Part shown: positions 1-64,000 of the stretch, piece after piece
How the letters are laid out: each line of letters opens with the position of its first letter
Position numbering within the stretch: position 1 is the first letter of the stretch
From: Escherichia coli
Lineage (GTDB): Bacteria > Pseudomonadota > Gammaproteobacteria > Enterobacterales > Enterobacteriaceae
Assembly: GCF_024502345.1 (NCBI RefSeq)
Contig: NZ_JALDNN010000001.1
Direction: 5' to 3' (one strand)
Length of the DNA stretch: 64,000 nucleotides
The notes under the pieces: model-generated
Told to the model about the DNA's origin: nothing
The model's input: the letters and a program-made list of their open reading frames with translations, nothing else
Databases searched by the model: none
Program-made: the position numbers and the translations under genes

Positions 1-1
1 C

Positions 2-352
2 TACGGTCTGGTAGGGGTTATCGTTAAGATTGATGACCTGGGGTATTGGCTGGCGGAAAAATCCAGCGCGCTGATGCAGGCATTAGGTAAAGGGTTATTG
101 ATCATTGCGCCCTGGCTGATGAAAGCGTTATCGATTGTCGGCACGCTGGCGATGTTCCTCGTCGGCGGCGGGATTGTGGTACATGGTATTGCGCCGCTGC
201 ATCACGCCATTGAACATTTCGCCGGGCAGCAAAGTGCAGTGGTGGCGATGATATTACCGACTGTTTTAAATCTGATTCTTGGATTTATCATCGGCGGCAT
301 CGTGGTGCTGGGAGTGAAAGCCGTAGCGAAAATACGCGGTCAGGCACATTAA
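2..352 (+). CDS. yedI: Inner membrane protein YedI (DUF808), C-terminal part; 5' end lies outside the window
   Basis: Open frame runs from position 2 with no stop; hydrophobic membrane-protein sequence; conserved position next to yodC/dgcQ. Confidence 0.7.
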
Positions 353-430
353 TACTCGCACAGGCTATTATGCAAAATTCGCCATCTTCAACTAAGGTGA
401 ACAAGTTTCACTCGAAAAAAGGAGGCGAGT

Positions 431-613
431 ATGAGCTTTATGGTTAGTGAGGAAGTTACGGTTAAAGAGGGCGGCCCGCGGATGATTGTCACCGGATACT
501 CCAGCGGTATGGTTGAGTGTCGTTGGTATGACGGTTACGGGGGCAAGCGGGAAGCTTTTCATGAAACCGAGCTTGTTCCGGGGGAGGGGAGTCGTTCTGC
601 GGAAGAAGTTTGA
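431..613 (+). CDS. yodC: Small protein YodC
   Basis: 60-aa ORF preceded by a GGAGG Shine-Dalgarno; conserved synteny. Confidence 0.65.
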   Translation: MSFMVSEEVTVKEGGPRMIVTGYSSGMVECRWYDGYGGKREAFHETELVPGEGSRSAEEV

Positions 614-768
614 AAGGGTATCATTAACACCAGGCCGGATCACTTCCGGCCTGGTGTGCCAATGCCTGCAATGAATGATAGTCGCGTCTTATCATGCCAC
701 CATTATAAAATTATCGCTGTTTTGCGGTACGCTATCGCCAGGTTATGCCAGAATCATAAAAAAGCAGG

Positions 769-3308
<2,540 letters not shown>

Positions 3309-3487
3309 TTACCAGGATGATTCTCAAAACAGCACAAATAATCAAAGATGATTTTTTCGGGAGCGATCCCGTTGACGCCAGAGCCACCAAGGGGTGACGC
3401 ACGTCACATTTCTATTCATAAGTAGCGTTAATCATTCATATCGCGAATATTTTCTTGTCAGCGAAAAAAATTGCGGATAAGGTGATG

Positions 3488-3574
3488 AACACATCAGATT
3501 TCCTGGTGTAACGAATTTTTTAAGTGCTTCTTGCTTAAGCAAGTTTCATCCCGACCCCCTCAGGGTCGGGATTT
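3488..3574 (+). ncRNA. dsrA: DsrA small regulatory RNA (Hfq-dependent regulator of rpoS and hns)
   Basis: Sequence AACACATCAGATTTCCTGGTGTAACGAATTTTTTAAGTGCTTCTTGCTTAAGCAAGTTTCATCCCGACCCCCTCAGGGTCGGGATTT matches DsrA as recalled, including the terminal intrinsic-terminator hairpin and T-run. Confidence 0.8.
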
Positions 3575-3587
3575 TTTTATTGTGCAT

Positions 3588-3815
3588 TCAACGATTCACT
3601 TCAGAGACGCTGAAGTCATGAATATCCAGTTCGAAGGCATCCGCCAATTCACGCCATGTATGATATTCACGTCCATCGACGCTAACGTGTTCAGAATCGT
3701 TCTGGCTGCGATGAACTTCGCTTTCGCTAATTTCATTGATCGCCGCCAGCAGGGCATCGACATCGACGCTGACCTCACGTTTTGCGGTATCGCTGTACTC
3801 TTTTGCGGTTTTCAT
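3588..3815 (-). CDS. yodD: Stress-induced small protein YodD
   Basis: ORF containing MKTAKEYSDTAKREV...; conserved location between dsrA and dsrB. Confidence 0.7.
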   Translation of the reverse strand: MKTAKEYSDTAKREVSVDVDALLAAINEISESEVHRSQNDSEHVSVDGREYHTWRELADAFELDIHDFSVSEVNR

Positions 3816-3887
3816 CATCTTTCCTCGCAACCGTTACTCTGTTGTTGCCGCCAGTCGTTAAGTCCGCCTGGCATCTCTTAAGTATAG

Positions 3888-4166
<279 letters not shown>

Positions 4167-4209
4167 TCTTATTCAGCCTGACTGGTGGGAAACCACCAGT
4201 CAGAATGTG

Positions 4210-4833
4210 TTAGCGCATGTTGACAAAAATACCATTAGTCACATTATCCGTCAGTCGGACGACATGGTAGATAACCTGTTTATTATGCGTTTTGATCTTA
4301 CGTTTAATATTACCTTTATGCGATGAAACGGTCTTGGCTTTGATATTCATTTGGTCAGAGATTTGAATGGTTCCCTGACCTGCCATCCACATTCGCAACA
4401 TACTCGATTCGGTTCGGCTCAATGATAACGTCGGCATATTTAAAAAAGAGGTTATCGTTGTCTCTTTTTTCAGAATATCGCCAAGGATATCGTCGAGAGA
4501 TTCCGGTTTAATCGATTTAGAACTTATCAATAAATTTTTTCTGACCAATAGATATTCATCAAAATGAACATTGGCAATTGCCATAAAAACGATAAATAAC
4601 GTATTGGGATGTTGATTAATGATGTGCTTGATGTGCTGACTGTTAGAAGCATCATGGATGAAACAGTCCTCATTAATAAACACCACTGAAGGGCGCTGTG
4701 AATCACAAGCTATGGCAAGGTCATCAACGGTTTCAATGTCGTTGATTTCTCTTTTTTTAACCCCTCTACTCAACAGATACCCGGTTAAACCTAGTCGGGT
4801 GTAACTACATAAATCCATAATAATCGTTGACAT
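4210..4833 (-). CDS. rcsA: Colanic acid capsule transcriptional activator RcsA (LuxR-type HTH)
   Basis: 207-aa [24 protein letters not shown]..., C-terminal LuxR-family HTH. Confidence 0.9.
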
Positions 4834-5117
4834 GGCATACCCTCACTCAATGCGTAACGATAATTCCCCTTACCTGAATATTTCATCATGACTAAACGGA
4901 ACAACATGGGTCACCTAATGCGCCACTCTCGCGATTTTTCAGGCGGACTTACTATCCCGTAAAGTGTTGTATAATTTGCCTGGAATTGTCTTAAAGTAAA
5001 TGTTGCGATATGTGAGTGAGCTTAAAACAAATATTTCGCCGCAGGAGTATCCTGGAAGATGTTCGTAGGTATTATTTTTCGGATAATCCTTAGGATAACA
5101 TGATAAACGTTACGGAA

Positions 5118-5903
5118 TTATATTAATGGCAATTCACTAATAATATCAGCCAGCAAATTAAACATCTCACTGAATAAATGTTCGCAAAAAGGTGCAATTA
5201 ACGGCATTAATGCCGCCATTAAAGAGATACCGACAGTCAGAGTTAATGGAAATCCAATAACAAAAATGGATAATTGCGGGGCCATACGATTCAGTAAACC
5301 TAATGCCAGATTCAGGGTCAGCAGCAGAGTAATGAGCGGTAACGCCAGCATCAGCCCGTTAAGGAAAATCAAACTCCCTGCTTTGGTGAGTGCCAGAAAC
5401 GCATTGCTGTTCAACGGTTCGCCACCAATTGGCAGGGTGTGAAAGGTATCGACCAGCAGTGAAATCAACCATAAATGACCATTAAATGTCAGGAACAGCA
5501 ATAACGCCAGCATATCCATGATACGGGCTAGAACGGGCATATTTAGATGGCTGGCCGGATCGACAAACGTCGCAAATGACAGCCCCATTTGCAGACCGAT
5601 AATTTCGCCAGCGGTTCGCACAGCGGCAAAGGCAAATTGCATGGTGAAACCAAGCGCAATGCCGATCAGGATCTGCTGCACGGCCAGCCACAGAGCAAAG
5701 AACGAAAAAACAGGAACATCGTTGGCAGGTAATGATGGGGCAATAGCGAACGTGATCATCATTGCCAGACCCAGTTTTACCCGTTTCGGCACGCTGCGTT
5801 CGCTCAGAATTGGCGCGGTAGAAATGAGCGCCAGCACGCGCAGTAACGGCCAGAAGTACAGACTTAGCCAGGAAAGCCATTGATCGCTTGTCACCTGCAT
5901 CAT
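5118..5903 (-). CDS. fliR: Flagellar export apparatus protein FliR
   Basis: 261-aa polytopic membrane protein; last gene of the fliL-R operon. Confidence 0.9.
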
Positions 5904-5911
5904 TGTACGGG

Positions 5912-6181
5912 CTACCCGATGATATACGGCAGGTTAGTGAACAAGGTGCGGACGTAATCCAGCAACAGATTGAGCATCCACGGTCCGGCAATAATAATGG
6001 CAATAAATACGGCGATGATTTTTGGAATAAACGACAGCGTCATTTCGTTGATCTGCGTGGCGGCCTGCAAAATACTGATGATAAGGCCCGTGACCAGCGC
6101 CACCAGCAACAGCGGGGCAGCCAGTGCCAGCGCGACTTTCATCGCTTCAGTCCCCATCATCATGACCGATTCAGGTGTCAT
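5912..6181 (-). CDS. fliQ: Flagellar export apparatus protein FliQ
   Basis: 89-aa membrane protein in conserved operon position. Confidence 0.9.
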
Positions 6182-6190
6182 TTTGCCTCT

Positions 6191-6928
6191 CTAGCTGTAA
6201 AAGCTCTGCGCCAGCGAACCGACCAGCAATTGCCAGCCATCCACCAGTACAAACAGCATCAGTTTAAAGGGCAGAGCAATGGTGGCGGGGGGAACCATCA
6301 TCATCCCTAATGCCATCAACACGCTGGCTATCACCAGGTCGATAATCAAAAAAGGGATGAAAATCGTGAAGCCTATCTGAAATGCGGTTTTCAACTCGCT
6401 GGTCACGTAGGCCGGGAGCAAAATGCGCATCGGCACGGCTTCAGGTCCCTGCAACGGGCCGGTATTCGCCAGTCTGGCAAACAACCCTAAATCTGCCTCA
6501 CGGGTCTGACGCAGCATAAACTCACGCAGCGGCTGCGCCCCTTTTTCCAGCGCCTCCTGCATTGATATTTTCTCTTCGCTGAATGGCTGGTACGCATCGA
6601 CATAAATTTTGTCGATCACCGGTGACATAATAAAAAAGGTCAAAAACAGTGCCAGCCCCAGCAATACCTGGTTAGGTGGCGCGGAGGGTGTTCCCAGCGC
6701 GTTACGCAATAAACCAAAAACAATGATGATGCGGGTGAAACTGGTCATCATCAGTAAAATTGCCGGAATAAACGTCAACGAGGTGATGAACACCAGCGTC
6801 TGCACCGGGAGCGACCAGCTTTGTCCACCGCCAGGCAGCGGCTGGCTGGTGATACCCGGCAGTTGCGCGAAGGCGAGGGGCGTAATCAGCCAGAGAAGGA
6901 CAGGTGCGACAGACAATAAACGACGCAT
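6191..6928 (-). CDS. fliP: Flagellar export apparatus protein FliP
   Basis: 245-aa ORF with signal peptide and conserved FliP core. Confidence 0.9.
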
Positions 6929-7293
6929 CAGGATCTCCCGCTACGCTTAAGCAAATTTTTCATGACCGACTGAAAATCGGTCTGCGGTATCTCTTCTGTT
7001 GGTGCAGAAGGGGGAAGTTTATGCAGCAGATTGATTTGCCCTGCGGTAACGCCGAGCACCAGCCGTGCATCATCCACATCGACCACCACAACCCGTTCAC
7101 GCGCGCCCAGCGAAGCACTGGCGCTAATTTTCAGACCGTTAACGCCAGTGCGTTTAGGGACAAATCCCAACCGTTTTACCAGCCAGGCAGCAGCGAGGAT
7201 CAGGGCAATAATGGCGATGAGTGCGCCGCTCACCTGCAGCAGTGGCGCAGCAGAAACCGGCGCGGAAGATTGCACAGTAGCGTGGTTATTCAT
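6928..7293 (-). CDS. fliO: Flagellar biosynthesis protein FliO
   Basis: About 121-aa single-pass membrane protein; operon position. Confidence 0.85.
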
Positions 7294-7295
7294 CA

Positions 7296-7709
7296 CTAAC
7301 GGCTCAGGCGGCGCATTCGCTCAGACGGAGTAATGATATCGGTGATCCGCACGCCATATTTATCGGCAACGACCACCACTTCGCCCTGGGCAATTAAATA
7401 ACCGTTGATCAGAATATCCAGTGGTTCGCCCGCCAGACCGTCCAGCGCCACGACGGACCCTTGCGTCAGACGCAACAGCTCTTTGATGGTCATCCGCGTA
7501 CGGCCCAGCTCGACGGTCAGCTTGACCGGAATATCCATAATCAGGTCGATATCCTGCAACGTTCCGCTGACATCACCACCGCCAAATTGCTGGAACACCG
7601 CGTCGGCAGCGCTTTTGCTGCTGGTTGATTTTTGTTCGCTCAAAGCTTCAGCCCACAGATCGTCCATTGCGCCGTTGTTGTCATCGGCCGGATTATTCAT
7701 GTCACTCAT
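7296..7709 (-). CDS. fliN: Flagellar motor switch protein FliN
   Basis: 137-aa ORF with SpoA-like C-terminal domain. Confidence 0.9.
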   Translation of the reverse strand: MSDMNNPADDNNGAMDDLWAEALSEQKSTSSKSAADAVFQQFGGGDVSGTLQDIDLIMDIPVKLTVELGRTRMTIKELLRLTQGSVVALDGLAGEPLDILINGYLIAQGEVVVVADKYGVRITDIITPSERMRRLSR

Positions 7710-8710
7710 TTGGGCTGTTCCTCGTTCAGAGAATTTAAAATCGGGTTAATCAAATGTTCTATCCGTAACGCATACTGACCGTTGAGGGTGCCGTACTGAC
7801 TGGTCAGTACCGGAACGCCGTCAACATGAGCGATGATGCGATCGGGTTTTTCTATCGGCAGGACGTCGCCGGGTTTCAGTTTTAAAATCTGCGACAGGCG
7901 TAGCGAGATATCGGCAAAGTTGGCGACCAACTCCAGCTGTGAATGCTGCACCTGGCGCACCAGGTTATCGCGCCAGTTCTGATCTTCATTACGCGAGTTT
8001 TCCAGCGGCGGGTTAACCAACAATTCCCGTAGCGGCTCGATCATGCTGAATGGCAGACAGATATTAAATTCGCCGGTCAGGTTGCCAATCTCCACATGGA
8101 ACGGCGTGTTAACCACAATGTCGTTCGGCGAGGTGGTGATATTGGTAAATTTCACCTGCATTTCCGAACGCACGTACTCAACTTCCAGCGGATTAATCGC
8201 CTTCCAGGCGTCGCTATAGCCTTCAAGCGCCAGCTTTAACATGCGGTTGATGACGCGCTGTTCGGTATGGGTAAACTCGCGACCTTCCACTTTGGTCGGG
8301 AAGCGTCCATCGCCGCCAAACAGGTTATCCACGGCGATAAACACCAGACTCGGTGAAAACACCACCAGCCCTGTGCCGCGCAGCGGTTTCAGATGGATAA
8401 GGTTCAGGTTGGTCGGCACCGGCAGGTTGCGGGCAAATTCATGGTACGGCTGAATGCGGATGGACCCGACGGTTATATCCGGGCTACGACGCAGCAGGTT
8501 GAACAGCCCCATACGAAAATGGCGGGCAAAGCGCTCATTAATGATTTCCAGCGCCTGCAAACGTTCGCGCACAACCCGTCGTTGGGTATTCGGATCGTAC
8601 GGACGAATGTCACTTTCGCCGCTAACACTGGCTGTCGGTTCGTCTTTGACTTCGCTGTCACCATTCAACAGCGCATCAATTTCAGCTTGAGAAAGAATAC
8701 TATCGCCCAT
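7706..8710 (-). CDS. fliM: Flagellar motor switch protein FliM; start taken at MGDSILSQAEIDALL, the longer ORF-track start is probably spurious
   Basis: Conserved FliM N-terminus and length (about 334 aa); overlaps the fliN start. Confidence 0.9.
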   Translation of the reverse strand: MGDSILSQAEIDALLNGDSEVKDEPTASVSGESDIRPYDPNTQRRVVRERLQALEIINERFARHFRMGLFNLLRRSPDITVGSIRIQPYHEFARNLPVPTNLNLIHLKPLRGTGLVVFSPSLVFIAVDNLFGGDGRFPTKVEGREFTHTEQRVINRMLKLALEGYSDAWKAINPLEVEYVRSEMQVKFTNITTSPNDIVVNTPFHVEIGNLTGEFNICLPFSMIEPLRELLVNPPLENSRNEDQNWRDNLVRQVQHSQLELVANFADISLRLSQILKLKPGDVLPIEKPDRIIAHVDGVPVLTSQYGTLNGQYALRIEHLINPILNSLNEEQPK

Positions 8711-8714
8711 GTCG

Positions 8715-9179
8715 TTATCGCAGAATAAAAGCGGTATACAGCACGTCGGTGACATCCTGTTTCGGTTGCCCGGCAACAAGCGGGGTGGAAAGCGTGGTTT
8801 TAATCTCGGCAATCAGGTTTTTCTTGCCTTCTTCTGTCGCCAGTACGGCAGCATCCTGACGCGAAAACAGTAACAGCAAACGGCTACGGACTTCCGGCAA
8901 ATACTCACTCAGCCGCGAGCGGGTAGCTTCATCTTTCAGGCGCAGGGTTATGCCGATATAAAGTACGCGATCTGCATCGCCCAGATTGACCGTAAAGGTA
9001 TCCAGCGCATAGAAGACCGGGGAGGGCACGACGCGTTGCTGCGCTTTGTCGTCAGCGGCAACCTGATGCGAATGCCAGTAGCTGTAACCTGCGCTGGCAC
9101 AGGCCGCGAGGGTAATGAATACCAGAATCGGGATCCAAAGCGATCGCTTGCTTTTCTTGCTTATCGCGTAATCAGTCAT
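8715..9179 (-). CDS. fliL: Flagellar basal-body-associated protein FliL
   Basis: 154-aa single-pass membrane protein; first gene of the fliL operon. Confidence 0.9.
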
Positions 9180-9283
9180 GTGTTGCGGTCTTCCTGTGTC
9201 GCTACTGCTTATCGGCTAATTATCCTGCGTCTTGAGCGCAACAAAGCGGGGAAAAGACGCGGATTACGGTGCTACCTCTGACG

Positions 9284-10411
9284 TTAGGCGAAAATATCAA
9301 CGCCGCTGTTGCCTGTTACACGTACTTGTAAAGAGACGGGAACCGGAAGCGTATCGTCGTCTTCCCCCGCCAGAGGTTCATGGTTTGCTGTGCGTTGGCT
9401 TTGCTGTTGCTGGGAAGCGGCCTGCTGCTGACCACTAAAGCTTTCGCCACTGATGTTGCTTTGCCCTAACTGAATGCCACTTTCGGCCAGCTGCGTTCGC
9501 AGTACCGGAAGCGCTGCTTCCAGGGCGGCGCGTACGTGTTGATGCGGTGAAACCATCTGGATTTGCGCCTGGTTATCATCCACTTTGAGGGAGATTTGCA
9601 CTTCACCTAAATCCTGCGGGTGCAGACGCAACTCTGCACTTTGTTGCCCCTGGCGGGTGAACAGCGAAATATGCTGGCTTAATGATTGTTGCCATTCGTG
9701 AGAACCCAGCGGTGCACTCAACACAGGCGCGGCGACGGTGGGCAGTGGCTGTGTCTGGTGTGGAGTGATTAGCGGGCTGGCGGCAGCGGTCACCGGTGAA
9801 GGTGTGCTGATGACTTCCGCTTTACCCTGGGCTTCTGCTACCAGCGGTGTTAATGGCTGAGCTGGCGTGCCGGGGGCATCATCAGGCTGTGCTGTTGTGA
9901 GTTGCGCAGAAGTCAGTTTTGTGAAGAGCGTTGGTTTCTCTGCCGGTAACACGGTTGACGGCACATCAGTCACTTTGGGCGTATTGTCAAAACCCGGCAA
10001 CATCGCAAAAAGGGCGCTCAGGCTTGCGGTGACGTCTTCATTCAGATCATCCGCTTTTTCGTCTTTTGCCGTATTGTTGCCAGCCACCGCAGCCAACGTC
10101 ATCGTTTGAGCGGTGGTTAATGGTGTTGATGTGGATTGTTCGTCGTTGATGACAGGCGGTGTTTCATCCACAGGGATCAGTAAATCCGCTTGTTGCGCAT
10201 CGGCAAGAATCTCGCTGACCAGCGGCTCGCCTTTTGTCGTGGGCTTATCTGTTGCCACCAGCAACTGGGGGGCCGCTTTGTCGGTAGTTGTCTCGCCTGC
10301 TAATGCTTCGCTCAACAACGCGAGAAAATCTTGTGCAGCATCGCTGGCTTTGCCGCCAGGCAATGTGGTGGTGTCAACGTCGGCGGTAATTAAGGGCGCT
10401 AAGCGAATCAT
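9284..10411 (-). CDS. fliK: Flagellar hook-length control protein FliK
   Basis: 375-aa Pro/Thr/Gln-rich protein with conserved C-terminal domain. Confidence 0.9.
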
Positions 10412-10851
10412 TCAGGTTTCCTCATGGCGGCGCGCTGGGCGAACTCATCCATCTTTTTCTGATCGAGGCGGTTTTCTGCAAGCAGTGCCGCCGTGGATTG
10501 CCGTTCCTGCAGTGTCTGCCAGGCCTGCAAACGTTGTTTCTTTTCTCGCCAGCTGTTCAGGGCAATGTCAACTTTCTGCGTCCACTGATTAAGTTGCTGG
10601 CGATGCTGAGTAATGGCTTTTTCCAGCGTCTGGATAAACTGCTGATAGTTGATCCAGCGGTTGCTGGTCATCCCGGCACTCATATCGCTGTTGAGGTTAT
10701 TGCGATATTCATTCTGATAATCGATCAGCATTTTGAGCTGTTCTTCCGCCTGCTGACACCCGCGACGCATTTCACCCAGCAGGCGCGCGGCATCCTCTAC
10801 CTCTTTTTCTGCCAGATCTTTCAGGGTCGCCAGCGCGCCATGTTCTGCCAT
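10408..10851 (-). CDS. fliJ: Flagellar export chaperone/stalk protein FliJ
   Basis: 147-aa coiled-coil protein. Confidence 0.9.
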
Positions 10852-10869
10852 CTGCCGTTATCTCCTGGG

Positions 10870-12242
10870 TTATGACACTGTCGGGAAAATACGCTTCAGC
10901 CCCTGGAGAGACGCTTCCCAGTCCGCGCGTTCAAAAATGCCTTGTTGCAAATAGCCCTCCAGCTGCGGCCACAGGGCGATGGCTTTGTCGAGCATCGGAT
11001 CGCTGCCTTTGGCATACGCGCCGACGCTAACCAGATCGCGGTTACGCTGAAAACTCGACAACAGCTGTTTGAAGGTGCGCACTCGCGCGTAATGTTGCTC
11101 ACTGATCAACGCCGTCATTGCGCGGCTGATCGACGCTTCAATATCGATAGCCGGATAGTGCCCGGCTTCCGCCAGTCGGCGAGACAGCACAATGTGACCG
11201 TCGAGGATTGCCCGCGCAGAGTCGGCAATGGGGTCCTGCTGGTCATCGCCTTCAGTGAGCACGGTATAAAACGCGGTAATCGATCCGCCGCCGCTAATGC
11301 CATTTCCGGCACGCTCGACCAGTGCCGGTAATTTGGCAAACACCGACGGGGGATAACCTTTAGTGGCGGGTGGTTCGCCAATCGCCAGCGCAATTTCACG
11401 CTGGGCCATCGCGTAGCGGGTGAGGGAGTCCATAATCAGCAACACATGCTGACCACGATCGCGAAAATCTTCGGCAATGCGCGTGGCATAGGCGGCACCC
11501 TGCATTCGCAGGAGAGGAGAAACATCCGCCGGAGCGGCAATCACCACGGAGCGTGCACGCCCTTCGGCACCGAGGATATTCTCAATAAAATCTTTTACTT
11601 CGCGTCCGCGTTCACCAATCAAACCCACGACAATGACATCGGCGCGGGTGTAACGTGCCATCATCCCCAGCAGCACACTTTTACCAACGCCGGACCCGGC
11701 AAACAGCCCCATACGCTGCCCACGCCCAACGGTAAGCAGGGCATTGATTGGGCGCACGCCGGTGTCCAGCACATGTTCAATCGGTGTACGTTGCAACGGG
11801 TTAAATGGCGGGGTAATCAGCGCACCGGTTTCCGTCGTATCGGGGGAGGGCAGGCCATCGAGTGGCTTACCGCTGCCGTCCAGAACGCGACCTAATAACG
11901 CCGGACCGAGCGGCAACTGCTTGCTGCTTTGCAGTCCTTCAGCCGAAATGTTTTTGGCATAAACCCGCGCGCCGGGCAGGACACCTTCCACTTCCTCCAG
12001 CGGCATTAAAAACAGCCGTTGACCGTTAAAGCCAACGACTTCGCTTTCTACTTCGTGCGTTTCGCTGCCGTTCTGGCGTTCAATGACACAGGTTGCGCCG
12101 AGCGGCAATTGTAATCCGGTGGCTTCCAGCACCAGCCCGGTAGCGCGGGTTAATCGCCCATAGCGACGTACCGCAGGCAACTGCGCCATTTTGGCTTCAA
12201 AGTTATCCAGCGTGGTTAGCCAGCGAGTCAGGCGCGTGGTCA

Positions 12243-12243
<1 letters not shown>
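10870..12243 (-). CDS. fliI: Flagellum-specific ATPase FliI
   Basis: 457-aa ORF with Walker A GSGVGKS and F1-ATPase-like core. Confidence 0.95.
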
Positions 12244-15568
<3,325 letters not shown>

Positions 15569-15782
15569 CGCGCACCTCGTGGCTGATTATGGACGGCGTT
15601 ATTGGCAAAGTGGAACAAGACTCACTCCCGGGTCAGCAAACTCGAAAAATTGACGCTGCCATTATTTGTGCTTTCGTTTTTTTCTATCCGCCAATAAACC
15701 CGTTTTTTTGTTGCTATTTAGCGCCTTTGTCTTATTGACTTACTGGTAGGCTTTGCTACCAGAAATTATCCAGGAGACGAAA
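15569..15782. promoter_or_regulatory. Divergent fliF / fliE promoter region (class 2, FlhDC-dependent, by established knowledge of the flagellar regulon)
   Basis: Intergenic region between divergently oriented fliF and fliE; individual sites not mapped here. Confidence 0.5.
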
Positions 15783-16097
15783 ATGTCAGCGATACAGGGG
15801 ATTGAAGGGGTTATCAGCCAGTTACAGGCTACGGCGATGAGTGCGCGTGCGCAGGATTCACTGCCGCAACCGACCATTAGTTTTGCCGGGCAGCTGCACG
15901 CCGCGCTCGATCGCATTAGCGATACACAAACAGCTGCCCGCACGCAGGCAGAAAAATTCACCCTCGGTGAACCCGGCGTGGCGTTAAACGATGTGATGAC
16001 CGATATGCAAAAAGCCTCAGTTTCTATGCAAATGGGGATTCAGGTGCGTAATAAGCTGGTGGCGGCGTATCAGGAAGTGATGTCCATGCAGGTGTAG
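15783..16097 (+). CDS. fliE: Flagellar hook-basal body protein FliE
   Basis: [16 protein letters not shown]... about 104 aa; ORF-track start is 10 codons upstream. Confidence 0.85.
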
Positions 16098-16299
16098 GTT
16101 TTGTAACCTGTTGTTAATTACTTCCAATCTCACCGCTTGGGGCATGGATGGGGCAAACTCACTCAATTTCTGGTTTAAAATGGATACCTGATCCTGAAAG
16201 TTTTCTGCCATCCACGATCCGTAAACGCGATAACATGTTTTGTCGGTGATGCTGCCAACTTACTGATTTAGTGTATGATGGTGTTTTTGAGGTGCTCCA

Positions 16300-16575
16300 G
16301 TGGCTTCTGTTTCTATCAGCTGTCCCTCCTGTTCAGCTACTGACGGGGTGGTGCGTAACGGCAAAAGCACCGCCGGACATCAGCGCTATCTCTGCTCTCA
16401 CTGCCGTAAAACATGGCAACTGCAGTTCACTTACACCGCTTCTCAACCCGGTACGCACCAGAAAATCATTGATATGGCCATGAATGGCGTTGGATGCCGG
16501 GCAACCGCCCGCATTATGGGCGTTGGCCTCAACACGATTTTCCGCCATTTAAAAAACTCAGGCCGCAGTCGGTAA
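16300..16575 (+). CDS. insA: IS1 InsA (transposition inhibitor / N-terminal part of transposase)
   Basis: 91-aa [46 protein letters not shown]... Confidence 0.9.
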
Positions 16576-16997
16576 CCTCGCGCATACAGCCGGGCAGTGA
16601 CGTCATCGTCTGCGCGGAAATGGACGAACAGTGGGGATACGTCGGGGCTAAATCGCGCCAGCGCTGGCTGTTTTACGCGTATGACAGGCTCCGGAAGACG
16701 GTTGTTGCGCACGTATTCGGTGAACGCACTATGGCGACGCTGGGGCGTCTTATGAGCCTGCTGTCACCCTTTGACGTGGTGATATGGATGACGGATGGCT
16801 GGCCGCTGTATGAATCCCGCCTGAAGGGAAAGCTGCACGTAATCAGCAAGCGATATACGCAGCGAATTGAGCGGCATAACCTGAATCTGAGGCAGCACCT
16901 GGCACGGCTGGGACGGAAGTCGCTGTCGTTCTCAAAATCGGTGGAGCTGCATGACAAAGTCATCGGGCATTATCTGAACATAAAACACTATCAATAA
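16494..16997 (+). CDS. insB: IS1 InsB frame (expressed as the InsAB' fusion)
   Basis: 167-aa ORF in the -1 frame relative to insA, inside IS1. Confidence 0.9.
16551..16557 (+). promoter_or_regulatory. IS1 programmed -1 ribosomal frameshift motif (AAAAAAC) generating the InsAB' transposase
   Basis: A6C heptamer at the insA/insB overlap. Confidence 0.75.
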
Positions 16998-17352
16998 GTT
17001 GGAGTCATTACCTTGCGTAAGATAGATGAGACAAACTGAGACGCATAATGGTTTGCAAGGCTCTAATACTTTGATGTTGAGGATGTGATGGGGCATGTAC
17101 GGGGCATAGTACAATGATGTCCATGCTGGTGTAGATAATCTCCAGGCTTATCCGGTGCGCCGTAAAACCCCGTCCTTCAGGGCAGGGATATAAGGCGTGG
17201 TTTTCCACCTAACCAGGTGTTTGCTGTTGTTCAATGTATTGGCGGATGACGGATATTGGCGCACCTCCGCAGCTACTGGCAAAATAGCCAGCACTCCACA
17301 AAACGCCTTTGTAGTAATACCTGACTGCAATATCTGGTCGATCTCGTCGCAG

Positions 17353-17640
17353 TCACCTACCCGATACGCCTTTGAGGCTGTTTACCAGACTGGATATCGC
17401 CAGTTTGGGAGGATAGTTAATTAACAAATGGACGTGATCTGGTTCGCCATCCATTTCAACCAGTTCAGCTTCAAAATCAGCACATACATTTGAAAAGTAA
17501 GTGCGTAGTTTTTCTGTCGCGTCATGGTCAAAAATCTGACGTCGGTATCTGGTGACAAAGACCAGGTGAACATGCATCAGGAAAACACAATGCCTTCCAC
17601 GCCGGATATCGGTTTCTTTTTTCACAGACCAAAGTATCAT
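17353..17640 (-). pseudogene. tnpA: IS200/IS605-family transposase TnpA, C-terminally truncated (HuH motif present, catalytic Tyr region missing)
   Basis: 95-aa ORF with the HuH motif HVHLL; IS200-type TnpA normally continues for about 50 more residues including the catalytic tyrosine. Confidence 0.6.
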
Positions 17641-17647
17641 TTGGCCT

Positions 17648-18856
17648 GTGAAACGACTACAAGCATTTAAATTCCAGTTAAGACCCGGTGGTCAACAGGA
17701 GCGTGAAATGAGGCGCTTCGCAGGCGCATGTCGTTTCGTTTTCAATCGTGCTCTGGCACGTCAGAATGAGAATCATGAGGCCGGTAATAAATACATCCCT
17801 TACGGGAAAATGGCTTCCTGGCTGGTTGAGTGGAAAAATGCCACTGAAACGCAATGGCTTAAAGATGCCCCGTCACAGCCATTGCAACAGTCACTGAAAG
17901 ACCTTGAGCGGGCTTACAAAAACTTCTTCCAGAATCGGGCTGCTTTTCCCCGATTCAAAAAGCGGGGACAGAATGATGTATTCCGCTACCCGCAGGGCGT
18001 TAAGCTCGATCAGGAAAACAGCCGTATTTTTCTGCCGAAACTGGGCTGGATGCGCTACCGGAACAGCCGTCAGGTCACGGGTGTTGTGAAAAATGTCACT
18101 GTCAGCCAGTCCTGCGGTAAGTGGTACATCAGTATTCAGACAGAAAGTGAAGTATCAACTCCGGTTCACCCTTCAGCATCAATGGTCGGGCTGGATGCTG
18201 GCGTGGCTAAACTCGCCACGCTGTCAGATGGCACAGTCTTTGAGCCTGTAAACAGTTTTCAGAAAAACCAGAAGAAGCTGGCGAGACTTCAGCGACAGTT
18301 AAGCCGCAAGGTCAAATTCAGCAACAACTGGCAGAAGCAGAAACGCAAAATACAGCGACTGCATTCCTGTATCGCAAATATCCGCAGGGACTACCTTCAC
18401 AAAGTCACAACGACCGTCAGCAAAAACCACGCAATGATAGTCATTGAGGATTTGAAGGTCAGCAACATGTCAAAGTCAGCAGCGGGTACGGTCAGCCAGC
18501 CGGGGCGCAATGTCCGGGCAAAATCAGGTTTAAACCGTTCGATACTGGATCAGGGCTGGTATGAAATGCGCCGCCAGCTTGAGTACAAGCAGCTCTGGCG
18601 TGGCGGTCAGGTGCTTGCTGTTCCGCCAGCGTACACAAGCCAGCGTTGCGCGTGCTGTGGTCATACAGCGAAAGAAAACCGCCTGTCACAAAGTAAATTC
18701 AGATGCCAGGTATGTGGATATACAGCGAACGCCGATGTAAATGGCGCTCGTAACATTTTAGCGGCGGGGCACGCCGTTCTTGCCTGTGGAGAGATGGTGC
18801 AGTCAGGCCGCCCGTTGAAGCAGGAACCCACCGAAATGATTCAGGCGACAGCCTGA
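17648..18856 (+). CDS. tnpB: IS200/IS605-family TnpB (OrfB): RuvC-like nuclease with C-terminal zinc finger, RNA-guided nuclease family
   Basis: 402-aa ORF; RuvC motifs (GLDAGV..., IVIEDLKV) and CxxC...CxxC zinc finger (CACCGH...CQVCGY); divergent from tnpA. Confidence 0.85.
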
Positions 18857-18895
18857 ACGTAGCAGGGATCCTCGTCCTTCAGGGCGTGGAGGATG

Positions 18896-19621
18896 TCAAC
18901 AAACAGGTTGAATTAACTCCGCGCCCTGGTTTTTGACATTACCTACCGCGCGCGATACCGGGTGCCAGGTGAACTGGTTTGCTGGCACACAGCCGTTGGT
19001 AGCAATTTCTGATGCTTCTTTACCGCCAATCTCTTGCCGCATCCATTCCTGTGCAGCTTCTGGCGACAGAACCAGCGGGCGGCGGTCATGAATGTCTACC
19101 AGACCCTGGTCTGCTGCAGCAGTGACAATTAAAAATCCTTCGGCTTCGTCACCACGCTCAAATGGTGTGCTACCTATCGCGGCCATAAAAATAGGTTGTC
19201 CATCAGCACGATAGATAAAAAAAGGCTGTTTTTTGTCGCCTTCTTTTTTCCACTCAAACCAGCCATCGGCAAAACAGATTGCCCGACCATGTTGCCAGAG
19301 CGGTTTAAACATGCGACTGGTTGCGGCAGTTTCTACGCGGGCGTTAATCAGCGGCGGTTTATCCCACCATCCGGGAGCATATCCCCAGAAAACCGGATCC
19401 AGATGAAGGTGTTCATCACGTTCACTGAGCAGAAGAACTTTGGTTCCCGGCGCGACGTTGTATCTGCCAATGGGTTCGGGATCGTAGGGAATATCGCGTT
19501 CAATATCTTCCGCGAGAAGCGCAAGGTAATCTTCACGCGAGGGAATATCGCGTTCAATATCTTCCGCGAGAAGCGCAAGGTAATCTTCACGCGTTTGGGA
19601 TTGGGCAAAGCGTCCACACAT
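18896..19621 (-). CDS. yedK: SOS-response-associated peptidase YedK (abasic-site crosslinking, SRAP family), carrying an in-frame 18-aa tandem duplication
   Basis: MCGRFAQS... with N-terminal catalytic Cys2; REDYLALLAEDIERDIP unit present twice. Confidence 0.85.
   Translation of the reverse strand: MCGRFAQSQTREDYLALLAEDIERDIPSREDYLALLAEDIERDIPYDPEPIGRYNVAPGTKVLLLSERDEHLHLDPVFWGYAPGWWDKPPLINARVETAATSRMFKPLWQHGRAICFADGWFEWKKEGDKKQPFFIYRADGQPIFMAAIGSTPFERGDEAEGFLIVTAAADQGLVDIHDRRPLVLSPEAAQEWMRQEIGGKEASEIATNGCVPANQFTWHPVSRAVGNVKNQGAELIQPVC
19497..19604. repeat. Perfect 54-bp tandem duplication (2 copies) inside yedK
   Basis: AGGGAATATCGCGTTCAATATCTTCCGCGAGAAGCGCAAGGTAATCTTCACGCG occurs twice head-to-tail (19497-19550 and 19551-19604). 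Confidence 0.9.
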
Positions 19622-19727
19622 AGAAACCTCCTGAGATCATACTGAAAAGAATAGGAGAGGGGGCGGGTAAAATCTATGTGTCAGAGGCAACGATGTTCCC
19701 GCTGTGGGTCACAGCGGGAATGAGGGA

Positions 19728-19961
19728 TTACTTCTGAATTAAATAACGAATGGTCGGCCCGTCTTGCTGAATATCCAGCACCGTATAGCCGTGATTACGC
19801 GCATCCAGTGGAATATTATTGATCGACTGCGGACAGTCGCTCACCACTTCCAGGATTTCCCCTTTTTTTAACTGCGGCATCGCCTCAAGGGTTGCGACTG
19901 CCGGATAAGGGCAGGGTTCACCCACCATATCAAGGCGGTAATCAGGAACGATATTTTTCAT
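19728..19961 (-). CDS. yedF: TusA-like sulfurtransferase YedF
   Basis: 77-aa ORF with the CPxP motif (GEPCPYP). Confidence 0.85.
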   Translation of the reverse strand: MKNIVPDYRLDMVGEPCPYPAVATLEAMPQLKKGEILEVVSDCPQSINNIPLDARNHGYTVLDIQQDGPTIRYLIQK

Positions 19962-21163
19962 GCGATCTCCTTAGCAGTCTGCGGTGCCGCACGGCGGAAG
20001 AAGCGTTTTTCCCAGCCGATAATCAACATCAGCGCAGCAAACAACAGCAAATATGTCACCAGCAGGCCACCCATCGGACCAAAGGTTTTCAGCAGGTTGA
20101 TTTTGTCCCAGTCGGTGGCCAGCGCCGGAGCGAAATCATCCCAGTAATACGCCAGAATCGTTGAGCCGATCACATTGCCCAGACCGACCCACCAGTAGTG
20201 CACCTGGCCTTCTACCGCGCGGTACATCCAGCCGGTTTCGCAGCCGCCAGCCAGCACGATGCCAAAACCAAACAGTAAACCACCAATTACCGCGTTTGGT
20301 CCCGCCCACATAATTTTGGGTTCAACGCCTAACTGTACGTAACTGAAGATCCCGATGGCACTCACCGCCATACCAATAATGATTGCTTTCGCCATATGGG
20401 TACGTCCGGTGATCCACATATCGCGGAACGCCGAAGTAAAGCAGATTTGCGCACGTTCAATCAGTAAACCAAAGCCGACGCCAAACAGCATTGCCAGCCC
20501 CAGTTTGGGTTGGTTCATCGCTGTGAGCAGCGCCCAGCCCAGCATGCCGAAAAAGACCAGCATCCCGAGACGAAAACGACGCCGCGCCTGATCCGGTTTT
20601 TGCGTCAGCGGTGAGGCGGCAGAAACTTTCTGCATTTTCACGGGAATACGGAAGATGGGCAGCAGGGTAAAGCGCGCGCCAAACCATGAACCAATGGCAG
20701 TGGCGATGGCAAAGAACCAGGCATGCAGCGAGAACTGAGGAATACCGGTAAAGAACGCCGCCAGGTTACAGCCCATTGCCAGACGCGCGCCAAAACCGGC
20801 GATAATGCCGCCAATGATGGCCTGCATAATGCGGATACGGCTGCGCGGCATTCGCAGTTTGACATTGTTGGCCCACAGCGCTGCGGCAAAGCAGCCGCCA
20901 AACATACCGAGGATCATCATCCCGTCGATGCGGGTTAATGGCGATCCTTCCAGATGGATAATTTTAAAGTAACCCCACTCTTCAGCATGGACGCCGAACA
21001 GTTGCAGGAGCTGGCCGCCCCAACGGGTAAATTCACCCGTGACAGCCCAAAAAGTGCCAGTAATGCCAAAATAGTAAGTGGAGAGAATACCCGCCGCGAT
21101 GACCGCGGGGATGGGCGCCCAGAATTTAATCAACCAGGAGTGTTTGAATTGCTGCCATGACAT
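19958..21163 (-). CDS. yedE: YedE family inner-membrane transporter (sulfur/selenium-related)
   Basis: 401-aa polytopic membrane protein; overlaps the yedF start. Confidence 0.85.
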   Translation of the reverse strand: MSWQQFKHSWLIKFWAPIPAVIAAGILSTYYFGITGTFWAVTGEFTRWGGQLLQLFGVHAEEWGYFKIIHLEGSPLTRIDGMMILGMFGGCFAAALWANNVKLRMPRSRIRIMQAIIGGIIAGFGARLAMGCNLAAFFTGIPQFSLHAWFFAIATAIGSWFGARFTLLPIFRIPVKMQKVSAASPLTQKPDQARRRFRLGMLVFFGMLGWALLTAMNQPKLGLAMLFGVGFGLLIERAQICFTSAFRDMWITGRTHMAKAIIIGMAVSAIGIFSYVQLGVEPKIMWAGPNAVIGGLLFGFGIVLAGGCETGWMYRAVEGQVHYWWVGLGNVIGSTILAYYWDDFAPALATDWDKINLLKTFGPMGGLLVTYLLLFAALMLIIGWEKRFFRRAAPQTAKEIA

Positions 21164-21346
21164 GAATGTAGCCTCTGAACTCAGAAGGTTTGAAACAAGA
21201 GTCGCGAATCATACACCATGCAAATTTATTTTCGGGGTAATAATTCACAAAAATAATAGTTAGATCAAATTTCTCTCTGAACCTGGAAAGGCTGGCGACA
21301 TCAGGGCTTTAATGCCACAATCCTCTTTTCTTCTCATGCAGGACGA

Positions 21347-21763
21347 ATGATGAAAAAACTCGCAATTGCAGGCGCGCTCATGTTGCTGGCGGGCTGTGCC
21401 GAAGTCGAAAACTATAACAATGTCGTGAAAACCCCCGCGCCGGACTGGCTGGCGGGCTACTGGCAGACCAAAGGGCCGCAACGTGCGCTGGTCAGCCCGG
21501 AAGCGATAGGCAGCCTGATTGTCACTAAAGAGGGCGATACCCTGGATTGCCGTCAGTGGCAGCGGGTGATTGCCGTGCCGGGTAAGTTGACATTGATGTC
21601 TGATGATCTCACTAACGTTACCGTAAAACGTGAGCTGTACGAGGTTGAGCGTGACGGTAACACCATTGAGTACGATGGTATGACGATGGAGCGTGTGGAT
21701 CGCCCGACAGCAGAGTGTGCCGCCGCGCTGGATAAAGCGCCGTTACCGACGCCACTGCCGTAA
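21347..21763 (+). CDS. yedD: Lipoprotein YedD
   Basis: 138-aa ORF with lipoprotein signal peptide (LLAGC lipobox). Confidence 0.8.
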   Translation: MMKKLAIAGALMLLAGCAEVENYNNVVKTPAPDWLAGYWQTKGPQRALVSPEAIGSLIVTKEGDTLDCRQWQRVIAVPGKLTLMSDDLTNVTVKRELYEVERDGNTIEYDGMTMERVDRPTAECAAALDKAPLPTPLP

Positions 21764-21796
21764 TGAAATCTCCCCGGCTTGCCGCCGGGGATGAAT

Positions 21797-23284
21797 TTAA
21801 ATCACCTCTTCGATAACCCACACGCTGACGCTGCCGCCGTTGCAAAAGAAGGTTGCTTCGCCGTTTTCGTCGGTCACTACGCTCTCTTGCCGGTTCCCCA
21901 GAAAATCACGCCAGGTTTTATTGCCGTAATTCTCTCCCAGATGAATGGTTTTTTCGCCATCATCCCCATTCGACATGACCACCACGCAGCCGGGATATTC
22001 GTCGGTGCCACTGCGGCTAAAGGCAATGCAGTTCGGATGGTCGAAAAATAACGTCTGTACACCGTGGGCGAAACGCTGACGGGCGAGAATTAACTCATCA
22101 AGCTGTTCGATTATTGGCATATCTATCGGATAGGTTTGCCCGTCACCACCGACATCTTCGTAATGCGCACCGTAGAGGTCCGGATAGAATACCGAAGGAA
22201 CGCCATTTTCCCGCAACAAAATTAAGGCATACGCCAGCGGTTTAAACCACGGTTCGACCGGCGCTTCGAGGGCTTGCAACGGTTGGGTGTCGTGATTGGC
22301 AACGAGCGTCACGGCGTGGAAAGGATCGGCTTCCACTAATGTACCCGTGAAAATCTGCGTCATGTCGTAGTCGCGCCCCATGCGCGATGCTTCATGGAAT
22401 TTCATCTGCAGCGGCGCATCGAACAGCATGGTTTTGCCTTCCACCTGATCAATATACGTTTGCAGTTTATCGACTTCATGCGACCAGTACTCCGCCACAA
22501 TAAACAGCGGCTTTGGCGCAACTTCCTGTACGTGTTCGATCCACTCTTTATAAAACCAGGCTGGAATATGTTTGACCGCATCAAGACGAAAACCGTCGCA
22601 TTGCGTTTGTTCCATCACCCAGCGCGCCCAGTATTTAATCTCTTCCGTCACGGCATGATTGCGAAAATCGATATTCTCGCCCATCAGATAATCGAAATTA
22701 CCTAATTCATCATCAACCTGATCGTTCCAGCCTTCGCCGGTGTAGTCGTTAACAATTTTAAATATGCCATCTTCATCAGGGTTTTCGATATGGTCGATAC
22801 CGCTAAAACATTTGAAATCCCAGATAAACTGTGAGTATTGCCCGGCACGGGCGGGGAAGGTGTAACGCGTCCAGCCTTCGCACTCAATGATTTCTTCATC
22901 AATTTGCGTACGGTCGTCAGCATTTACACGCTGCACGCGAATAGCTTCTTTTTCATCCGCGCCCATTTTGTGGTTGACTACCACGTCCAACAGCACCGCA
23001 ATGTCATTACGTTTCAGGGCGTCAATGGCGGCCAGCAGTTGTACTTTATCGCCATATTTAGTAGGGATGCTGCCTTTCTGATCAAACTCACCTAAATCAA
23101 ATAAATCATAGGAGTCGTAGCCGACCGAATACCCGCCCGATGCGCCTTTATAGGCGGGCGGCAACCAGACCATATTGATACCAATATCATTAAAACCGTC
23201 GGCGCGCTCGGCCAGTTCAGGCCAGAGCTTACCGCCTTCCGGGTAATACCAGTGAAAACATTGTAACAGCGTGGGATTACGCAT
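21797..23284 (-). CDS. amyA: Cytoplasmic alpha-amylase AmyA (GH13)
   Basis: 495-aa ORF, no signal peptide, GH13 motifs ([15 protein letters not shown]). Confidence 0.9.
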
Positions 23285-23361
23285 TCTTCGACTCCATTCA
23301 AGGGGAACATTAGAAGCGTAGCCGTAATCGGATTATTCGCGAGCCATCGACTCATTCAGAT

Positions 23362-23727
23362 TCAAAAGAGGTTATCCTGCGGAGCCAGCACAAAGCCGCC
23401 CTGATCGCCATAGGCACTTAACACCGATTTTTGCACCGATGACTGACCGACCAGTTTCGCCAGTTCATCCATCCGAATCTGTAATAACTGCTTTACCTTG
23501 CTTTCGTTGTCGAGAATCAGGCGCAGCATCGGGCGGAGCTGCTCCTGCATCGTGGTGGACGGGTCAATCTCTTCAGTCAGATGTGCAATCTCCTGCACCG
23601 CATTCACATACGCCATTTCGCTGGCGATGAGTTTGTCCCATTGTTCTTCCGTTGCCAGGCGTAACATGAGCTGGCTTTTTTCGACGAGTTGTTGCCAGGC
23701 GAAATACAAATGCGGTGCATGGTTCAT
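23362..23727 (-). CDS. fliT: Flagellar chaperone / anti-FlhDC factor FliT
   Basis: 121-aa ORF downstream of fliS. Confidence 0.85.
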
Positions 23728-24137
23728 CAGACTGGGTCCTGAATCAAAGAAGGGGAGAGTAACGACTCTTTCCAGGCATCGGCAATATTGCGCATTAATG
23801 TTTCCACTTCTTCGACTGCGGAGACATCGTTGCGTAAATTGGCTTGCAGCAAACGCCTGACCATATAGCTATAAAGAGCAATCAAGTTTTGGGTTAATTC
23901 GTCTTTGCTCTCTTCATCAAGACTCACCCGCAGTCCGTTCTCAATAATGTTGATCGCTTTTGACAAAGAGACGCCTTTGCCTTGCTGATTGTTGTCCTGC
24001 ATAAACAGGCGCGCTCTAACCAGTGCGCTCAGCACTCCATCAAATAGCATGGTGACCAGCTGCTGCTGGCTGGCGCTCATTACGGCGCTTTCGACGCCAA
24101 TTTGTGCATAGGCCTGGGTGCCTTTTGCCGCGTACAT
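23727..24137 (-). CDS. fliS: Flagellin-specific chaperone FliS
   Basis: 136-aa ORF; operon position. Confidence 0.9.
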
Positions 24138-24161
24138 GACCTGTCTCCCGATGAATATTGC

Positions 24162-25568
24162 TTACTTGGAATTACTGTTGTTTTCGAACTGCTGCGTTAA
24201 GTAGCTGCTTGTGCTGTTTAACGAGGTCATTAAAACGTCCAGTTGGGTAAATTGTTCTTTGTAGCGCGCGACCTGCGCATCAATGCGATCGCTGGCGGCG
24301 TTGTAGTCTTTAGTTAATTTATTCAGGGTCTTACTAACGCCATCGGTAGCGGCTTTAATAATGCCCGTTGTCGAAAGCCAACTGGTCAGGTTGCTGCCGA
24401 TGGTGGTCGTGATGCCGGTTTTTTTACCATCGCCAACAATCAATGCACCTACGCCGCTGGCATCTTTTTTCAGTGCAGCGGTGAGTTTGTCGGCATCCAG
24501 TTCCAGTTTGCCATCGCTGGGATCGGTCGTGATACCAATCTGCGCCAACGTTTTATAGCTGGAAGAACTGACGGTATTACTCAGCATCGACTTCAACTGC
24601 GTCTGAATCGTCCGCAGCGTGGAGTCGCCGAGCAGTGCGCCATTGCTAGAACTCTGGCTATCAGCTCCCGCATCTACGGCGGTGTATTTGGTCAGGCTGC
24701 TGAAGGTATCTATTAGCGAGTTATAGGCATTCACCCAGTCTTTAATCGCCGTTTGCGCTTTGGAGGTGTCCTGAGTGATGGTTAGCGTCTGGTTGCCCGT
24801 GATGACATCGTTCAGGTTCAGGGTGATGTTTTCCAGCGCGTCGCTGATGGTGTTGCTGCTGTTCTCAATGGCGACGTTGTTGACCGTCAGCTGCGCATTC
24901 TGGGCGGCGACCGAGACTTCCATACCGTTGCTGCTGGCACTGGCGTCATAGCCCATAAAACTTTGTAGCGCATCATCACCGCTGACCGAGAGTGTCATCG
25001 CATTATCAAGGCCGGTGTCATTTGATGTGACTGACAGACGATATTCACCGTTACCCACGTTAATGATGCTCGCACTTACTCCCGCTTTTGCGTTGTTGAT
25101 GGCATCACGGATCCCGCTTAACGACGAGTTAGCCGCGCTGATATCAATGGTAATCGGATCTTTGTCGCCGCCTTGTTGAATGGTGAGTTTACTGTCGCTG
25201 GTGGCGATCGCCGTTTTCGTATCATCTCTGGTGGTGCGCGTGGTCAGGGTTTGCGCCTGCGCCAGATGGGTGACGCTGATGGTGTATTTCCCGGCGATGG
25301 CGTTACCCGCGGTGGTGGCACTGAACGCGGTGGTGCTGCTGGTAGTGCTGGTGGCGGAAAAAAGATCGGCTTTAGACAATGCAGTATTGGCGGTCTGGAA
25401 AGTCGTCAACGCGCTTTTCAGCGTACCGTAGGCGCTAAGTTTAGCGGTAAACGACGATTGCTGATTTGAAATAGGGGTTAGCGTCGCTTTTTGCGCGGCG
25501 GTGAGGCTATCAAGGATTGAACTTAAATCCAGGCCTGACCCGACTCCCAGCGATGAAATACTTGCCAT
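24162..25568 (-). CDS. fliD: Flagellar filament cap protein FliD
   Basis: 468-aa ORF; first gene of fliDST. Confidence 0.9.
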   Translation of the reverse strand: MASISSLGVGSGLDLSSILDSLTAAQKATLTPISNQQSSFTAKLSAYGTLKSALTTFQTANTALSKADLFSATSTTSSTTAFSATTAGNAIAGKYTISVTHLAQAQTLTTRTTRDDTKTAIATSDSKLTIQQGGDKDPITIDISAANSSLSGIRDAINNAKAGVSASIINVGNGEYRLSVTSNDTGLDNAMTLSVSGDDALQSFMGYDASASSNGMEVSVAAQNAQLTVNNVAIENSSNTISDALENITLNLNDVITGNQTLTITQDTSKAQTAIKDWVNAYNSLIDTFSSLTKYTAVDAGADSQSSSNGALLGDSTLRTIQTQLKSMLSNTVSSSSYKTLAQIGITTDPSDGKLELDADKLTAALKKDASGVGALIVGDGKKTGITTTIGSNLTSWLSTTGIIKAATDGVSKTLNKLTKDYNAASDRIDAQVARYKEQFTQLDVLMTSLNSTSSYLTQQFENNSNSK

Positions 25569-25730
25569 GCGATTTCCTTTTATCTTTCGACACGTAAAAC
25601 GAATACCGGGGTTATCGGCCTGAATTGCGCAAAGTTTACGTTTAATTGTTTTTTTTAATAGCGGGAATAAGGGGCAGAGAAAAGAGTATTTCGGCGACTA
25701 ACAAAAAATGGCTGTTTGTGAAAAAAATTC

Positions 25731-25757
25731 TAAAGGTTGTTTTACGACAGACGATAA
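25731..25757 (+). promoter_or_regulatory. Sigma-28 (FliA) class 3 promoter of fliC
   Basis: TAAA-N15-GACGATAA matching the sigma-28 consensus TAAA-N15-GCCGATAA, about 80 bp upstream of the fliC start. Confidence 0.65.
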
Positions 25758-25833
25758 CAGGGTTGACGGCGATTGAGCCGACGGGTGGAAACCCAATACG
25801 TAATCAACGACTTGCAATATAGGATAACGAATC

Positions 25834-27846
25834 ATGGCACAAGTCATTAATACCAACAGCCTCTCGCTGATCACTCAAAATAATATCAACAAGAACCAGT
25901 CTGCGCTGTCGAGTTCTATCGAGCGTCTGTCTTCTGGCTTGCGTATTAACAGCGCGAAGGATGACGCCGCAGGTCAGGCGATTGCTAACCGTTTTACTTC
26001 TAACATTAAAGGCCTGACTCAGGCTGCACGTAACGCCAACGACGGTATTTCTGTTGCGCAGACCACCGAAGGCGCGCTGTCCGAAATCAACAACAACTTA
26101 CAGCGTATTCGTGAACTGACGGTTCAGGCGACGACCGGAACTAACTCCACCTCTGATCTGGACTCCATTCAGGACGAAATCAAATCCCGTCTTGATGAAA
26201 TTGACCGCGTATCCGGCCAAACCCAGTTCAACGGCGTGAACGTACTGTCAAAAGATGGCTCGATGAAAATTCAGGTCGGCGCGAACGATGGCGAAACGAT
26301 TACTATTGATCTGAAGAAAATTGACTCTGATACGCTGAATCTGGCTGGTTTTAACGTTAACGGTAAAGGTTCTGTAGCGAATACAGCTGCGACAAGCGAC
26401 GATTTAAAACTGGCTGGTTTCACTAAGGGCACCACAGATACCAATGGCGTGACCGCGTATACAAACACAATTAGTAATGACAAAGCCAAAGCTTCCGATC
26501 TGTTAGCTAATATCACCGATGGATCAGTGATCACTGGGGGAGGGGCAAACGCTTTTGGCGTGGCTGCAAAGAATGGTTACACCTATGATGCAGCAAGTAA
26601 ATCTTATAGTTTTGCTGCAGATGGTGCCGATTCAGCGAAGACGTTAAGCATCATTAATCCAAACACCGGTGATTCGTCGCAGGCGACAGTGACTATTGGT
26701 GGTAAAGAGCAGAAAGTTAATATTTCCCAGGATGGAAAAATTACTGCGGCAGATGATAATGCGACGCTGTATTTAGATAAACAGGGAAACTTGACAAAAA
26801 CGAATGCAGGTAACGATACCGCAGCGACTTGGGATGGTTTAATTTCCAACAGCGATTCTACCGGTGCGGTTCCAGTTGGGGTTGCAACTACAATTACAAT
26901 TACTTCTGGTACAGCTTCCGGAATGTCTGTTCAGTCCGCAGGAGCAGGAATTCAGACCTCAACAAATTCTCAGATTCTTGCAGGTGGTGCATTTGCGGCT
27001 AAGGTAAGTATTGAGGGAGGCGCTGCTACAGACATTTTGGTAGCAAGTAATGGAAACATAACAGCGGCTAATGGTAATGCACTTTATCTTGATGCGACTA
27101 CTGGTGGATTCACTACAACGGCTGGAGGAAATACAGCTGCTTCGTTAGATAATTTAATTGCTAACAGTAAGGATGCTACCTTAACCGTAACTTCAGGTAC
27201 CGGCCAGAACACTGTTTATAGCACAACAGGAAGTGGCGCTCAGTTCACCAGTTTAGCAAAAGTAGACACTGTCAATGTTACCAACGCACATGTCAGTGCC
27301 GAAGGTATGGCAAATCTGACAAAAAGCAATTTTACCATTGATATGGGCGGTACAGGTACAGTAACTTACACAGTTTCCAATGGGGAGGTGAAAGCTGCTG
27401 CAAATGCTGATGTTTATGTCGAAGATGGTGCACTTTCAGCCAATGCTACAAAAGATGTAACCTACTTTGAACAAAAAAATGGGGCTATTACCAACAGCAC
27501 CGGTGGTACCATCTATGAAACAGCTGATGGTAAGTTAACAACAGAAGCTACTACTGCATCCAGTTCCACCGCCGATCCCCTGAAAGCTCTGGACGAAGCG
27601 ATCAGCTCCATCGACAAATTCCGTTCTTCCCTGGGTGCGGTGCAGAACCGTCTGGATTCCGCAGTCACCAACCTGAATAACACCACTACCAACCTGTCCG
27701 AAGCGCAGTCCCGTATTCAGGACGCCGACTATGCGACCGAAGTGTCCAACATGTCGAAAGCGCAGATCATTCAGCAGGCCGGTAACTCCGTGCTGGCAAA
27801 AGCCAACCAGGTACCGCAGCAGGTTCTGTCTCTGCTGCAGGGTTAA
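25834..27846 (+). CDS. fliC: Flagellin FliC, long-variant (670 aa) with extended central variable domain
   Basis: Conserved N-terminus MAQVINTNSLSLITQNN... and C-terminus ...NQVPQQVLSLLQG; long Thr/Gly/Ala-rich central region. Confidence 0.95.
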   Translation: MAQVINTNSLSLITQNNINKNQSALSSSIERLSSGLRINSAKDDAAGQAIANRFTSNIKGLTQAARNANDGISVAQTTEGALSEINNNLQRIRELTVQATTGTNSTSDLDSIQDEIKSRLDEIDRVSGQTQFNGVNVLSKDGSMKIQVGANDGETITIDLKKIDSDTLNLAGFNVNGKGSVANTAATSDDLKLAGFTKGTTDTNGVTAYTNTISNDKAKASDLLANITDGSVITGGGANAFGVAAKNGYTYDAASKSYSFAADGADSAKTLSIINPNTGDSSQATVTIGGKEQKVNISQDGKITAADDNATLYLDKQGNLTKTNAGNDTAATWDGLISNSDSTGAVPVGVATTITITSGTASGMSVQSAGAGIQTSTNSQILAGGAFAAKVSIEGGAATDILVASNGNITAANGNALYLDATTGGFTTTAGGNTAASLDNLIANSKDATLTVTSGTGQNTVYSTTGSGAQFTSLAKVDTVNVTNAHVSAEGMANLTKSNFTIDMGGTGTVTYTVSNGEVKAAANADVYVEDGALSANATKDVTYFEQKNGAITNSTGGTIYETADGKLTTEATTASSSTADPLKALDEAISSIDKFRSSLGAVQNRLDSAVTNLNNTTTNLSEAQSRIQDADYATEVSNMSKAQIIQQAGNSVLAKANQVPQQVLSLLQG

Positions 27847-27882
27847 TCGTCCTAACCTGATTAACTGAGACTGACGGCAACG

Positions 27883-27988
<106 letters not shown>

Positions 27989-28021
27989 AACATAAAGCGC
28001 AATTTGTCAGCAACGTGCTTC

Positions 28022-28046
28022 CCCGCCACCGGCGGGGTTTTTTCTG
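28022..28046 (+). terminator. Rho-independent terminator downstream of fliC
   Basis: GC hairpin CCCCGCCACCGGCGGGG followed by a T-run. Confidence 0.7.
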
Positions 28047-28165
28047 CATGGAATTTACCGGTAACCCCCAAATAACCCCTCATTTCACCCACTAATCGTC
28101 CGATTAAAAACCCTGCAGAAACGGATAATCATGCCGATAACTCATATAACGCAGGGCTGTTTATC

Positions 28166-28885
28166 GTGAATTCACTCTATACCGCTGAAGGTGTAATGGA
28201 TAAACACTCGCTGTGGCAGCGTTATGTCCCGCTGGTGCGTCACGAAGCATTGCGCCTGCAGGTTCGACTGCCCGCGAGCGTGGAACTTGACGATCTGCTA
28301 CAGGCGGGCGGCATTGGGTTACTTAATGCCGTCGAACGCTATGACGCCCTACAAGGAACGGCATTTACAACTTACGCAGTGCAGCGTATCCGTGGCGCTA
28401 TGCTGGATGAACTTCGCAGCCGTGACTGGGTGCCGCGCAGCGTGCGTCGCAACGCGCGTGAAGTGGCACAGGCAATAGGGCAACTGGAGCAGGAACTTGG
28501 CCGCAACGCCACGGAAACTGAGGTAGCGGAACGTTTAGGGATCGATATTGCCGATTATCGCCAAATGTTGCTCGACACCAATAACAGCCAGCTCTTCTCC
28601 TACGATGAGTGGCGCGAAGAGCACGGCGATAGCATCGAACTGGTTACTGATGATCATCAGCGAGAAAACCCGCTACAACAACTGCTGGACAGTAATCTGC
28701 GCCAGCGGGTGATGGAAGCCATCGAAACGTTGCCGGAGCGCGAAAAACTGGTATTAACCCTCTATTACCAGGAAGAGCTGAATCTCAAAGAGATTGGTGC
28801 AGTGCTGGAGGTCGGGGAATCGCGGGTCAGTCAGTTACACAGCCAGGCCATTAAACGGTTACGCACTAAACTGGGTAAGTTATAA
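28166..28885 (+). CDS. fliA: Flagellar sigma factor sigma-28 FliA
   Basis: 239-aa sigma-70-family protein, MNSLYTAEGVMDKHSLWQRY... Confidence 0.95.
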   Translation: MNSLYTAEGVMDKHSLWQRYVPLVRHEALRLQVRLPASVELDDLLQAGGIGLLNAVERYDALQGTAFTTYAVQRIRGAMLDELRSRDWVPRSVRRNAREVAQAIGQLEQELGRNATETEVAERLGIDIADYRQMLLDTNNSQLFSYDEWREEHGDSIELVTDDHQRENPLQQLLDSNLRQRVMEAIETLPEREKLVLTLYYQEELNLKEIGAVLEVGESRVSQLHSQAIKRLRTKLGKL

Positions 28886-28930
28886 CGTCAGTAAATGCCG
28901 CACTTTAACTTTGACTACCAGGAGTTCTTA

Positions 28931-29482
28931 ATGATGGTGCAGCACCTGAAAAGACGGCCATTAAGCCGCTATCTTAAAGACTTTAAACACAGCCAGACCC
29001 ATTGCGCGCATTGCCGTAAATTACTCGACCGCATTACCCTCGTTCGCGACGGCAAAATAGTGAATAAAATCGAGATTTCCCGCCTGGACACGCTGCTTGA
29101 TGAAAATGGCTGGCAAGTGGAACAACAATCATGGGCGGCATTGTGCCGATTTTGCGGTGATTTACACTGCAAAACGCAGAGTGATTTTTTCGATATTATC
29201 GGCTTTAAGCAATTTCTTTTTGAGCAAACTGAAATGAGCCCAGGTACGGTGCGTGAATATGTCGTTCGTCTGCGCCGTTTGGGGAATCATCTACACGAGC
29301 AAAATATTTCCCTCGATCAGCTGCAGGACGGTTTCCTTGATGAAATCCTCGCCCCGTGGCTGCCCACCACCAGCACCAACAATTACCGCATCGCATTACG
29401 GAAGTATCAACACTATCAGCGTCAAACGTGTACCGGACTTGTGCAGAAATCCTCCAGCCTGCCTGCTTCTGATATATATTAA
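28931..29482 (+). CDS. fliZ: Regulator FliZ; start taken at MMVQHLKRRPL
   Basis: Immediately downstream of fliA; ORF track begins 12 codons earlier. Confidence 0.85.
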   Translation: MMVQHLKRRPLSRYLKDFKHSQTHCAHCRKLLDRITLVRDGKIVNKIEISRLDTLLDENGWQVEQQSWAALCRFCGDLHCKTQSDFFDIIGFKQFLFEQTEMSPGTVREYVVRLRRLGNHLHEQNISLDQLQDGFLDEILAPWLPTTSTNNYRIALRKYQHYQRQTCTGLVQKSSSLPASDIY

Positions 29483-29569
29483 ATAAGAATAAGATGTAGC
29501 GGAGTTGTTTTTGTGTTTACAAACAATGGCTCTACACTGCAAACAGACATAACAACATTCGGGGTGAAT

Positions 29570-31461
<1,892 letters not shown>

Positions 31462-31475
31462 CTCCGGGAACGCTC

Positions 31476-32144
31476 ATGCAAGAAAGTATACAACTGGTTA
31501 TTGATTCCTTGCCGTTCCTGCTGAAAGGGGCTGGGTATACGCTGCAACTCAGTATCGGCGGCATGTTTTTTGGCTTACTGCTCGGGTTTATTCTCGCGCT
31601 GATGCGCCTGTCGCCAATCTGGCCCGTGCGCTGGCTGGCGCGTTTTTATATCTCTATTTTTCGTGGTACGCCGCTCATCGCACAACTGTTTATGATCTAT
31701 TACGGCCTGCCGCAGTTTGGTATCGAATTAGATCCCATTCCGTCAGCAATGATTGGTCTGTCGCTCAACACTGCCGCCTATGCTGCCGAAACGCTGCGCG
31801 CCGCCATTTCTTCTATTGATAAAGGTCAGTGGGAAGCAGCTGCCAGTATTGGTATGACGCCATGGCAGACTATGCGTCGCGCGATTTTGCCACAGGCGGC
31901 GCGGGTGGCGTTGCCGCCGCTGTCGAACAGCTTTATCAGCCTGGTAAAGGATACGTCGCTGGCCGCGACAATCCAGGTGCCGGAGCTGTTCCGTCAAGCG
32001 CAGTTGATTACCTCGCGCACGCTGGAGGTGTTCACCATGTACCTGGCGGCTTCGCTCATCTACTGGATCATGGCGACAGTATTATCGACGTTGCAGAACC
32101 ATTTTGAGAATCAACTTAATCGCCAGGAGAGAGAACCAAAATGA
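31476..32144 (+). CDS. tcyL: Cystine ABC transporter permease TcyL (YecS)
   Basis: 222-aa polar-amino-acid ABC permease. Confidence 0.85.
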   Translation: MQESIQLVIDSLPFLLKGAGYTLQLSIGGMFFGLLLGFILALMRLSPIWPVRWLARFYISIFRGTPLIAQLFMIYYGLPQFGIELDPIPSAMIGLSLNTAAYAAETLRAAISSIDKGQWEAAASIGMTPWQTMRRAILPQAARVALPPLSNSFISLVKDTSLAATIQVPELFRQAQLITSRTLEVFTMYLAASLIYWIMATVLSTLQNHFENQLNRQEREPK

Positions 32145-32893
32145 GTGCCATTGAAGTTAAGAACCTGGTGAAAAAATTTCACGGTCAGACGGTGCTGCAC
32201 GGTATCGACCTTGAGGTAAAGCCTGGCGAAGTGGTGGCAATTATCGGTCCGAGTGGTTCCGGCAAAACCACGTTGCTACGTAGCATAAATCTGCTGGAAC
32301 AACCGGAAGCGGGAACGATCACCGTTGGCGATATCACTATTGATACTGCACGTTCATTAAGTCAGCAAAAATCGCTGATTCGCCAGTTGCGTCAGCACGT
32401 CGGGTTTGTCTTCCAGAACTTTAATTTGTTTCCGCATCGTACGGTGCTGGAAAACATTATTGAAGGGCCGGTGATCGTCAAAGGCGAACCGAAAGAAGAG
32501 GCCACGGCGCGCGCTCGCGAGCTGCTGGCGAAAGTTGGGCTGGCCGGTAAAGAAACCAGCTATCCACGTCGTTTGTCTGGCGGTCAACAGCAGCGTGTTG
32601 CGATTGCGCGTGCGCTGGCAATGCGTCCTGAGGTGATTTTGTTTGACGAGCCAACGTCAGCGCTGGATCCAGAGCTGGTGGGCGAAGTCCTGAACACAAT
32701 CCGCCAGCTGGCGCAGGAAAAGCGCACGATGGTGATTGTGACGCACGAAATGAGCTTTGCCCGGGATGTTGCGGACCGGGCGATTTTTATGGACCAGGGG
32801 CGGATAGTCGAGCAGGGGGCAGCAAAAGCGTTATTTGCCGATCCCCAGCAGCCTCGCACCCGACAGTTCCTCGAGAAGTTTCTGCTGCAATAA
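32141..32893 (+). CDS. tcyN: Cystine ABC transporter ATP-binding protein TcyN (YecC)
   Basis: Walker A GPSGSGKTT, ABC signature LSGGQQQRVAIARAL, Walker B ILFDEPTSALD. Confidence 0.9.
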   Translation: MSAIEVKNLVKKFHGQTVLHGIDLEVKPGEVVAIIGPSGSGKTTLLRSINLLEQPEAGTITVGDITIDTARSLSQQKSLIRQLRQHVGFVFQNFNLFPHRTVLENIIEGPVIVKGEPKEEATARARELLAKVGLAGKETSYPRRLSGGQQQRVAIARALAMRPEVILFDEPTSALDPELVGEVLNTIRQLAQEKRTMVIVTHEMSFARDVADRAIFMDQGRIVEQGAAKALFADPQQPRTRQFLEKFLLQ

Positions 32894-33088
32894 TAAGAAA
32901 AAATCAGCCCCGACGATTCACCTGTCGGGGCGGGACGCCATTTCAAGCGTGATAAAACTGCTTAACAAATCAGCATAACTCATTAATAACATAAGAGAAT
33001 GCGATGGCTTGCAAAAGTAATTCATTGCCTGAATAATATAAATTATATATAAATCTTATTTATGTGATAGTTTGAATTATCATTATAA

Positions 33089-33844
33089 ATGATACTCACT
33101 CTCAGGGGCGTTGCGGTTTACTATGCAGATACGGATTTTTTCAGCTGGCGTCGCACGATGCTGTTGCGTTTTCAGAGGATGGAGGCCGCAGAAGAGGTCT
33201 ACCATGAAATAGAGCTTCAGGCTCAGCAGCTGGAGTACGATTACTATTCGTTATGTGTTCGCCACCCGGTACCATTCACGCGACCTAAAGTGGCTTTCTA
33301 CACCAATTACCCTGAGTCGTGGGTTAGTTATTATCAGGCAAAAAATTTTCTCGCAATTGATCCTGTGCTGAACCCTGAAAACTTTAGTCAGGGCCATTTA
33401 ATGTGGAATGATGACTTATTCAGCGAAGCACAGCCATTATGGGAAGCCGCGCACGCACATGGTTTACGCCGCGGTGTCACTCAGTATTTAATGCTGCCAA
33501 ATCGGGCGCTGGGCTTTTTGTCCTTTTCCTGTTGCAGCACGCGCAAAATACCCATTCTTAGTGATGAACTGCAATTAAAAATGCAGTTACTGGTGCGCGA
33601 AAGTCTGATGGCTCTGATGCGCTTAAATGATGAAATAGTGATGACGCCAGAGATGAATTTCAGCAAGCGCGAAAAAGAAATTCTGAAATGGACGGCGGAA
33701 GGGAAGACATCAGCAGAGATAGCGATGATTTTGTCAATCTCTGAGAATACGGTCAATTTCCATCAGAAAAACATGCAGAAAAAAATCAATGCACCAAATA
33801 AGACCCAGGTGGCCTGTTACGCGGCCGCTACTGGCTTAATTTGA
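33089..33844 (+). CDS. sdiA: LuxR-type quorum-sensing regulator SdiA, with atypical N-terminus in this sequence
   Basis: Body matches SdiA as recalled (FFSWRRTMLLRFQRME...ACYAAATGLI); the canonical MQDKDFF start is not in frame here. Confidence 0.8.
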   Translation: MILTLRGVAVYYADTDFFSWRRTMLLRFQRMEAAEEVYHEIELQAQQLEYDYYSLCVRHPVPFTRPKVAFYTNYPESWVSYYQAKNFLAIDPVLNPENFSQGHLMWNDDLFSEAQPLWEAAHAHGLRRGVTQYLMLPNRALGFLSFSCCSTRKIPILSDELQLKMQLLVRESLMALMRLNDEIVMTPEMNFSKREKEILKWTAEGKTSAEIAMILSISENTVNFHQKNMQKKINAPNKTQVACYAAATGLI

Positions 33845-33870
33845 TCGCTTTTCTTTCTGCGTGCCAGATG

Positions 33871-33908
33871 CAAAAACCGGCTGAAAGGCACGCTCTCAGC
33901 CGGTTTTA
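33871..33908. terminator. Bidirectional intrinsic terminator between convergent sdiA and yecF
   Basis: Hairpin AAAACCGGCTGAAAGGCACGCTCTCAGCCGGTTTT with A/T runs on both sides. Confidence 0.65.
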
Positions 33909-33910
33909 TA

Positions 33911-34135
33911 TTACTGACGGTAGGCTTGTTTAATTTGCTTAACCGTTTTGGAAAATACTGCAGCCTGGGTTTCGTCTTCGATCAGCGCAAGCTGTTTTTC
34001 CATCTTTAACATCACGCGGCCCGCGTCAGCTTGTCCCATCGCCTGCAGCATCAGCGTCAGCATCGCTTTCAGGCAGGAGACTTCATTTGCCAGTTCTTGA
34101 TTATTCTCGGCAGTAGAAAAATCAGGCGTACTCAT
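33911..34135 (-). CDS. yecF: Small protein YecF (DUF2594)
   Basis: 74-aa ORF; conserved neighbour of sdiA. Confidence 0.75.
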
Positions 34136-34471
34136 TTATTTTCCTCGTCATGTTGCAATGAAAATTTGCGGTGAAAAATGTTAAGGCGGCGGAGTATACC
34201 ATAAGCTTTGCTAAAAATAGCAGTGGTTGTTTTTTGAGCGTGATATCGGCAGTGCTATAAAATACGTTAATATAATGACCAATAAATATTTTTATCATGA
34301 ATGTTTTTTGCCCGTATTGTTCGGGTTAATTAATGTTACATATTCAGCGGGCTGATTTTCATTTTTGCTGAATAAAGTCAATTTTTGTCACATTTCATCG
34401 CCGGGCTTACTGTGAAACGATCCCGGAAGCCGTTGGTGACGGGCGTGACCATAACTGTGGACAATCGAATT

Positions 34472-35528
34472 GGCTTTGTTGAATAAATCAGATTTCGGGT
34501 AAGTCTCCCCCGTAGCGGGTTGTGTTTTCAGGCAATACGCACGCTTTCAGGCATACCTGCTTTCGTCATTTTGTTCAGCGCTCGTACCAGGGCCATAGCC
34601 TCTGCAACCTGACCATCGTAGTCACGCAGTGTCAGTGAACCCCCGAACAGCTGTTTTACCCGGTACATCGCCGTTTCCGCTATCGAGCGACGGTTGTAAT
34701 CTGTTGTCCATTTCCACCGCGCATTACTCCCGGTCATTCGCTGATTAGCCACTGCACGGTTACGGTCTGCATATTCACCGGGCCAGTAACCCGCACCTTT
34801 TCGGGGAGGGATAAGCGCGCTGATTTTCTTACGCCGCAGTTCATCGTGACATAGCCGGGTATCGTAAGCGCCATCGGCGGCGGCTGACCTGATTTTCCGG
34901 TGGGTTTGCCGGATTAACCCGGGGAAGGCCTCTGAGTCCGTAACGTTGTTCAGCGACAGGTCAGCGCAGATGATTTCATGTGTTTTACTGTCAACGGCGA
35001 GATGCAGCTTACGCCAGATACGGCGGCGTTCCTGGCCATGCTTTTTGACTTTCCACTCGCCTTCACCGAAGACCTTCAGCCCGGTGGAATCAATTACCAG
35101 GTGTGCGATTTCACCCCGGGTGGGCGTTTTGAAACTGACATTAACCGACTTTGCCCGCCTGCTGACACAGCTGTAATCCGGGCAGCGTAGCGGAACGTTC
35201 ATCAGAGAAAAAATGGAATCAATAAAGCCCTGCGCAGCGCGCAGGGTCAGCCTGAATACGCGTTTAATGACCAGCACAGTCGTGATGGCAAGGTCAGAAT
35301 AGCGCTGAGGTCTGCCTCGTGAAGAAGGTGTTGCTGACTCATACCAGGCCTGAATAGCTTCATCATCCAGCCAGAAAGTTATGGAGCCACGGTTGATGAG
35401 GGCTTTATTGTAGGTGGGCCAGTTGGTGATTTTGAACTTTTGCTTTGCCACGGAACGGTCTGCGTTGTCGGGAAGATACGTGATCTGATCCTTCAACTCA
35501 GCAAAAGTTCGATTTATTCAACAAAGCC
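34472..35528 (-). mobile_element. IS903-type (IS5 family) insertion sequence, complete 1057 bp, flanked by 9-bp target-site duplication AATCGAATT
   Basis: Terminal inverted repeats GGCTTTGTTGAATAAATC at both ends; identical 9-mers at 34463-34471 and 35529-35537. Confidence 0.9.
34528..35496 (-). CDS. IS903-type DDE transposase
   Basis: ORF MKDQITYLPDNADRSVAKQKFKITNWPTYNKALINRGS... inside the IS. Confidence 0.9.
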   Translation of the reverse strand: MKDQITYLPDNADRSVAKQKFKITNWPTYNKALINRGSITFWLDDEAIQAWYESATPSSRGRPQRYSDLAITTVLVIKRVFRLTLRAAQGFIDSIFSLMNVPLRCPDYSCVSRRAKSVNVSFKTPTRGEIAHLVIDSTGLKVFGEGEWKVKKHGQERRRIWRKLHLAVDSKTHEIICADLSLNNVTDSEAFPGLIRQTHRKIRSAAADGAYDTRLCHDELRRKKISALIPPRKGAGYWPGEYADRNRAVANQRMTGSNARWKWTTDYNRRSIAETAMYRVKQLFGGSLTLRDYDGQVAEAMALVRALNKMTKAGMPESVRIA

Positions 35529-35659
35529 AATCGAATTTACAAAAACGAGAGAAAAATCGAATACCCACCATTTTTAACGTTTCAAAGTTGCAATAAAAAC
35601 CGCTAATATACGAATGACTAACTATCAGTAGCGTTATCCCTATTTCTGGAGATATTCCT

Positions 35660-36316
35660 TTGATCAACGTTCTACTTGTTGATGACCACGAACTGGTGCG
35701 CGCAGGGATACGACGCATTCTGGAAGATATAAAGGGTATAAAAGTCGTCGGTGAGGCATCGTGCGGTGAAGACGCCGTTAAGTGGTGCCGGACAAATGCC
35801 GTTGACGTGGTGCTAATGGACATGAGTATGCCGGGCATTGGCGGTCTTGAGGCGACGCGTAAAATCGCGCGTTCCACAGCTGATGTCAAAATCATCATGC
35901 TTACCGTCCATACAGAAAACCCTTTACCAGCGAAAGTCATGCAGGCCGGTGCTGCGGGCTACCTCAGCAAAGGCGCGGCTCCGCAGGAAGTCGTGAGTGC
36001 GATTCGTTCTGTCTATTCAGGGCAGCGTTACATTGCTTCTGACATCGCTCAACAAATGGCGTTAAGCCAGATCGAACCAGAAAAAACAGAAAGCCCATTT
36101 GCCAGTTTGTCTGAACGTGAATTGCAGATTATGCTGATGATCACCAAGGGCCAGAAGGTCAATGAGATCTCAGAACAGCTCAATCTCAGTCCGAAAACGG
36201 TGAACAGCTACCGCTATCGTATGTTCAGTAAACTAAACATTCATGGCGATGTTGAGCTGACTCACCTGGCAATTCGCCATGGTCTGTGTAATGCGGAGAC
36301 ATTATCAAGTCAGTGA
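35660..36316 (+). CDS. uvrY: Response regulator UvrY (BarA/UvrY two-component system, NarL/FixJ family)
   Basis: 218-aa [22 protein letters not shown]..., receiver domain plus LuxR HTH. Confidence 0.9.
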
Positions 36317-38145
36317 GTGATCAGTTTGACGCAAAAGCGTTTTTAAAAACCGTAACCAGCCAGCCAGGCGTTTATCGCATGTACGATGCTGGTGGTACGG
36401 TTATCTATGTCGGCAAAGCGAAAGACCTGAAAAAACGGCTTTCCAGCTATTTCCGTAGCAACCTCGCTTCGCGCAAAACCGAAGCGCTGGTCGCCCAGAT
36501 CCAGCAAATTGATGTAACGGTTACTCACACAGAAACCGAAGCGCTGTTGCTGGAACACAACTACATCAAACTCTATCAGCCGCGTTACAACGTTTTGCTA
36601 CGCGATGATAAATCATATCCTTTTATCTTCCTGAGTGGTGATACCCACCCGCGTCTGGCGATGCATCGTGGTGCGAAGCATGCCAAAGGTGAATATTTCG
36701 GCCCGTTCCCGAATGGCTATGCCGTACGTGAAACACTGGCGCTACTGCAAAAGATATTCCCCATTCGCCAGTGCGAAAATAGTGTTTATCGCAATCGCTC
36801 GCGTCCGTGTCTGCAATATCAGATAGGGCGCTGTCTGGGACCGTGCGTTGAAGGACTGGTGAGTGAAGAAGAATACGCTCAGCAGGTCGAGTATGTGCGC
36901 CTGTTTTTGTCTGGCAAAGATGATCAGGTGCTTACGCAACTCATTAGCCGTATGGAAACTGCCAGCCAGAATCTGGAGTTTGAAGAAGCTGCACGTATTC
37001 GCGACCAAATTCAGGCGGTGCGACGCGTCACCGAAAAACAATTCGTTTCCAATACCGGCGACGACCTCGACGTTATTGGTGTGGCGTTCGATGCGGGCAT
37101 GGCTTGTGTCCACGTATTGTTCATTCGTCAGGGCAAAGTGCTCGGCAGCCGCAGCTATTTCCCGAAAGTGCCTGGCGGTACGGAACTGAGCGAGGTGGTA
37201 GAAACCTTCGTAGGCCAGTTCTATTTACAAGGCAGCCAGATGCGCACCTTACCGGGTGAGATCCTGCTCGATTTTAATCTTAGCGATAAAACGCTGCTCG
37301 CCGATTCCCTTTCAGAACTGGCGGGACGCAAGATTAATGTTCAAACCAAACCTCGCGGCGATAGGGCGCGTTATCTGAAACTCGCGCGCACCAATGCGGC
37401 GACGGCCTTAACCAGCAAACTTTCGCAGCAATCTACCGTTCACCAGCGACTGACCGCGCTTGCCAGCGTGTTGAAATTGCCGGAAGTGAAGCGGATGGAG
37501 TGCTTTGACATCAGCCATACCATGGGCGAACAAACCGTCGCTTCCTGTGTGGTGTTTGATGCTAACGGCCCGCTGCGTGCGGAGTATCGGCGCTATAACA
37601 TTACAGGCATCACGCCGGGCGATGATTATGCGGCGATGAATCAGGTGCTGCGTCGGCGTTATGGTAAAGCCATTGACGACAGTAAGATCCCGGATGTGAT
37701 CCTTATCGACGGCGGCAAAGGCCAGCTTGCGCAGGCGAAAAATGTCTTCGCCGAACTGGATGTCTCATGGGATAAAAATCATCCACTGCTACTTGGCGTT
37801 GCCAAAGGAGCAGATCGTAAGGCTGGGCTGGAAACACTGTTCTTTGAGCCGGAAGGTGAGGGATTCAGTTTGCCGCCAGATTCTCCCGCGCTGCATGTTA
37901 TCCAGCATATTCGCGATGAATCACACGATCACGCGATTGGCGGGCACCGTAAAAAACGGGCGAAGGTCAAAAATACCAGCTCCCTGGAAACCATTGAAGG
38001 CGTCGGGCCAAAACGTCGGCAAATGTTGTTGAAATATATGGGCGGTTTGCAAGGTTTACGTAACGCCAGCGTCGAGGAAATTGCAAAAGTGCCGGGTATT
38101 TCGCAAGGTCTGGCAGAAAAGATCTTCTGGTCGTTGAAACATTGA
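36313..38145 (+). CDS. uvrC: Excinuclease ABC subunit C UvrC
   Basis: 610-aa ORF with GIY-YIG N-terminus ([23 protein letters not shown]) and C-terminal HhH. Confidence 0.9.
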
Positions 38146-38201
38146 TGTCTCTGTAGCAACATAGGGGTAATCTTACTGACAACAGATAGTTACCCGTCAT
38201 T

Positions 38202-38750
38202 ATGCAATTTAATATCCCTACGTTGCTTACACTGTTCCGTGTCATCCTTATCCCATTCTTTGTATTGGTCTTTTATCTGCCTGTCACCTGGTCGCCGTTT
38301 GCCGCCGCGCTCATTTTCTGCGTCGCGGCGGTGACTGACTGGTTCGATGGTTTTCTGGCACGCCGCTGGAACCAGAGTACCCGGTTTGGTGCTTTCCTTG
38401 ACCCTGTCGCAGATAAAGTTCTCGTGGCTATCGCCATGGTGCTGGTAACCGAGCATTATCACAGCTGGTGGGTGACCTTACCGGCAGCAACGATGATCGC
38501 CCGTGAAATTATTATTTCTGCGCTACGCGAATGGATGGCGGAGTTGGGTAAACGCAGTAGCGTGGCTGTCTCCTGGATTGGGAAAGTGAAAACCACTGCC
38601 CAGATGGTGGCGTTGGCATGGCTGCTGTGGCGTCCGAACATTTGGGTTGAGTACGCCGGTATTGCACTTTTCTTTGTGGCTGCGGTACTGACTCTGTGGT
38701 CAATGTTGCAATATTTGAGCGCTGCGCGTGCAGATTTGCTTGATCAGTGA
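38202..38750 (+). CDS. pgsA: CDP-diacylglycerol--glycerol-3-phosphate 3-phosphatidyltransferase PgsA
   Basis: 182-aa membrane protein with CDP-alcohol phosphatidyltransferase motif (DGFLAR...G...DPVADK). Confidence 0.9.
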
Positions 38751-38901
38751 TCGTTTCGGCGCAATTTTCAGCAAACGATCAAAAGTGGTGAAAAATATCG
38801 TTGACTCATCGCGCCAGGTAAGTAGAATGCAACGCATCGAACGGCGGCACTGATTGCCAGACGATAATAAAATCAAGTGATTAACTGATTGCTTGATGAA
38901 T

Positions 38902-38977
<76 letters not shown>

Positions 38978-39031
38978 GTTTAAAAGACATCGGCCTCAAG
39001 CGGATGTCTGGCTGAAAGGCCTGAAGAATTT

Positions 39032-39105
39032 GGCGCGTTAACAAAGCGGTTATGTAGCGGATTGCAAATCCGTCTAGTCCGGTTCGACTCCGGAACGCGC
39101 CTCCA
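39032..39105 (+). tRNA. cysT: tRNA-Cys (GCA anticodon)
   Basis: GGCGCGTTAACAAAGCGGTTATGTAGCGGATTGCAAATCCGTCTAGTCCGGTTCGACTCCGGAACGCGCCTCCA. Confidence 0.9.
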
Positions 39106-39117
39106 CTTTCTTCCCGA

Positions 39118-39204
39118 GCCCGGATGGTGGAATCGGTAGACACAAGGGATTTAAAATCCCTCGGCGTTCGCGCTGTGTGGGTTCAAGTCCCACTCCGGGT
39201 ACCA
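39118..39204 (+). tRNA. leuZ: tRNA-Leu (UAA anticodon), class II tRNA with long variable arm; integration site of the downstream island
   Basis: GCCCGGATGGTGGAATCGGTAGACACAAGGGATTTAAAATCCCTCGGCGTTCGCGCTGTGTGGGTTCAAGTCCCACTCCGGGTACCA. Confidence 0.9.
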
Positions 39205-39245
39205 TGGGAAACATCAGAATAATCAAAGCAATAAGCAGTGTCGTT

Positions 39246-39269
39246 AAACCACCTCCGGGTGGTTTTTTT
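39246..39269 (+). terminator. Rho-independent terminator of the glyW-cysT-leuZ operon
   Basis: AAACCACCTCCGGGTGGTTTTTTT hairpin plus T-run. Confidence 0.8.
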
Positions 39270-39445
39270 GTGCCTGAAATTCATGTCCTGTGCATATCCT
39301 GTGCTCACGGGGTGCGATGAGCTGCAATCTCCAGCCTGGCAATGACGAATCGAACGTGTCGCCTCCAGCATAGAGAACCAGGCCGCTTTGCCTGTTTTCC
39401 GGTACGCTTCCGGGAAGGGGGGCCTGCTGAGCAAGCTGTAATGCT

Positions 39446-40186
39446 CTAGCCACCCTGAGTACAAAGTTGCTTAATTCGTGCAATCACCTCATCTCTGTAC
39501 TTCTGGTGTCCGCGCATAGCCCGTGGATGGGCAATTCTGAAACAGATTGCATTACCTGTTTTGAACTCCCATAGCTTCCCCGGAATGACTGAAGAAGTCT
39601 CATAGCCGCCCAGCTCAGTAAGCACCTGTTTTATGATGTAGTCTGTTCTCCGGGCTCCAGATGCAAAGATGATGAAATCAGGCTCAAGGTGTTTAATTTG
39701 TACCGCCAGCAGCTTCAGCGAGGCTAATATGACTTCCTGCACTTCATTTTGAGGGCGATTGAGAGGGGTCAGTCCGTCGTAATCCCACGCCAGTAGATTG
39801 GCATACACGATTGCCTGGGGAAGAATATTAAGCTCCCGGGCCAGCCTGAAATGATATTGCGTGAAGCGGCTACGTGATTTGAGGTTGGTGGTGCCATCAT
39901 TTTGTACCGGAAGATGATTCCTGTAACGATCTACAGCTTCTTCAACCACCTGCCCGATGGTGACGTCAGGTATAAGTCCCAACACCCGTGATATCGTATT
40001 CTTACCATTCAGCGTATTCCAGCCTGCGGTTTCACGTCCAACCAGCATGATTTTTATCGGTGAATGCCAGTATTCTTCAAACGGCACGGGTAAAAAGACG
40101 CCTGAGTATTTATCTTCATTCAGGTTAAATGACTGGGCGTCAACTTCCTGTAATATCCGTTTGTACGCGTCTAATAGCTTTTCCAT
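39446..40186 (-). CDS. Island-encoded hypothetical protein, possibly a divergent uracil-DNA-glycosylase-superfamily protein
   Basis: 246-aa ORF between leuZ and the integrase; weak resemblance to UDG motifs (IMLVGRETAG; C-terminal IAHPRAMRG); assignment tentative. Confidence 0.45.
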   Translation of the reverse strand: MEKLLDAYKRILQEVDAQSFNLNEDKYSGVFLPVPFEEYWHSPIKIMLVGRETAGWNTLNGKNTISRVLGLIPDVTIGQVVEEAVDRYRNHLPVQNDGTTNLKSRSRFTQYHFRLARELNILPQAIVYANLLAWDYDGLTPLNRPQNEVQEVILASLKLLAVQIKHLEPDFIIFASGARRTDYIIKQVLTELGGYETSSVIPGKLWEFKTGNAICFRIAHPRAMRGHQKYRDEVIARIKQLCTQGG

Positions 40187-40236
40187 TCTTCAATCCTGCC
40201 CCGTAATAAAAACACCTTCAGATATATATTATCTCC

Positions 40237-41484
40237 ATGATATCAATCAGATACATGAGGATAAATATGCAAAAATCCTTCCGATTCACCAATTCATCCA
40301 TCAAAGCCCTTCCGGCAAACACAGATACCCGATCTACAGAGCTTGAGGTATCAGATACCGAGGTCATAGGCCTCAAATGTCTCTCAGGTCGAACGGGTAA
40401 CAAACGTTTCCTCCTGCGCTACACATTCCACGGTACCAAAAAAAGTATCAGTATTGGCAGATTCCCTGAAATCGATGTGGGGACAGCCCGTCAGATAGCT
40501 CGCCGTCATAAGGAGGCGATTGCACTTGGAAATGACCCCAAGGCAGAGCGCGATAATTATCGTGCGATGCCAACGCTTAGTGAGTTTTTTCACCTGACCT
40601 ATGTTCCGTTCATCAAGCGCCATAAAAAGTCCTGGGATAAGGATGTTCAGCGTTTCACGCAATACATTGAACCTCGTCTGGGGAAGATACGTTACTGCGA
40701 TCTCAGGGCCAGAGAGATACAACAGGTGCTGTTTGACATGCTGGAGGGGCGTATTCACGGGCAGCAATATGCGCCGTCTACCTGTAACAGAGCCCTTGCT
40801 ATTCTGAAAACGATGGGGCGTTATGCGTTGCGACAGGATGTGCTGGAAAAGAATGAAGCCGATAAGATCCCTTTACTGAAAGAGAATAATCAGCGGACGC
40901 GCTTTTTTGATGCTGATGAGATCAGGCGCATTCTTGACGCTGCTACCCAATATCCCAACAAAGCTGCCGGGGGATTGATAGCCATGTTGTTGTTAACCGG
41001 TACACGCAAATCAGAAATGCTTAATGTCAGGCATGAACATATCGACCGGGCCAATCGTACTCTGTTCATTCCTTATACAAAAAATGGTCGCAGTCGGACG
41101 GTATATCTAAGCGATGCAGCATTATCGATTATTGATGCTATCCCACGAGTTGGCAGTAATCCGTATCTGTTCGCCATTAAGGATAATGGAAAACCGATAT
41201 CGGAACCCCGATGGGCATATGAAAAAATACTGGCACAGTGCGGTATAGACAAGAATGAAGTCTGTTTTCACACCACACGTCATTCTGTTGCCTCTTTACT
41301 GGTTTCGAGTGGTCAATTCAGCCTGTATGACGTTAAAGCACAACTGGCGCATGCCAGTATTCAAAGTACGGAGCGCTACGCGAAATTGACACCAGAGCGT
41401 ATGCGTCAGACCGGGCAGGGCGTAACTGACCTTCTTTTGAACACCGTTACTGCCGGTAACAATGATGATTTTAGCACCCCTTGA
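40237..41484 (+). CDS. int: P4-type tyrosine recombinase / integrase (probable start MQKSFRFTNSSIKALP at about 40267)
   Basis: C-terminal catalytic region with HTTRHSVASLL and LAHASIQSTERYAKL; immediately next to a tRNA gene. Confidence 0.85.
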   Translation: MISIRYMRINMQKSFRFTNSSIKALPANTDTRSTELEVSDTEVIGLKCLSGRTGNKRFLLRYTFHGTKKSISIGRFPEIDVGTARQIARRHKEAIALGNDPKAERDNYRAMPTLSEFFHLTYVPFIKRHKKSWDKDVQRFTQYIEPRLGKIRYCDLRAREIQQVLFDMLEGRIHGQQYAPSTCNRALAILKTMGRYALRQDVLEKNEADKIPLLKENNQRTRFFDADEIRRILDAATQYPNKAAGGLIAMLLLTGTRKSEMLNVRHEHIDRANRTLFIPYTKNGRSRTVYLSDAALSIIDAIPRVGSNPYLFAIKDNGKPISEPRWAYEKILAQCGIDKNEVCFHTTRHSVASLLVSSGQFSLYDVKAQLAHASIQSTERYAKLTPERMRQTGQGVTDLLLNTVTAGNNDDFSTP

Positions 41485-41493
41485 ACGTGGAGT

Positions 41494-41751
41494 ATGAGTA
41501 TGCCGTTAAAATGTCCTAAGTGTGGTAGCCGAAATACAGTGACAGAAACTGCCGGAAAGATAGCAGAAGTGACTCGCGATGACCGGTTCCTGACATCGAC
41601 ATCCGGTTATATTAGCCCGGAGCAATTACCAGAATTGCTTAAAGAAATCATCAGGGCGATACAACGTCTCTTTAGATTCCTTGAACAGCGTGAAAGGAAT
41701 AATGCGCCAGTGCTGATCTGCAAGGATTGTGGATATTATGAAAGAATATAG
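41494..41751 (+). CDS. Small zinc-ribbon protein (two CxxC pairs)
   Basis: 85-aa ORF, CPKCGS...CKDCGY. Confidence 0.5.
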   Translation: MSMPLKCPKCGSRNTVTETAGKIAEVTRDDRFLTSTSGYISPEQLPELLKEIIRAIQRLFRFLEQRERNNAPVLICKDCGYYERI

Positions 41752-41796
41752 ATGACCACTGAAGGCAATTCCAGATTCTTTAGCCTGTCTATGTAA

Positions 41797-41830
41797 CCCC
41801 GATACTTAAAACGTATCGGGTTTTTTGTTT
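41797..41830 (+). terminator. Rho-independent terminator
   Basis: Hairpin CCCGATAC-TTAAAACG-TATCGGG followed by TTTTTTGTTT. Confidence 0.65.
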
Positions 41831-41844
41831 ATGAGGATTATTCA

Positions 41845-42216
41845 ATGAAATTTGTCTCGAACTGGCAAGACCTGCCGTCGCTCCTTCTTCCGGAGTCAGT
41901 AATGAGTCTGTTGAAAACAGAGCTGGTACTCCCATTTGAAGATGAATACTCTGCAATGAGTTTCTGGGATGAAGTCGGGGTGACATTAATATATGTCGAG
42001 CCCGATGATGTACCTGAAGATATTAAAGCGCAGGTATTAAATGTGATTCATCAGTTAATTGCAAATCCAGAATTTGTAGTCCGTCTGACAGATGACTATT
42101 ACCTGATGCTTTCTGTTACGGAAGATAACGGGAACGGTATTTATCTGTTATTTCACCCCGATTGCCCTCTGAAGGGTATTGATTTATTAATTTCTATGGC
42201 CGAATCACGCTATTAA
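41845..42216 (+). CDS. Hypothetical acidic protein
   Basis: 123-aa ORF with plausible SD; first of three co-oriented island genes. Confidence 0.45.
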   Translation: MKFVSNWQDLPSLLLPESVMSLLKTELVLPFEDEYSAMSFWDEVGVTLIYVEPDDVPEDIKAQVLNVIHQLIANPEFVVRLTDDYYLMLSVTEDNGNGIYLLFHPDCPLKGIDLLISMAESRY

Positions 42217-42241
42217 ACACAAGCAAAACCTGGAACGCAAA

Positions 42242-42775
42242 ATGAGTAAATCAAAATTAGTTAAAAATAATGTTGAGTCAGTTTCGAAGGAGATTAAAAA
42301 TGAGGCAGAGGTTATTCATGAAAATCTCAGTGCAGATGAACAAACATTATCTGATATAAAAGACTATCAGTTGCTCATTGAAACAGGCCAGGCAGAAAAA
42401 ATCAGTCCTAAGGCAAGTGGTATTCTGACATGGCAACTGGCGATATCAGAGGTGGACAATGAACTTTATCTTCGTCTGGTGGCAAATGGCTGTGGAGGGT
42501 TGTTCTCTAAGGACTGGATCTCACTTTCTAAGATTGCAACTGTTCTGGAAACACAACCTGCTACCGGCTTCTCATCCGGAGTATTCAGGCCGCTATTCAA
42601 AGGGGCAAGCGCCAACAATGCAGGTTTTCTGGCTGCTGTTTTACGCTCCCCGGATATATGTCTGCTGGAGGCACATCCAGAGAAGTTATTTACTCATGTA
42701 TTATACCCGGACTGGAGGGAGCGGTTGAATAAACTTAATACGATCAGTAGCCAGGGAAAGATTACAGAGGATTAA
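42242..42775 (+). CDS. Hypothetical protein
   Basis: 177-aa ORF, 25 bp after the preceding gene. Confidence 0.45.
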   Translation: MSKSKLVKNNVESVSKEIKNEAEVIHENLSADEQTLSDIKDYQLLIETGQAEKISPKASGILTWQLAISEVDNELYLRLVANGCGGLFSKDWISLSKIATVLETQPATGFSSGVFRPLFKGASANNAGFLAAVLRSPDICLLEAHPEKLFTHVLYPDWRERLNKLNTISSQGKITED

Positions 42776-42847
42776 TTTATTTCCTGCACTGTTATACAAC
42801 CAGAAATCACCACACACCACTATTTACTTTCTAAAGGAAAATTTATT

Positions 42848-43282
42848 ATGCAAACCCAATATGCCTTAAAACAGGCAGGATTAACTCTGCCTGTTACTAA
42901 AGAATTTCAGCAGCATATTACTACTCTTCTGGCAAATCAGGTTTTACAAAAAATAACTGAGGCAGTGGTTATTAATTTCCGCGATCCGGACTACAGTGCA
43001 GAATCCGGGGGCTTTCATCCCGTTGAAATACGGTTTATCCGTAAGAATAATGAATGGTATTTTGATTATGTCACAGATTTTAGTTATATGGGGCGTGTCT
43101 ACCCTGAGCTGGAAAAAGAAATTGATTTTTGCTGGTCGGGGAATTATGTCTTCCATTATCTGATTGGGGATATTTCACTGGCAGCAGAGAGGAATGAACT
43201 CTGGTCTCTGTGGGAGCGTAATTTTATGGAGTATCTCTCTATGGGGATTTACCGGGTAACGGTAACTGTGGAAAGTTGTTGA
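42848..43282 (+). CDS. Hypothetical protein
   Basis: 144-aa ORF, co-oriented. Confidence 0.45.
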   Translation: MQTQYALKQAGLTLPVTKEFQQHITTLLANQVLQKITEAVVINFRDPDYSAESGGFHPVEIRFIRKNNEWYFDYVTDFSYMGRVYPELEKEIDFCWSGNYVFHYLIGDISLAAERNELWSLWERNFMEYLSMGIYRVTVTVESC

Positions 43283-43583
43283 CCCGTTATGAACAGGAAG
43301 AAAGCGGGCGGCTTTGTAATCTACAGCATGTGGTGTGCATCACAGCATGGAGATGATGTCTCTTTTTCCTGGCTGTTCGCATAAACAAGTGCAGACACGG
43401 GGGATCTCAGATCCCTCGTGATTTTTGCCCCCTATGGTGCATTCTTCTGTAGCAGGGTGATAACGGTTAATCCATTACCCCAACGACAGTATTACACCGG
43501 TAATAAATGTTCATGAATACAGTTAGTTATGTGGGTTTTGAGGTGGGCTATGTCATCGTTGACGATAACTGAAGGTTTTACAG

Positions 43584-43811
43584 ATGTATAAAACTCGCGG
43601 TGAAAGGATCGCAGAAAGGCTGTGCTGGATATTACTTCAACTGTATACCGGTAATACGGTATCGGTTAATGATATATGTCAGCGTTTCGCGGTCAGTCGC
43701 CGAACCGGACAGCGTGATTTGTTGAGAGTTGAAACTGTAACGGAAACTATTTCACCTGGAAGGGTAAGGCTGGCAAATTTGATAAGGGAACGAGTTAGAC
43801 GAAATTTTTAA
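43584..43811 (+). pseudogene. Remnant of a WYL/BrxR-type regulator gene (N-terminal HTH only)
   Basis: 75-aa ORF resembling the N-terminal HTH of the 300-aa regulator at 44773-45675; no WYL domain follows. Confidence 0.4.
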
Positions 43812-43892
43812 TCGAATCCATATCAATTCTATAAAATATGAAACTTAACGGGAGTAAATATACACTCCCGTTATAATGCAACCTTTTTTTAA

Positions 43893-44711
43893 CTACTCAA
43901 ATGATATTAATTTAGGTGCGACAGTGTTTTTATGACATGTTAAATTCGCAAGATCAATAATATCATGAAACAATTTTATGTCGTCGTCAGTGAGCTCTAC
44001 GTCTGGATCAGCTAAATCGGCACAGGTAACATTTAACCAGTGTGTTAATGAATCAATCCTGTTTGAAGTAATATATTCAGTGTGACCAATATCCCACTTC
44101 CAGTTGATCACCCGAGCAGGTCTGAATCTCACCTCCCGAACCCCAATTGGCGTTACTGACTCTACGAGAGGGTATATCGTGTTAAGTACTTTATCATGTT
44201 CACTGTAGATATTTAAATGCCCCATTTTTGAACCGTAAGCCATTTTCATTATGTTCTCTGTATAACTTGTTATTGGGGTGGCTCCGGCCATAGAGATTGT
44301 TAAGAGAATATTATCATTTTTAATATAGGGTAATGTATTGTTTATTAATCGAGTCCCTAAAGAATGACCCATTATGATCACATTACGCTTTTCTTTAACG
44401 TATATCTCGTTTATTACGTGTGCTAATTTTTCTCTGTTATTAACTGCTGCTTTCGTTGCATTATACCAGGCCTGACGCGCTTTAAATGGAATGGAGATTG
44501 ATGACAATAAAGGAGATGTTCTCAGGGGGAAGAGAGTATATAACCCCCACTTGTTCGCTATGTCAGAACTTAATATGGATAGTAGATTTGCCGATTCCCA
44601 TTTATAGTATCTGACATCAAGGCCACACCCTGCTTTAATTCGGTTAAACCATGATATATCATTTTCGGTCAGAAACCCTGATACAACAAGAAGAACCGGG
44701 CATTTTTTCAT
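43893..44711 (-). CDS. Alpha/beta-hydrolase-fold protein with GHSLG nucleophile elbow (esterase/lipase-like), function unknown
   Basis: 272-aa ORF; GxSxG motif GHSLG; candidate Asp/His downstream; immediately downstream of the WYL regulator gene. Confidence 0.6.
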   Translation of the reverse strand: MKKCPVLLVVSGFLTENDISWFNRIKAGCGLDVRYYKWESANLLSILSSDIANKWGLYTLFPLRTSPLLSSISIPFKARQAWYNATKAAVNNREKLAHVINEIYVKEKRNVIIMGHSLGTRLINNTLPYIKNDNILLTISMAGATPITSYTENIMKMAYGSKMGHLNIYSEHDKVLNTIYPLVESVTPIGVREVRFRPARVINWKWDIGHTEYITSNRIDSLTHWLNVTCADLADPDVELTDDDIKLFHDIIDLANLTCHKNTVAPKLISFE

Positions 44712-44772
44712 GGTAACTCCATTTTTTAGCTTACAAAAATAGCACTCAATGAAAATTATATTATCCGTGTCA

Positions 44773-45675
44773 TTACGGGGCGTTACTTGGCTGGGTGTAA
44801 CGTTTCAGTGCGGATTGTATATCTTCAGCAAGTTGTTGACGGATTGAGGCCGGTTGTATTACTTCGACATCCGGTATCCAGTATTTCATTAAAGGCATTA
44901 TCTGATCTGTGTGTGTTACACGTGATATCACCAGTAAATCGCCAGACCGGGAAGTATGAATTATTTCCTGTCCTGGCAATAGATGACGGTGGGTAAACCA
45001 CGGAGCAACATGTGCGGAAACTGAAATAAGAACTTCGATAAGGTCTTCGCTATACCAGATACCATCTGTCTTTTCTATTTTTTCATTAATTTCGGGGATT
45101 ATCCTGAAAGAGATATTACTCATGCAAACGTCTTTGACAGATGAGATAACAAAGCTTTTTAATGTACTGTCATGGGCGGCAGCGAGATACCACAATCCGT
45201 TGTCATTAACCAGCCTGTATGGCTCAACAGCCCGAAACTCTTTATCTTTGTAATTAAAATTTACTTTCTTCTGTGACAGGATGGCATCGGATAATACATT
45301 CAGAATTGACATGAATGATCCGCAGTTTTCGTATGGACGTTGTTTTATCAGAAACGGGTTGTTTTTCGTGTTACCTAACAAAATACTCAGTAGTCTGTCA
45401 TCCCAGCGAGGGAACAGCCCTTCAATACCCAGGATGCGCGTGAAATGACGTAAATCAGCATTGCTGCGTTGACCGAGAACACCGTCAGACAGGCGATAGC
45501 GACCATTTTGTCGAATCAGATTAAGATAGGACAGGCGCTGAGTAAGATCACGACGGATAGTTTTTTCGCAAACGTTAAATTCCTCAGATAACTCCCGGAC
45601 GGCTAGTGACTCACCATTGTTCAGGCGAGTTAATATCAATCCGAGTCGATATCCAAGTTTATCGTGCTTACCCAT
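44773..45675 (-). CDS. HTH + WYL-domain transcriptional regulator (BrxR/CapW-like, defence-island regulator family)
   Basis: 300-aa ORF; N-terminal DeoR-like HTH ([22 protein letters not shown]), central WYL-type segment ([10 protein letters not shown]). Confidence 0.65.
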
Positions 45676-45723
45676 TCGTTTATCCGGTTAATGCCAGCGA
45701 AGAGGATATTTTCAGCAAAGTAA

Positions 45724-45836
45724 CGGACAGGATGAGTCCACTTTTACTGTGACGGAGAAAAAAATTAACTCATTAATTATCAATATATTAAAACATTGCT
45801 GGAATCATCGAATAACATGTGGACTCATCCTGTCCA
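45724..45836. promoter_or_regulatory. Perfect 17-bp inverted repeat pair upstream of the WYL regulator gene (candidate operator)
   Basis: GGACAGGATGAGTCCAC at 45724-45740 and its exact reverse complement at 45820-45836. Confidence 0.45.
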
Positions 45837-46054
45837 TGTGTATTTTTACGTTCAGGGTGATAATTATTATCCTGACCTGTACATGACATGTTTTTGCTGC
45901 ATATTTGACCATGCACTTTTGCCATCAAGTCGGAGAGGCAGGGGGGAACGTAAGATCCGAAGGTTAGAGAGGTTATCAGCAATTACAATGATGATTAATA
46001 TTTTCATAATATCGGAGAACATCATATTAGTTGAAATAACATAAAGGTGGTTCT

Positions 46055-46381
46055 ATGTATTTACATATCAGAAAGTATCAACTCGTAAATGCGAGATGGC
46101 GTGATGTCATTGATCTGACAGATTATGAAGAAACAATCAGGCAGGTTGTCGGTACATTATTTGGAAATGATTTTATTGAGGTCAGCGTTGAAACAAATTG
46201 TTTTACTCTGACAGTAAACAGTACAAGCAGTAAAATACCACACGGCATACTGGTGAATATGGGGAAAAGGCTGGCGGCTAATCTCCAGAGTATCACCTGT
46301 CATGCCATGCGGATCTATCATGTAAATGGCCATCCTGACGCGCGGCAGTTATTTCACTGTTTTGATGCCGATTGCCTGTGA
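46055..46381 (+). CDS. Hypothetical protein
   Basis: 108-aa ORF convergent with the piPolB gene; weak support. Confidence 0.3.
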   Translation: MYLHIRKYQLVNARWRDVIDLTDYEETIRQVVGTLFGNDFIEVSVETNCFTLTVNSTSSKIPHGILVNMGKRLAANLQSITCHAMRIYHVNGHPDARQLFHCFDADCL

Positions 46382-46429
46382 TTAAGCCCCCAACTTCTGT
46401 TAAAGGAGTTGGGGGAGATTTAACGGTTA

Positions 46430-49093
46430 TCAGACTGGAAGACAGAATGTCGGATATTTACGGGCTATGATATCCATCAGTGACTTCATTCGCGGTGTTA
46501 CAGAACTAAATTTCATTTGGGGTATTTTTGCTCTTACCGCATTTTTTACATCAGTCACCGTTACTGAATAGCCTTCTGACGTCAGCCATTCAGCAACCTC
46601 TTTACAGGAATAACTTTTTTTATCTTTCAGCATCAGCCCCCATTGGCACTGAGTCAGCGCCCGGAGAAATAGTCTGACTAAAATATCATCACTACGTTTG
46701 CTTCCGACTTTTAGTTTCATATCAGAAAACACCGTCCGGCAATAGAGAAAATCACACCAGTCATCCCAGTCAGCCAGGGTCTTCAGTGTATGCGTTTGCC
46801 GCCAGTCGTCGAAAAGGGAGCGCTGCTGCAGAGCCTCTTCCATATTATCCCATGGGCGGGAAAACATCAGTAAATGCCCTTCATTCATGGCGGGCTGTAC
46901 GGGCTGGCGTTTGAAATCGAATTCCAGATTAAGACGGATATCCTGTTCCCGGGATACCAGATCGCTTTCCGACAGCCACATCTCACGCGTTGATATCAAC
47001 GTACTTCGGGATAAAGTCTGACCGGGTAAACGATTAAGGTAAAGATCTACCATATAGTCGTTATAGTCACTGCGTGGAATATCGGCAGGAGGTTTGACGC
47101 CAGCCCTGGCATGAACAACAGGTTTTCCCTGAATAGCTCTATAGGTTAACTGCCCCCGGGTTTTCATGGCGATAAGCTGGCTGACTTCATGCTTACATGT
47201 CAACATTGATGAACCCGGATCAACAATATCGCACAGCGACTGGAAGCGGGAAGACAGTGGACCGCTCATGTTTATCTTGTTAAGTGGGCAATTTGTCAAA
47301 AAGCCATCGGTTGTGACGCTGACAACCGATGAATCAGAAGGCAAAGCATTCATGAGTTCCCCGGCAACGGCGCGGATAAATCCCGTTACATGCGCAGCAA
47401 AGAATGGCTGAGTAACCGATGATGGTGGGAGGGATCTGTTTAATCCACGGGCAGTATCAAAGGCGGTTTTGGCGCGAAGGCCCTGAGCAAGTTTGCCATA
47501 AAGCGAGTTGCCAATTTCTTTCCAGAATTTCTCCTCCAGAGAACCTTTAATATGGCGATTACGGTTCTCACGGACCTGTTGAACAAAGGGAAGAAACACC
47601 GATGTTGATTCGCTGTTATGTGGGGAGGTGTCACAGATCCAGGGGACGATGATCCCATTATGGATCGTCATCTCTGCCCCGAGCGACAGAGCAAGTTCGA
47701 TTTCAGGTGCCGTTGCCCATGATTCGCCACTTAATGGAAAGAATAACCCATATTGATCGGTCCGAACCGGCAGGCTGGGATAGGGAACTGATTCCGGGAA
47801 CCGAAATGTGACAAGCGCAAATCCCATTACATGCCCACAGTAATCGTCCGGATTTTTACTGAGGCGGATGTTCCCGTAATCGGGTGTGAGGATATCTAAT
47901 AGCCCGGTGGTATACGCTCCAGCCAGATCGTAGTCATACCAGTGATCAGACGGTGTAACCCCCATCATAAAACACTCATTGCGTCCGCCGTGGTAACAGT
48001 TGATCGGGAACGTTTCAAACAACTCTCTTGAAGGAACACTGGCGGGGTTTTTAATCGTCCGGAATGCCTGTTTCTCCGTGAGCCAGAGTTCACGGGTTTT
48101 AATGTGTGTCCCAAGGCAGACTTCAGGAGACATATTGTTTTCTTTAAGTGTTTTGGTGAACCGTGAAACTGCCATCGCCCCGATGGTGGCGGGGACACGA
48201 TCAATCATCAGCTCCCGGGCGCAAAAATTGCGAACCTGTAAAGCATAACGAACCGCAATCTCGGCATCCCGCAGAGCATAGGCTTCAAACCCTGCTCTGT
48301 CGCCCAGAAGATATTCACGCATATTGGTTATGGAATAAGGTGCAGGAATGGTGAGTTTGGGAAGACCCAGTAATTCACCACATTCAGCCAGACCCATACC
48401 CCCGGGAGTGATAAGCAGTGTATCGATGAAAGCTACGTTACTGCAACGCGGAGGGGAAGTTCGTTTGTCAAACATTATCTGTTCAGTCTTTACGCGACGT
48501 TCCTGCTGTTCATCAAAATCGATACCGTAACGATTTTTGAAGCTGCTGACAGTACCGCGTATTCCTTTCAGAAGAATTTTGTAGTCTGACCAGAAATTGG
48601 CAAAGGAGGCGATATCCGCACGAATGAAATGCGCATATATATTAATAATACCGGGCCATTTTGTAATCACACCCGTTTCAAGAAGCGGTGTAATCGTTTG
48701 ACAGAGAAATTCCTTAAAAGACAGCCGGGATTTTTTCTGTGAGTCAGGTGGATAGATAATGTTCGATATACCTGTATTATCGGGTAAGATAACATAACTC
48801 TGATATGACAGAATATCATTCTGTCGTGTTTCAGGGTTGAAAACATATTCGGTATCAAAACCGATATGGAGTGTCAGGTCACTTGAAATAACAGATACTT
48901 TTTTTGATGCAGGTGGTATCACAGGATAATCATCAAGCGTTTTAGGTCTTTTACGATTGAGCGCTGGCTCTGAAGTCACGGACTGATACCCCGAGGCGGC
49001 AGCGAGGATGTCCTGCAAATTATTGCTCATAGTTAACTCCGAAAAAATGCCGGGAGCTGTGTCCCGGCATAAAGAATCAGGATTTAATAACAT
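46430..49093 (-). CDS. Family B DNA polymerase of the primer-independent (piPolB) type, pipolin hallmark gene
   Basis: 887-aa ORF; Exo I FDTE; motif B KEIGNSLYGK; motif C-like VTTDGF; KTRG in place of the canonical KxY motif (IAMKTRGQLTY). Confidence 0.8.
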   Translation of the reverse strand: MLLNPDSLCRDTAPGIFSELTMSNNLQDILAAASGYQSVTSEPALNRKRPKTLDDYPVIPPASKKVSVISSDLTLHIGFDTEYVFNPETRQNDILSYQSYVILPDNTGISNIIYPPDSQKKSRLSFKEFLCQTITPLLETGVITKWPGIINIYAHFIRADIASFANFWSDYKILLKGIRGTVSSFKNRYGIDFDEQQERRVKTEQIMFDKRTSPPRCSNVAFIDTLLITPGGMGLAECGELLGLPKLTIPAPYSITNMREYLLGDRAGFEAYALRDAEIAVRYALQVRNFCARELMIDRVPATIGAMAVSRFTKTLKENNMSPEVCLGTHIKTRELWLTEKQAFRTIKNPASVPSRELFETFPINCYHGGRNECFMMGVTPSDHWYDYDLAGAYTTGLLDILTPDYGNIRLSKNPDDYCGHVMGFALVTFRFPESVPYPSLPVRTDQYGLFFPLSGESWATAPEIELALSLGAEMTIHNGIIVPWICDTSPHNSESTSVFLPFVQQVRENRNRHIKGSLEEKFWKEIGNSLYGKLAQGLRAKTAFDTARGLNRSLPPSSVTQPFFAAHVTGFIRAVAGELMNALPSDSSVVSVTTDGFLTNCPLNKINMSGPLSSRFQSLCDIVDPGSSMLTCKHEVSQLIAMKTRGQLTYRAIQGKPVVHARAGVKPPADIPRSDYNDYMVDLYLNRLPGQTLSRSTLISTREMWLSESDLVSREQDIRLNLEFDFKRQPVQPAMNEGHLLMFSRPWDNMEEALQQRSLFDDWRQTHTLKTLADWDDWCDFLYCRTVFSDMKLKVGSKRSDDILVRLFLRALTQCQWGLMLKDKKSYSCKEVAEWLTSEGYSVTVTDVKNAVRAKIPQMKFSSVTPRMKSLMDIIARKYPTFCLPV

Positions 49094-49715
49094 TTACTAC
49101 AGATTTGAAAATATCGGTTTTGTGTGATTCATCATCTACATGGATAAAGGAAACGAGTTTCCTGCCTGCTTTAATCAGGATACCGCGTTGCGTCTTTTCC
49201 ACAGACGGGGTAACGTGTGCAGATAACAGACAATGTTCATGTAAATGAAGAAACTTTTTTGAGGCGTAGCCGCCATGTAATCGGGCTTGAATGTCAAGAT
49301 ACATATCATCAAGAGAACCGGGTTCTCCTGATTCACTCAATACCGGATAACCCTTCTTATCAAAGAGGTTAAGGATAGATTTACTATCATGTTCGAACAG
49401 GGTAACACCGTAAATGTATTTCATTCGAAAGGTGAGGGAATCGGTGGTGTAGACCTCCTCCTGACGATTGAAATTTTTGAGACGCCTGGCTAATTCATTA
49501 AAAACAGCACGAGCAGTAGCCGTGTCCTGCAGGGTGTAGGTATAAAGTACGAAGCCATCTGTGCCGATGAGCTTTACTAAGTTGTCCATAATCGTGATAG
49601 CGAGAACTAATGCAAAGGACAGATATTTTTCATCGTTGTCTACAGCTGTGTTTGCTGCTTCAGGAAGAATGTTCAGTGCATTATTAGCATTATTTGCTGT
49701 GTTCTTAGTAACCAT
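49077..49715 (-). CDS. Hypothetical protein, overlapping and probably translationally coupled to piPolB
   Basis: 212-aa ORF; stop overlaps the piPolB start; start overlaps the alpA-like stop. Confidence 0.5.
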   Translation of the reverse strand: MVTKNTANNANNALNILPEAANTAVDNDEKYLSFALVLAITIMDNLVKLIGTDGFVLYTYTLQDTATARAVFNELARRLKNFNRQEEVYTTDSLTFRMKYIYGVTLFEHDSKSILNLFDKKGYPVLSESGEPGSLDDMYLDIQARLHGGYASKKFLHLHEHCLLSAHVTPSVEKTQRGILIKAGRKLVSFIHVDDESHKTDIFKSVVNVIKS

Positions 49716-49905
49716 TTATATCACCTTTAAGTTTGTTTTGACGATGTGCATTTTCCCACTCAACAATATCATCAAGAGAGAATCGTATAGCCCGCCCAAT
49801 TCTGATGAAGGGCGGGAGTTTTCCTGGGTTGCGCGATATATCTGACGCAACCGTGGATGCGGAAAGATTAAATCTTTCTGCAAACTGCTTAATGGTTAAA
49901 TACAT
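49705..49905 (-). CDS. AlpA-family HTH protein (excisionase / transcriptional regulator)
   Basis: 66-aa ORF, MYLTIKQFAERFNLSASTV...; typical partner of integrases in islands. Confidence 0.65.
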   Translation of the reverse strand: MYLTIKQFAERFNLSASTVASDISRNPGKLPPFIRIGRAIRFSLDDIVEWENAHRQNKLKGDINGY

Positions 49906-50055
49906 AAACCTCCGGTTTTAGAGAAGAAGAAACCACGCGGATTTAATATCAATCCACATTCTTTGATGACTTAATGCAGGGCCCTGCAGAAGCATGCAAT
50001 GACAATACCGTCCTTAAACGAGTGTTGCATCAATCACGAATCACAGATCATAGGT

Positions 50056-51186
50056 TCATTTTTTCGTGTCATAACTTTCTATGACCTGAGAAACCACTGC
50101 GTGCGATGTCGCTGCATTGTGAAAAGCGTAGCGACGGGTCGCCGTGAGTGAATGGTGATTTAGCAGATGGGAAGCGATTGCAATATCCCCGGTCGCCTGT
50201 AGTACCCGGGTGGCAAAGGTACGGCGCAGGTCATGCATCCGCAGGTTATCAATGTTGGCATCCCGACAAATACGGGCAAAGGTTGCACGCGGATATGCCA
50301 GAGGGCGGGCATTGTCGGTTAGTTGTGGAAAAATGTAAGTTTTGCTGAGCATCAGGTCTTGCTGGCACTGGACAACTGCAATGGCTGGAGGTGCAAGTGG
50401 GCAGGTGAAAGGGTGTCCGGACTTTGTATCAGGCAGTATGAGTTGATGCATATCCGGGTGCCAGTACTCCCATTTCAGGGTACATACCTCACCAATACGC
50501 ATCCCCGTATAAAGAGCAAGCAATATAGAATCAGCTGCCGGTGTTTGCAGCGCTGTTGCCGCGTCAATAAAGCGCGGGATTTCTGTCGCTGATAGTGTGC
50601 GATAGCGAATGTTATTTTCTTTCAGATAGCGGACATGTGACATCGGGGAATGTGTGATCCATCCAGCACGTACTGCCAGAGAGCATATTTTGGACAATAT
50701 TGCGAGGATACGGTTTACTGTTGACGGACGTAATTTTTCCCGTAAGCCAGCAGCATATTGTTCTAGTTCCCCTGCCGTGATGTCGCGAAGTTGCCGCTTG
50801 CCCCAGAACGGGCGAACGTAGAGGTTGAGTTTTGACAACTCTGACTGAGGACTCTTTTTATACAACTGCAAATCCGGTAGCCACAGGTCATTGATGGCCT
50901 GTTCCACAGTGAATCGACGGGACTGAACCGCAAGACGATTTTTATCAGCAAGCAGTTTCATCACATGCTGACGGGCATCCTCAACGCAGAGCTGAGGGAA
51001 CTGACCCAGGGTTTCATATATACGCTGATTGTTTATAGTGGCACGAAAGGCCAGCGTGATCCGATTGGGATACACCAGAGCACGCAGGTTTTGGCAGTGA
51101 ATATCACGGTATTCCTGACAACCCGTGAGGGGATGTGGAAGTTGGTGAAGTGATTTGTTGCTGAAACGCAGATCCAGAATAGGCAT
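50056..51186 (-). CDS. Second tyrosine recombinase (XerC/D-like integrase)
   Basis: C-terminal catalytic motifs HDLRRTFATR, LLNHH, TATRRYAF. Confidence 0.8.
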   Translation of the reverse strand: MPILDLRFSNKSLHQLPHPLTGCQEYRDIHCQNLRALVYPNRITLAFRATINNQRIYETLGQFPQLCVEDARQHVMKLLADKNRLAVQSRRFTVEQAINDLWLPDLQLYKKSPQSELSKLNLYVRPFWGKRQLRDITAGELEQYAAGLREKLRPSTVNRILAILSKICSLAVRAGWITHSPMSHVRYLKENNIRYRTLSATEIPRFIDAATALQTPAADSILLALYTGMRIGEVCTLKWEYWHPDMHQLILPDTKSGHPFTCPLAPPAIAVVQCQQDLMLSKTYIFPQLTDNARPLAYPRATFARICRDANIDNLRMHDLRRTFATRVLQATGDIAIASHLLNHHSLTATRRYAFHNAATSHAVVSQVIESYDTKK

Positions 51187-51329
51187 CGTATTTCTCCTGT
51201 AAATGACACTGGAAAAATACGATGTGAGGTTATAGTCTGCCAGTTACAGCTTTCACAGTTCATCAGGTGAAAAAACGCAGATTCGGATATAATGGCAACA
51301 CAATTCCATGTCGCCATTATATTAAGAAA

Positions 51330-52460
51330 CTACAGTTTCATGATCTTGTTCGCTATTTTTTCGAAGTAAACCTCATTCTTAAGAAGAGTGATATTGTTTG
51401 TTTGAACACCCAGACCACTGGAGGTTGACTGGAAGTTGAGTGAACCACTTATCACTGTGGACTTTCCTGATAAAAATGAAATCAACTCCTTGGAAGATGG
51501 TGCCCACTCAGGGTTTAAGAGTAATGCAATATAGATATATGTCTTACGAAGCAATTGTTCTATATCTTTTTTATGCCCTGTAGTGTTTTGCTTACCTTTA
51601 ATGCAAATAGATTTGATTATGAACTCATCAGGGCTGGTTAAAGGCGTTTTAAACTCACTCAGTGATCCATCGTTATGAATGACTTCATAAGGCAGCATAG
51701 ATAAAATGATCAATGCAATCATTTTAGGATGATAAAGGTAGTTATCACGAATGATTTTTCCTGCCTTCATTGTATTGAGCGTTGTTTGAATAAATACAAA
51801 AAGATATTCAGAGCAAAAGTAACAAAACACAAGCCAGGATAGGTCAATGGATGGAATGTTAATATCCTTAGGTAGTTTGTTTAGCCAGTATTCAGACTTC
51901 AAAAAGGTCCTGATTTCAACAGTATATTCATGCATTTTTGCGCTGAAATCAAGCATTGCTACTTGACCTGATTGTTCCGTAACTGTGTGGTCTATAAATG
52001 TTAGTGTATTGCACATTTTATCCAGCGTGTTTTGAAAACAAGAAAGGAGTTCGGCATTATTATTACCATTAACCGCAGATGAAAGTTCAGTTTTAATAAA
52101 TGCATCCAGTAGCATACAGATTTCTTTCGGAATGACATTTTTACGGGATTGCTGTGAATAGAAATGTACTGCCAGTAAATTAAAGGCAGTGCACTCCTTT
52201 TTTAACCATTGTTCGAGCACTGGGACGTGCTGAAAAAAATTGATATGCTTAGCAGTAGATGCTGATGGAGATAGTACATGAAGAATATCTACAGCAGGCT
52301 TCATTTGCAATATTTGATCGGATTCGGTAGTCGTCATTAGTTCCAGTAATTGCTGTTCAGAAAATAGTTTAGACAGGTGATCAATGTCTTTTTGGTATTG
52401 ATTAAGTTTTGTTAAATTCCCCGGTATACGGGTTACATTGTTTTTCATTTTCTCGAACAT
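51330..52460 (-). CDS. Hypothetical protein (AT-rich gene, no recognisable motifs)
   Basis: 376-aa ORF, Lys/Asn/Ile-rich; long uninterrupted frame in a strongly AT-rich stretch. Confidence 0.5.
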   Translation of the reverse strand: MFEKMKNNVTRIPGNLTKLNQYQKDIDHLSKLFSEQQLLELMTTTESDQILQMKPAVDILHVLSPSASTAKHINFFQHVPVLEQWLKKECTAFNLLAVHFYSQQSRKNVIPKEICMLLDAFIKTELSSAVNGNNNAELLSCFQNTLDKMCNTLTFIDHTVTEQSGQVAMLDFSAKMHEYTVEIRTFLKSEYWLNKLPKDINIPSIDLSWLVFCYFCSEYLFVFIQTTLNTMKAGKIIRDNYLYHPKMIALIILSMLPYEVIHNDGSLSEFKTPLTSPDEFIIKSICIKGKQNTTGHKKDIEQLLRKTYIYIALLLNPEWAPSSKELISFLSGKSTVISGSLNFQSTSSGLGVQTNNITLLKNEVYFEKIANKIMKL

Positions 52461-52966
52461 AATTTTATCCTCGTTTGAATTATTACACTGATTTAAAAAG
52501 TAGCATGTCGTGTTAGCGAGGTAATCCTAAAACGTGAATGGCAGCAGGGGCAAGCTTGAATCTGCGTAAGGATATGGCTTGAATTTAATGGTGTAATCAG
52601 TGAGTTAGAGGCTTATAGCCATTTAAATACAATAAGTTATGATAATATATGGCGGGTGTAAATCGGTTAGTTTTTATGGTTAAAATATGAGCATTGTGAG
52701 ATTTGAGATATGATGGTTTTTAAATTACATACAAGTTACCCCTGATGATCAGTATTAATACCAGAATGATACATGCGAGCAGCACCCAATCCTGTACTAT
52801 TTATGATGGCTATACAAGGCTGAAACTTTGAGTCGTATGTTGCCAGGAGGATTAATGTCCACAAGGCCCAGATAGAATGATTTCTCAGATATTAAAGTTG
52901 AAACTTATTAACTATGTGAGAGGCTGATATTTATTCAGTCTCTCATTTGTTTTTATCGTTTTAAAG

Positions 52967-54202
52967 TTAAAAGGAAATAAATAATGCCTTCCGCCGATGA
53001 ATCAGTGTACTGATTTCTCGAAAATCAGCCTCAATACTACCAACATCACCAAAGACTTCACCACTAATCTCTCTTCGATTTTTCATGAAATTGGTGCTTA
53101 ATAAGCTTTCTTTTTTTAGTGTCACTAATTTTGGTTTTATATCGTTATAGAAATGCTTACGGCTTACCCTGATGCTATGAATCGAGTAGTAAACTGTTTT
53201 ATACATCAAAAATATAAGTAACTGGCCGAGAAGATATTCTTTTTCAATGTATTTATATTGAGAGGATTTTTCGCGTTTCGCCAGGTAGAAAACATGAGGT
53301 GCGATGATGGTGGGGATGAAATCCAGTGCTGGAGAGGTTTTGGTTTTTTCTGTTTCTCTTCCGGATTGAAGATGTTGAAGTACAGAGTATACAATGCTTA
53401 AAATTATGGCGTTACTTATATTATTAATTGCAGTTGGGTAAATATGCAGATTGCTTATCAATTCTGAAAGGCAAAGTAAAACACCAGTGATGTTGGGTTT
53501 TCTGCCGGAGATTGTGGTGCTGTTGAAAATGTGACGATTCTTACGACTTATATTGACAAGTTTATGAGTGCAGAACTCTATATGTTCGACGATTTTATCT
53601 TGACTATTTTTAATGTATTTTGAAATGTTAGTGATCCGGCCATTCAACGTTAGTTCATCAAGCAATATATCATTTTTAATATTGCGAATTTCATCGCAAT
53701 GTTCACATTGAGAAACTATCTCATGTAATACATAACTCGACGTATTGCGGGGTGACGCTGATATGTAATCTAAAATAGAAGGCTCGATTTTGATTTTTTG
53801 TTTGTATTTTTTAATGCACTGTTTGATTGTTTTTTGTAGAGTATTTGAGATGTGTTTTTTATATTCTTTTAGAAAATCTTGCTCTAAAAAGAGTGAGGAG
53901 AAGATCAACTGCTGGCGAGATAATTTAATCTCAGGCTTGATCAATTTAATCCGAAAAACTCTTCCCTCCAACTCATAGCTGAACATGGAAGATAAGTCAT
54001 AGTGGGGTGATAAATGTTCGAGTAACGACATTCGTGTATTCATTAGCCGCTTGAATTTATGGTCAGCATACATAAGTGTTTTTTTTATTTGCTCATCATA
54101 AAGTGGGCCGATAGCGCAGTTGGCAATACTCATTCTATCCGGAGACCTCCAGTCAGCAGGGGAATCACATTGACGGTCATCATTACTATCAAAGGGCATC
54201 AA
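52967..54202 (-). CDS. Hypothetical protein (AT-rich gene, no recognisable motifs)
   Basis: 411-aa ORF, similar composition to the preceding gene; divergent from hsdM. Confidence 0.5.
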   Translation of the reverse strand: MMPFDSNDDRQCDSPADWRSPDRMSIANCAIGPLYDEQIKKTLMYADHKFKRLMNTRMSLLEHLSPHYDLSSMFSYELEGRVFRIKLIKPEIKLSRQQLIFSSLFLEQDFLKEYKKHISNTLQKTIKQCIKKYKQKIKIEPSILDYISASPRNTSSYVLHEIVSQCEHCDEIRNIKNDILLDELTLNGRITNISKYIKNSQDKIVEHIEFCTHKLVNISRKNRHIFNSTTISGRKPNITGVLLCLSELISNLHIYPTAINNISNAIILSIVYSVLQHLQSGRETEKTKTSPALDFIPTIIAPHVFYLAKREKSSQYKYIEKEYLLGQLLIFLMYKTVYYSIHSIRVSRKHFYNDIKPKLVTLKKESLLSTNFMKNRREISGEVFGDVGSIEADFREISTLIHRRKALFISF

Positions 54203-54505
54203 CGTTGCCGATTATGGATCATGTCAGCTCCACACACCAGAACGGGTGATATATGGATCATCATTACCCCAACGGCAGTTTTACACCATGGCTAATATGG
54301 ATGCTATCTTACTAAGATAATTGGTTTTTAGCGAGTGACGAGCCCGGTTGTGTCAGTCTGTCTCATGTCGATATTACGGGGATGATGCAAACCTGAATGC
54401 TGCGATATTGGCGTGTCAGGGGAGGCATCTTACGGTATCATTTACCGCAATTTTTAAGATGCAAAGCCCTGCATCGCTAGCTTTTTCTTCAGACCAGGAT
54501 GATTC

Positions 54506-56029
54506 ATGAACGACAAAATCAGTCAGGACACGATCAACAAAGCCCTGTGGGCCGCGTGTGATACGTTCCGTGGCACCATCAGTGCTGATACCTATAAAGA
54601 CTTTATCCTTACCATGCTATTCCTTAAGTACATTTCGGATGTCTGGCAGGATCACTACGACGAATATAAAGTGCAATATGGTGATGAGCCGGAACTGATT
54701 GAAGCGATGATGGCGAACGAGCGCTTCGTGTTGCCGAAAAGCGCCAGTTTCTATGCGTTGTACGAGCGACGTCATGAGCCGGGCAACGGTGAGCGTATCG
54801 ATCAGGCGCTGCATGCGATTGAAGAAGCCAACGGCACCAAACTGAAAGATGCCGGGAAAAGTGTCTTCCAGGATATTTCGTTTAACACTGACCGTCTGGG
54901 CGAAGAAAAACAGAAGAACACCATCCTGCGTCAGTTGCTGGAAGACTTTGCCGGTGAAGATCTTAACCTGAAGCCAAGCCGTGTCGGTACGCTGGACGTT
55001 ATCGGTAATGCTTACGAATATCTGATCAAAAACTTTGCTGCCAGCGGTGGGCAGAAAGCCGGGGAATTCTATACCCCACCGGAAGTTTCGGATCTCATCG
55101 CTGAACTGCTTGATCCTCAACCCGGTGATACAATCTGCGACCCGGCCTGTGGTTCCGGTTCGTTGCTAATGAAGTGCGGGCGTAAAATTGTCTCAGGACA
55201 TGATAGCCGCAACTATGCGTTGTTCGGTCAGGAAGCGATTGGCTCCACGTGGTCGCTGGCGAAAATGAACATGTTCCTGCACGGCGAAGATAACCACAAA
55301 ATCGAGTGGGGCGATACCATTCGTAACCCGAAGTTGTTGGATAAAAACGGCGACCTGATGCTGTTTGATATCGTGACCGCAAACCCACCGTTCAGCCTGG
55401 ATAAGTGGGGCCATGACGAGGCCGAGAATGATAAGTTTGGGCGTTTCCGTCGCGGTGTACCGCCGAAGACTAAAGGGGATTACGCCTTTATCTCGCATAT
55501 GATCGAAACCCTGAAACCGGGAACGGGTCGTATGGGCGTAGTGGTGCCGCACGGTGTGCTGTTCCGTGGCTCCAGCGAAGGCAAAATTCGTCAGAAGCTG
55601 ATTGATGAAAACCTACTCGATGCGGTGATTGGCCTGCCTGAAAAACTGTTCTACGGTACGGGTATTCCTGCTGCAATTCTGATTTTTAAAAAGCAGAAAG
55701 TGGATGACAAGGTGCTGTTTATCGACGCCAGCCGTGAATTTAAGGCAGGTAAAAACCAGAACCAGCTCAGCGCAGAAAACATCGAGAAAATCGTCAAGAC
55801 CTACCGTGATGGCGATAGCGTCGAGAAATATGCCTACCTTGCCAGCCTGAAGGAGATTCAGGACAACGATTACAACCTCAATATTCCGCGCTATGTCGAT
55901 ACCTTTGAAGAAGAAGAAGATATCGATTTACTTGCCGTTCGTGCTGAGCGGGAGGAATTGAAAGCGGAACTGGCGAAATTGGAAACGCAGATGGCGGGTT
56001 ATCTGGAGGAGCTGGGTTATGGTGCCTAA
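54506..56029 (+). CDS. hsdM: Type I restriction-modification system methyltransferase subunit HsdM
   Basis: 507-aa ORF; SAM-binding motif DPACGSGSLL and catalytic NPPF (TANPPFSLDKW). Confidence 0.9.
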   Translation: MNDKISQDTINKALWAACDTFRGTISADTYKDFILTMLFLKYISDVWQDHYDEYKVQYGDEPELIEAMMANERFVLPKSASFYALYERRHEPGNGERIDQALHAIEEANGTKLKDAGKSVFQDISFNTDRLGEEKQKNTILRQLLEDFAGEDLNLKPSRVGTLDVIGNAYEYLIKNFAASGGQKAGEFYTPPEVSDLIAELLDPQPGDTICDPACGSGSLLMKCGRKIVSGHDSRNYALFGQEAIGSTWSLAKMNMFLHGEDNHKIEWGDTIRNPKLLDKNGDLMLFDIVTANPPFSLDKWGHDEAENDKFGRFRRGVPPKTKGDYAFISHMIETLKPGTGRMGVVVPHGVLFRGSSEGKIRQKLIDENLLDAVIGLPEKLFYGTGIPAAILIFKKQKVDDKVLFIDASREFKAGKNQNQLSAENIEKIVKTYRDGDSVEKYAYLASLKEIQDNDYNLNIPRYVDTFEEEEDIDLLAVRAEREELKAELAKLETQMAGYLEELGYGA

Positions 56030-57266
56030 GGGGTGGAAACGAGTACCGATTAAGGATGTGTGCGAGTCTATAATCGATTGCGTAAATAAAACAGCTCCAG
56101 TTGTTGATTATGAAACTCCCTTTAAGATGATTCGTACCACGAATGTACGTAATGGAAGGGTTAATACTGAAGACGTCAGATATGTGACTGAAGACACTTA
56201 CCTGCAATGGGTTCGACGCGGAAAACCGCAAGTAGGTGATATCATCTTTACACGTGAAGCACCTGTAGGAGAAGCAGGTGTCCTGCAAGATGCTGAAGGT
56301 ATTTTCCTCGGGCAAAGAACGATGATGTATCGAGCTGATACCTGCCTTTCAGATAACTATTTCTTGTTCTACTCGTTATCAAGTCCCTTCTGCCAGAAAC
56401 AAATTGAAGATTTTAGCAATGGCGGTACTGTAGCTCATATGAGAGTTCCAGATTGCGGTGAGATATTGATCAATCTACCGCCTTTCCTCGAACAAAAGAA
56501 AATCGCCCAAATCCTGTCAACCTGGGATAAGGCGATTTCGGTGACGGAAAAGCTTCTCACCAACAGCCAGCAGCAGAAAAAAGCCCTGATGCAGCAATTG
56601 CTTACTGGGAAGAAACGCTTGCTGGATGAGAATGGGACAAGGTTTTCTGAAACTTGGAAATTATATGCCTTATCGAAATTATTTCAGAGAGTTACGACTA
56701 AAAACAATGGAAAAAGCAACAATGTTGTAACCATTTCTGGACAACATGGTTTGATTAAACAGGAAGACTTTTTCAAGAAAACAGTCGCATCAGATACCCT
56801 TGATGGTTATTTCTTATTAAAAAAAGGGCAGTTTGCTTACAATAAAAGTTACTCTAATGGTTATCCGATGGGTGCAATAAAAAGATTAAATCGATATCCA
56901 GAGGGAGTAGTAACAACTCTGTATATATGTTTTGAACTTACTACACCCAAAAAATCATGTGGTGACTATTGGGAGCATTATTTTGAGTCAGGGCTTTTGA
57001 ATAACAGTTTGTCTCAAATTGCTCATGAAGGTGGACGGGCTCATGGCTTGCTAAATGTAAAACCTTCGGACTTCTTTTCATTAAAAGTTGCGGTTCCTGG
57101 CTTTGAAGAGCAACAAAAAATCGCATTAGTTCTGTCCGCTGCCGACACCGAAATCTCCACACTGGAGAAAAAACTCGCCTGCCTGAAAGACGAGAAGAAA
57201 GCCTTGATGCAGCAACTGCTGACCGGGAAACGTCGGGTGAAAGTGGATGAGGCGGTTGCCGTATGA
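56019..57266 (+). CDS. hsdS: Type I restriction-modification system specificity subunit HsdS
   Basis: 415-aa ORF with two target-recognition domains separated by conserved repeats (KKALMQQLLTGKKRLL and KKALMQQLLTGKRRVK); overlaps the hsdM end. Confidence 0.85.
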   Translation: MVPKGWKRVPIKDVCESIIDCVNKTAPVVDYETPFKMIRTTNVRNGRVNTEDVRYVTEDTYLQWVRRGKPQVGDIIFTREAPVGEAGVLQDAEGIFLGQRTMMYRADTCLSDNYFLFYSLSSPFCQKQIEDFSNGGTVAHMRVPDCGEILINLPPFLEQKKIAQILSTWDKAISVTEKLLTNSQQQKKALMQQLLTGKKRLLDENGTRFSETWKLYALSKLFQRVTTKNNGKSNNVVTISGQHGLIKQEDFFKKTVASDTLDGYFLLKKGQFAYNKSYSNGYPMGAIKRLNRYPEGVVTTLYICFELTTPKKSCGDYWEHYFESGLLNNSLSQIAHEGGRAHGLLNVKPSDFFSLKVAVPGFEEQQKIALVLSAADTEISTLEKKLACLKDEKKALMQQLLTGKRRVKVDEAVAV

Positions 57267-57946
57267 AACTGACGAAAAGCGGTCCACTGACTGACCGGGA
57301 AATCGACTGGCTGGAAGAAATATTAATGAAGTATGGAATGGATGATTCTGTACTCTGTTTCTCTGAGCTGGATGGATTGCTGACGGCGATTTTATCAGGT
57401 CCAAATATGGTTTCACCCAATATCTGGCTGAGTGCTATTTGGGGAGGAGGCGATTATCATCCGAAATGGTCATCTGAGAGAGAGATGGAGCGTTTTGTCA
57501 GTCTGTGTTTTCAGCATATGAACGATATCGCTGGTTGCCTTTATGACGCCCCTGAACTGTTTGAGCCGATTTTCAATGAGCGTGAGGTAAAGGGGGAAAA
57601 ATATACCATTGTGGAAGAGTGGTGTTTTGGTTATATGAAAGGAAAGTCACTGGATGACTGGTCTGGTCTTCCCGGTGAGTTACGGCCTTCTCTGGAAGTG
57701 ATCGCTCTTCATGGCGTGGAGAAGAATTTTCCTGTACTTGAGAAAATGACCGGAGAGCAGTTTGAGAAAAGTATTTCCCTTATTCAGCCTGCTGCACTGG
57801 CACTTTATCAGTACTGGTTGTCAGTGAGAATGTCAGAGGCATCATCCCGGCCTGTTCCAGTGAAGGGGGCAGAAAACATGCCCGGGCGAAATGACCCGTG
57901 TCCGTGTGGCAGCGGTAAAAAATTTAAGAAGTGCTGTCTGCATTGA
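57263..57946 (+). CDS. YecA-like (UPF0149) protein with C-terminal SEC-C zinc motif, embedded in the Type I R-M operon
   Basis: 227-aa ORF; C-terminal GRNDPCPCGSGKKFKKCCLH; start overlaps the hsdS stop (ATGA). Confidence 0.8.
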   Translation: MKLTKSGPLTDREIDWLEEILMKYGMDDSVLCFSELDGLLTAILSGPNMVSPNIWLSAIWGGGDYHPKWSSEREMERFVSLCFQHMNDIAGCLYDAPELFEPIFNEREVKGEKYTIVEEWCFGYMKGKSLDDWSGLPGELRPSLEVIALHGVEKNFPVLEKMTGEQFEKSISLIQPAALALYQYWLSVRMSEASSRPVPVKGAENMPGRNDPCPCGSGKKFKKCCLH

Positions 57947-57995
57947 TGAATCTTCATGTGACCAGTAGCGAGTAGCGCCAGAAAGAAAAGGATTA

Positions 57996-60900
57996 ATGAT
58001 GAACCAGACGTACACGCCAAAATTCCAGGAAGAATACAGCGCCAAAATTCCGGCACTGACGTTACTGACCAGCCTCGGCTGGACGTTTTTATCTCCGAAA
58101 CAGATTATGGATTACCGGGGCTATAAACAGGATGAGGTGGTGCTGCGTCCGGTTCTGCGTGAAGAGCTGTCGAAGCGTTCCTTTATGGCGGGTGGCAAAA
58201 CCTGCCAGTTATCGGAAAAAGCACTGGATAACCTGATATCACAGGTCTGTTCTCCGGCGCTGAATGAAGGGCTGCTCAAAGCCAATGAACGGATGTATAA
58301 CCATCTGCTCTACGGTATCGCCGTCACGGAGTTTGTCGATGGCAAGAAGGTCAACCCCACCATTGCGCTGATCGACTGGGAACATCCGGAAAATAACCAG
58401 TTCCACTTTACTGAAGAATTTACGGTATTGCGGTCAGGTGGTGTTGAAACCCGGAGGCCAGATATTGTCTGCTTTGTTAATGGTATCCCGCTGGCTGTTA
58501 TTGAAGCGAAAAGCCCGGCTGGTCATGGCAAGAAAGGGCCAACCATTGACGAGGGGATATCCCAGAGTATCCGCAACCAGTTCAACGATGAAATCCCGCA
58601 GCTGTTTGTCTACAGCCAGTTATTACTTTCGATTAACGGTCATGACGGGCGCTACGGTACATGCCATACGCCAATGAAATTCTGGGCGGCATGGCGCGAA
58701 GAAGATATTACCGATGCGCAGATGTATGCTCTGCGCAACCATCCTTTATCGACTGAACAAATTCATGCGTTGTTTGATCATCGTCCATCAGCCGATCTCA
58801 ACTGGTACCAACAGTTAATCGCCGCCGGTGAACTGGCTGTCAGTGGACAGGACAAACTGCTCATCAGCCTGCTTTCGCCGGAACGTCTGCTGGAGATGAC
58901 CCGCTTCTTCACTCTGTTTGATAAAAAGACCGGGAAAATTGTCGCCCGCTATCAGCAGGTGTTCGGTATTAAAAGACTGCTGGAGCGCATCAGTACCCGC
59001 AGACCCGATGGGGGCAGGGAAGGTGGTGTTATCTGGCATACCACCGGCTCTGGCAAATCGTACACCATGGTGTTCCTCAGCAAGGCGCTGATTCTTCATG
59101 ACAGCCTGAAGCGGTGTCGTATCGTGGTGGTGACGGACCGTATCGATCTTGAAGAACAGCTCAGCAGTACCTTTGCATCCGGCGGCGAGTTGGCCGGGAA
59201 AAAAGACAAAGCCAATGCAATGGCGACATCCGGGCAGATGCTGGCGAAACAGATTGGCTCCGGTAAAGAACGCATCATTTTCACCCTAATCCAGAAATTT
59301 AATTCAGCGACAAAACTTCCTGAATGCGTCAATACCAGCCCCGATATCATCGTTCTGGTTGATGAAGGACACCGTAGCCAGGGTGGTGAGAACCATGTGC
59401 GAATGAAACTGGCACTGCCGAACGCCGCCTTTGTGGCATTTACTGGTACGCCATTGCTAAAAGAAGATAAGACCACCAATAAATTCGGACCGATTGTCCA
59501 CGCTTATACCATGCAGCGAGCGGTAGAAGATAAAGCCGTTACACCTTTGCTGTATGAAGAACGTATTCCCGACCTTGAGGTTAACGATCGGGCAATAGAT
59601 GCCTGGTTTGATCGTATTACCGATGGGTTAAGCGAAGCGCAAAAAGCCGACCTGAAGCGTAAATATGCCCGTAAAGGTGAGGTTTATAGTGCAGATGATC
59701 GCATCCGTCTGATCGCACTCGATATCGCCACGCACTTCTCGAAGAATATTGATGAGGGACTGAAAGGCCAGCTTGCCTGCGACAGCAAGATTTCCGCCAT
59801 CAAATATAAAAAGTATCTTGATGAAGCCGGGTTGTTTGAGTCAGCTGTAGTTATCAGCCCGCCGGATACCCGGGAAGGGAATACCGAAGTGGATGAAAGC
59901 AAACTGCCGGAAGTGACGAAATGGTGGAAGGATAATGTCGGCACGCAGGATGAGTCTGTGTATACCCGTAATGTCATCAGTCGTTTCGATACCGATGAGA
60001 AGCTCAAATTGCTGATAGTCGTTGATAAACTGCTCACCGGGTTTGATGAGCCGAAGAATACCGTGCTGTATATCGACAAGCCGCTTAAGTCCCACAACCT
60101 TATCCAGGCGATTGCGCGGGTGAACCGACTGCATCCACTAAAAAAGTTCGGTCTGCTGATTGATTATCGCGGTATTCTGGCTGAGCTGGACACGACTATC
60201 GGCAAATATCAGGACCTCGCCTCCCGAACTCAGGGCGGATACGATATCAAAGATATTGACGGGCTGTACAGCGCCATGAGCTCTGAATACAAGCGCCTGC
60301 CGCATCTGTATAACCAGCTGTGGGCCATATTTGCCGGTGTTAAAAACAAAAATGATACTGAGCAGTTACGTGCGGTACTGGTGCCTAAAATGGAAGAACG
60401 TGACGGAGAGATGGTCGATATCCATCAGAAAACCCGTGATGATTTCTTCGAGGCGTTAACGGCCTTTGCCGGATGCCTGAAAGTGGCACTGCAGTCCGCT
60501 ACCTTCTTCACCGACAAGAGCTTTACGGAACAAGACCGAAATCTCTATAAAGAAACCGTAAAACAGATGTCCAGCCTGCGCCAGTGGGCGATGCAGGTAA
60601 GTGGAGAGCAGGTCAATTATGACGACTACGCTGAGCAGGTGAAAAAACTGCTGGATAAGCATGTCACCGGCGTTGAAGTTCGTGAACCGGATGGCGTGTA
60701 TGAAGTCGGTAAAATGGGCAAGAGCGAAAAGCCCGAAGAGTGGGACAACAATAAAACCCGCAATGAAACCGACATCATTAAAACCCGTGTGACAAAGATG
60801 ATTGAGCAGGAATTGCGTGATGACCCGTATGCTCAGGAGGCATTTTCAAAACTCCTGCGTATGGCTATCGAAGAGGCTGAAAAACTGTTTGACCATCCGC

Positions 60901-61283
60901 TGAAACAGTACCTTTTGTTCCGTGAATTTGAAGAACAGGTTGAAGCCCGTAAGCTCAGCGATATCCCGGATGCACTGGCGGTAAACAAGCATGCTCAGGC
61001 GTATTACGGTGTATTTAAAAAAGAGCTACCTGAGGTTTTTGCGGTAAACGACGTTCAGGTGCAGGATAAGTGGACGAAGCTGGCTTTTGAAGTGGACAAC
61101 ATTATCGTCAAAGCGGTGGCAGAAAACTCCCTGAACCCCCAGGACATTGAGAAAGTCGTTAAGACAAGTCTGCTACCACTGCTGTTTACGGCCTGCCGGG
61201 AAATTGGTGCCGGAATGAATCAGGTTAACCGTATTGTTGAAACCATCATCCAGATACTGCGCGTTGGTTTGATGAAATCATGA
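57996..61283 (+). CDS. hsdR: Type I restriction-modification system endonuclease/helicase subunit HsdR
   Basis: 1095-aa ORF; Walker A TGSGKS, DEAH-type motif VLVDEGHRSQ, helicase C region. Confidence 0.9.
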   Translation: MMNQTYTPKFQEEYSAKIPALTLLTSLGWTFLSPKQIMDYRGYKQDEVVLRPVLREELSKRSFMAGGKTCQLSEKALDNLISQVCSPALNEGLLKANERMYNHLLYGIAVTEFVDGKKVNPTIALIDWEHPENNQFHFTEEFTVLRSGGVETRRPDIVCFVNGIPLAVIEAKSPAGHGKKGPTIDEGISQSIRNQFNDEIPQLFVYSQLLLSINGHDGRYGTCHTPMKFWAAWREEDITDAQMYALRNHPLSTEQIHALFDHRPSADLNWYQQLIAAGELAVSGQDKLLISLLSPERLLEMTRFFTLFDKKTGKIVARYQQVFGIKRLLERISTRRPDGGREGGVIWHTTGSGKSYTMVFLSKALILHDSLKRCRIVVVTDRIDLEEQLSSTFASGGELAGKKDKANAMATSGQMLAKQIGSGKERIIFTLIQKFNSATKLPECVNTSPDIIVLVDEGHRSQGGENHVRMKLALPNAAFVAFTGTPLLKEDKTTNKFGPIVHAYTMQRAVEDKAVTPLLYEERIPDLEVNDRAIDAWFDRITDGLSEAQKADLKRKYARKGEVYSADDRIRLIALDIATHFSKNIDEGLKGQLACDSKISAIKYKKYLDEAGLFESAVVISPPDTREGNTEVDESKLPEVTKWWKDNVGTQDESVYTRNVISRFDTDEKLKLLIVVDKLLTGFDEPKNTVLYIDKPLKSHNLIQAIARVNRLHPLKKFGLLIDYRGILAELDTTIGKYQDLASRTQGGYDIKDIDGLYSAMSSEYKRLPHLYNQLWAIFAGVKNKNDTEQLRAVLVPKMEERDGEMVDIHQKTRDDFFEALTAFAGCLKVALQSATFFTDKSFTEQDRNLYKETVKQMSSLRQWAMQVSGEQVNYDDYAEQVKKLLDKHVTGVEVREPDGVYEVGKMGKSEKPEEWDNNKTRNETDIIKTRVTKMIEQELRDDPYAQEAFSKLLRMAIEEAEKLFDHPLKQYLLFREFEEQVEARKLSDIPDALAVNKHAQAYYGVFKKELPEVFAVNDVQVQDKWTKLAFEVDNIIVKAVAENSLNPQDIEKVVKTSLLPLLFTACREIGAGMNQVNRIVETIIQILRVGLMKS

Positions 61284-62035
61284 GTGAAAAAGAATCGCCA
61301 TCAATGAAAGCGTTACGCATTGTCTATGGTGATGAGGTCATCGTCGTACAGTGTGTTCCGCGTCAGGTCGTAAAGGGCAGGGTGCTCATTAAGGTTTATC
61401 CGGACTGCCGGGTTGTGGCCTCTGTACCGCCTGAAACACCGGAGCACGAGGTATTGTCTGCGCTGAAAAAACGTGGGCGCTGGATATACCAGCAACTGCG
61501 TGATTTCAGGGAGCAACAGATACACATTGTTCCGCGTCAGTATGTCAGCGGAGAAAGCCATTATTATCTCGGTAAGCAATATCAGTTGAAAGTGACAGAA
61601 GACGCTACTGTGCCGCAACGAGTGAAAATGTTGCGTGGACGTCTGGAAGTGACTGTCAGACACAAATCGGCAGAAAAGATTAAAGCCTTGCTGGCTGAAT
61701 GGTATCGGGAACGTGCCAGAGATGTTTTTCAGCGCAGGCTTGATTTACTGATTCCGCAGACCCTTTGGGTCAGTGAGCGTCCTCCGATACGTCTGCGGGC
61801 GATGCAAACGCAATGGGGCAACTGTTCAGCAAAAGGCTGTCTGACCCTGAATCCATGGCTGGTTAAGGCATCTTCAGAATGTATCGATTATGTTTTGCTA
61901 CATGAGTTATGCCATGTGGCTGAGCACAACCACAGCGAGGAGTTTTACCGTCTGATGGGACAGGTTATGCCGGGCTGGGAAAAGGTTAAGAAGCGACTGG
62001 ATGGTATGGCTGGGATGTTGTTGGCAGATATGTAA
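61280..62035 (+). CDS. YgjP-like (DUF45 / M48 family) zinc metallopeptidase, coupled to hsdR
   Basis: 251-aa ORF with HExxH motif (LLHELCHVAEHNH); start overlaps the hsdR stop (ATGA). Confidence 0.75.
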   Translation: MSEKESPSMKALRIVYGDEVIVVQCVPRQVVKGRVLIKVYPDCRVVASVPPETPEHEVLSALKKRGRWIYQQLRDFREQQIHIVPRQYVSGESHYYLGKQYQLKVTEDATVPQRVKMLRGRLEVTVRHKSAEKIKALLAEWYRERARDVFQRRLDLLIPQTLWVSERPPIRLRAMQTQWGNCSAKGCLTLNPWLVKASSECIDYVLLHELCHVAEHNHSEEFYRLMGQVMPGWEKVKKRLDGMAGMLLADM

Positions 62036-62060
62036 CTTATCAATATGAGTTCTTAAGAGT

Positions 62061-63932
62061 TTGGTCAGTCTCGTTAATGCAGGGAGTATAATAATGAGTA
62101 AGTTAGATAATAAAATTGAAGCACGCCATCGTAATTTGTTTGATGTTCTAAATGCGCAAAAATATACCGTTGATTACTTTCAGCGCGAGTATAGCTGGGG
62201 TGAGAAACATATTGAAGAGTTGGTTACAGACTTAACATCTGCGTTTCTCAATGAATACACAGTCGGTGATTCTCGGGAGCAGGGTGAAAACTACAATAAT
62301 TATTACTTAGGACCATTTGTTGTGAGTAGTAAAGATGGAAAGCGGAGTATTATTGATGGTCAGCAACGACTGACTTCATTAACTTTATTTCTAATTTACC
62401 TCCATAATCTTCAGAAAGAACTTAAATATGAAGAGAAAATAGAATCAATGATTTTCTCCGAGCTACGTGGCAGCAAATCATTCAATATAGTAGTTGAAGA
62501 CAGAATTCCTTGCATGGAAGCATTGTTTAATTTTGGTAGCTATAGTTTAGTTGATGGGGATGATGAGTCAACCCATAACATGGTGGAGAGATATCAGAAT
62601 ATCACAGATGCTTTTCCTGATGAGTTAAAAGGTCAGGCTTTTCCTTTTTTTATCGACTGGCTTAAGTATAACGTTATTATGGTTGAGATAGTCGCCTATT
62701 CAGATGAAAACGCATATACCATCTTTGAGACTATGAATGACCGAGGATTGAATCTTACTCCGTCCGAAATGCTTAAAGGTTTTTTACTTTCACGTTTTCA
62801 TCAGGGAGATAAACGCCAAAAGGCAAATGAACTCTGGAAAAAAGCGATGATGGATTTAAAAAGCTATGACAAAGATGAAGACCAACGTTTTTTCCAGTCA
62901 TGGTTGCGTGCTCAATATGCTGATACAATACGCCCGGGTAAAGCTGGTTCAAAAAATGAAGACTTTGAAAAAATAGGTACGCGTTTTCATAGCTGGGTTA
63001 GAGATAATCTTCAGGCGGTGGGATTGGACCCAGATAATGGTGAGACATTCGAACGATTTATACAAAAAAACTTTTTGTTTTATTTGAATGCCTATACACA
63101 AATACTGAATGCTGAGAGAGTATTAACGCACCAACTGGAATATGTATTTTATATCCACCATTGGGGTATTGCACCTACTTTAAGTTTTCCTTTGATGTTG
63201 GCTCCATTAAATGTAGGTGACAGTCCTGAGGCTGTGATAGCCAAAATAAACCTAGTGGCTCGCTATATTGAAACGTTTGTTGTTCGTCGTTCTGTTAATT
63301 TCCGAAAATTCTCTGCCAGTTCTATTCGTTACACAATGTACAGTCTTGTTAAAGAGATTCGTGGTAAAAGTTTTGAAGAATTAAAAGATTTATTATCTAA
63401 GAAGTTATCCGAAATGCCAGATACTTTTGCAGGAATGGAAGAGTTTCGTCTCCATGGTCAAAACTATCGTTTTGTGAAGTTTTTGCTTTCTCGTATAACT
63501 GCGTGGGTTGAGCAACAAGCCGGAATGAGTACAACCTTCATTACATATTATCAGCCAGAACACGGTAAGCCATTTGAAGTCGAGCATATTTGGGCCGATA
63601 AATATGAACGTTACTCTGATGAGTTTGAACAAGAGCACGAATTTAACAATTACAGAAATCGCTTAGGTGATTTGGTTTTATTACCTAGAGGCTCAAACCA
63701 GTCATATGGTGATTTGTGTTACGATCAAAAGCAACCTCATTACATCAAAGAGAATCTCCTGGCTAAATCGTTATGCCCATTGGCATATATGAATAACCCT
63801 AATTTCAATCAGTTGAGAAATGTATTCGGATTGCCTTTCAAACCACATGATTCATTTAAAAAACAAGATGTCGATGAACGACAGTCTTTGTATAAAATAA
63901 TTTGTGAGAATATTTGGGGCCATAATTTATAG
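62061..63932 (+). CDS. GmrSD-family Type IV restriction endonuclease (N-terminal DUF262 ParB-like domain, C-terminal DUF1524 HNH-like nuclease)
   Basis: 623-aa ORF; DUF262 signature IIDGQQRLTSL; C-terminal segment EVEHIWADKYERYSDEFEQEHEFNNYRNRLGDLVLLP. Confidence 0.75.
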   Translation: MVSLVNAGSIIMSKLDNKIEARHRNLFDVLNAQKYTVDYFQREYSWGEKHIEELVTDLTSAFLNEYTVGDSREQGENYNNYYLGPFVVSSKDGKRSIIDGQQRLTSLTLFLIYLHNLQKELKYEEKIESMIFSELRGSKSFNIVVEDRIPCMEALFNFGSYSLVDGDDESTHNMVERYQNITDAFPDELKGQAFPFFIDWLKYNVIMVEIVAYSDENAYTIFETMNDRGLNLTPSEMLKGFLLSRFHQGDKRQKANELWKKAMMDLKSYDKDEDQRFFQSWLRAQYADTIRPGKAGSKNEDFEKIGTRFHSWVRDNLQAVGLDPDNGETFERFIQKNFLFYLNAYTQILNAERVLTHQLEYVFYIHHWGIAPTLSFPLMLAPLNVGDSPEAVIAKINLVARYIETFVVRRSVNFRKFSASSIRYTMYSLVKEIRGKSFEELKDLLSKKLSEMPDTFAGMEEFRLHGQNYRFVKFLLSRITAWVEQQAGMSTTFITYYQPEHGKPFEVEHIWADKYERYSDEFEQEHEFNNYRNRLGDLVLLPRGSNQSYGDLCYDQKQPHYIKENLLAKSLCPLAYMNNPNFNQLRNVFGLPFKPHDSFKKQDVDERQSLYKIICENIWGHNL

Positions 63933-64000
63933 CAAAGTTGGGGTGTTAATTAATGTGTAATGGCATCATGATTTTTAAAAGGAGGTTGAATTGCGTTCTG

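Follow-up and report, generated by a model that had tools for sequence, protein, structure and literature searches.

How did the interval between fliE and yedK in this Escherichia coli strain come to hold an IS1 lacking a target-site duplication, beside an IS200/IS605-family element with a defective transposase gene and an intact tnpB? The window analysed was the whole stretch of 64,000 nucleotides (assembly GCF_024502345.1, contig NZ_JALDNN010000001.1), and the features of the interval are listed in Table 1. Two known E. coli mobile elements, IS1 and IS609, lie side by side here, an ordinary content that is already annotated. With a probability of about 85%, the interval is explained by two independent and well-understood mobile-element histories, an old insertion of IS609 and a later deletion associated with IS1. 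The insertion of IS609 at yedK is older than the IS1 event and independent of it.

Table 1. Features of the fliE-yedK interval, with positions in the window
Feature	Position	Strand	Details
fliE	15784..16098	+	left anchor gene; ORF list
Ancestral DNA 3' of fliE, up to the IS1 left junction	16099-16244 (146 bp)
IS1 (IS1A-like), intact, 768 bp	16245..17012	+	integrity checks, deletion end points, flanks
insA	16300-16575	+	91 aa
insB' frame	16494-16997	+	within IS1
Ancestral intergenic DNA, IS1 to IS609	17013..17151 (139 bp)	.	last four bases TTAT (17148-17151)
IS609 (IS200/IS605 family), 1748 bp	17152..18899	+	left end CCGGTGCG, right end GGATGTCAA
Left-end subterminal hairpin	17168..17187	+	CCCCGTCC-TTCA-GGGCAGGG; variable-site table of copies
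tnpA pseudogene, 143 codons in frame	17209..17640	-	TTA>TGA at codon 96 (17353-17355)
tnpB (insQ-type), 402 aa, intact	17648..18856	+	Pfam, structure alignment, residue positions
Predicted omega RNA scaffold, about 147 nt	18753..18899	+	overlaps tnpB 3' end and right end, includes right-end hairpin
Right-end hairpin	18870-18889	+	A>T stem mismatch, element position 1721
yedK, SOS-response-associated peptidase, 241 aa here	18896..19621	-	ORF list, site comparison
Predicted guide segment	18900..18919	+	CAAACAGGTTGAATTAACTC; DNA directly 3' of right end, antisense to last yedK codons

IS1 elements are about 768 bp long, carry imperfect inverted repeats of about 23 bp, and are flanked by a duplication of 8-9 bp when they arise by simple insertion. 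The copy in the window was complete, as the sequence-only reading had stated: besides full length and an insA of the expected frame, its terminal inverted repeats agreed in 18 of 23 bases, an A6C motif for -1 frameshifting (TTAAAAAAC) started at 16549, and the simulated InsAB' fusion was 232 aa long. The flanking 9-mers were also unlike, as had been claimed, with tgttttgtc on the left and ttgcgtaag on the right and no target-site duplication; the same check on control IS1 copies recovered 9-bp duplications, CTACTTTCA in PSS-08-1 and CGGATATCG in 720632. The missing duplication concerns the history of this IS1 copy and leaves its identity untouched.

Comparison with the same locus in related genomes allowed the deletion to be reconstructed. 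The window was collinear with three loci (L001, L002 and L003) up to 16244, with an identity of 98.5-99.8%. Alignment with CX21, which has no IS1 here, placed the two IS1 ends at 3197/3198 and 6000/6001 of the CX21 locus, and therefore exactly 2803 bp were substituted by IS1, with end points defined to the single base. The segment missing in the window comprised emrE, ybcL, ybcM, and a porin remnant, and the deleted genes were present in Nissle, CX21, PSS-08-1, ECCHD184, and 720632. Judged from these alignments, the IS1 marks an IS1-associated deletion, and it is this deletion that accounts for the absent target duplication. The exact substitution bears out the earlier proposal of an IS1-mediated adjacent deletion or inter-IS recombination. 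The proposal that the usual fliE-yedK content had been replaced was right for IS1 (2803 bp) but not for IS609, which is a simple insertion and replaces nothing. IS1 is a major cause of deletions of this kind in E. coli mutation-accumulation lines (PMC5009759). Like IS1 adjacent deletions and deletions by IS1-IS1 recombination, the present one shows a single intact IS1, unmatched 9-mers, and a few kilobases replaced next to IS1; compared with this frequent class, only the positions of its end points are specific, the left one lying 146 bp beyond fliE and the right one 139 bp short of IS609.

An IS1 was found in the fliE-yedK interval of 17 complete genomes. Among those sampled, PSS-08-1 showed simple insertions, whereas ECCHD184 had undergone an IS1-mediated inversion and 720632 a larger rearrangement. 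The ECCHD184 inversion bears inverted copies of one 9-mer, GTACGGGGC and GCCCCGTAC. Several matches (H11-H16 and H19) were considered as sharers of the right junction and rejected: by BLAST coordinates the IS1 copies of ECCHD184 and 720632 lie elsewhere, the insertion in 720632 being 480 bp away and the arrangement in ECCHD184 being the inversion. The best-matching genomes were 99.2-99.9% identical to the window yet different in structure. In none of 5426 complete E. coli genomes was either IS1 junction contiguous, the high-coverage matches all falling into two separate pieces, and a scan of species-representative genomes for both junctions found nothing. This absence would agree with an assembly artefact in which IS1 was collapsed into a gap and the 2.8-kb deletion is unreal, since short-read assemblies typically break or are wrongly joined at IS copies. 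Such an artefact is nonetheless very improbable, since the identical left junction occurred in an independent metagenome contig (OGWT01001207.1) whose flank was 99.9% identical over 7.3 kb, and the window flanks ran base-perfect into the full-length IS1 ends on both sides.

The later IS1 event would have removed the 2803 bp with emrE, ybcL, ybcM, and the porin remnant, halting 139 bp before IS609. It could have been the classic adjacent deletion, made in one step by intramolecular transposition, or the outcome of a second IS1 inserting nearby in direct orientation and then recombining with the first copy. Either route would leave one intact IS1 with unrelated flanks, and because the products are the same, the choice of route is a sub-question inside the best explanation. 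The two-step route, in which homologous recombination with the nearby copy explains the absent duplication, comes somewhat short of an even chance. Of the IS-associated deletions in E. coli mutation-accumulation lines, 73.5% were classed as involving one pre-existing and one new nearby copy, and IS1A showed local hopping (PMC5009759), which favours this route, as does the presence of two IS1 copies within the same interval in both ECCHD184 and 720632. However, a direct-repeat IS1 pair at both window junctions was found in none of the sampled genomes, and the ECCHD184 inversion with its inverted 9-mers points to intramolecular IS1 transposition at work in the interval. The original insertion site of IS1 could be either junction, both being absent from the 5426 complete genomes.

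The neighbouring element was identified as IS609 by 97.8-98.5% nucleotide identity over 1748 bp to copies annotated under that name, that is, those whose tnpA is annotated as "IS200/IS605-like element IS609 family transposase". Its boundaries were defined by comparing the filled site with the empty site in Nissle. In the IS609-free Nissle (locus L004), the DNA corresponding to 17013-17151 is continuous with yedK and reads GGCTTAT followed directly by CAAACAGG, which showed that IS609 sits 3' of TTAT within the yedK stop codon and has no target duplication. The comparison also showed no terminal inverted repeats, as is proper to the IS200/IS605 family. Identical 1748-bp boundaries and a TTAT left flank were found at six of the loci read (yedK, ydcL-ydcO, ytfA, a DUF3251 gene, yhgE-hslO, and the plasmid pUTAK-13-1). 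The element had been described as ending at 18895; the real end is 4 bp further, and yedK takes its stop codon from the final bases of IS609. The last yedK codon (Cys) and the TGA stop (18896-18898) are made by the IS609 right end, and yedK measured 669 bp in the IS609-free Nissle versus 672 bp in genomes with the insertion. The left-end junction of IS609 at the yedK site was present in 1096 of the 5426 complete E. coli genomes. IS609 at yedK is therefore no peculiar local arrangement, the site being occupied in about a fifth of E. coli genomes. The element would have inserted 3' of TTAT in the yedK stop codon, giving yedK one extra Cys codon and a new TGA stop, and would then have become fixed in a large E. 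coli lineage. In addition, yedK carries a perfect 54-bp in-frame tandem duplication (19486-19593), which was absent among the matches listed, the best 12 each aligning as two overlapping pieces that span 227 bp against a query of 281 bp.

The yedK copy closely resembles the IS609 copies of K-12 (tnpA pseudogene/insQ, between ydcL and ydcO) and of O157:H7 ("ytfA" locus, a disrupted TetR/AcrR-family regulator gene beside ytfB), sharing with both the length of 1748 bp, the ends, and about 98% identity. All three have divergent tnpA and tnpB, lie 3' of TTAT with no duplication, and encode a tnpB of 402 aa. What sets the yedK copy apart is its position in the chromosome, at the yedK stop codon, which also gives it a different predicted guide; both hairpin stems, moreover, bear substitutions particular to the yedK-locus copies (element positions 33 and 1721). 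IS608 of Helicobacter pylori is the reference element of single-strand "peel and paste" transposition. Its transposase is of the Y1 HUH type, its imperfect hairpins are subterminal, its left end targets the tetranucleotide TTAC, its right end is cleaved at TCAA, and its tnpA and tnpB share one orientation. IS609 is like IS608 in its Y1 HUH TnpA, its subterminal hairpins, its left tetranucleotide target, and the TCAA at its right end, but its target is TTAT rather than TTAC and its tnpA and tnpB are divergent.

The transposase gene had been thought to be cut short, but no DNA is lost, and 143 codons run in frame with one TGA at codon 96. As encoded, the protein stops after 95 aa. The stop falls between the HUH motif (HVHLL) and the C-terminal catalytic-tyrosine region (RQYIEQQ; GGAPISVIRQYIEQQ), which had been taken as absent but is still encoded. 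With Leu96 restored, the protein matched Pfam Y1_Tnp over positions 1-121 of 121 (E = 2e-41). Re-examination of the frames and the family match thus yielded a full-length frame, but one interrupted by TGA, and the gene is still inactive. Codon 96 was TGA in the K-12 ydcL-ydcO copy as well as in each of the six copies read at the yedK locus, and TTA at the ytfA, yfaY, and DUF3251 loci, O157 carrying the intact TTA allele. Read-through or recoding of the TGA was considered and rejected, no feature supporting it and NCBI treating the codon as an internal stop; in sister genomes NCBI annotates tnpA as a pseudogene with "internal stop". One TTA>TGA nonsense mutation has inactivated the Y1 transposase gene, and the copy is therefore non-autonomous. 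Values of dN/dS for tnpA rested on 1-7 substitutions per pair, too few to interpret.

Single-strand DNA folds of the IS609 ends were indistinguishable from shuffled sequence (z-scores -0.3 to -1.9), and the terminal hairpins were therefore defined by comparison of copies, not by energy. The left-end and right-end hairpins have a common core, CGTCCTTCAGGGC. By analogy with IS608, the left hairpin is a putative recognition structure for TnpA; relative to the O157 copy with its intact tnpA, its stem is disrupted by a G>A change at element position 33, common to the yedK-locus copies. The stem mismatches in both hairpins of the yedK copy might weaken recognition by TnpA and perhaps also disturb the RNA scaffold. 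The description of the element as immobile is supported by the inactive tnpA and the stem mismatches, but it is too strong. The copy is non-autonomous rather than strictly immobile, and TnpA supplied in trans could in principle move it, because both ends and the TTAT and TCAA cleavage motifs are kept. The K-12 IS609, which has the same tnpA nonsense codon, made zero transpositions in 520 mutation-accumulation lines (PMC5009759).

The description of tnpB as an intact gene of 402 aa with RuvC motifs and a zinc finger was confirmed. Pfam identified the domains OrfB_IS605 (PF01385), Cas12f1-like TNB (PF07282), and HTH_OrfB_IS605 (PF12323); the RuvC residues are D183, E267, and D363, and the zinc finger is formed by C334, C337, C353, and C356. 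Residues 3-376 aligned to the structure of ISDra2 TnpB (8bf8, E = 7e-55) with the D-E-D triad aligned, and the RuvC D/E/D residues and the CxxC...CxxC zinc finger are shared with the ISDra2 TnpB/omega RNA structures (8bf8, 8exa, 8h1j). TldR proteins are domesticated, nuclease-dead TnpB transcription factors that have lost the RuvC catalytic residues and the transposon ends; the gene here is not of this type, its catalytic triad being intact and both transposon ends present. TnpB is an RNA-guided nuclease (PMC8612924), and the IS609 TnpB was one of nine purified orthologues (PMC12781874). From the sequence, we infer that the TnpB of this copy may be expressed and active as a nuclease.

The target-adjacent motif of ISDra2 is TTGAT, and in IS609 the predicted counterpart is TTAT. 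As in ISDra2, the right-end flanking DNA is expected to provide the guide, and the transposon target motif to double as the target-adjacent motif (PMC8612924). The tnpB gene, its catalytic residues, the right end, and the structured putative guide-RNA region are all still intact. The 11 aligned right ends came from Escherichia, Salmonella, Klebsiella, and Proteus; half were near-identical, and much of the region also codes for protein. In their consensus structure of 45 pairs, 95% were paired versus about 40% with slid partners, with compensatory changes in 4. This covariation lends modest support to the predicted guide RNA. The single-sequence fold of the scaffold had a z-score of -3.25, and all Rfam matches were sub-threshold (HgcC, 19.3 bits; RAGATH-18, 25.4 bits), a weak pointer only. 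Likeness among the 11 right ends stopped exactly after ...GTCAA, the element boundary, and a conserved structured 3' region ending at the right end is consistent with a guide RNA. In Nissle, the 20 nt CAAACAGGTTGAATTAACTC stand directly after TTAT and form a perfect motif-plus-target site, whereas no predicted target site with the correct TTAT motif was found within the window; the element's own locus would escape cutting by TnpB because the insertion parts the target from its TTAT motif. If expressed, TnpB and its guide RNA would cut wherever CAAACAGGTTGAATTAACTC follows TTAT, as it does in the IS-free yedK allele and at the excision joint, and such cutting would bias retention of IS609.

Across loci, tnpB is open at several fixed sites while tnpA decays differently at each. 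An open tnpB beside a decayed tnpA fits the published view of TnpB in transposon retention, in which TnpB cuts the excision joint (PMC10055086). The whole copy, tnpB included, may instead be a decaying fossil whose tnpB is open only for lack of time, a reading we consider unlikely; it is equally doubtful that the guide RNA and nuclease activity are no longer relevant. The fossil reading draws on the dead tnpA, on the stem mismatch in both terminal hairpins that is specific to yedK-locus copies, and on the inertness of IS609 in K-12 mutation-accumulation lines (PMC5009759). A consensus promoter scan found nothing promoter-like on the tnpB strand, which would agree with decay, although the scan was uninformative, its 2 opposite-strand matches equalling the shuffle expectation (2.0). 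In MB20, moreover, the yedK-locus tnpB is already a pseudogene (Q208* and a 1-bp deletion), and maintenance of tnpB is therefore not universal. Against decay, five of the six yedK-locus copies and the copies read at all other loci have an open tnpB although they diverge by 1.3-2.7% in nucleotides, the dN/dS of tnpB between loci was 0.20-0.38, and within the yedK locus the window differed from 720632 by 5 synonymous versus 2 non-synonymous codons. All catalytic and zinc-binding residues of TnpB are kept; tnpA, in contrast, bears independent lesions across loci (L96*, Y76*, and a lost stop codon). Selection of the tnpB/guide-RNA module at yedK, and of the K-12 insQ, as a self-preserving "allele guard" after the death of tnpA is a speculative possibility to which we give only slight credence. 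If it were true, incoming or recombinant empty yedK alleles would be cut and the occupied allele favoured in inter-strain recombination, and antisense transcription running convergently into the 3' end of yedK could modulate this SOS-associated gene. On the same reading, a variant with dead tnpA and live tnpB would have spread, by trans mobilisation or gene conversion, giving the codon-96 TGA shared by two loci.

For the strain, the IS1-associated deletion meant loss of its emrE-ybcL-ybcM copy at fliE-yedK, and the IS609 insertion left YedK with one additional C-terminal Cys derived from the transposon, as compared with the IS609-free form. The significance of the locus lies mainly in annotation, namely the corrected status of tnpA, the boundaries of IS609, its target motif, and the predicted guide. 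The corrected TTAT motif and the predicted guide make a direct test of native E. coli TnpB activity possible.

The gene order of the window, taken from the ORF list and from annotated relatives, was fliG and fliF (minus strand), fliE, the IS1/IS609 region, yedK, yedF, yedE, yedD, and amyA, and the sequence was of E. coli type. IS609 is the IS200/IS605 element of this region.

Coordinates of the features between fliE and yedK
Feature	Position	Strand	Size or domains	Source
fliE	15784-16098	+		ORF list
IS1	16245-17012		exactly 768 bp	
IS609	17152-18899		1748 bp	empty versus filled site comparison
tnpB	17648-18856	+	402 aa; HTH_OrfB_IS605, OrfB_IS605, Cas12f1-like TNB domains	
yedK	18896-19621	-		ORF list

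Only one IS1 copy was present in the window. Its terminal repeats, GGTGATGCTGCCAACTTACTGAT and GGTAATGACTCCAACTTATTGAT, matched at 18 of 23 positions, and its coding sequence contained a 91-aa insA and the frameshift motif TTAAAAAAC at 16549, with a simulated -1 slip giving an InsAB' of 232 aa. The 9-mers bordering the element were unlike (tgttttgtc and ttgcgtaag). The IS1 copies of the relatives PSS-08-1, 720632, and ECCHD184 served as the positive control for this inspection: perfect 9-bp duplications were found in PSS-08-1 (CTACTTTCA) and 720632 (CGGATATCG), and ECCHD184 carried the inverted 9-mer pair GTACGGGGC/GCCCCGTAC, typical of IS1 intramolecular inversion. The ends, the frames, and the unlike 9-mers, with duplications visible in the controls, bore out the sequence-only reading of a complete 768-bp IS1 without target duplication.

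That reading had also proposed an IS1-mediated adjacent deletion or inter-IS recombination, to be checked at the same locus in relatives, and this comparison supported an IS1-associated deletion. In the alignment to CX21 (L002), which has no IS1 at the locus, window 15600-16244 corresponded to L002 2553-3197 and window 17013-19539 to L002 6001-8526, and from these end points IS1 substitutes for exactly L002 3198-6000, a segment of 2803 bp. The replaced segment contained emrE, ybcL, ybcM, and a remnant of about 750 bp of an ompC-like porin gene, which is whole in Nissle. Because Nissle, CX21, PSS-08-1, ECCHD184, and 720632 all have the emrE-ybcL-ybcM segment genes in the fliE-yedK interval, loss of the segment in the window lineage is the parsimonious reading. 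An identical product would result from intramolecular transposition in one step and from a local hop whose direct copies then recombine, and either window junction could be the original insertion site of IS1, the two being indistinguishable in this respect. Among the elements that form deletions in mutation-accumulation lines of E. coli, IS1A is one of the two principal ones, and most deletions paired an old copy with a nearby copy inferred to be new (PMC5009759).

IS1 was found in the fliE-yedK interval of 17 complete genomes, and the events among the genomes read were a simple insertion in PSS-08-1, an inversion in ECCHD184, and a larger rearrangement in 720632. Across 5426 complete E. coli genomes, no contiguous instance of either IS1 junction of the window was found, and the species-representative genome set lacked both. 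The exact fliE-flank/IS1 junction was present in an independent metagenome assembly, contig OGWT01001207.1, in which 7.3 kb of flank are 99.9% identical (7 mismatches in 7284 bp) before the contig stops 53 bp inside IS1. Since it is absent from the searched genome sets yet its left junction occurs in this contig, the IS1 allele of the window is real and rare, and a deletion-bearing lineage therefore exists beyond the source genome. In ECCHD184 (L003 3524-5768), a segment within the same interval as the window deletion was inverted between two opposite IS1 copies, with GTACGGGGC and its reverse complement at the outer junctions, a textbook case of intramolecular inversion by IS1. In the IS1-rich strain 720632 (L018 955-2032), rcsA and emrE were both truncated and directly joined by an inverted IS1; the fliE-side flagellar genes next to this locus have therefore been lost or moved in a large rearrangement.

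Similarity between the window and IS609 copies at other loci was confined to about 17148-18895, and window 17013-17152 was joined directly to yedK in IS609-free strains such as Nissle. Comparison of the empty site, GGCTTAT|CAAACAGGTTGAATT, with the filled site, GGCTTAT[CCGGTGCG...GGAGGATGTCAA]CAAACAGG, therefore set the boundaries of IS609, placing its end 4 bp beyond the 18895 first proposed. The insertion lies 3' of TTAT (17148-17151) and is free of target duplication; TCAA forms the end of the element. Identical boundaries and the TTAT left flank were read at six loci: yedK, ydcL-ydcO (K-12), ytfA (O157:H7, CAVP761), a DUF3251 gene (Z142-2), yhgE-hslO, and plasmid pUTAK-13-1; the yhgE-hslO copy, from an ST131-type strain, was internally deleted. 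At a seventh locus, yfaY-yfaV of strain 042, the copy was read at its right end, which was the same. Between IS1 and IS609, 139 bp of ancestral DNA (17013-17151) were retained. IS609 replaced no ancestral sequence, contrary to the earlier claim, and IS1 alone displaced the usual fliE-yedK content. Because the left-end junction at the yedK site occurred in 1096 of the 5426 complete genomes, the IS609 insertion is old and earlier than the IS1 event. Public annotation already covers both elements as well as the site of insertion and the pseudogene status.

IS609 sits inside the yedK stop codon (18896-18902). The 3' end of yedK reads ...CCT GTT TGA in Nissle and ...CCT GTT TGT TGA in the window, where the right end of IS609 (TCAA, read on the other strand) provides the final T and the TGA stop; YedK therefore gains one C-terminal Cys, which agrees with a yedK of 672 bp in insertion-bearing genomes, against 669 bp in Nissle. 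Separately, yedK held a perfect 54-bp in-frame tandem duplication at 19486-19593 (minus strand), so that 18 aa (REDYLALLAEDIERDIP-S/Y) occur twice close to the YedK N-terminus and the protein reaches 241 aa; the duplication was absent from the best 12 E. coli matches listed, each of which aligned as two overlapping pieces (227 bp for the 281-bp query).

Minus-strand translation of tnpA from 17640 gave 95 codons, a TGA, 47 more in-frame codons (LRRDRPDIAVRYYYKGVLWSAGYFASSCGGAPISVIRQYIEQQQTPG), and the normal stop. The O157:H7 copy, whose annotation is that of an intact IS609 transposase of 143 aa, has TTA (Leu) at this codon, and the window TnpA with Leu restored matched Pfam Y1_Tnp over positions 1-121 of 121 (E = 2e-41). 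Given the in-frame codons past the TGA and the end-to-end match, the tnpA sequence reads as a full-length nonsense pseudogene and not, as had been supposed, a gene truncated after the HuH motif; the suggested alignment to full-length family members revealed no loss of DNA. The tyrosine-region DNA is kept, and the absence of that region holds for the 95-aa product as encoded. NCBI annotation of sister genomes also records an internal stop in tnpA. The TGA was found in all six yedK-locus copies read (window, CX21, PSS-08-1, ECCHD184, 720632, and the more divergent MB20), and the same change, TTA>TGA at codon 96 (17353-17355), in the K-12 ydcL-ydcO copy (L005), whose sequence over the rest of the element is no particularly near match to that of the window copy. 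Codon 96 was TTA in copies at three other loci. Other lesions were also seen: the tnpA stop codon was lost in 042, K-12, PSS-08-1, Z142-2, CAVP761, and MB20, and Z142-2 in addition carried Y76*. Variable sites among IS609 copies were mosaic, and the TGA common to two loci could reflect either trans-mobilisation of a copy that was already dead or gene conversion.

The tnpB gene was intact, as first read, with its RuvC motifs and zinc finger. Residues 3-376 of TnpB aligned to the ISDra2 TnpB structure 8bf8 (E = 7e-55), with which it shares the catalytic positions D183, E267, and D363; C334/C337/C353/C356 were also conserved. Between copies at different loci, the dN/dS of tnpB was 0.20-0.38, and within the yedK locus the window and 720632 differed at 5 synonymous and 2 non-synonymous codons. 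TnpB may be expressed and active. At the same insertion site in MB20 (L019), tnpB was a pseudogene (Q208*, together with 1 bp deleted close to the 3' end), and tnpB is therefore not kept in every lineage. In strain 4/1-1 (L011 1501-2958, yhgE-hslO), an IS609 derivative kept about 50 nt of left end, lost most of tnpA to an internal deletion, and retained an intact 402-aa tnpB, a naturally occurring tnpB-only form; the same partial match recurred among ST131-type genomes.

In a right-end alignment of 11 sequences (E. coli chromosomes and Salmonella, Klebsiella, Proteus, and E. coli plasmids; 79-98% identity), similarity ceased exactly after ...GGATGTCAA, as would be expected if the bases that follow serve as a guide particular to each locus. 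Folded as a consensus, the stretch from about 18753 to 18899 formed 45 pairs, with 95% of cells paired versus about 40% with the partners slid, and 4 pairs showed compensatory changes; the single-sequence fold z-score was -3.25. The covariation gives modest support to the predicted guide RNA, given that part of the region is coding and that half of the sequences are near-identical. HgcC-type RNAs overlap the 3' ends of IS605-type orfB in archaea, and a sub-threshold Rfam HgcC (RF00062) match at 18793-18912 (+), spanning the right end and the 3' end of tnpB, is a lead only, at 19.3 bits where the gathering score is 50.

Taken together, the sequence-only reading correctly spotted an IS1-associated deletion and a tnpA-dead, tnpB-live IS200/IS605 element, but not the nature of the tnpA lesion, the role of IS609 in the replacement, or its end coordinate. 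Compared with the O157 copy, those at the yedK locus carried G>A at element position 33 (left-end hairpin stem) and A>T at position 1721 (right-end hairpin stem; a U:U pair in the RNA model), changes that may be signs of decay in the IS609 ends and might block their recognition by TnpA. The K-12 copy did not move in 520 mutation-accumulation lines (PMC5009759). The known mechanism of TnpB (PMC8612924; PMC10055086) predicts as target TTAT with CAAACAGGTTGAATTAACTC after it, exactly the empty yedK site of Nissle. The sole near match within the window was the right-end junction of IS609, with TCAA instead of TTAT, so this locus would not be cut: lacking the target-adjacent TTAT there, the TnpB-guide complex would spare its own yedK locus.

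Follow-up and report, generated by a model that had tools for sequence, protein, structure and literature searches.

A probable IS609 right end in the stop codon of Escherichia coli yedK, with a predicted TnpB guide-RNA scaffold pointing at the IS-free gene

It is useful to begin with IS608 of Helicobacter pylori, the model of the IS200/IS605 family. This element inserts 3′ of TTAC, has TCAA at its right end, and carries subterminal hairpins, the right-end one being the part recognized by TnpA. It leaves no target duplication, and its tnpA and tnpB are co-oriented. The locus described here resembles IS608 in its tetranucleotide target, its TCAA terminus, its subterminal hairpins and the absence of a duplication, and some relatives of our element also have TTAC. 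However, host and sequence are different, and in our element tnpA and tnpB are divergent.

For TnpB and its RNA the comparison is with ISDra2. The RNA bound by ISDra2 TnpB is about 150 nt long and consists of the tnpB 3′ end and the right end of the element, followed by about 16 nt of flank which serve as the guide. The target site is at the same time the TAM; TAM and guide together thus spell the donor joint, which the complex cuts when it is vacant (Karvelis et al. 2021, PMC8612924). The TnpB of our element is homologous and has the same triad, and its predicted RNA likewise covers the tnpB 3′ end and the right end and takes its guide from the flank. In contrast to ISDra2, whose target is TTGAT, our element has TTAT, its tnpA is inactive, and its RNA, TAM and cleavage are predicted. 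Sense transcripts at tnpB 3′ ends have been reported, one of them from E. coli K-12, and a hairpin with a UUCA tetraloop has been tied to such tnpB 3′-end RNAs (sotRNAs) and to HgcC (Gomes-Filho et al., PMC4615843). A hairpin of this kind lies on the tnpB sense strand of our locus at 18869-18890, as it does in HgcC and RAGATH-18, although the scores for these two families remain below their gathering thresholds. TldR-type regulators have lost nuclease residues and transposon ends, whereas our copy has lost neither.

What we describe is a standard IS200/IS605 right end together with the guide-RNA region belonging to it; the element is a catalogued one, and its presence at yedK has already been noted. 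It is the same element as IS609 of E. coli, with divergent tnpA and tnpB, but with a nonsense codon in tnpA. Copies of IS609 are tabulated at 1748 bp, the size found here, and a truncated IS609 "inserted within the yedK gene" is listed in the table (PMC6963479). The sole mention of IS609 TnpB that we found in the literature is in a NAR 2026 paper, where it stands among nine purified orthologues; the section covered gives no TAM or RNA details. The literature searched contained no description of the exact junction, with its split stop codon, added Cys and guide made of yedK codons, and nothing on yedK together with guide RNA. Very probably, the right end of IS609 lies in the stop codon of yedK and carries a TnpB guide-RNA scaffold aimed at IS-free yedK; this is our best explanation of the locus as a whole.

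The window, by which we mean the whole stretch of 64,000 nucleotides (64 kb) that was analyzed, comes from the E. coli chromosome and has the local gene order fliF, fliE, IS1, an IS200/IS605-type element, yedK, yedF, yedE. The features which define the element and its junction are the following.

17148..17151, + strand: TTAT target site adjoining the left end, predicted TAM; also the left flank at four other E. coli IS609 sites
17152..18899, + strand: IS609 (IS200/IS605 family) from left to right end, 1748 bp; placed by empty-site alleles, other copies and 27 relatives
17168..17187, + strand: left-end subterminal imperfect hairpin CCCCGTCC-TTCA-GGGCAGGG, read directly from the sequence and conserved in relatives
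17209..17640, − strand: tnpA (Y1 HUH transposase) pseudogene; Pfam Y1_Tnp, E = 4.7e-26
17648..18856, + strand: tnpB, 402 aa, intact, with RuvC triad D183/E267/D363
18869..18890, + strand: right-end subterminal hairpin with a UUCA/TTCA loop at 18878-18881; compensatory changes in 5 of 9 pairs
18896..18899, + strand: TCAA, last four bases of the element, T+TGA on the minus strand; from alignment with the empty alleles of K-12 and two further strains
18896..19621, − strand: yedK (SRAP peptidase), 241 aa; Pfam SRAP, E = 1.9e-50

The stop codons of tnpB and yedK are separated by 39 bp (18857-18895), in agreement with the roughly 40 bp given in the preliminary description. tnpB and yedK are convergent, and with its end at 18899 the element reaches 4 nt into the yedK frame. 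As judged from allele comparison, this juxtaposition is an insertion junction which can be reconstructed base by base, and no chance pattern.

The right boundary was placed with window positions 18600-19000 as a query against complete E. coli genomes. Other E. coli copies of IS609, which adjoin ydcO or yfeD or lie within a TetR-family gene or a sulfatase gene, align to this query only through its position 300-303 (= 18899), and in genomes which have yedK but no element there the match begins at position 301 (= 18900). We also compared complete E. coli genomes with an artificial query, the window minus 17152-18899. It was matched in a single piece from end to end by 456 genomes, which therefore have the exact empty site, while K-12-like genomes match it across the junction, starting 17 nt to the left of it. 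Aligned empty sites read ...ATAATCTCCAGGCTTAT/CAAACAGGTTGAATTAAC... (the slash marks the junction); at the junction itself they read GGCTTAT/CAAACAGG, or, written with the TTAT-adjacent 16-mer, GGCTTAT/CAAACAGGTTGAATTA. The point of divergence between K-12 and the window is exact (...CCTGTTTG/A versus /TTGACATCC).

The 27 relatives from other species, which include Citrobacter, Serratia, Pantoea, Morganella, Xenorhabdus, Photorhabdus, Klebsiella, Janthinobacterium and Arsenophonus, have the terminus GGAGGATGTCAA (GGAGGATTTTAA in Arsenophonus), followed by unrelated sequence. All of them end in ...GTCAA except Arsenophonus (...TTTTAA), and their left flanks are TTAT or TTAC. Since other copies and relatives nearly all end in TCAA, the ambiguity of one base (C) at the junction is resolved. 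The empty sites have no duplicated bases and thus no target duplication, and the arrangement TTAT/IS...TCAA/flank recurs at five E. coli sites. Insertion at a fixed tetranucleotide, a conserved right terminus and the lack of terminal inverted repeats are those of the IS200/IS605 family, and both ends have subterminal imperfect hairpins, each with a TTCA loop. RefSeq annotations of the same locus in other strains name tnpA as "IS200/IS605 family / IS609 family transposase" and tnpB as "RNA-guided endonuclease InsQ/TnpB". On the strength of these alignments the element is the segment 17152-18899, inserted 3′ of TTAT and ending in TCAA. A second IS609 right end was not found elsewhere in the 64-kb window. 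The last 300 nt of our copy are 98-100% identical to copies adjoining ydcO or yfeD or lying in the TetR-family gene; the ydcO-adjacent copies of K-12-type strains show 98.3% identity, and some copies at other sites are 100% identical.

Given that the last four bases belong to the element, we can ask: How did yedK end before the insertion? The K-12 gene (669 bp, 222 aa) ends CCT GTT TGA TAA, and yedK is also 669 bp in two empty-site strains which share the left flank of the window. The window gene ends CCT GTT TGT TGA, with the junction at GTT TG/T TGA, and the yedK of strain 042 (672 bp) has the same end. On the opposite strand the TTAT target pairs with the A of TGA and with the TAA that comes next, and the insertion lies between the G and the A of TGA. 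In the mechanism that we propose, IS609 would have inserted 3′ of TTAT opposite the tandem stops of yedK (TGA TAA), cutting TGA between G and A, and the terminal TCAA, which reads T+TGA on the yedK strand, would complete a new Cys codon and provide a new stop. As reconstructed in this way, the insertion split the yedK stop codon, and YedK is one Cys longer, has its stop codon supplied by the element and is otherwise intact. The length of 241 aa in the window is made up of 222 native residues, the one Cys from the insertion and 18 residues from an internal tandem duplication of 54 bp. The C-terminus ...ELIQPVC reported in the preliminary description is indeed read in the translation, and its suggestion that the insertion had reshaped the last codons of yedK is borne out by alignment with IS-free alleles, where GTT TGA TAA stands in place of GTT TGT TGA; an identical 3′ end would have spoken against it, and the ends differ. 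We also considered PVC as the ancestral end of YedK and rejected it: in empty sites of either left-flank type the gene ends in PV-TGA-TAA, and the independently fixed IS609 boundary rules it out as well.

The same geometry is met at other sites. For example, next to ydcO the element has turned CGA TAA TAA into CGA TAT TGA, adding a Tyr, and at yfeD it has turned GCA TAA into GCT TGA, which is silent; at both sites the convergent gene ends in the TCAA of the element. Among about 38 distinct right-end junctions, a long convergent frame is in the "xxT TGA" frame at 6 and in the other two frames at 2 and 1. This pattern follows from the two tetranucleotides: on the opposite strand the target TTAT reads ATAA and includes TAA, and the terminal TCAA reads TTGA and includes TGA. 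Insertions of this kind do almost no harm and are therefore likely to survive, and a rough estimate from these ~38 junctions shows no enrichment clearly beyond survivorship.

The two genes of the element are in different states. An in-frame TGA at 17353-17355 (codon 96) interrupts tnpA where relatives have Leu and read through to ~143 aa, and it lies upstream of a C-terminal segment which is kept in intact relatives. The 042 copy of tnpA is marked "internal stop" in RefSeq, and the same lesion is annotated in TC24 and YD786. With tnpA dead, this copy would be immobile unless TnpA comes from elsewhere. The tnpB product has three Pfam domains above cut-offs (HTH_OrfB_IS605, OrfB_IS605 and Cas12f1-like_TNB) and matches the solved ISDra2 TnpB (8bf8/8exa) with E = 7e-55. 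Its residues D183/E267/D363 align to the identical catalytic residues D191/E278/D361 of ISDra2, so the RuvC D-E-D triad is kept.

The part of the element from which a guide RNA would be made is as follows.

~18753..18899, + strand: predicted guide-RNA (omega/reRNA) scaffold formed by the tnpB 3′ end and the right end; covariation in a 28-sequence alignment

The alignment consisted of the last 170 nt of the element and the 27 relatives, and it was folded by RNAalifold. The predicted structure has 43 pairs, and compensatory changes occur in 16; 95.8% of cells are paired, compared with 43-50% in slid controls, and none of 500 shuffles reached the observed values. The helices are located at 18761-18777, 18783-18824, 18791-18813, 18836-18860 and 18869-18890, the last being the right-end hairpin. 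Four of them covary, the exception being 18783-18824 (18783-18787 with 18820-18824), which is conserved but without double changes; an outermost helix (18753-18758 with 18891-18896) is conserved without compensatory change. Helices 18761-18777 and 18791-18813 lie entirely in the tnpB coding sequence, and 18836-18860 spans the tnpB stop codon (18854-18856). As expected for a guide RNA, the scaffold is on the tnpB sense strand and covers the 3′ end of the gene and the right end. The preliminary description had proposed a region of guide-RNA type here, and the covarying structure supports it at the level of sequence.

Recognition of a DNA hairpin by TnpA was considered as the only source of the covariation and rejected. 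Upstream of the right-end hairpin there are three more helices that covary, reaching as far as ~140 nt from the end of the element, and for this reason RNA is the better explanation. The hairpin at 18869-18890 itself could have a dual use, in DNA recognition by TnpA and in the guide RNA, where it would be the final stem. The single-sequence fold of 18740-18915 is not exceptional compared with shuffles (z = −1.5). A permissive Rfam scan gave only two hits, both on the + strand and both below threshold: HgcC (RF00062) at 18793-18912 with 19.3 bits against a gathering score of 50, and RAGATH-18 (RF03064) at 18783-18826 with 25.4 bits against 44.9. The locus is a member of neither family, and the hits agree in strand and position and reflect the UUCA-loop hairpin. 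A simple scan of the + strand found no sigma-70 promoter for tnpB, and a terminator scan found no intrinsic terminator between tnpB and yedK, on the + strand past 18899, or on the − strand just past the yedK stop; these scans carry little information either way.

The flank that follows the scaffold contains the predicted guide.

18900..18915, + strand: predicted 16-nt guide CAAACAGGTTGAATTA in host DNA, by the flank rule of ISDra2

By the rule of the family the guide would be the next ~16 nt of host DNA, that is, the antisense of the last codons of yedK. Positions 18900-18915 are the reverse complement of the codons Leu-Ile-Gln-Pro-Val plus TG, which fits the earlier proposal that transcripts from the element end would be antisense to the yedK 3′ region. 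In the IS-free alleles of K-12 and SCU-122 the sequence TTAT+CAAACAGGTTGAATTA is intact, and in the empty allele of Z1323 guide position 6 is altered from A to C, a synonymous change. At the occupied site TCAA and not TTAT stands before the 16-mer, and there is no TAM-plus-guide target elsewhere in the 64-kb window. An active complex of TnpB and RNA would cut vacant yedK sites and favor restoration of the element by recombination; the occupied site would escape cutting since TCAA stands there in place of TTAT. We infer from the family rule the production of a guide RNA by this copy, its exact ends, the role of TTAT as TAM, and cleavage. The guide logic at yedK is the ordinary homing of the family, and its sole peculiarity is that the guide is coding sequence. 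Because this sequence is under selection for YedK, the target in IS-free strains would be held constant. Homing has little to act on here, since the stop codon in tnpA leaves the element unable to excise alone.

How the locus has fared among strains is seen in complete E. coli genomes. The insertion is present in 1096 of 5426 (~20%), with low sequence diversity among carriers (99-100% identity). The full tnpB-yedK junction was found in 659 of the 1096, and up to ~437 (up to ~40%) have a deletion in the scaffold, which was examined in strains TC24 and YD786.

18786..18885, no strand assigned: 100-bp segment present in the window and deleted in many other carriers; from alignment with TC24 and YD786

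The segment is flanked by GTGGAG direct repeats (18786-18791 and 18886-18891). Its deletion in TC24 and YD786 removes most of the scaffold together with the tnpB 3′ end and leaves TCAA and a 223-aa yedK intact. Some other carriers have an IS1 within the query region. By these alignments, the locus is decaying in several lineages. The loss of these 100 bp of scaffold in up to ~437 of the carriers indicates that the guide RNA is dispensable at the yedK locus, and together with the decay it argues against a host role for the RNA.

The decay raises the possibility that we are looking at an inert fossil, a right end of IS609 in a copy without transposition, without a useful guide RNA and without an effect on yedK beyond the extra Cys. 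We hold this to be a real possibility, though we lean against it. The stop in tnpA is common to the window, 042, TC24 and YD786, the 100-bp deletion affects a large share of carriers, others have IS1 in the query region or a truncated copy (PMC6963479), and in copies at other sites tnpB is frameshifted or stopped. However, tnpB in the window is a full frame of 402 aa with its catalytic residues, the last 300 nt of the element have 100% identical counterparts elsewhere, and TnpA might act in trans (where a genome has any match, the median number of matching places is 3, though some of these are not IS609 copies).

Two further explanations would give the RNA a task in the host. In one of them, guide RNA or read-through from tnpB pairs with the 3′ end of yedK mRNA and alters its stability or translation. 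The geometry agrees with this, with convergent genes, an overlap of 4 nt between element and yedK frame, and no intrinsic terminator found downstream of 18899 on the + strand or directly downstream of the yedK stop on the − strand. But the natural 100-bp deletion variants keep the 223-aa yedK intact, so the host tolerates the loss of the region, and the recurrence of the same geometry at ydcO and yfeD suggests a by-product of target choice and not an adaptation specific to yedK; we therefore think such antisense control quite improbable. The other explanation, in which the host has retained tnpB and its RNA to carry out an RNA-guided host function in the manner of TldR-type regulators, could appeal to the intact tnpB beside a dead tnpA and to the spread of the insertion through ~20% of complete genomes. 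It is the hardest of all to credit: the RuvC triad is not degraded, the transposon has kept both of its ends with TTAT and TCAA at the borders, many carriers have lost the scaffold to a deletion, and at 99-100% identity the carriers are too little diverged to show selection. An IS609 right end within the yedK stop codon, bearing a TnpB scaffold directed at IS-free yedK, remains our preferred reading.

Two wider readings, which taken together we regard as unlikely, deserve to be named for what they would mean. If an immobilized IS609 still made an RNA-guided nuclease against the IS-free yedK allele, this nuclease would be an allele-specific drive or barrier that cuts IS-free yedK DNA brought in by recombination. 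If TTAT and TCAA exchanged "A TAA" for "T TGA" at convergent gene ends in general, insertions at ochre stops would be nearly silent, and this could explain the frame common to yedK, ydcO and yfeD and to three sites found in Serratia and Pantoea.

The current understanding of the IS200/IS605 family is unchanged by this locus. It offers a base-exact example of an element of the family landing on a gene end almost without damage, and of a predicted guide RNA which points at the allele of that gene without the element. To annotators it means that in about 20% of complete E. coli genomes YedK has an additional Cys at its C-terminus and takes its stop codon from the transposon. The natural series of alleles, from the full element through the 100-bp scaffold deletion to the empty site, is suited to tests of TnpB homing or of antisense effects.

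The interval between fliE and yedK varies between strains, and at least three different sets of genes occupy it. Left of the IS609 insertion site (17014-17151 of the window) just 17 nt are held in common with K-12 (locus L002, 4490-4600), where yedL occupies this position.

Gene content of the fliE-yedK interval
K-12: yedL-yedN-intG
042: emrE-ybcL-ybcM
Z1323 and SCU-122: ompC-like porin

Between fliE and IS609 the window also carries a 768-bp copy of IS1 (16245-17012), around which the 9-bp target duplication is absent. A segment of 2807 bp with emrE, ybcL and ybcM, present in E. coli 042, is gone from the window exactly at the IS1 borders, and this arrangement is consistent with an adjacent deletion mediated by IS1.

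Within IS609 itself, one in-frame TGA (17353-17355), at a position where relatives encode Leu, inactivates tnpA. Since this lesion is common to the window and to 042, TC24 and YD786, it is likely older than the spread of the yedK insertion. Many other carriers of the insertion, possibly as many as about 437 of 1096 carrier genomes, have lost 100 bp between direct repeats of GTGGAG (corresponding to 18786-18885 of the window; about 2686-2700 in the comparison loci L003 and L004). This deletion takes out the predicted guide-RNA scaffold and joins the tnpB frame to antisense yedK, the annotated product being a 387-aa TnpB that overlaps yedK.

Further IS609-family insertions likewise exchange the terminal "A TAA" of a convergent gene for the element's "T TGA". 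Right ends bear nine long convergent frames, six of which are in the "T TGA" frame.

Stop-codon replacement at other right ends
L058, 2097-2100: ydcO, one Tyr gained
L060, 2097-2100: yfeD, protein unaltered
L007, L019, L043: right-end junctions

Inside yedK, a 54-bp stretch (19486-19539) is followed directly by an exact second copy (19540-19593). This tandem duplication doubles 18 residues near the N-terminus and gives a YedK of 241 aa versus 223 without it. All best E. coli matches lack the duplication, as shown by the alignments to them, which break into two pieces. It may be strain-specific or an assembly artefact, or it may impair the SRAP fold.

The IS-free yedK allele of strain Z1323CEC0015 (L056, about 1638-1645) carries a synonymous CCT to CCG change (Pro) at position 6 of the predicted guide's target. 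If the system is active, this change would be a potential natural escape from cleavage.

What the first reader, a model, noticed from the sequence alone, without database searches (positions are those of the whole stretch)
19497..19604. Perfect in-frame 54-bp tandem duplication in the N-terminal region of yedK
The duplication repeats 18 residues, REDYLALLAEDIERDIP plus one residue, just downstream of the catalytic N-terminal Cys2 of this abasic-site-crosslinking SRAP protein. Perfect identity of the two copies implies a recent event. It could alter DNA binding or be a slippage-prone hypervariable site.
Basis: seen in the sequence. Interest (0 to 1): 0.45.

Follow-up and report, generated by a model that had tools for sequence, protein, structure and literature searches.

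The report
Rare in-frame duplication in yedK
One uncommon E. coli lineage carries an exact 54-base tandem duplication that repeats an 18-residue helix-and-loop near the start of the DNA-repair protein YedK; it is a real inherited allele, but it looks like an ordinary rare mutation rather than a variable or newly functional site.

Summary
The duplication is real. Two identical, adjacent 54-bp copies lie at window 19486-19593, 11 bp from the stated coordinates. They sit in frame inside yedK (minus strand, 18896-19621, 241 aa) and repeat residues 11-28. The junction creates one new codon, TCG (Ser28).

Removing one copy gives exactly the common 223-aa allele of E. coli 042. The junction is absent from 5,426 complete E. 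coli genomes, from JGI metagenomes and from the GTDB species representatives.

The exact 241-aa protein is already in NCBI (WP_256632771.1). It occurs in at least three assemblies, including a short-read isolate and a metagenome contig whose flanks differ. It is therefore not an assembly artefact.

No three-copy allele exists, and the duplication is not found on nine other YedK protein alleles. It is therefore not a hypervariable site.

The duplicated segment is the least conserved part of the SRAP domain and the most variable in length. It contains none of the published DNA-contact or catalytic residues. AlphaFold2 keeps the SRAP core (TM 0.93-0.96 to YedK crystal structures) but is unsure how the two helix copies pack.

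Best reading: a rare, single-origin insertion allele, probably tolerated. Its functional effect is untested. Interest is low.

The parts
18896..19621 (-). yedK (SRAP / abasic-site processing protein) coding sequence, 241 codons plus stop, duplication-bearing allele
   Evidence: ORF list. Pfam SRAP 171.8 bits, covering residues 1-229. Matches YedK PDB chains at E about 1e-146 to 1e-154. The exact sequence is WP_256632771.1 / MCQ7030225.1.
19540..19593 (-). Copy 1 of the 54-bp unit, the 5' copy in gene orientation. It encodes residues 11-27 plus the first base of junction codon 28.
   Evidence: TRF and direct comparison, 100% identical to copy 2. It has no counterpart in single-copy genomes, where MAFFT places the 54-bp gap; which copy is called 'new' is arbitrary.
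19486..19539 (-). Copy 2 of the 54-bp unit, the 3' copy in gene orientation. It encodes residues 29-45 plus parts of codons 28 and 46.
   Evidence: In protein alignments this copy aligns with the native residues 11-28 of homologues.
19538..19540 (-). Junction codon TCG (Ser28), the only new codon made by the duplication. The native codons here are ACG (Thr10) upstream and TAC (Tyr28) downstream.
   Evidence: Codon layout printed.
19616..19621 (-). ATG-TGT: initiator Met and catalytic Cys2, unchanged by the duplication
   Evidence: Sequence. M1 and C2 are invariant in 81 homologues. The role of Cys2 is taken from PMC6821365.
19627..19632 (-). Shine-Dalgarno AGGAGG, 5 nt upstream of the ATG, unchanged
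   Evidence: Read from the sequence. Predicted accessibility of the translation-initiation region is similar with one or two copies.

Best explanation
This is a genuine, rare, vertically inherited allele of yedK. A single 54-bp tandem duplication arose on the common 223-aa YedK allele found in E. coli 042 (WP_000334581.1). The likely origin is a replication or sister-strand misalignment event, with no microhomology at the junction.

In the protein it acts as an 18-residue insertion that repeats helix alpha-1 and the loop after it, between strand beta-1 (which carries catalytic Cys2) and strand beta-2.

That segment is the least conserved part of the SRAP domain and the most variable in length, and it makes no reported contact with DNA. 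The catalytic core (Cys2, Asn75, Glu105, His160 in native numbering) and the DNA groove are therefore most likely preserved. One of the two helix copies probably packs in the native place while the other forms a surface excursion.

The expected phenotype is neutral to mildly destabilising. A gain of function or a copy-number switch is not expected.

Shown: existence, exact anatomy, rarity, parent allele, presence in independent assemblies, and retention of all SRAP signature residues.

Inferred: the mutational mechanism, structural tolerance and the absence of a phenotype.

The confidence given (0.7) is a blend: about 0.95 that this is a real, rare, single-origin inherited allele, and about 0.55-0.6 that the protein tolerates it.
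For: - Anatomy.
- Parent allele: deleting one copy gives a protein present on at least 1000 contigs and identical to E. coli 042 YedK. The 901-bp yedK region is 99.9% identical to genomes of the 042 group, all of them single copy (record span 847 = 901 - 54).
- Rarity: the 27+27 junction 54-mer has no hit in 5,426 complete E. coli genomes. The same region does match 5,371 genomes when single-copy matches are allowed. The 28-mer junction has no hit in JGI metagenomes or GTDB representatives.
- Reality: the exact protein occurs in NCBI records (4.74-Mb contig), in GCA_050022275.1 and in ENA ERZ19695678. L001 is 100% identical to the window over 8,685 bp.
- Single origin: there is no 3-copy form and no 2-copy form on nine other alleles. 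The window and L002 share the same IS1 junction and are closer to each other (99.4%) than to any complete genome (about 99.1%).
- Tolerance, sequence evidence: the segment between F5 and the invariant Asn ranges from 25 to 37 residues in 80 homologues. Gaps concentrate at native residues 25-28, and column identity there is low.
- Tolerance, published contacts: no DNA-contact or catalytic residue lies in 11-28.
- Tolerance, model: AF2 with an 81-sequence alignment gives pLDDT 86.2 and pTM 0.86. Most blocks from residue 51 on score 84-97, with one block (151-160) at 73. Beta-1 (E4-7) and beta-2 (E53-56) are retained. The model superposes on YedK crystal structures at target-normalised TM 0.93-0.96 and rmsd 1.7-1.9 A.
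- Family score: Pfam SRAP drops only from 176.5 to 171.8 bits.
Against: - AF2 confidence over residues 11-50 is only 48-63, so the placement of both helix copies is unresolved.
- At 49 residues, the beta-1 to beta-2 connection lies well outside the natural 25-37 range. That could equally mean such lengths are selected against.
- A second amphipathic helix (Y, L, L, L, I, I) with nowhere to pack could promote misfolding or aggregation.
- The junction has no microhomology, which is atypical for simple slippage.
- The second haplotype comes from a MEGAHIT metagenome contig at about 8x coverage, and strain chimerism cannot be excluded.
- No functional data exist.
Confidence: 0.7

Rival explanations
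1. Loss-of-function allele. The extra helix and loop disrupt packing next to beta-1 and misplace or destabilise the N-terminal Cys2, so yedK is effectively a pseudogene in this lineage even though the reading frame is intact.
For: AF2 pLDDT is 48-63 across residues 11-50, including the copy that aligns with native alpha-1. The segment length of 49 lies far outside the 25-37 seen in 80 homologues. Alpha-1 is one of four helices flanking the beta-barrel core, and beta-1/beta-2 belong to the sheet that positions Cys2. The allele is very rare, as expected if it is mildly deleterious. The surrounding region shows other signs of decay: an IS1-associated deletion and a truncated tnpA.
Against: The core of the model is confident and superposes on the crystal structures, with beta-1 and beta-2 retained. 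The insertion point coincides with the naturally indel-prone loop. All catalytic and DNA-binding residues are intact. The allele has persisted in at least three assemblies without a second disabling mutation.
Confidence: 0.3
2. Assembly or sequencing artefact: the two copies are a mis-assembly of a single-copy locus.
For: Only the general point that tandem repeats can be mis-assembled. The source reads could not be inspected.
Against: The identical junction and 241-aa product occur in three separately produced assemblies: a 4.74-Mb contig, a 155-kb short-read contig and a k141 metagenome contig seen in two samples. By inference, the whole 108-bp array is shorter than a typical Illumina read and shorter than k=141, so single reads or k-mers span it.
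Confidence: 0.02
3. Hypervariable or contingency site: the copy number of the 54-bp unit changes frequently by slippage and produces functional heterogeneity in YedK.
For: Perfect tandem repeats are intrinsically prone to RecA-independent deletion and expansion (established knowledge, e.g. work from the Lovett laboratory; not tested here). The unit has weak internal periodicity: TRF reports period 25 at 64% match.
Against: None of 5,426 complete genomes carries the junction. There is no 3-copy allele and no 2-copy form on nine other common protein alleles. No microhomology or inverted repeat exists that would make the breakpoints recurrent. Among homologues in the top 120 clusters, none has an insertion here.
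Confidence: 0.03
4. Adaptive change of function: the duplicated helix alters YedK activity, for example crosslink stability or reversal, oligomerisation or partner binding, and is selected in this lineage.
For: The allele persists on two flanking haplotypes that differ at 32 sites in 5.4 kb. If the metagenome contig is not chimeric, this means the allele survived recombination or divergence despite the expected instability of tandem repeats.
Against: The allele is extremely rare. The segment has no known functional contacts. The literature I could search describes no such variant. Persistence over this timescale is also compatible with neutrality.
Confidence: 0.05

Closest known systems
WP_256632771.1 / MCQ7030225.1, 'SOS response-associated peptidase [Escherichia coli]' (NCBI)
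   Same: Identical over all 241 residues, including the duplication.
   Different: Nothing differs. The record carries only the generic family name and does not flag the duplication.
E. coli 042 YedK, WP_000334581.1 (223 aa), the parent allele
   Same: Identical to the window protein once one 18-residue copy is removed. The gene neighbourhood is the same: yedE-yedF-yedK followed by IS200/IS605 TnpB.
   Different: It lacks the 54-bp duplication. The window's flanks differ from strain 042 by 0.4-1.4%.
E. coli K-12 YedK (P76318; PDB 2ICU, 6NUA, 6NUH, 6KBS, 6KBU, 8D2M)
   Same: Same protein and fold. The sequence alignment is essentially identical outside the insertion. The AF2 model superposes at target-normalised TM 0.93-0.96. 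Cys2, Asn75, Glu105 and His160, together with DNA-groove residues such as Trp67, Arg77, Thr149 and Arg162, are conserved in the alignments.
   Different: An 18-residue duplication of residues 11-28, four substitutions in the C-terminal third, and one extra C-terminal Cys.
Human HMCES SRAP domain (PDB 5KO9, 6OE7 and related entries)
   Same: Same SRAP fold and N-terminal Cys2 chemistry. The model matches at TM about 0.70-0.75.
   Different: Only about 26% identity. HMCES has extra C-terminal regions and no internal duplication.
Short in-frame tandem duplications produced by replication misalignment in bacterial genes (general mutational class; my own knowledge)
   Same: Head-to-tail exact copies, a length that is a multiple of three, and a single new junction codon.
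   Different: This junction has no microhomology. Classical slippage duplications usually have a few shared bases at the junction.

Membership tests
SRAP (SOS response-associated peptidase; Pfam PF02586) / YedK | Significant match to the SRAP domain profile over its full length | tested here: met
   PF02586 scores 171.8 bits against a cut-off of 27.1, covering profile positions 1-214 of 214. The parent scores 176.5 bits.
SRAP (SOS response-associated peptidase; Pfam PF02586) / YedK | Cysteine directly after the initiator Met (Cys2), which becomes the N-terminal nucleophile | tested here: met
   The sequence starts MCGRF. M1 and C2 are invariant in 81 homologues.
SRAP (SOS response-associated peptidase; Pfam PF02586) / YedK | Conserved active-site residues Asn75, Glu105 and His160, plus DNA-groove residues Arg77, Thr149, Arg162 and Trp67/68 (K-12 numbering) | tested here: met
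   All are present at +18 numbering (N93, E123, H178, R95, T167, R180, W85, W86) and fall in invariant or nearly invariant columns. Their roles are taken from PMC6821365.
SRAP (SOS response-associated peptidase; Pfam PF02586) / YedK | SRAP fold: a beta-barrel core plus a flat sheet that presents the N-terminus | tested here: met
   This is a prediction, not a solved structure. AF2 gives pLDDT 86.2. Foldseek against YedK crystal structures gives E about 1e-41, target-normalised TM 0.93-0.96 and rmsd about 1.8 A. Residues 11-50 have low confidence.
SRAP (SOS response-associated peptidase; Pfam PF02586) / YedK | Forms a thiazolidine DNA-protein crosslink with abasic sites in ssDNA | not testable with these tools
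   This needs biochemistry with the 241-aa protein.
Contingency locus / hypervariable intragenic tandem repeat | Copy number differs among strains or within populations | tested here: not met
   Only 1-copy and 2-copy states were seen. The 2-copy state is in 0 of 5,426 complete genomes. No 3-copy protein exists in the collection. Heterogeneity within a population could not be tested without reads.
Contingency locus / hypervariable intragenic tandem repeat | The same repeat change recurs on independent genetic backgrounds | tested here: not met
   The duplication is found only on one protein allele. The 2-copy versions of nine other alleles are absent. The two carrier haplotypes share a rare IS1 junction, which indicates common descent.

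The most novel reading that the evidence does not exclude
The duplicated alpha-1 helix and loop give YedK a changed property, such as altered stability or self-reversal of the abasic-site crosslink, or a new self-association surface. On this reading the allele is maintained by selection in a poorly sampled E. coli lineage, which would make it a natural separation-of-function variant of an SRAP protein.
Probability: 0.05. Interest if true: 0.45.

Novelty: already known. Interest (0 to 1): 0.15.

Why it matters
It matters little for biology at large. YedK is a well-characterised SRAP protein, and this exact allele is already in RefSeq under the generic family name.

Its modest value has three parts:
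- It is a natural 18-residue insertion that could test how much the beta-1 to beta-2 connection of the SRAP fold tolerates.
- It is a specific lineage marker. The junction sequence identifies a rare E. coli clone, and its protein is encoded in a metagenome assembly as well.
- It is a clean example of an in-frame tandem duplication with no junction microhomology.

If the protein turned out to have altered crosslinking or reversal behaviour, it would be a useful tool variant for SRAP/HMCES mechanism studies.

Tried and rejected
- A 70-bp junction query could not separate alleles, because BLAST joins two overlapping pieces on single-copy genomes (record span 54 bp, 2 pieces). I replaced it with a 27+27 design that single-copy genomes cannot seed.
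- The first AF2 run used 47 close homologues (at least 76% identical) and failed globally (pLDDT 33). That reflects a shallow alignment and says nothing about the duplication. I repeated it with 81 diverse sequences taken from the representative search.
- Exact junction scans of JGI metagenomes and GTDB representatives found nothing.
- I looked for inverted repeats or microhomology that might explain the breakpoints and found none.
- I tested whether the duplication changes the predicted mRNA structure around the ribosome-binding site. The Shine-Dalgarno sequence is equally paired in both alleles, and start-codon accessibility is within the same range.
- I considered a link to the adjacent RNA-guided nuclease TnpB and rejected it. 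The same TnpB sits next to single-copy yedK in strains 042 and TUM1880.
- Literature searches for yedK variants or phenotypes found no description of this allele. The structure paper names no residue in positions 11-28.
- Independent recurrence on a second haplotype (L002) was considered. The shared IS1 junction, together with a mosaic pattern of standing polymorphisms (17 of 32 L002 variants are shared with 042 or TUM1880), favours one origin followed by flanking recombination, or a chimeric metagenome consensus.

Full report
**Observation.**
Tandem Repeats Finder reports a period-54 array with 2.0 copies, 100% matches and no indels at window 19486-19593. A direct scan confirms that w[i]=w[i+54] holds for exactly 54 consecutive positions. 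The copies are therefore 19486-19539 and 19540-19593, and no shared base extends the repeat at either end, so there is no junction microhomology.

Over it only 46 of 54 positions match.

This is the only perfect tandem duplication of 20 bp or more in the 64-kb window. A chance origin is out of the question.

**The gene.**
The repeat lies in a 241-codon minus-strand ORF, 18896-19621. The product reads MCGRFAQSQT | REDYLALLAEDIERDIPS | REDYLALLAEDIERDIPY | DPEP... The unit starts at the second base of codon 10, so the junction creates a single new codon, TCG (Ser28, window 19538-19540). Everything else is an exact repeat of native residues 11-27.

The protein is YedK:
- Pfam SRAP (PF02586) scores 171.8 bits over the full profile.
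- Matches to the YedK PDB chains have E-values of 1e-146 to 1e-154.

The neighbours are yedF and yedE upstream. About 40 bp downstream of the stop codon lies an IS200/IS605 element with an intact TnpB and a truncated tnpA.

**What it was derived from.**
Deleting one copy gives a 223-aa protein that occurs on at least 1000 contigs. It is identical to YedK of E. coli 042, WP_000334581.1.

The 901-bp yedK region is 99.9% identical to genomes of the 042 group. Each of those aligns in two overlapping pieces spanning 847 bp (901 minus 54), which means they are single copy. A four-way alignment shows a clean 54-bp gap in 042 and TUM1880.

**How common it is.**
A first junction query of 70 bp was uninformative. 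BLAST joins two half-matches on single-copy genomes into one 'place'.

I then used a 54-mer with 27 bases on each side of the junction. A single-copy genome cannot seed this with a 28-base word. It found nothing in 5,426 complete E. coli genomes, although the underlying sequence is present in 5,371 of them.

A 28-mer junction pattern found nothing in the JGI metagenome contigs or in the GTDB species-representative genomes.

**Whether it is real.**
The exact 241-aa protein is already in NCBI as WP_256632771.1 / MCQ7030225.1, on a 4.74-Mb contig. It is also encoded in two other places:
- A 155-kb contig of GCA_050022275.1 (locus L001).
- A 5.4-kb k141 MEGAHIT contig of ENA assembly ERZ19695678, seen in two samples (locus L002).

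L001 is 100% identical to the window over 8,685 bp. Its contig ends inside IS1, where the window continues, so it is a separate assembly. The 108-bp array is shorter than ordinary short reads and shorter than k=141. An assembly artefact is therefore effectively excluded.

**One origin or many.**
L002 carries the identical duplication and protein but differs from the window at 32 positions in 5.4 kb. Nine of these fall within 86 bp of the yedF-yedK intergenic region, and the nearest is 31 bp from the repeat. That intergenic version resembles the type found in O145:H28 strains (99.4%).

At 17 of the 32 sites the L002 base is shared with 042 or TUM1880, so these are standing polymorphisms arranged as a mosaic.

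Even so, the window and L002 share the same IS1 junction. They are closer to each other (99.4%) than either is to any complete genome (about 99.1%).

A look-up of the three-copy protein, and of two-copy versions of nine other YedK alleles (the K-12 and TUM1880 proteins plus seven other members of the same protein cluster), found none among about 15 billion proteins.

The parsimonious reading is a single origin in a poorly sampled lineage, followed by flanking recombination. Alternatively, the metagenome consensus may be partly chimeric, which I cannot resolve without reads. Nothing supports a recurrent or hypervariable site.

**Age.**
Perfect identity of two 54-bp copies says little. At the published E. 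coli mutation rate of roughly 2e-10 per base per generation (my own knowledge), 108 bp would stay identical for tens of millions of generations.

Rarity is the better argument that the event is evolutionarily young. Its presence in three assemblies shows that it is nonetheless a transmitted allele.

**Effect on the protein: sequence and published contacts.**
In the crystal structures, Cys2 sits at the start of beta-1 in a flat sheet (beta-1, 2, 7, 8, 12). That sheet places it in a positively charged ssDNA groove, and four helices flank the beta-barrel core.

The residues reported to contact DNA or to stabilise the thiazolidine linkage are C2, R4, P40, W67, W68, K70, N75, R77, T80, S84, R85, W103, E105, W106, K113, I147, T149, H160, R162, P164, R206, N210 and V211. 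None lies in residues 11-28, and the paper names no residue from that segment.

In an alignment of 81 SRAP proteins, 18 of them enterobacterial sequences at least 76% identical to the window protein and the rest down to about 30% identity, the stretch between F5 and the invariant Asn (N37 natively) behaves as follows:
- It is poorly conserved.
- Its length ranges from 25 to 37 residues, with a mode of 31.
- Gaps concentrate at native residues 25-28, which is one of the two equivalent insertion points of the duplication.

The duplicated allele has 49 residues in this stretch, which is outside the natural range.

**Effect on the protein: structure prediction.**
AlphaFold2 with a shallow alignment failed globally (pLDDT 33) and is uninformative.

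With the 81-sequence alignment the model has pLDDT 86.2 and pTM 0.86. Most ten-residue blocks from residue 51 on score 84-97, with one block (151-160) at 73. Beta-1 (residues 4-7) and beta-2 (53-56) are retained, and each copy forms a short helix (13-18 and 29-36). Confidence across residues 11-50 is only 48-63.

The model superposes on YedK crystal structures with target-normalised TM 0.93-0.96 and rmsd about 1.8 A.

I infer that the SRAP core and active site survive, and that one helix copy packs natively while the other is a surface excursion. Destabilisation or loss of function remains a serious alternative, which I put at about 0.3.

Predicted mRNA structure around the ribosome-binding site is not materially changed.

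**Mechanism of origin.**
There is no junction microhomology and no nearby inverted repeat. Only a weak internal 25-bp periodicity is present.

The event is best described as a simple head-to-tail duplication from replication or sister-strand misalignment. This is an inference.

The adjacent TnpB is not implicated, because the same element flanks single-copy yedK in 042 and TUM1880.

**Comparison with what is known, and verdict.**
This is YedK, a well-studied SRAP protein, carrying a rare natural insertion allele whose sequence is already deposited. All testable family criteria are met, and only the crosslinking chemistry itself is untestable here. The criteria for a contingency or hypervariable repeat were tested and not met.

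The literature I could search does not mention this allele.

It is not supported on hypervariability, and it is unsupported on DNA binding. Interest is low.

Noticed in passing
window 17353-18856: An IS200/IS605-type element lies 40 bp beyond the yedK stop codon. It has an intact 402-aa TnpB (RNA-guided nuclease family; PF01385, PF07282, PF12323) at 17648-18856 (+) and a truncated 95-aa Y1 tnpA at 17353-17640 (-). E. coli 042 and TUM1880 have the same arrangement next to single-copy yedK.
   Followed up: partly
window 16100-17000: IS1 (insA/insB ORFs at 16300-16997) sits directly after fliE (15753-16097). In TUM1880 the genes emrE, ybcL and ybcM lie between fliE and the IS200/IS605 remnant, and 042 has ybcL and ybcM in the corresponding position. 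The 042 ybcL/ybcM segment has no match anywhere in the window; emrE was not searched for directly. This points to an IS1-associated deletion. The metagenome contig L002 shares the same IS1 junction, and the short-read contig L001 ends inside this IS1.
   Followed up: partly
window 19624-19709 (yedF-yedK intergenic region): The two duplication-bearing sequences (window and L002) differ at 9 positions within 86 bp here, about 10% divergence, against about 0.5% elsewhere. The L002 version resembles the allele of O145:H28-type strains. Either two old allelic classes of the yedK promoter region exist, or the metagenome assembly is chimeric.
   Followed up: partly
protein P0246 (from the representative search): A 3,141-residue predicted protein matches YedK in 21 separate stretches at 31% identity. 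It appears to be a giant protein made of many SRAP-like repeats.
   Followed up: no
window 3488-3574 and 38902-39201: A DsrA small RNA (Rfam, 102.5 bits) and a cluster of three tRNA genes. These are ordinary E. coli features.
   Followed up: no
window 18896-18901 (yedK 3' end): This allele class ends ...QPVC (223 aa without the duplication). That is one Cys longer than the 222-aa K-12 protein. Both length classes are common among E. coli YedK sequences.
   Followed up: no

What the first reader, a model, noticed from the sequence alone, without database searches (positions are those of the whole stretch)
25834..27846. Long-form flagellin (670 aa) with an extended variable domain
The conserved N- and C-terminal segments bracket an unusually long Thr/Gly/Ala/Asn-rich central region, indicating an H-antigen type different from the commonly recalled K-12 flagellin of roughly 500 aa. 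This is useful for serotype assignment and as a marker of recombination at fliC.
Basis: partly seen in the sequence, partly recalled or inferred. Interest (0 to 1): 0.25.

Follow-up and report, generated by a model that had tools for sequence, protein, structure and literature searches.

The report
Known E. coli H9 flagellin gene
This is the ordinary, intact flagellin gene (fliC) of an E. coli strain carrying the well-known H9 flagellar antigen; it is long because one surface domain was duplicated long ago.

Summary
Window 25834-27846 (+) is an intact 670-aa ORF with flagellin N- and C-terminal domains and a Thr/Ala/Gly/Ser/Asn-rich centre. It sits in the canonical fliD | fliC-fliA locus, with a sigma-28 promoter and a terminator.

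It is the E. coli H9 fliC allele. The variable core is at least 99% identical in 411 of 5,426 complete E. coli genomes, including strains labelled O21:H9 and O111:H9. A public draft assembly is 100% identical over 8 kb. The gene itself is therefore not new.

Two things were added here:
- **Why it is long.** H9 aligns with the solved EPEC H6 flagellin (548 aa, outer domains D2-D4) except for about 110-120 extra residues. These correspond to a second, diverged copy (aa 384-484) of the module at aa 279-383, which carries the D4 dimer-interface motif (36% identity, z = 10.8). Modelled alone, the second copy matches only sheath-forming flagellins in the PDB.
- **How old the form is.** Kluyvera, Enterobacter, Leclercia and Cedecea carry the same two-copy form. 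Synonymous sites are near saturation, so the form is old rather than recently transferred.

SNP patterns show mosaic conserved ends and a recombination junction at the 3' end of fliC. The finding is ordinary and of low interest.

The parts
25612..25638 (-). Sigma-28-type promoter of the divergent fliD-fliS-fliT operon. On the minus strand it reads TAAACTTT-N11-GCCGATAA.
   Evidence: Read directly from the sequence. Consensus match only.
25731..25757 (+). Sigma-28 (FliA) class-3 promoter of fliC: TAAAGGTT-N11-GACGATAA, 77 nt upstream of the ATG.
   Evidence: Pattern found. It matches the E. coli sigma-28 consensus TAAAGTTT-N11-GCCGATAA (established knowledge). Not tested functionally.
25834..27846 (+). 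fliC coding sequence, H9 allele: 670 aa plus a TAA stop.
25834..26358 (+). N-terminal conserved D0/D1 helices (aa 1-175), including the TLR5-recognised QRIRELTV starting at aa 90 (aa 90-97).
   Evidence: Pfam Flagellin_N; motif position; PMC9373361. GC3 is 0.55.
26359..27573 (+). Hypervariable outer-domain region (aa 176-580), serotype-specific. GC is 0.446 and GC3 is 0.33.
   Evidence: AF2 pLDDT is 85-95 across aa 180-570.
26668..26982 (+). Repeat unit 1 (aa 279-383). It is homologous to H6 residues 276-373 and carries the conserved D4 dimer-interface motif LYLDKQGNLTKTNAG. N319 aligns with H7 N319.
   Evidence: G318, N319 and L320 are invariant in 35 flagellins.
26983..27285 (+). Repeat unit 2 (aa 384-484). 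A diverged tandem copy of unit 1 that is absent from H6 and is the more variable of the two.
   Evidence: Smith-Waterman alignment gives 36% identity over 104 columns, z = 10.8. The secondary-structure pattern matches unit 1. Modelled alone it reaches pLDDT 86. Foldseek matches only sheath-type flagellins, TMq 0.58-0.61.
27574..27843 (+). C-terminal conserved D1/D0 helices (aa 581-670).
   Evidence: Pfam Flagellin_C. GC3 is 0.70.
28021..28043 (+). Rho-independent terminator-like hairpin CCCCGCCACCGGCGGGG followed by a T-run, downstream of two REP-like palindromes (about 27890-28000).
   Evidence: Consensus match only.
24162..25568 (-). fliD (filament cap, 468 aa). fliS lies at 23727-24137 and fliT at 23362-23727 further along the same strand. 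All are full length.
   Evidence: same lengths as annotated in L001-L004.
28166..28885 (+). fliA (sigma-28, 239 aa), followed by fliZ at 28931-29482. Both are intact.

Best explanation
The ORF is fliC, the structural gene for the flagellar filament subunit, in its H9 antigenic form, at the normal chromosomal fliC locus of an E. coli strain. FliA (sigma-28) transcribes it from a class-3 promoter. The conserved terminal helices (D0/D1) build the filament core and carry the TLR5 epitope. The central 405 residues fold into beta-rich outer domains on the filament surface and determine H9 specificity. The protein follows the plan of the EPEC H6 / EHEC H7 sheath-forming flagellins (outer domains D2-D4). 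It also has one extra domain that arose by an ancient tandem duplication of the roughly 100-aa module carrying the D4 dimer-interface motif. Unit 1 (aa 279-383) keeps that motif and is strongly conserved. Unit 2 (aa 384-484) has lost the motif and varies more. By inference, unit 2 is an additional exposed, serotype-defining surface domain. Shown here: gene identity, locus, H9 allele class, the duplication, the fold class, and the mosaic SNP pattern. Inferred: expression, sheath formation, and the surface role of unit 2.
For: Identity and locus:
- Pfam and NCBIfam flagellin hits are above their cut-offs.
- The neighbours are fliT-fliS-fliD on one side and fliA-fliZ-tcyJ-dcyD on the other, as in the annotated E. 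coli records.
- Sigma-28 promoter and terminator motifs are present.

H9 assignment:
- The full gene is 99.6% identical to strains labelled O21:H9 and to E110019. E110019 is listed as O111:H9 in PMC2782363.
- The variable core is >=99% identical in 411 of 5,426 genomes.
- The exact protein is on record, and draft assembly GCA_050022275.1 is 100% identical over 8,013 bp.

Architecture:
- phmmer aligns H9 aa 1-377 with H6 (7SQJ; 7SN7 is equivalent) aa 1-373, and H9 aa 487-670 with H6 aa 369-548. This leaves roughly 110-120 extra residues in H9.
- Unit 1 against unit 2: 36% identity, z = 10.8. Unit 1 against H6: 47% identity, z = 22.6.
- The strand/helix order is repeated in the AF2 model, which has pLDDT 85-95 in the outer region.
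- Unit 2 modelled alone has pLDDT 86 and pTM 0.73. Its only significant PDB matches are the Azotobacter and EHEC H7 filament flagellins.
- The best matches of the full model are H7, H6, Azotobacter and Achromobacter, and three of these (H7, H6, Achromobacter) are described as sheath formers (PMC8931119).

Conservation asymmetry:
- Between genera, unit 1 is 87-90% identical at the amino-acid level and unit 2 is 79-81%.
- Among 10 H9 alleles, unit 1 has 1 variable site and unit 2 has 5.
Against: - No direct comparison with the H9 type-strain reference sequence or an H-typing database was possible. The H9 label rests on strain names and one paper's strain table, and that paper's text also calls E110019 'O111:H2'.
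- Expression and motility cannot be judged, because flhDC is outside the window.
- Foldseek output gives no residue ranges. The assignment of the units to 'D4' rests on alignment of the sequence motif with H7 N319/N323.
- The second Asn of that motif is Thr in H9, so sheath-type dimerisation is not assured.
- The AF2 inter-domain arrangement is unreliable (TM 0.25 to the solved filaments).
Confidence: 0.9

Rival explanations
1. The extra ~100 residues are a foreign insertion into an H6-like flagellin, not an internal duplication.
For: The boundary after unit 1 is an insertion hotspot. Citrobacter portucalensis (P0064) and Atlantibacter (P0039) flagellins carry an unrelated Tyr/Ala-rich segment at the same place. 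No DNA-level repeat with a ~315-nt spacing exists in the gene.
Against: - Unit 2 aligns with unit 1 at 36% identity, z = 10.8 against shuffles.
- It aligns consistently with unit-1 modules of 24 other flagellins.
- It repeats unit 1's secondary-structure order.
- Its only PDB fold matches are flagellin outer domains.
- A profile of the module finds only 50 clusters among 1.84 billion representatives; the five longer (689-824 aa) hits that were checked are flagellins.
Confidence: 0.07
2. The gene is a cryptic or silent flagellin in a non-motile strain, as in Shigella or non-motile E. coli, so it is a typing marker only.
For: The window shows no evidence of expression. flhDC, whose loss silences flagella in Shigella (PMC7018530), is not in the window. 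Several IS elements lie nearby. A review reports that an ETEC O8:H9 strain carrying this allele type did not express flagella on HeLa cells (PMC4009794).
Against: - fliC, fliD, fliS, fliT, fliA and fliZ are all full length.
- ORFs of the expected sizes for fliF-fliR are present upstream.
- Promoter and terminator motifs are intact.
- The flanks are >=98% identical to E. coli chromosomes.
Confidence: 0.12
3. E. coli acquired the H9 variable region recently by horizontal transfer from Kluyvera, Enterobacter or Leclercia.
For: The same two-unit variable region occurs at 83-84% amino-acid identity in those genera. In Enterobacter hormaechei it sits outside the fliC locus, next to a recombinase and an IS605 OrfB. 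GC3 of the variable region is 0.33, against 0.55 and 0.70 in the conserved ends.
Against: Third-codon-position identity between the E. coli and Kluyvera variable regions is only 0.47. That is lower than in the flanking fliD (0.66), fliA (0.59), dcyD (0.55) and fliS (0.54). The split is therefore at least as old as the genus divergence. In Kluyvera the gene is at the syntenic fliD | fliC-fliA locus.
Confidence: 0.05

Closest known systems
E. coli H9 flagellin (fliC-H9), as in O111:H9 strain E110019 and in genomes whose strain names carry ST167 or 410
   Same: Same gene, same locus and same length (2,013 bp / 670 aa). Identity is 99.6% over the whole gene and >=99% over the variable core. An identical protein and identical DNA are already public.
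   Different: Only allele-level differences. This allele has N413, N415 and E518, where L003, L004 and P0127 have D413, S415 and D518.
EPEC O127:H6 flagellin (PDB 7SN7 / 7SQJ), a sheath-forming flagellin with outer domains D2-D4
   Same: The D0/D1 regions are near-identical. H9 aa 176-340 and 487-580 align with the H6 outer domains, including the D4 dimer-interface motif (H6 LYMDATGNLTKNNAG, H9 LYLDKQGNLTKTNAG) (PMC8931119).
   Different: H6 is 548 aa and has one copy of the module. H9 has about 110-120 extra residues that form a second, diverged copy. The second motif Asn is Thr in H9.
EHEC O157:H7 flagellin (PDB 7SN4)
   Same: It is the best Foldseek match to the full model (E 5e-33) and a significant match to unit 2 alone (TMq 0.58-0.59, rmsd 2.4-2.8 Å). 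H7 N319, which is needed for sheath formation and motility, aligns with H9 N319.
   Different: 585 aa, with low sequence similarity across most of the variable region and no tandem second module.
G. thiophilus flagellin, in which outer domain D5 is a duplication of D4 (PMC11532411)
   Same: A precedent for enlarging a flagellin by duplicating an existing outer domain.
   Different: A different fold and lineage. There the copy is inserted into a loop of the parent domain. Here the copies are in tandem.
E. coli K-12 flagellin (H48; taken to be PDB 8cxm, 498 aa)
   Same: Same family and conserved ends; phmmer E 1e-137.
   Different: Only aa 1-230 and the C-terminal end align. The outer domains are of a different type and 172 aa shorter. 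That 8cxm is the K-12 filament is from my own knowledge; the tool output labels it only 'Flagellin'.

Membership tests
FliC/FljB flagellin family | N-terminal flagellin helical domain (PF00669) | tested here: met
   aa 5-140, E 4e-46, 157 bits against a cut-off of 26.6.
FliC/FljB flagellin family | C-terminal flagellin helical domain (PF00700) | tested here: met
   aa 583-668, E 6e-32, 110 bits against a cut-off of 23.
FliC/FljB flagellin family | Score above the curated NCBIfam cut-off for enterobacterial FliC/FljB | tested here: met
   NF005953 scores 763 bits against a cut-off of 619.
FliC/FljB flagellin family | Location at the fliC locus, divergent from fliDST and upstream of fliAZ | tested here: met
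   ORF map. The order is identical to the annotated records L001-L004.
FliC/FljB flagellin family | Polymerises into a flagellar filament | not testable with these tools
   Needs microscopy or a motility assay.
E. coli H9 antigen type | Variable region near-identical to fliC of strains typed H9 | tested here: met
   >=99% identity in 411 genomes, including a strain named O21:H9 and E110019 = O111:H9 (PMC2782363 Table 1).
E. coli H9 antigen type | Match to the H9 type-strain reference in an H-typing database (EcOH / SerotypeFinder) | not tested
   No such database is available here, and Wang et al. 2003 is not held.
E. coli H9 antigen type | Agglutination with H9 antiserum | not testable with these tools
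   Serology is required.
Outer-domain-sheath (ODS) flagellins (H6, H7, Achromobacter type) | Outer domains homologous to D2-D4 of the solved ODS flagellins | tested here: met
   phmmer alignment to 7SN7, 7SQJ and 7SN4 runs through the outer region. The Foldseek top hits are these filaments.
Outer-domain-sheath (ODS) flagellins (H6, H7, Achromobacter type) | Conserved D4 dimer-interface motif with the two Asn residues (H7 N319, N323) | tested here: inconclusive
   N319 is conserved and invariant in 35 relatives. The second position is Thr323 in H9. Achromobacter has Glu there and still forms a sheath. Unit 2 lacks both Asn residues.
Outer-domain-sheath (ODS) flagellins (H6, H7, Achromobacter type) | Outer domains form symmetric dimers or a sheath on the filament | not testable with these tools
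   Needs cryo-EM of H9 filaments.

The most novel reading that the evidence does not exclude
H9-type flagellins may form a distinct four-outer-domain subclass of sheath-forming flagellins. In this reading, an ancient tandem copy of the D4 dimerisation module was released from the dimer-interface constraint and became the main fast-evolving, serotype-defining surface. The allele lineage would have been maintained across Escherichia, Kluyvera, Enterobacter, Leclercia and Cedecea since before those genera split (trans-species polymorphism), rather than spread by recent transfer.
Probability: 0.4. Interest if true: 0.35.

Novelty: already known. Interest (0 to 1): 0.15.

Why it matters
In practice the result assigns the strain's flagellar antigen as H9, a common type found in 7.6% of complete E. 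coli genomes. Hit strain names include ST167 and 410, which I read (from my own knowledge) as the high-risk ST167 and ST410 lineages. It also confirms that fliC is a recombination mosaic in this genome. The domain analysis gives a simple structural reason for the length of H9, namely a duplicated D4-like module. It identifies H9 as a natural test case for how extra outer domains change the flagellar sheath, motility in viscous media and antigenicity. None of this overturns current understanding.

Tried and rejected
- **Self-BLASTP.** A self-BLASTP of the protein reported only the diagonal. The internal repeat needed split Smith-Waterman alignments with shuffle controls.
- **DNA-level repeat search.** It found no repeat at the unit spacing. 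A recent duplication or an assembly artefact is therefore rejected.
- **Wang et al. 2003.** This paper on species-wide fliC variation is not held. The PCR-RFLP paper gave no gene lengths. I therefore make no claim that H9 is the longest E. coli FliC.
- **Full-model Foldseek.** TM-scores were low (about 0.25) because AF2 inter-domain orientations differ from those in the filament. A single-module model was used instead.
- **Hin/hix-type switch.** I looked for inverted repeats around the recombinase next to the Enterobacter H9-like flagellin and found nothing convincing. The recombinase more likely belongs to the adjacent phage-tail remnant.
- **Novel H type.** Rejected.
- **Shigella origin.** The nearby IS elements raised this possibility. 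Nothing supports it: the exact DNA occurs in E. coli assemblies.

Full report
**Observation.** The ORF listing reports a single ORF at 25834..27846 on the + strand, ATG to TAA, 670 aa. Pfam finds Flagellin_N (aa 5-140), the enterobacterial FliC domain PF12445 (aa 441-574) and Flagellin_C (aa 583-668). NCBIfam NF005953 'FliC/FljB family flagellin' scores 763 bits against a cut-off of 619. The central region is rich in Thr, Ala, Gly, Ser and Asn.

**Context.** To the left, on the minus strand, lie fliD (468 aa), fliS (136 aa), fliT (121 aa) and amyA. To the right lie fliA (239 aa), fliZ, tcyJ and dcyD. This is the same order as in four annotated E. coli chromosomes.

- The intergenic region carries sigma-28-type promoters in both directions. 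The fliC promoter is TAAAGGTT-N11-GACGATAA at 25731-25757. The fliD promoter is TAAACTTT-N11-GCCGATAA on the minus strand at 25612-25638.
- Two REP-like palindromes and a strong hairpin with a T-run at 28021-28043 follow the stop codon.
- All flagellar genes in view are full length, so nothing in the window suggests a pseudogene. The master regulator flhDC is outside the window, so expression cannot be judged.

**Which flagellin.**

- The whole gene is 99.6% identical to many complete E. coli chromosomes. These include a strain named 'O21:H9' and E110019, which PMC2782363 lists as O111:H9 in its strain table. The text of that paper once says O111:H2.
- The variable core alone (26400-27500) hits 411 of 5,426 genomes, every one at >=99% identity, and nothing else. 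This is the pattern expected of one H-antigen-specific hypervariable form (PMC7018530).
- Hit strain names include ST167 and 410.
- The exact protein is already in public collections. Draft assembly GCA_050022275.1 is 100% identical over 8,013 bp around the gene.
- This is the known fliC-H9 allele. A comparison with the formal H9 reference in a typing database could not be run here.

**Why it is long.**

- A sequence search of the PDB shows that H9 residues 1-377 align with residues 1-373 of the EPEC O127:H6 flagellin (7SQJ; 7SN7 is equivalent, 548 aa). H9 residues 487-670 align with H6 residues 369-548. H9 therefore has roughly 110-120 residues that H6 lacks.
- Split Smith-Waterman alignments show that aa 279-381 and aa 384-477 are homologous. 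Identity is 36% over 104 columns, and the score of 133 compares with 47 ± 8 for composition-preserving shuffles (z = 10.8). Unit 1 is 47% identical to H6 residues 276-373 (z = 22.6).
- An AlphaFold2 model built on 35 relatives has pLDDT 85-95 across aa 180-570. It repeats the same strand/helix order in the two units.
- Unit 2 modelled alone has pLDDT 86 and pTM 0.73. Its only significant PDB matches are a domain of the Azotobacter vinelandii flagellin and of the EHEC H7 flagellin (TMq 0.58-0.61, rmsd 2.4-3.3 Å).
- The full model's best matches are the H7, H6, Azotobacter and Achromobacter filaments.
- According to PMC8931119, the H7, H6 and Achromobacter flagellins have three outer domains (D2-D4) that dimerise into an outer-domain sheath. 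A conserved D4 motif containing H7 N319 and N323 is needed for the sheath and for normal soft-agar motility.
- In the phmmer alignment H7 N319 aligns with H9 N319 inside LYLDKQGNLTKTNAG (unit 1). G318, N319 and L320 are invariant in all 35 aligned flagellins. The second Asn is Thr in H9.
- Unit 2 has LYLDATTGGFTTTAGG at the same place and lacks both Asn residues.
- No DNA-level repeat remains, so the duplication is ancient.
- Domain duplication as a way to enlarge flagellins has a published precedent (G. thiophilus D5 from D4; PMC11532411). A profile of the module finds other flagellins of 749-824 aa with several copies.

**Conservation asymmetry.**

- In the 17 two-unit flagellins, unit 1 is almost invariant while unit 2 diverges.
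- Against Kluyvera and Enterobacter, unit 1 is 87-90% identical at the amino-acid level and unit 2 is 79-81%.
- Among ten H9 alleles, unit 1 has one variable site and unit 2 has five. These include 413, 415, 425 and 431 in the loop that corresponds to the lost dimer motif.
- The sample is small. The pattern fits a constrained structural copy next to a freer, exposed copy, but this is inference.

**Relatives and age.**

- The same two-unit variable region occurs at 83-84% amino-acid identity in Kluyvera georgiana, K. sichuanensis, Enterobacter hormaechei and Leclercia adecarboxylata (671-672 aa). It occurs at 52-68% identity in 676-693-aa flagellins, including that of Cedecea colo.
- In Kluyvera the gene is at the syntenic fliD | fliC-fliA locus.
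- Third-codon-position identity between E. coli and Kluyvera is 0.47 in the variable region. It is 0.54-0.66 in fliS, dcyD, fliA and fliD, and 0.78-0.81 in the conserved ends of fliC.
- The H9 form is therefore at least as old as the split between the genera. Recent transfer is not supported.
- GC3 of the variable region is 0.33, against 0.55 and 0.70 in the two ends.

**Recombination.**

- Against the H9 allele in L003, 18 of 31 differences lie in nt 138-417 and 10 lie in nt 1767-1971. Only 3 lie in the variable region (nt 526-1740).
- Against L001 and L002, the 6 kb to the left of fliC differ at 7 and 13 sites. The 6 kb to the right differ at 64 and 66 sites, with the change occurring at the 3' end of fliC.

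**Verdict.** The finding is real and correctly interpreted, and it concerns a well-known gene. The useful additions are the H9 assignment, the explanation of the length by an ancient tandem duplication of the D4-like module, and the evidence that this hypervariable form is old and shared across genera. Novelty: already known. Interest: low.

Noticed in passing
window 39118-64000: tRNA-Leu(taa) is followed by an integrase (40237-41484) and a roughly 25-kb island. The island holds a WYL/HTH regulator (44773-45675, -), a DUF726-like protein, and an 887-aa plus 212-aa ORF pair (46430-49715, -) with no Pfam or PADLOC hit. It also holds a second integrase (50056-51186, -) and 376-aa and 411-aa ORFs without hits. 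A type I R-M system (hsdM 54506-56029, hsdS, hsdR-sized 57996-61283) has a PDC-S12 gene embedded at 57263-57946. A HEC-06/DUF262-like gene lies at 62061-63932. This looks like a defence island with several uncharacterised genes.
   Followed up: partly
window 16494-18856 and 34528-35496: Mobile elements flank the flagellar region. An IS1 transposase fragment and an IS200/IS605 TnpB gene lie between the fliE side and yedK. An IS5 copy lies between sdiA and uvrY.
   Followed up: no
window 27334-28333 (3' end of fliC and downstream spacer): There is a sharp change in divergence relative to the H9 strains L001 and L002. The 6 kb to the left differ by about 0.1-0.2% and the 6 kb to the right by about 1.1%. 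This indicates a recombination junction at the 3' end of fliC.
   Followed up: partly
L005 2418-7367 (Enterobacter hormaechei GCA_047305595.1): An H9-like flagellin (P0016, 85% identical in the variable region) lies outside the fliC locus. The order is phage-tail fragment, a 182-aa resolvase/invertase, a 140-aa ORF, the flagellin, IS605 OrfB, then lepA-lepB. It may be a mobile second-flagellin island. No convincing invertible-segment repeats were found.
   Followed up: partly
P0064 (Citrobacter portucalensis, 685 aa) and P0039 (Atlantibacter hermannii, 638 aa): Where H9 has its second module, these flagellins carry an unrelated Tyr/Ala-rich periodic segment (for example AYSAAYKTAYDDVYKTAYNDAYATKYNADYKTTYDAEY). 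The boundary after the D4-like module therefore appears to be an insertion hotspot.
   Followed up: no
P0151 (2128 aa) and P0174 (1878 aa): The hairpin sub-motif of the module (profile positions ~18-65) recurs 12-13 times in two very large proteins. Both have a C-terminal TrbI-like domain and no flagellin termini. Their function is unknown.
   Followed up: partly
window 26359-27573: GC3 of the fliC variable region is 0.33, against 0.55 (5' end) and 0.70 (3' end) of the same gene. The codon-usage discontinuity coincides with the conserved/variable boundaries.
   Followed up: partly
protein cluster of window:25834-27843: The 90%-identity cluster holding this flagellin has an IS200/IS605 TnpB fragment as its representative and many TnpB fragments as members. 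This is probably a clustering artefact caused by chimeric or fused gene calls.
   Followed up: no
PMC2782363: The paper gives strain E110019 as O111:H9 in Table 1 but as O111:H2 in the Methods text. Its genome carries the H9-type fliC.
   Followed up: yes

What the first reader, a model, noticed from the sequence alone, without database searches (positions are those of the whole stretch)
33089..33165. sdiA 5' end: canonical start codon appears out of frame
The body of SdiA is intact from ...DFFSWRRTMLLRFQRME onward, but the expected ATG (33123-33125, sequence ATGCAGATACGG) is in a different frame from the rest of the gene. The only in-frame ATGs are an upstream one at 33089 with no obvious Shine-Dalgarno in AT-rich sequence, giving MILTLRGVAVYYADTDFF..., and an internal one at about 33155, giving MLLRFQ.... 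This suggests a small indel near codons 2-4 relative to the reference allele as I recall it, which may reduce or alter SdiA production.
Basis: partly seen in the sequence, partly recalled or inferred. Interest (0 to 1): 0.4.

Follow-up and report, generated by a model that had tools for sequence, protein, structure and literature searches.

The report
Inherited one-base frameshift in sdiA
This E. coli strain belongs to a natural lineage that has lost one G at the second or third codon of the quorum-sensing receptor gene sdiA, so the normal start codon now yields only a 29-residue peptide and full-length SdiA could only come from a weak upstream start; this is an ordinary natural loss or weakening of a known gene, not a sequencing error.

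Summary
Compared with intact E. coli sdiA alleles that are otherwise identical here, the window lacks one G of ATGCAGGAT (window 33128/33129). The canonical ATG (33123) therefore reads a 29-codon out-of-frame ORF ending at 33212. The SdiA body (from D3 onward) is in frame with ATG 33089, which lies in the 5' leader.

It is not an assembly error. The same 251-aa product is in NCBI as WP_060659236.1, and the deletion is present in all three fetched loci from other samples. A sister allele is indexed in 72 blocks of the public collection. None of 5,426 complete RefSeq E. coli genomes carries the deletion.

The canonical ATG keeps its SD-like AGGGG. ATG 33089 has no SD and is paired in a predicted weak AU-rich hairpin. 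It does lie downstream of the published sigma-70 promoter of sdiA, so it should be on the mRNA.

The 251-aa form would keep helix 1 and the invariant F6, F7, W9 and R10 behind a leader predicted to be disordered. Restarts at Met13 or Met20 would not.

Most likely result: SdiA strongly reduced, possibly abolished. The deletion also removes one GGA triplet in the early coding region, where CsrA binds. In this strain only, IS903B sits 123 bp upstream of uvrY. Interest is low.

The parts
33009..33037 (+). sdiA sigma-70 promoter TTGCAA-17-AATAAT. The inferred transcription start is near 33044, so ATG 33089 lies on the mRNA.
   Evidence: The consensus scan finds it. The same hexamers and spacing are listed for sdiA among constitutive RpoD promoters by Shimada et al. 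2014, PMC3946193.
33089..33091 (+). Leader ATG. In intact alleles it opens a 39-codon out-of-frame upstream ORF. Here it is in frame with the SdiA body.
   Evidence: There is no SD (anti-SD duplex +0.4 kcal/mol), the 30 nt upstream are 83% A/U, and the ATG is paired in a predicted AU-rich hairpin at 33056-33092.
33104..33108 (+). SD-like AGGGG that serves the canonical ATG. It is unchanged in this allele.
   Evidence: Anti-SD duplex -6.3 kcal/mol. The sequence is identical in intact alleles.
33123..33212 (+). The canonical sdiA start codon, now heading a 29-codon out-of-frame ORF (MQIRIFSAGVARCCCVFRGWRPQKRSTMK, then a stop).
   Evidence: The annotated sdiA start in L001-L004 corresponds to this ATG.
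33128..33129 (+). Site of the 1-bp deletion: one G of the GG in CAGGAT is lost, at the codon 2/3 boundary. This also destroys the first GGA triplet of the coding region.
33089..33844 (+). The 251-aa ORF. It encodes SdiA residues D3-I240 behind a new 13-residue N-terminus, MILTLRGVAVYYA, which replaces MQ.
   Evidence: NCBIfam SdiA equivalog NF007561, 485.8 bits against a cutoff of 350, covering profile positions 3-240. The exact sequence is WP_060659236.1. The AlphaFold2 model gives residues 1-14 a pLDDT below 50 and places helix 1 at 17-30.
33158..33160 (+). Internal in-frame ATG, Met13 of normal SdiA, which lies in the middle of helix 1.
   Evidence: A product from here would lack the invariant F6, F7, W9 and R10.
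33179..33181 (+). Internal in-frame ATG, Met20 of normal SdiA. GAGG lies directly against it, with zero spacing.
33530..33545 (+). Two lineage-specific amino-acid changes, R137C at 33530 and E142K at 33545 (normal numbering). Both lie in a variable loop.
   Evidence: Neither change is found in any complete RefSeq E. coli genome.
34463..35537 (-). IS903B (34472-35528, 1057 bp) with a 9-bp target duplication AATCGAATT (34463-71 and 35529-37). It lies between yecU and uvrY and ends 123 bp before the uvrY start at 35660. This is context, not part of the frameshift.
   Evidence: It is absent from L006, which is otherwise 100% identical.

Best explanation
A genuine, inherited 1-bp deletion (one G of the GG at codon 2/3) marks the sdiA allele of a natural E. 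coli lineage.

Shown: the canonical ATG 33123 and its SD-like AGGGG are intact but now lead into a 29-codon out-of-frame ORF. The SdiA body from D3 onward has no further indels or stop codons, and it is in frame only with the leader ATG 33089 and the internal ATGs 33158 and 33179.

Inferred: most ribosomes still start at 33123 and make the short peptide. Full-length SdiA can only come from SD-less initiation at 33089, on transcripts from the TTGCAA-17-AATAAT promoter. SdiA output is therefore strongly reduced, making the allele a hypomorph or near-null. The 251-aa protein named by the annotation pipeline is a start-site rescue on paper, not evidence of normal expression.

The deletion also removes one of the GGA triplets in the early coding region, where CsrA binds.
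For: Deletion: the alignment shows a single missing G. Zero of 5,426 complete genomes carry it, while 4,821 match the restored probe.

Real allele: the deletion is present in all three fetched loci from other samples. L006 is 100% identical to the window over 5.4 kb. L007 has 29 SNPs in that span, all in flanking genes. L008 has one synonymous change. The sister allele (C137/E142, 251 aa) is indexed in 72 blocks of the collection, and the two fetched examples differ from the window at 3-4 sites in 7.8 kb.

Initiation signals: the anti-SD duplex is -6.3 kcal/mol for ATG 33123 and +0.4 for ATG 33089, and ATG 33089 is paired in a predicted hairpin. Reading the sequence, no ATG, GTG or TTG lies in the SdiA frame between the SD and 33158.

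Canonical start: the canonical Met is present in 34 of 35 SdiA sequences from many genera. F6, F7, W9 and R10 are invariant. Helix 1 is residues 6-19 of the normal protein. Its N-terminal end forms part of the LBD-LBD dimer interface (PMC4453555). Met13 and Met20 products should therefore be defective.

Promoter. CsrA sites in the coding region: PMC7652899.
Against: The ORF downstream of the deletion is completely intact in every carrier seen. By itself that is also expected for a young pseudogene.

R137C and E142K lie in a variable loop, and Cys occurs at that position in a Citrobacter sequence (P0030), so there is no sign of decay.

In other genera an ATG 11 codons upstream is naturally in frame with sdiA, so a 251-aa form is not implausible.

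The canonical SD is itself weak and distant, with an SD-to-start distance of 10's measure. The advantage of 33123 over 33089 may therefore be smaller than the duplex energies suggest.

No expression data were available.
Confidence: 0.66

Rival explanations
1. Functional start-codon switch. The 251-aa protein is made from ATG 33089 at physiologically useful levels and works as SdiA. Its start lies at least 37 nt upstream of the CsrA sites, so it may escape CsrA repression. On this reading the allele rewires translational control rather than losing function.
For: The 251-aa ORF keeps every residue from D3 onward, including helix 1 and the invariant FFxWR, and the new 13-14 residues are predicted to be disordered. 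ATG 33089 lies downstream of the mapped sigma-70 promoter, in 83% A/U sequence. Four other SdiA clusters have an in-frame ATG 11 codons upstream. The allele is widespread and its ORF is intact in all carriers. NCBI annotates it as SdiA.
Against: There is no SD, and the ATG is paired in a predicted hairpin. The intact canonical site should capture most ribosomes. The N-terminal end of helix 1 is part of the dimer interface, so a hydrophobic extension there could interfere. ORF intactness is uninformative over a short time span. In those other genera the canonical Met is also in frame, so the long forms may only reflect gene-caller choices.
Confidence: 0.24
2. Sequencing or assembly error in this genome at a short G run, with the real gene intact.
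For: The site is a GG dinucleotide. Error-rich assemblies with frameshifted sdiA do exist; P0024 has several shifts.
Against: The identical allele is found in independent assemblies and sequencing runs, including an assembly 100% identical over 5.4 kb. A sister allele is indexed in 72 blocks. The carriers share other rare markers, C137 and K142, that are absent from all complete genomes.
Confidence: 0.02
3. Frame restoration during expression. Either -1 ribosomal slippage or insertion of one extra U by RNA polymerase at the T6 run (33136-33141), just downstream of the deletion, would give a 240-aa MQIRIFFSWRR... protein.
For: A run of six T lies 7 nt after the deletion. A -1 shift of tRNA-Phe on UUU would re-enter the SdiA frame (sequence reading).
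Against: The 0-frame codons are AUU UUU UCA, so there is no X XXY YYZ heptamer. No stimulatory structure was identified. From general knowledge, six U is short for efficient transcriptional slippage. The product would also carry D3I, T4R and D5I.
Confidence: 0.03
4. Internal initiation at Met13 (33158) or Met20 (33179) yields an N-terminally truncated but active SdiA.
For: Both ATGs are in frame. GAGG precedes 33179. Gene callers produce 228-aa SdiA forms in some other taxa.
Against: The SD-like sequence at 33179 has zero spacing, and 33158 has only -2.2 kcal/mol. These products would lack half or all of helix 1 and the invariant F6, F7, W9 and R10. They would also lack the helix 1 dimer contact.
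Confidence: 0.03

Closest known systems
SdiA of E. coli K-12 and EHEC (orphan LuxR-type AHL receptor, 240 aa; PDB 4Y13, 4LFU, 2AVX)
   Same: Same locus and synteny (tcyN-sdiA-yecF-yecU-uvrY). Residues 3-240 match the NCBIfam equivalog profile across positions 3-240. The promoter is the same.
   Different: One G is missing at codon 2/3, so the canonical start is out of frame. The only full-length ORF uses a leader ATG and has a 13-residue replacement N-terminus. The lineage also carries R137C and E142K.
Other natural sdiA-disrupted E. coli: IS1A inside sdiA in NZ_CP059283.1, and IS903B inside sdiA in NZ_CP160108.1
   Same: All are natural alleles in which normal SdiA cannot be made.
   Different: Those are insertions that split the gene and are annotated as pseudogenes. 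This one is a point frameshift that leaves a complete alternative ORF, and it is annotated as an ordinary protein.
CsrA-repressed sdiA mRNA (Yakhnin et al. 2011, as summarised in PMC7652899)
   Same: The GGA triplets in the early coding region lie where CsrA is reported to bind, overlapping the ribosome-binding segment.
   Different: The first GGA (CAGGAU) is destroyed here. The exact mapped site boundaries could not be checked because the primary paper is not held.
SdiA gene models in other Enterobacteriaceae with an in-frame ATG 11 codons upstream (clusters P0025, P0068, P0109, P0134)
   Same: They are 251 aa long, with an 11-residue leader before the conserved xDFFxWRR segment. MIIIVRG... 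resembles MILTLRG....
   Different: In those taxa the canonical Met is retained in frame at position 12. Here it is replaced by Tyr, because the canonical ATG is read in another frame.

Membership tests
SdiA (NCBIfam NF007561 equivalog; LuxR-type AHL receptor) | Whole-protein score above the curated equivalog cutoff | tested here: met
   485.8 bits against a cutoff of 350, for the 251-aa ORF
SdiA (NCBIfam NF007561 equivalog; LuxR-type AHL receptor) | Autoinducer-binding domain plus a GerE/LuxR-type helix-turn-helix domain | tested here: met
   PF03472 and PF00196 on the product. The model shows an alpha-beta-alpha LBD followed by a four-helix DBD.
SdiA (NCBIfam NF007561 equivalog; LuxR-type AHL receptor) | Conserved genomic position between tcyN (yecC) and yecF/uvrY | tested here: met
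SdiA (NCBIfam NF007561 equivalog; LuxR-type AHL receptor) | Canonical start codon in frame, giving a protein of about 240 aa that begins M-x-D/E-x-D/E-F-F | tested here: not met
   A 1-bp deletion follows codon 2. The canonical Met is present in the other 34 of 35 aligned sequences.
SdiA (NCBIfam NF007561 equivalog; LuxR-type AHL receptor) | AHL-responsive transcriptional activity | not testable with these tools
   Requires reporter assays in a carrier strain
Frameshifted pseudogene | Reading frame disrupted relative to intact orthologues | tested here: met
Frameshifted pseudogene | Further decay, such as extra indels, stop codons or changes at conserved residues | tested here: not met
   The ORF is intact in all carriers, and R137C and E142K lie in a variable loop
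Frameshifted pseudogene | Loss of the protein product | not testable with these tools
   No proteomic or ribosome-profiling data were available
Programmed -1 ribosomal frameshift site | Slippery heptamer X XXY YYZ in the incoming frame | tested here: not met
   The 0-frame codons over the T6 run are AUU UUU UCA (sequence reading)
CsrA translational repression target | Two GGA-containing sites within or near the ribosome-binding segment | tested here: inconclusive
   The first GGA (+5) is lost, while GGA at +11 and about +56 are retained. The mapped site boundaries were not available.
IS903B (IS5 family) insertion (neighbouring feature) | An element of about 1057 bp encoding an IS903B transposase and flanked by a 9-bp target duplication | tested here: met
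   The element spans 34472-35528, with AATCGAATT on both sides. It is 99+% identical to annotated IS903B copies.

The most novel reading that the evidence does not exclude
The deletion turns a normally out-of-frame leader ATG into the only productive start of sdiA. A full-length, N-terminally extended SdiA would then be made by SD-independent initiation upstream of the CsrA sites, and so outside CsrA control. That would be a natural start-codon migration that uncouples the AHL receptor from the Csr circuit. In this strain it would sit alongside an IS903B insertion that cuts uvrY off from its upstream regulatory region. The intact versions seen on the same rare C137/K142 background could then reflect repair of the frameshift by recombination, under selection to keep SdiA.
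Probability: 0.12. Interest if true: 0.5.

Novelty: new member of a known kind. Interest (0 to 1): 0.2.

Why it matters
SdiA is the only AHL receptor of E. coli. It feeds into acid resistance, motility, biofilm formation and the BarA/UvrY-Csr circuit. A natural lineage that has largely lost it, while databases label the product as ordinary SdiA, matters in two ways.

First, strains of this lineage should respond weakly or not at all to AHLs, and this can be predicted from the sequence.

Second, it is a caution for annotation. Start-site extension by pipelines can hide a frameshift at the very 5' end of a gene.

Beyond that it is one more example of regulator loss in natural E. coli.

Tried and rejected
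- Shigella origin, suspected from the neighbouring IS: rejected. The IS is IS903B, and the exact protein is recorded only as E. coli.
- Assembly error: rejected on the basis of independent carriers.
- Relaxed selection inferred from R137C and E142K: rejected. Both lie in a variable loop.
- PDB constructs as evidence that N-terminal tags are tolerated: uninformative. The extra residues are C-terminal in 4Y13 and 4LFU.
- Order of events (deletion versus R137C versus E142K): attempted with exact-sequence look-ups and haplotypes. All combinations exist, which violates the four-gamete test. Frameshift-R/E and intact-C/K were found only in Logan/ENA assemblies with no NCBI record, several of them metagenome scaffolds. 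The pattern could therefore reflect chimeric assembly, real recombination or recurrent mutation. This is unresolved.
- Primary paper on CsrA and sdiA (PMC3209218): not held. From my own memory of its abstract, it reports four putative transcription starts within 85 nt of the start codon. I could not verify this here. If some of those starts lie downstream of 33089, only a subset of transcripts would carry the leader ATG.
- Record NZ_AP027775.1: not in the collection.
- Literature searches for this allele found nothing.
- The genome contigs and metagenome scans were not used because they were not needed.

Full report
**1. The observation**

Window 33089-33165 lies at the 5' end of sdiA (+ strand). 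The gene sits between tcyN (32141-32893) and yecF (33911-34135, - strand).

- The ATG at 33123 (ATGCAGATACGG) opens a frame that reads MQIRIFSAGVARCCCVFRGWRPQKRSTMK and stops at 33210-33212.
- The SdiA body is in the frame of ATG 33089, giving a 251-aa ORF (33089-33844) that begins MILTLRGVAVYYADTDFFSWRR.
- That ORF scores 485.8 bits against the NCBIfam SdiA equivalog (cutoff 350) and matches profile positions 3-240.
- Aligned with four annotated E. coli loci whose sdiA starts at the corresponding ATG, the window differs in this stretch by exactly one base. One G of ATGCAGGATACGG is missing, at the codon 2/3 boundary.
The internal in-frame ATG is at 33158 (Met13), and a further in-frame ATG lies at 33179 (Met20).

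**2. Real or artefact**

- A 40-nt probe centred on the deletion finds no match in 5,426 complete RefSeq E. coli genomes. The same probe with the G restored matches 4,821 of them.
- The exact 251-aa product is nevertheless public. It is WP_060659236.1 (also KUG78092.1, KUG78686.1, MCQ7030240.1), named 'transcriptional regulator SdiA'.
- The collection lists the product on 8 contigs. All three fetched loci, each from a different sample, carry the deletion.
  - L006 (GCA_050022275.1) is 100% identical to the window over 5.4 kb.
  - L007 differs at 29 sites in that span, all in flanking genes.
  - L008 has one synonymous change.
- A sister allele with the deletion, C137 and E142 (P0017; NCBI isolate accessions such as EFG1540081.1) is indexed in 72 blocks of the collection. 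The two fetched examples differ from the window at only 3-4 sites in 7.8 kb.
- The deletion is therefore an inherited allele of a natural E. coli lineage, not a read or assembly error.

**3. Allele history**

Besides the deletion, the window allele differs from the closest intact allele (L001) within sdiA by R137C (33530), E142K (33545) and a synonymous site (33622). One further difference lies upstream in the tcyN-sdiA spacer, at 32972. No complete genome has C137 or K142.

Exact-sequence look-ups found these forms:

| Form | Status |
|---|---|
| Intact R/E | common, at least 1000 contigs |
| Intact C/E | includes isolate AP027775.1 |
| Intact C/K | Logan/ENA only |
| Frameshift R/E | Logan/ENA only |
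| Frameshift C/E | 72 blocks |
| Frameshift C/K | the window |

- This violates the four-gamete test.
- The forms backed by NCBI records fit a simple path: R/E, then C/E, then the deletion, then K.
- The two discordant forms (frameshift R/E and intact C/K) were found only in Logan or ENA assemblies. Several of these are metagenome scaffolds, and some are visibly mosaic. Chimeric assembly, real recombination and recurrent mutation all remain possible.
- L016 (intact C/E) has a strongly divergent upstream flank up to at least 33030 and a nearly identical downstream part. That is compatible with a recombination breakpoint near the start codon.
- R137 and E142 lie in a variable loop, and Cys occurs at that position in a Citrobacter sequence (P0030). 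The substitutions are therefore not evidence of decay.

**4. What the mutation does to expression**

- *Promoter.* TTGCAA-17-AATAAT at 33009-33037 is the constitutive RpoD promoter listed for sdiA by Shimada et al. 2014 (PMC3946193). Transcripts from it should start near 33044 and contain ATG 33089.
- *Upstream ATG in intact alleles.* There it opens a 39-codon out-of-frame upstream ORF.
- *Initiation signals.* The canonical ATG keeps an SD-like AGGGG (anti-SD duplex -6.3 kcal/mol). ATG 33089 has none (+0.4), lies in 83% A/U sequence and is paired in a predicted weak hairpin at 33056-33092. ATG 33158 has -2.2. ATG 33179 has GAGG directly against it with no spacing.
- *No other start.* No ATG, GTG or TTG lies in the SdiA frame between the SD and 33158.
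- *Inference.* Most initiation still occurs at 33123 and yields the 29-residue peptide. Full-length protein can arise only from inefficient initiation at 33089.

**5. Would any product work**

- In an alignment of 35 SdiA sequences from many genera, the canonical Met is present in all but the window. F6, F7, W9 and R10 are invariant.
- An AlphaFold2 model of the 251-aa form (mean pLDDT 78.5) gives residues 1-14 a pLDDT below 50. It places helix 1 at residues 17-30, which is F6-R19 of the normal protein.
- Nguyen et al. [quoted passage not shown]
- The 251-aa form thus keeps all conserved residues behind a floppy leader, which sits next to a dimer contact. Products from Met13 or Met20 would lack half or all of helix 1 and are unlikely to function.
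- Four SdiA clusters from other taxa have an ATG 11 codons upstream that is naturally in frame, for example MIIIVRGDIGQ-MWENDFF. An extended form is therefore not absurd. In those taxa, however, the canonical Met is also in frame, and the long models may only reflect gene-caller choices.

**6. Links to known regulation**

- The CsrA review PMC7652899 states that both CsrA sites of sdiA mRNA lie within the coding region. The upstream one overlaps the ribosome-binding segment (Yakhnin et al. 2011; the primary paper is not held).
- Intact alleles have GGA at +5 (CAGGAU) and +11 (ACGGAU). The deletion destroys the first.
- If SdiA is made from 33089, the CsrA sites lie at least 37 nt downstream of the start. 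This is an idea only.
- The same review notes that SdiA activates uvrY.
[quoted passage not shown] It is absent from the otherwise identical L006, so it is younger than the frameshift.
- PMC6307784 describes an IS5 insertion 260 bp upstream of uvrY that abolishes the NhaR effect. It also shows that shorter uvrY promoter fragments lacking upstream H-NS sites are more active. A similar effect here is possible but untested.

**7. Rivals**

- Functional start switch: about 0.24.
- Sequencing error: about 0.02.
- Frame restoration at the T6 run, which has no X XXY YYZ heptamer in register: about 0.03.
- Active truncated products: about 0.03.

**8. Verdict**

The feature is a lineage-specific 5' frameshift allele of a well-known gene. 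It is already deposited and annotated as a 251-aa SdiA, but I found no paper describing it. It most likely reduces SdiA strongly. It is ordinary in kind, with modest interest for strain phenotype prediction and as an example of annotation masking a frameshift.

Noticed in passing
window 34463-35537: [quoted passage not shown] It is absent from the otherwise 100% identical L006. A published IS5 insertion at -260 in this spacer alters uvrY regulation (PMC6307784).
   Followed up: partly
window 33089-33208 in intact alleles (L001 1695-1814): Intact E. coli alleles carry a 39-codon upstream ORF (MILTLRGVAVYYAGYGFFQLASHDAVAFSEDGGRRRGLP) that starts 34 nt before sdiA and overlaps its start out of frame. 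In four SdiA clusters from other taxa the equivalent ATG is 33 nt upstream and in frame (P0025, P0068, P0109, P0134). Whether it is ever translated is unknown.
   Followed up: partly
L003 (NZ_CP059283.1) and L005 (NZ_CP160108.1): Other natural E. coli strains have sdiA split by IS1A or by IS903B, so sdiA disruption recurs in nature. In addition, 51 of 5,426 complete genomes gave no match to the sdiA region.
   Followed up: partly
L009-L021 (sdiA sites 33128, 33481, 33530, 33545, 33622): All combinations of deletion or intact with R/C137 and E/K142 occur. Several contigs are mosaics. L016 (isolate AP027775.1) switches background between 33030 and 33545. The cause could be chimeric metagenome assembly, real recombination (possibly repairing the frameshift) or recurrent mutation. 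Unresolved.
   Followed up: partly
P0024 (NCBI, 4.59-Mb chromosome): A 251-aa 'SdiA' that begins in the upstream-ORF frame and changes frame several times (for example AIKITVLNPENF, and a scrambled C-terminus). It looks like an indel-rich assembly rather than a real allele.
   Followed up: no
window 16494-18856: An IS1 transposase fragment (16494-16997) and a 402-aa IS200/IS605-family TnpB (17648-18856) lie between the flagellar genes and the yedE region.
   Followed up: no
window 25834-27846: fliC encodes an unusually long flagellin of 670 aa. The best 24-kb match among complete genomes was to O21:H9-type strains, at 98.5% identity.
   Followed up: no
window 40237-63932: An integrase-bearing island lies downstream of pgsA. 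It contains a tyrosine integrase (40237-41484) and a second tyrosine recombinase (50056-51186). It also holds a type I restriction-modification system (hsdM 54506-56029, hsdS 56019-57266, hsdR 57996-61283), with a UPF0149/SEC-C protein between hsdS and hsdR. After that come a YgjP-like metallopeptidase (61280-62035) and a GmrSD-type endonuclease (62061-63932).
   Followed up: partly
window 46430-54202: Four ORFs on the - strand (887, 212, 376 and 411 aa) have no Pfam hit. The 887-aa and 376-aa ORFs also have no NCBIfam hit; the other two were not scanned against NCBIfam. They lie next to the restriction-modification genes and may be uncharacterised island cargo.
   Followed up: no

Follow-up and report, generated by a model that had tools for sequence, protein, structure and literature searches.

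An intact IS903B insertion in the yecU-uvrY spacer of an Escherichia coli strain and its predicted uncoupling of uvrY from distal regulation

A complete copy of the insertion sequence IS903B lies upstream of uvrY in the 64,000-nucleotide stretch of Escherichia coli DNA analysed here (contig NZ_JALDNN010000001.1; hereafter the window). The anatomy of the element, the recency of its arrival and its position relative to the uvrY transcription start site (TSS) and the conserved elements around it are matters of direct observation. Its effect on uvrY can be predicted by analogy with published reporter work, and with a probability of roughly 0.55 the insertion would bring about regulatory uncoupling and not silencing, such that the basal level of uvrY is equal or modestly higher and is insulated from NhaR and H-NS.

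The element and its immediate flanks are made up of the following features, in window coordinates:
34472..35528, minus strand: IS903B, complete, 1057 bp, IS5 family, IS903 group (identity to annotated copies)
34472..34489, plus strand: terminal inverted repeat at the 3' end of the transposase gene, GGCTTTGTTGAATAAATC (exact match)
35511..35528, minus strand: terminal inverted repeat at the 5' end of the transposase gene, towards uvrY (exact reverse-complement match)
34463..34471, no strand: left 9-bp target-site duplication, AATCGAATT, native -131..-123 from the uvrY start
35529..35537, no strand: right 9-bp target-site duplication, AATCGAATT, equal to the left copy
34528..35496, minus strand: IS903B DDE transposase ORF, 322 aa from TTG according to PGAP (Pfam domains)

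An earlier sequence-only reading of this DNA had placed an IS903 at 34472-35528, 131 bp before uvrY, with intact inverted repeats, a perfect 9-bp target duplication and a transposase transcribed away from uvrY. All of this is borne out: the uvrY start codon is the TTG at 35660, the repeats are perfect over 18 bp at both ends, AATCGAATT is identical on the two flanks, and the transposase ORF runs on the minus strand from 35496 to 34528. The name IS903 was right at the level of the group, while the isoform is more exactly IS903B, as assigned through RefSeq copies whose PGAP annotation is 'IS5-like element IS903B family transposase'. The inverted repeat GGCTTTGTTGAATAAATC, searched with at most 2 mismatches, has 2 matches in the 64-kb window, against 0 expected from shuffled sequence, and beyond the perfect 18 bp an imperfect terminal complementarity reaches 36 nt at 81%. 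A single long ORF spans the element and encodes a DDE transposase of the IS4/IS5 type, with Pfam matches to DDE_Tnp_1_5 (3e-40) and DDE_Tnp_1 (7e-33) that lie far over the cut-offs, and the protein is identical to WP_000654812.1. Over its full 1057 bp the element shows 100% nucleotide identity to many copies in complete E. coli genomes that carry the PGAP annotation IS903B, and some copy of IS903B occurs in 1993 of the 5426 complete E. coli genomes. A length of about 1057 bp, 18-bp repeats, a 9-bp duplication and a single DDE ORF are the marks of the IS903 group, and the element has all of them. From its intactness and its identity to widespread copies it is probably competent for transposition. 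Within the element there is thus no difference from known IS903/IS903B, and the insertion site alone is new; the junctions in this strain read GTGGACAATCGAATTGGCTTTGTTGAATAAATC and GATTTATTCAACAAAGCCAATCGAATTTACAAAAACG.

When the element and one copy of the duplication are removed in silico, the restored site is found as a contiguous sequence, at up to 99.8% identity, in 5370 of the 5426 complete E. coli genomes. IS903B at this site upstream of uvrY is absent from all 5426, and a 33-nt pattern across the left junction matched nothing in the collection of metagenome contigs searched. The one full-coverage match (H26), strain 729_141114_1_15, a poultry isolate, turned out to be a different IS903B insertion, located inside sdiA. 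Interruptions of the spacer are altogether rare: in 49 of 5419 genomes less than 80% of the 600-bp site is covered contiguously, and the site is split into two separate places in at most 13 of the 5419 records, beyond one IS1 case. The perfect duplication, the full identity to other copies and the private distribution therefore point to a recent, lineage-specific event, so that the claim of a recent transposition made from the sequence alone is upheld. As this is the sole IS903B copy in the 64-kb window, the insertion is a simple one, and no composite transposon is involved.

IS elements are often the sites of misassembly, and an assembler could in principle have misplaced an IS903B copy here. 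Such an artefact is extremely improbable. The element stands between exact 9-bp copies of the native target, and the wild-type sequence returns base for base once it is deleted together with one copy, an outcome that a misjoin would not be expected to yield; indels in the window relative to its relatives are also rare.

The genes on either side of the insertion are intact:
35660..36316, plus strand: uvrY, response regulator, TTG start, intact (Response_reg and GerE domains)
36313..38145, plus strand: uvrC, intact, with a 4-nt overlap with the uvrY stop (ORF)
34122..34298, minus strand: yecU, small protein gene, divergent from uvrY (RefSeq annotation in K-12 and other genomes)

UvrY, UvrC and YecU are each identical to their K-12 counterparts (100% for UvrY and UvrC). 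The insertion had been described as lying between yecF and uvrY. It is indeed intergenic, but under the current RefSeq annotation yecU sits between yecF and the element, so the interrupted spacer is properly the yecU-uvrY spacer. The left end of the element is 173 bp from the yecU start and the transposase gene reads towards yecU; the yecU side keeps a conserved block 40-55 bp 5' of the ATG and two proximal promoter-like sites.

Central to any prediction for uvrY is the location of its promoter relative to the element. The uvrY TSS is given at -44 from the UUG start codon in Table 1 of Brosse et al. 2022 (PMC9262595), whose uvrY fusion begins at this position, a value that, as cited there, originates in the dRNA-seq map of Thomason 2015 and applies to K-12 under standard conditions. 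In the window this start is the G at 35616, 88 bp 3' of the end of the element, and the sequence from -131 to -1 is that of K-12 except for one G/T at -122. Two features therefore remain attached to uvrY:
35580..35609, plus strand: uvrY core promoter, retained, with -35 TTTCAA at 35580-35585, an 18-bp spacer and -10 TAATAT at 35604-35609 (footprinting)
35616..35659, plus strand: uvrY 5' leader, 44 nt, from the published TSS at -44, with the block -34..-8 conserved

The core promoter was located by phylogenetic footprinting, for which uvrY loci were taken from 80 species genomes and 300 bp of upstream sequence was aligned for 28 taxa of Enterobacteriaceae, including Escherichia, Citrobacter, Salmonella, Enterobacter, Klebsiella, Kluyvera and Kosakonia. 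Across this alignment the -10 TAATAT (-56..-51) is 97% conserved and the -35 TTTCAA/TTTTAA (-80..-75) 87%, with the two hexamers 18 bp apart in 28 of 28 taxa. The resulting promoter, TTTCAA-18-TAATAT at -80..-51, ends 7 nt 5' of the published TSS, and a scan found it to be the only promoter-like site between the element and uvrY. The sequence around the TSS is variable among the 28 taxa, and the leader from -34 to -8, which carries the Shine-Dalgarno sequence, is 93% conserved. The footprint alone had placed the start near -44 ahead of our finding the published value. With the insertion point 88 bp upstream of the TSS, the core promoter, the leader and the ribosome-binding site thus stay with uvrY. 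A sigma-28 promoter was also considered at this place, as by eye a conserved AAAGTTG 5' of the TAATAT, with an 11-bp spacer, resembles the FliA -35 (TAAAGTTT); the -10, however, is without the CGA core of GCCGATAA, and the candidate was rejected.

It had been proposed that the element separates uvrY-uvrC from upstream promoter elements, and that uvrY start sites lying entirely downstream of 35528, together with unchanged expression, would count against this. Distal DNA is indeed parted from uvrY, while the core promoter, with its TSS at 35616, is not. The main start lies downstream of the element, although upstream starts have been reported too (Krol 2018, PMC6307784), among them an NhaR-dependent start at -542 (T-542) that is now on the far side of the element. 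The DNA 5' of native -131 is moved 1066 bp further from uvrY, behind a foreign element, and the duplicated target at -131..-123 corresponds to -87..-79 relative to the TSS. Further uvrY starts, P2a and P2b, are said to have been described by Sharma in 1986. The element splits a block conserved across genera, at native -150..-98, displacing its left third:
34444..34462, plus strand: left part of the conserved block, native -150..-132, displaced by 1066 bp (majority-base frequency 0.69 in other genera)
35538..35562, plus strand: right part of the conserved block, A-rich, TACAAAAACGAGAGAAAAATCGAAT, native -122..-98, retained (72% identical to the window in other genera)

The retained right part, AATTTACAAAAACGAGAGAAAAATCG, is the more conserved of the two. 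The SdiA2 site predicted by Krol at about -102 probably lies in the retained A-rich block. A check by eye for LexA, CRP and IHF motifs in the split block gave no convincing match. On the map of Krol 2018 (PMC6307784), uvrY is parted from its upstream starts, from the region bound by NhaR, from the distal one of the SdiA sites and from most sites predicted for H-NS; in that single-author study the SdiA, NhaR and H-NS sites are mostly in silico predictions. Two weak promoter-like sites also lie beyond the element, TTGTCA-17-TACTGT (-209..-181) and GTGACG-18-GACAAT (-158..-129), and both score 8/12, which is the chance level.

The displaced DNA lends some weight to a different reading, in which the insertion severs the promoter and acts as a knock-down, with UvrY falling, CsrB/CsrC falling with it, CsrA activity rising and UvrC-dependent repair weakened. 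The two promoter-like sites, Krol's upstream starts and the left portion of the block at -150..-98 have all been moved away; expression could fall if that portion binds a required activator, or if the upstream starts carry more weight than the K-12 data indicate. In the part of the Klebsiella literature drawn on here, inactivation of mgrB and its promoter region is what IS903B is chiefly known for. We nevertheless regard a knock-down as unlikely. The mapped TSS at -44 and the conserved -35/-10 are both 3' of the element, the displaced promoter-like sites are no better than chance, UvrY and UvrC are intact and equal to K-12, and a fragment from -196 to -9 is fully active (Krol 2018, PMC6307784).

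The same reporter study provides the closest analogies for regulatory uncoupling. In K-12, fragments running from -770, -634 and -358 to -9 share one basal activity; in the wild type the -260 fragment is about 1.8-fold over the longer ones, and shortening to -196 adds about 12% more, while deletion of hns lifts all fragments 2.4- to 3.9-fold (Krol 2018, PMC6307784). NhaR shifts a fragment that reaches -358 but not the -196 fragment, and binds only 5' of -196. In the cold at alkaline pH (26 C, pH 8.4) activity falls 26-fold for the long fragment and only 6.6-fold for the -196 one; the short fragment loses its dependence on NhaR and keeps a 2-fold dependence on SdiA (Krol 2018, PMC6307784). In the same work, laboratory stocks with a spontaneous IS5 at -260 no longer showed an effect of nhaR on csrB and csrC. 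The nearest published truncation to the IS903B point at -131 is that at -196, and the element takes away at least as much upstream DNA as the -260 and -196 truncations; its position, between the NhaR-binding DNA 5' of -196 and the core promoter and TSS, fits the uncoupling class. As the -196 and -260 truncations and the IS5 at -260 kept or approximately doubled activity, uncoupling rather than silencing is predicted, and control by NhaR is expected to be lost, as it disappeared both with the -196 truncation and with the IS5. The earlier expectation of a changed expression of uvrY and the Csr circuit would accordingly hold in the sense of a loss of NhaR and H-NS input, and not in that of a loss of expression.

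The sequence of events envisaged is as follows. A single intact IS903B recently transposed into the AT-rich, H-NS-repressed yecU-uvrY spacer and duplicated AATCGAATT. Still attached to uvrY are its core promoter, its 44-nt leader, its ribosome-binding site and, next to the element, the A-rich block with the predicted SdiA2 site. The distal control region, pushed 1066 bp away, would no longer contribute, leaving uvrY to be transcribed from its own promoter. The gene would then cease to answer to the NhaR and H-NS inputs of cold, alkaline conditions and high salt, and the BarA/UvrY output to CsrB/CsrC would become less dependent on conditions.

An outright activation of uvrY, with the end of the element supplying a -35 or a whole outward or hybrid promoter that makes uvrY constitutive, is known as a mode of action for other IS elements, and the end of the element is just 88 bp from the TSS. 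For this insertion it is very unlikely: on the plus strand, from 35440 (the final 90 bp of the element) across the junction to the native promoter, no sigma-70-like site scoring at least 8/12 was found, and a second promoter scan of the IS junction gave none scoring at least 9/12. The portion of the literature on IS903B drawn on here describes the element as disruptive and not as activating.

The predicted uncoupling of uvrY does not extend to uvrC, which is probably unaffected. A change in nucleotide excision repair had been suggested on the basis of the sequence; this finds no support, UvrC being intact and identical to K-12. Promoters of uvrC reportedly also lie inside uvrY, in work attributed to Sharma (in 1986) and Moolenaar (in 1987), which speaks against a knock-down with weakened repair as well. 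A promoter scan within uvrY returned one promoter-like site, at chance level.

Why the element came to lie here can plausibly be explained by H-NS. Cooper et al. 2024 (Nat Commun, PMC11335895) report that H-NS-bound DNA captures IS5-family elements, IS903 included, and in the re-analysis of Swingle 2004 outlined in that paper 19 out of 32 insertions of IS903 into wild-type E. coli lie in H-NS-bound DNA. The likeness to the present case is that of an IS903-group element in an AT-rich, H-NS-repressed region: the AT content is 61% in the yecU-uvrY spacer, 52% in the 64-kb window and 47% in IS903B. The text of PMC11335895 has 0 occurrences of uvrY, yecF or sdiA. As H-NS represses the uvrY upstream region, the spacer is AT-rich and IS5 landed there too, H-NS capture may account for the insertion site with no need of selection. 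The same capture favours the reading of the element as a neutral passenger, an IS in a favoured H-NS-bound spacer with no meaningful effect on uvrY, yecU or yecF under natural conditions of any kind, as it accounts for the location without selection; core promoters are kept on both sides, and the low natural frequency of insertions in the spacer (no more than 13 of 5419 records, plus one IS1) can be counted on that side too. Neutrality is a possibility to be taken seriously, if not the one we would expect, for the IS5 at -260, although more distant, already altered csrB/csrC regulation measurably, and IS903B is nearer to uvrY and cuts through a block that is conserved.

Comparison with further lesions at the locus places the uncoupling reading in context. 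The IS5 at -260 (Krol 2018, PMC6307784) is likewise an IS5-family element, lies upstream of the uvrY core promoter and parts the NhaR and H-NS sites from it, and the truncation that mimics it raised promoter activity 1.8-fold; it differs in being another IS, 129 bp further from uvrY, that arose in the laboratory, and, unlike it, the IS903B here also moves -260..-132 away and splits the conserved block. In FDAARGOS_1291 (NZ_CP069980.1), a natural isolate with near-identical flanks, an IS1 with the 9-bp duplication TCAGTAGCG sits between yecU and uvrY, but there only 35 bp of native sequence is left before the uvrY start and the insertion falls inside the conserved leader. As this IS1 is 3' of the -44 TSS, it severs uvrY from its promoter, and, judged from its position, the allele is probably a uvrY knock-down. 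The IS903B insertions in mgrB or its promoter in Klebsiella pneumoniae, associated with colistin resistance, are a case of the same element near a regulatory gene with clinical consequences; in the reports drawn on here those insertions inactivate the gene or its promoter, whereas the uvrY coding sequence and core promoter are untouched. In UPEC 536 (PMC8805033) uvrY has been naturally lost in a 6.1-kb uvrC-fliY deletion and colibactin activity is lost, a change in BarA/UvrY-Csr output that comes from a full gene deletion with a demonstrated phenotype, in contrast to the intact uvrY of this strain.

A further lesion is found in sdiA, whose product is a reported activator of uvrY (Krol 2018, PMC6307784). 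The gene carries a frameshift at codon 3, from the deletion of one G at 33128/33129: at the ATG at 33123 the window reads ATGCAG-ATACGG against ATGCAGGATACGG in other genomes, and the canonical frame ends after 29 codons. The additional G is present in 5371 complete genomes, and the one record that scored at least 99% identity is not among the matches listed; in the closest genome, F8704-2, sdiA is intact, with three further substitutions, two of them non-synonymous. The deletion puts an upstream ATG at 33089 in frame, which might give a 251-aa, N-terminally extended SdiA. The window has 1 gap in about 8 kb relative to the closest genome, and since indels relative to relatives are rare, the single-G deletion in sdiA is probably genuine and not an assembly error.

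With the sdiA frameshift and the IS903B insertion, a single regulatory axis has been hit twice within 2.5 kb by private lesions, which may be coincidental. That both reflect a selected rewiring, by which the BarA/UvrY-Csr output would be made independent of quorum, pH and temperature inputs, seems doubtful to us. If it were true, the locus would be a recurrent target of adaptive IS-mediated change, and the present lesions would join the IS5 at -260 in K-12, the IS1 at -35 in FDAARGOS_1291, the IS903B in sdiA of the poultry isolate and the uvrY deletion of UPEC 536.

Overall, a familiar IS has inserted here in an ordinary, strain-specific event. The uncoupling of uvrY by an upstream IS has been described before, as has the element itself, and the insertion adds one more natural allele and not new biology. 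Given that the mapped TSS and the conserved promoter are still attached to the gene, the allele is not to be scored as a uvrY knock-out. UvrY controls CsrB/CsrC and, through CsrA, reaches carbon metabolism, biofilm formation, motility and virulence traits such as colibactin, so that natural variants of the uvrY locus can alter how a strain behaves.

In the site without the insertion, a G/T polymorphism lies 122 bp before the uvrY start codon (native -122; the published transcription start is at -44), at the point where the target duplication of IS903B ends.

Window 35538: G/T polymorphism, directly after the IS903B target duplication.

At this site K-12 carries TTGACA, a perfect -35 consensus; the window has TTTACA, as do other Escherichia species and many E. 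coli. K-12 may possess an additional, strain-specific promoter here, and this putative promoter might correspond to P2a or P2b of Sharma. Further upstream, a short block ranks among the best-conserved non-coding stretches in the alignment of 28 Enterobacteriaceae, and it could represent a promoter or operator of yecU-yecF.

Window about 34339-34354: GTTAAT(T/A)ATTGTTACA block, native -255 to -240 relative to uvrY and 40-55 bp before the yecU ATG.

By eye, the block resembles two GTTA direct repeats, as in an ArcA box, but with a spacing of 10 bp rather than the 11 bp of that box.

The yecU-uvrY spacer may also hold relics of lost genes, given that a luxI homologue lies between sdiA and uvrY in Erwinia and Pantoea (review, PMC12086679). 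In strain F8704-2, PGAP annotates a short pseudogene fragment within this spacer.

Window about 34381-34452, minus strand (16882-16953 in the F8704-2 locus): 72-nt 'transcriptional regulator' pseudogene fragment.

Two other features lie further away.

Window about 39300-64000: genomic island, right of the tRNA Gly-Cys-Leu cluster.
Window 16245-17012: IS1, 768 bp, adjoining fliE.

The island encodes a site-specific integrase, a type-B DNA polymerase, a second tyrosine recombinase and a type I restriction-modification system; of 5426 complete genomes, only 214 cover at least 80% of it, the top match having 98% identity. The IS1 is 99.9% identical to the IS1B copy of strain VTB97448v; in that relative, the corresponding position is occupied instead by about 2.9 kb that include emrE-ybcL-ybcM.

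Lesions also affect sdiA, whose product is a reported activator of uvrY.

Window 33123-33844: sdiA, with a 1-bp deletion between 33128 and 33129, straight after codon 2.

The deletion causes the canonical frame to stop after 29 codons and brings an upstream ATG at 33089 into frame, from which a 251-aa protein is possible. The missing G is present in 5371 complete E. coli genomes and sdiA is intact in the genome closest to the window; on this comparison, the deletion is private to the window's strain. In the poultry strain 729_141114_1_15 (NZ_CP160108.1), sdiA is interrupted by IS903B at about 3001-4057 of that strain's locus and is annotated in RefSeq as two pseudogene pieces, a further independent IS903B insertion in the same neighbourhood as that of the window.

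The conserved uvrY leader itself is interrupted in strain FDAARGOS_1291.

FDAARGOS_1291 locus (NZ_CP069980.1) 1897-2664: IS1, with 9-bp duplication TCAGTAGCG.

[quoted passage not shown]
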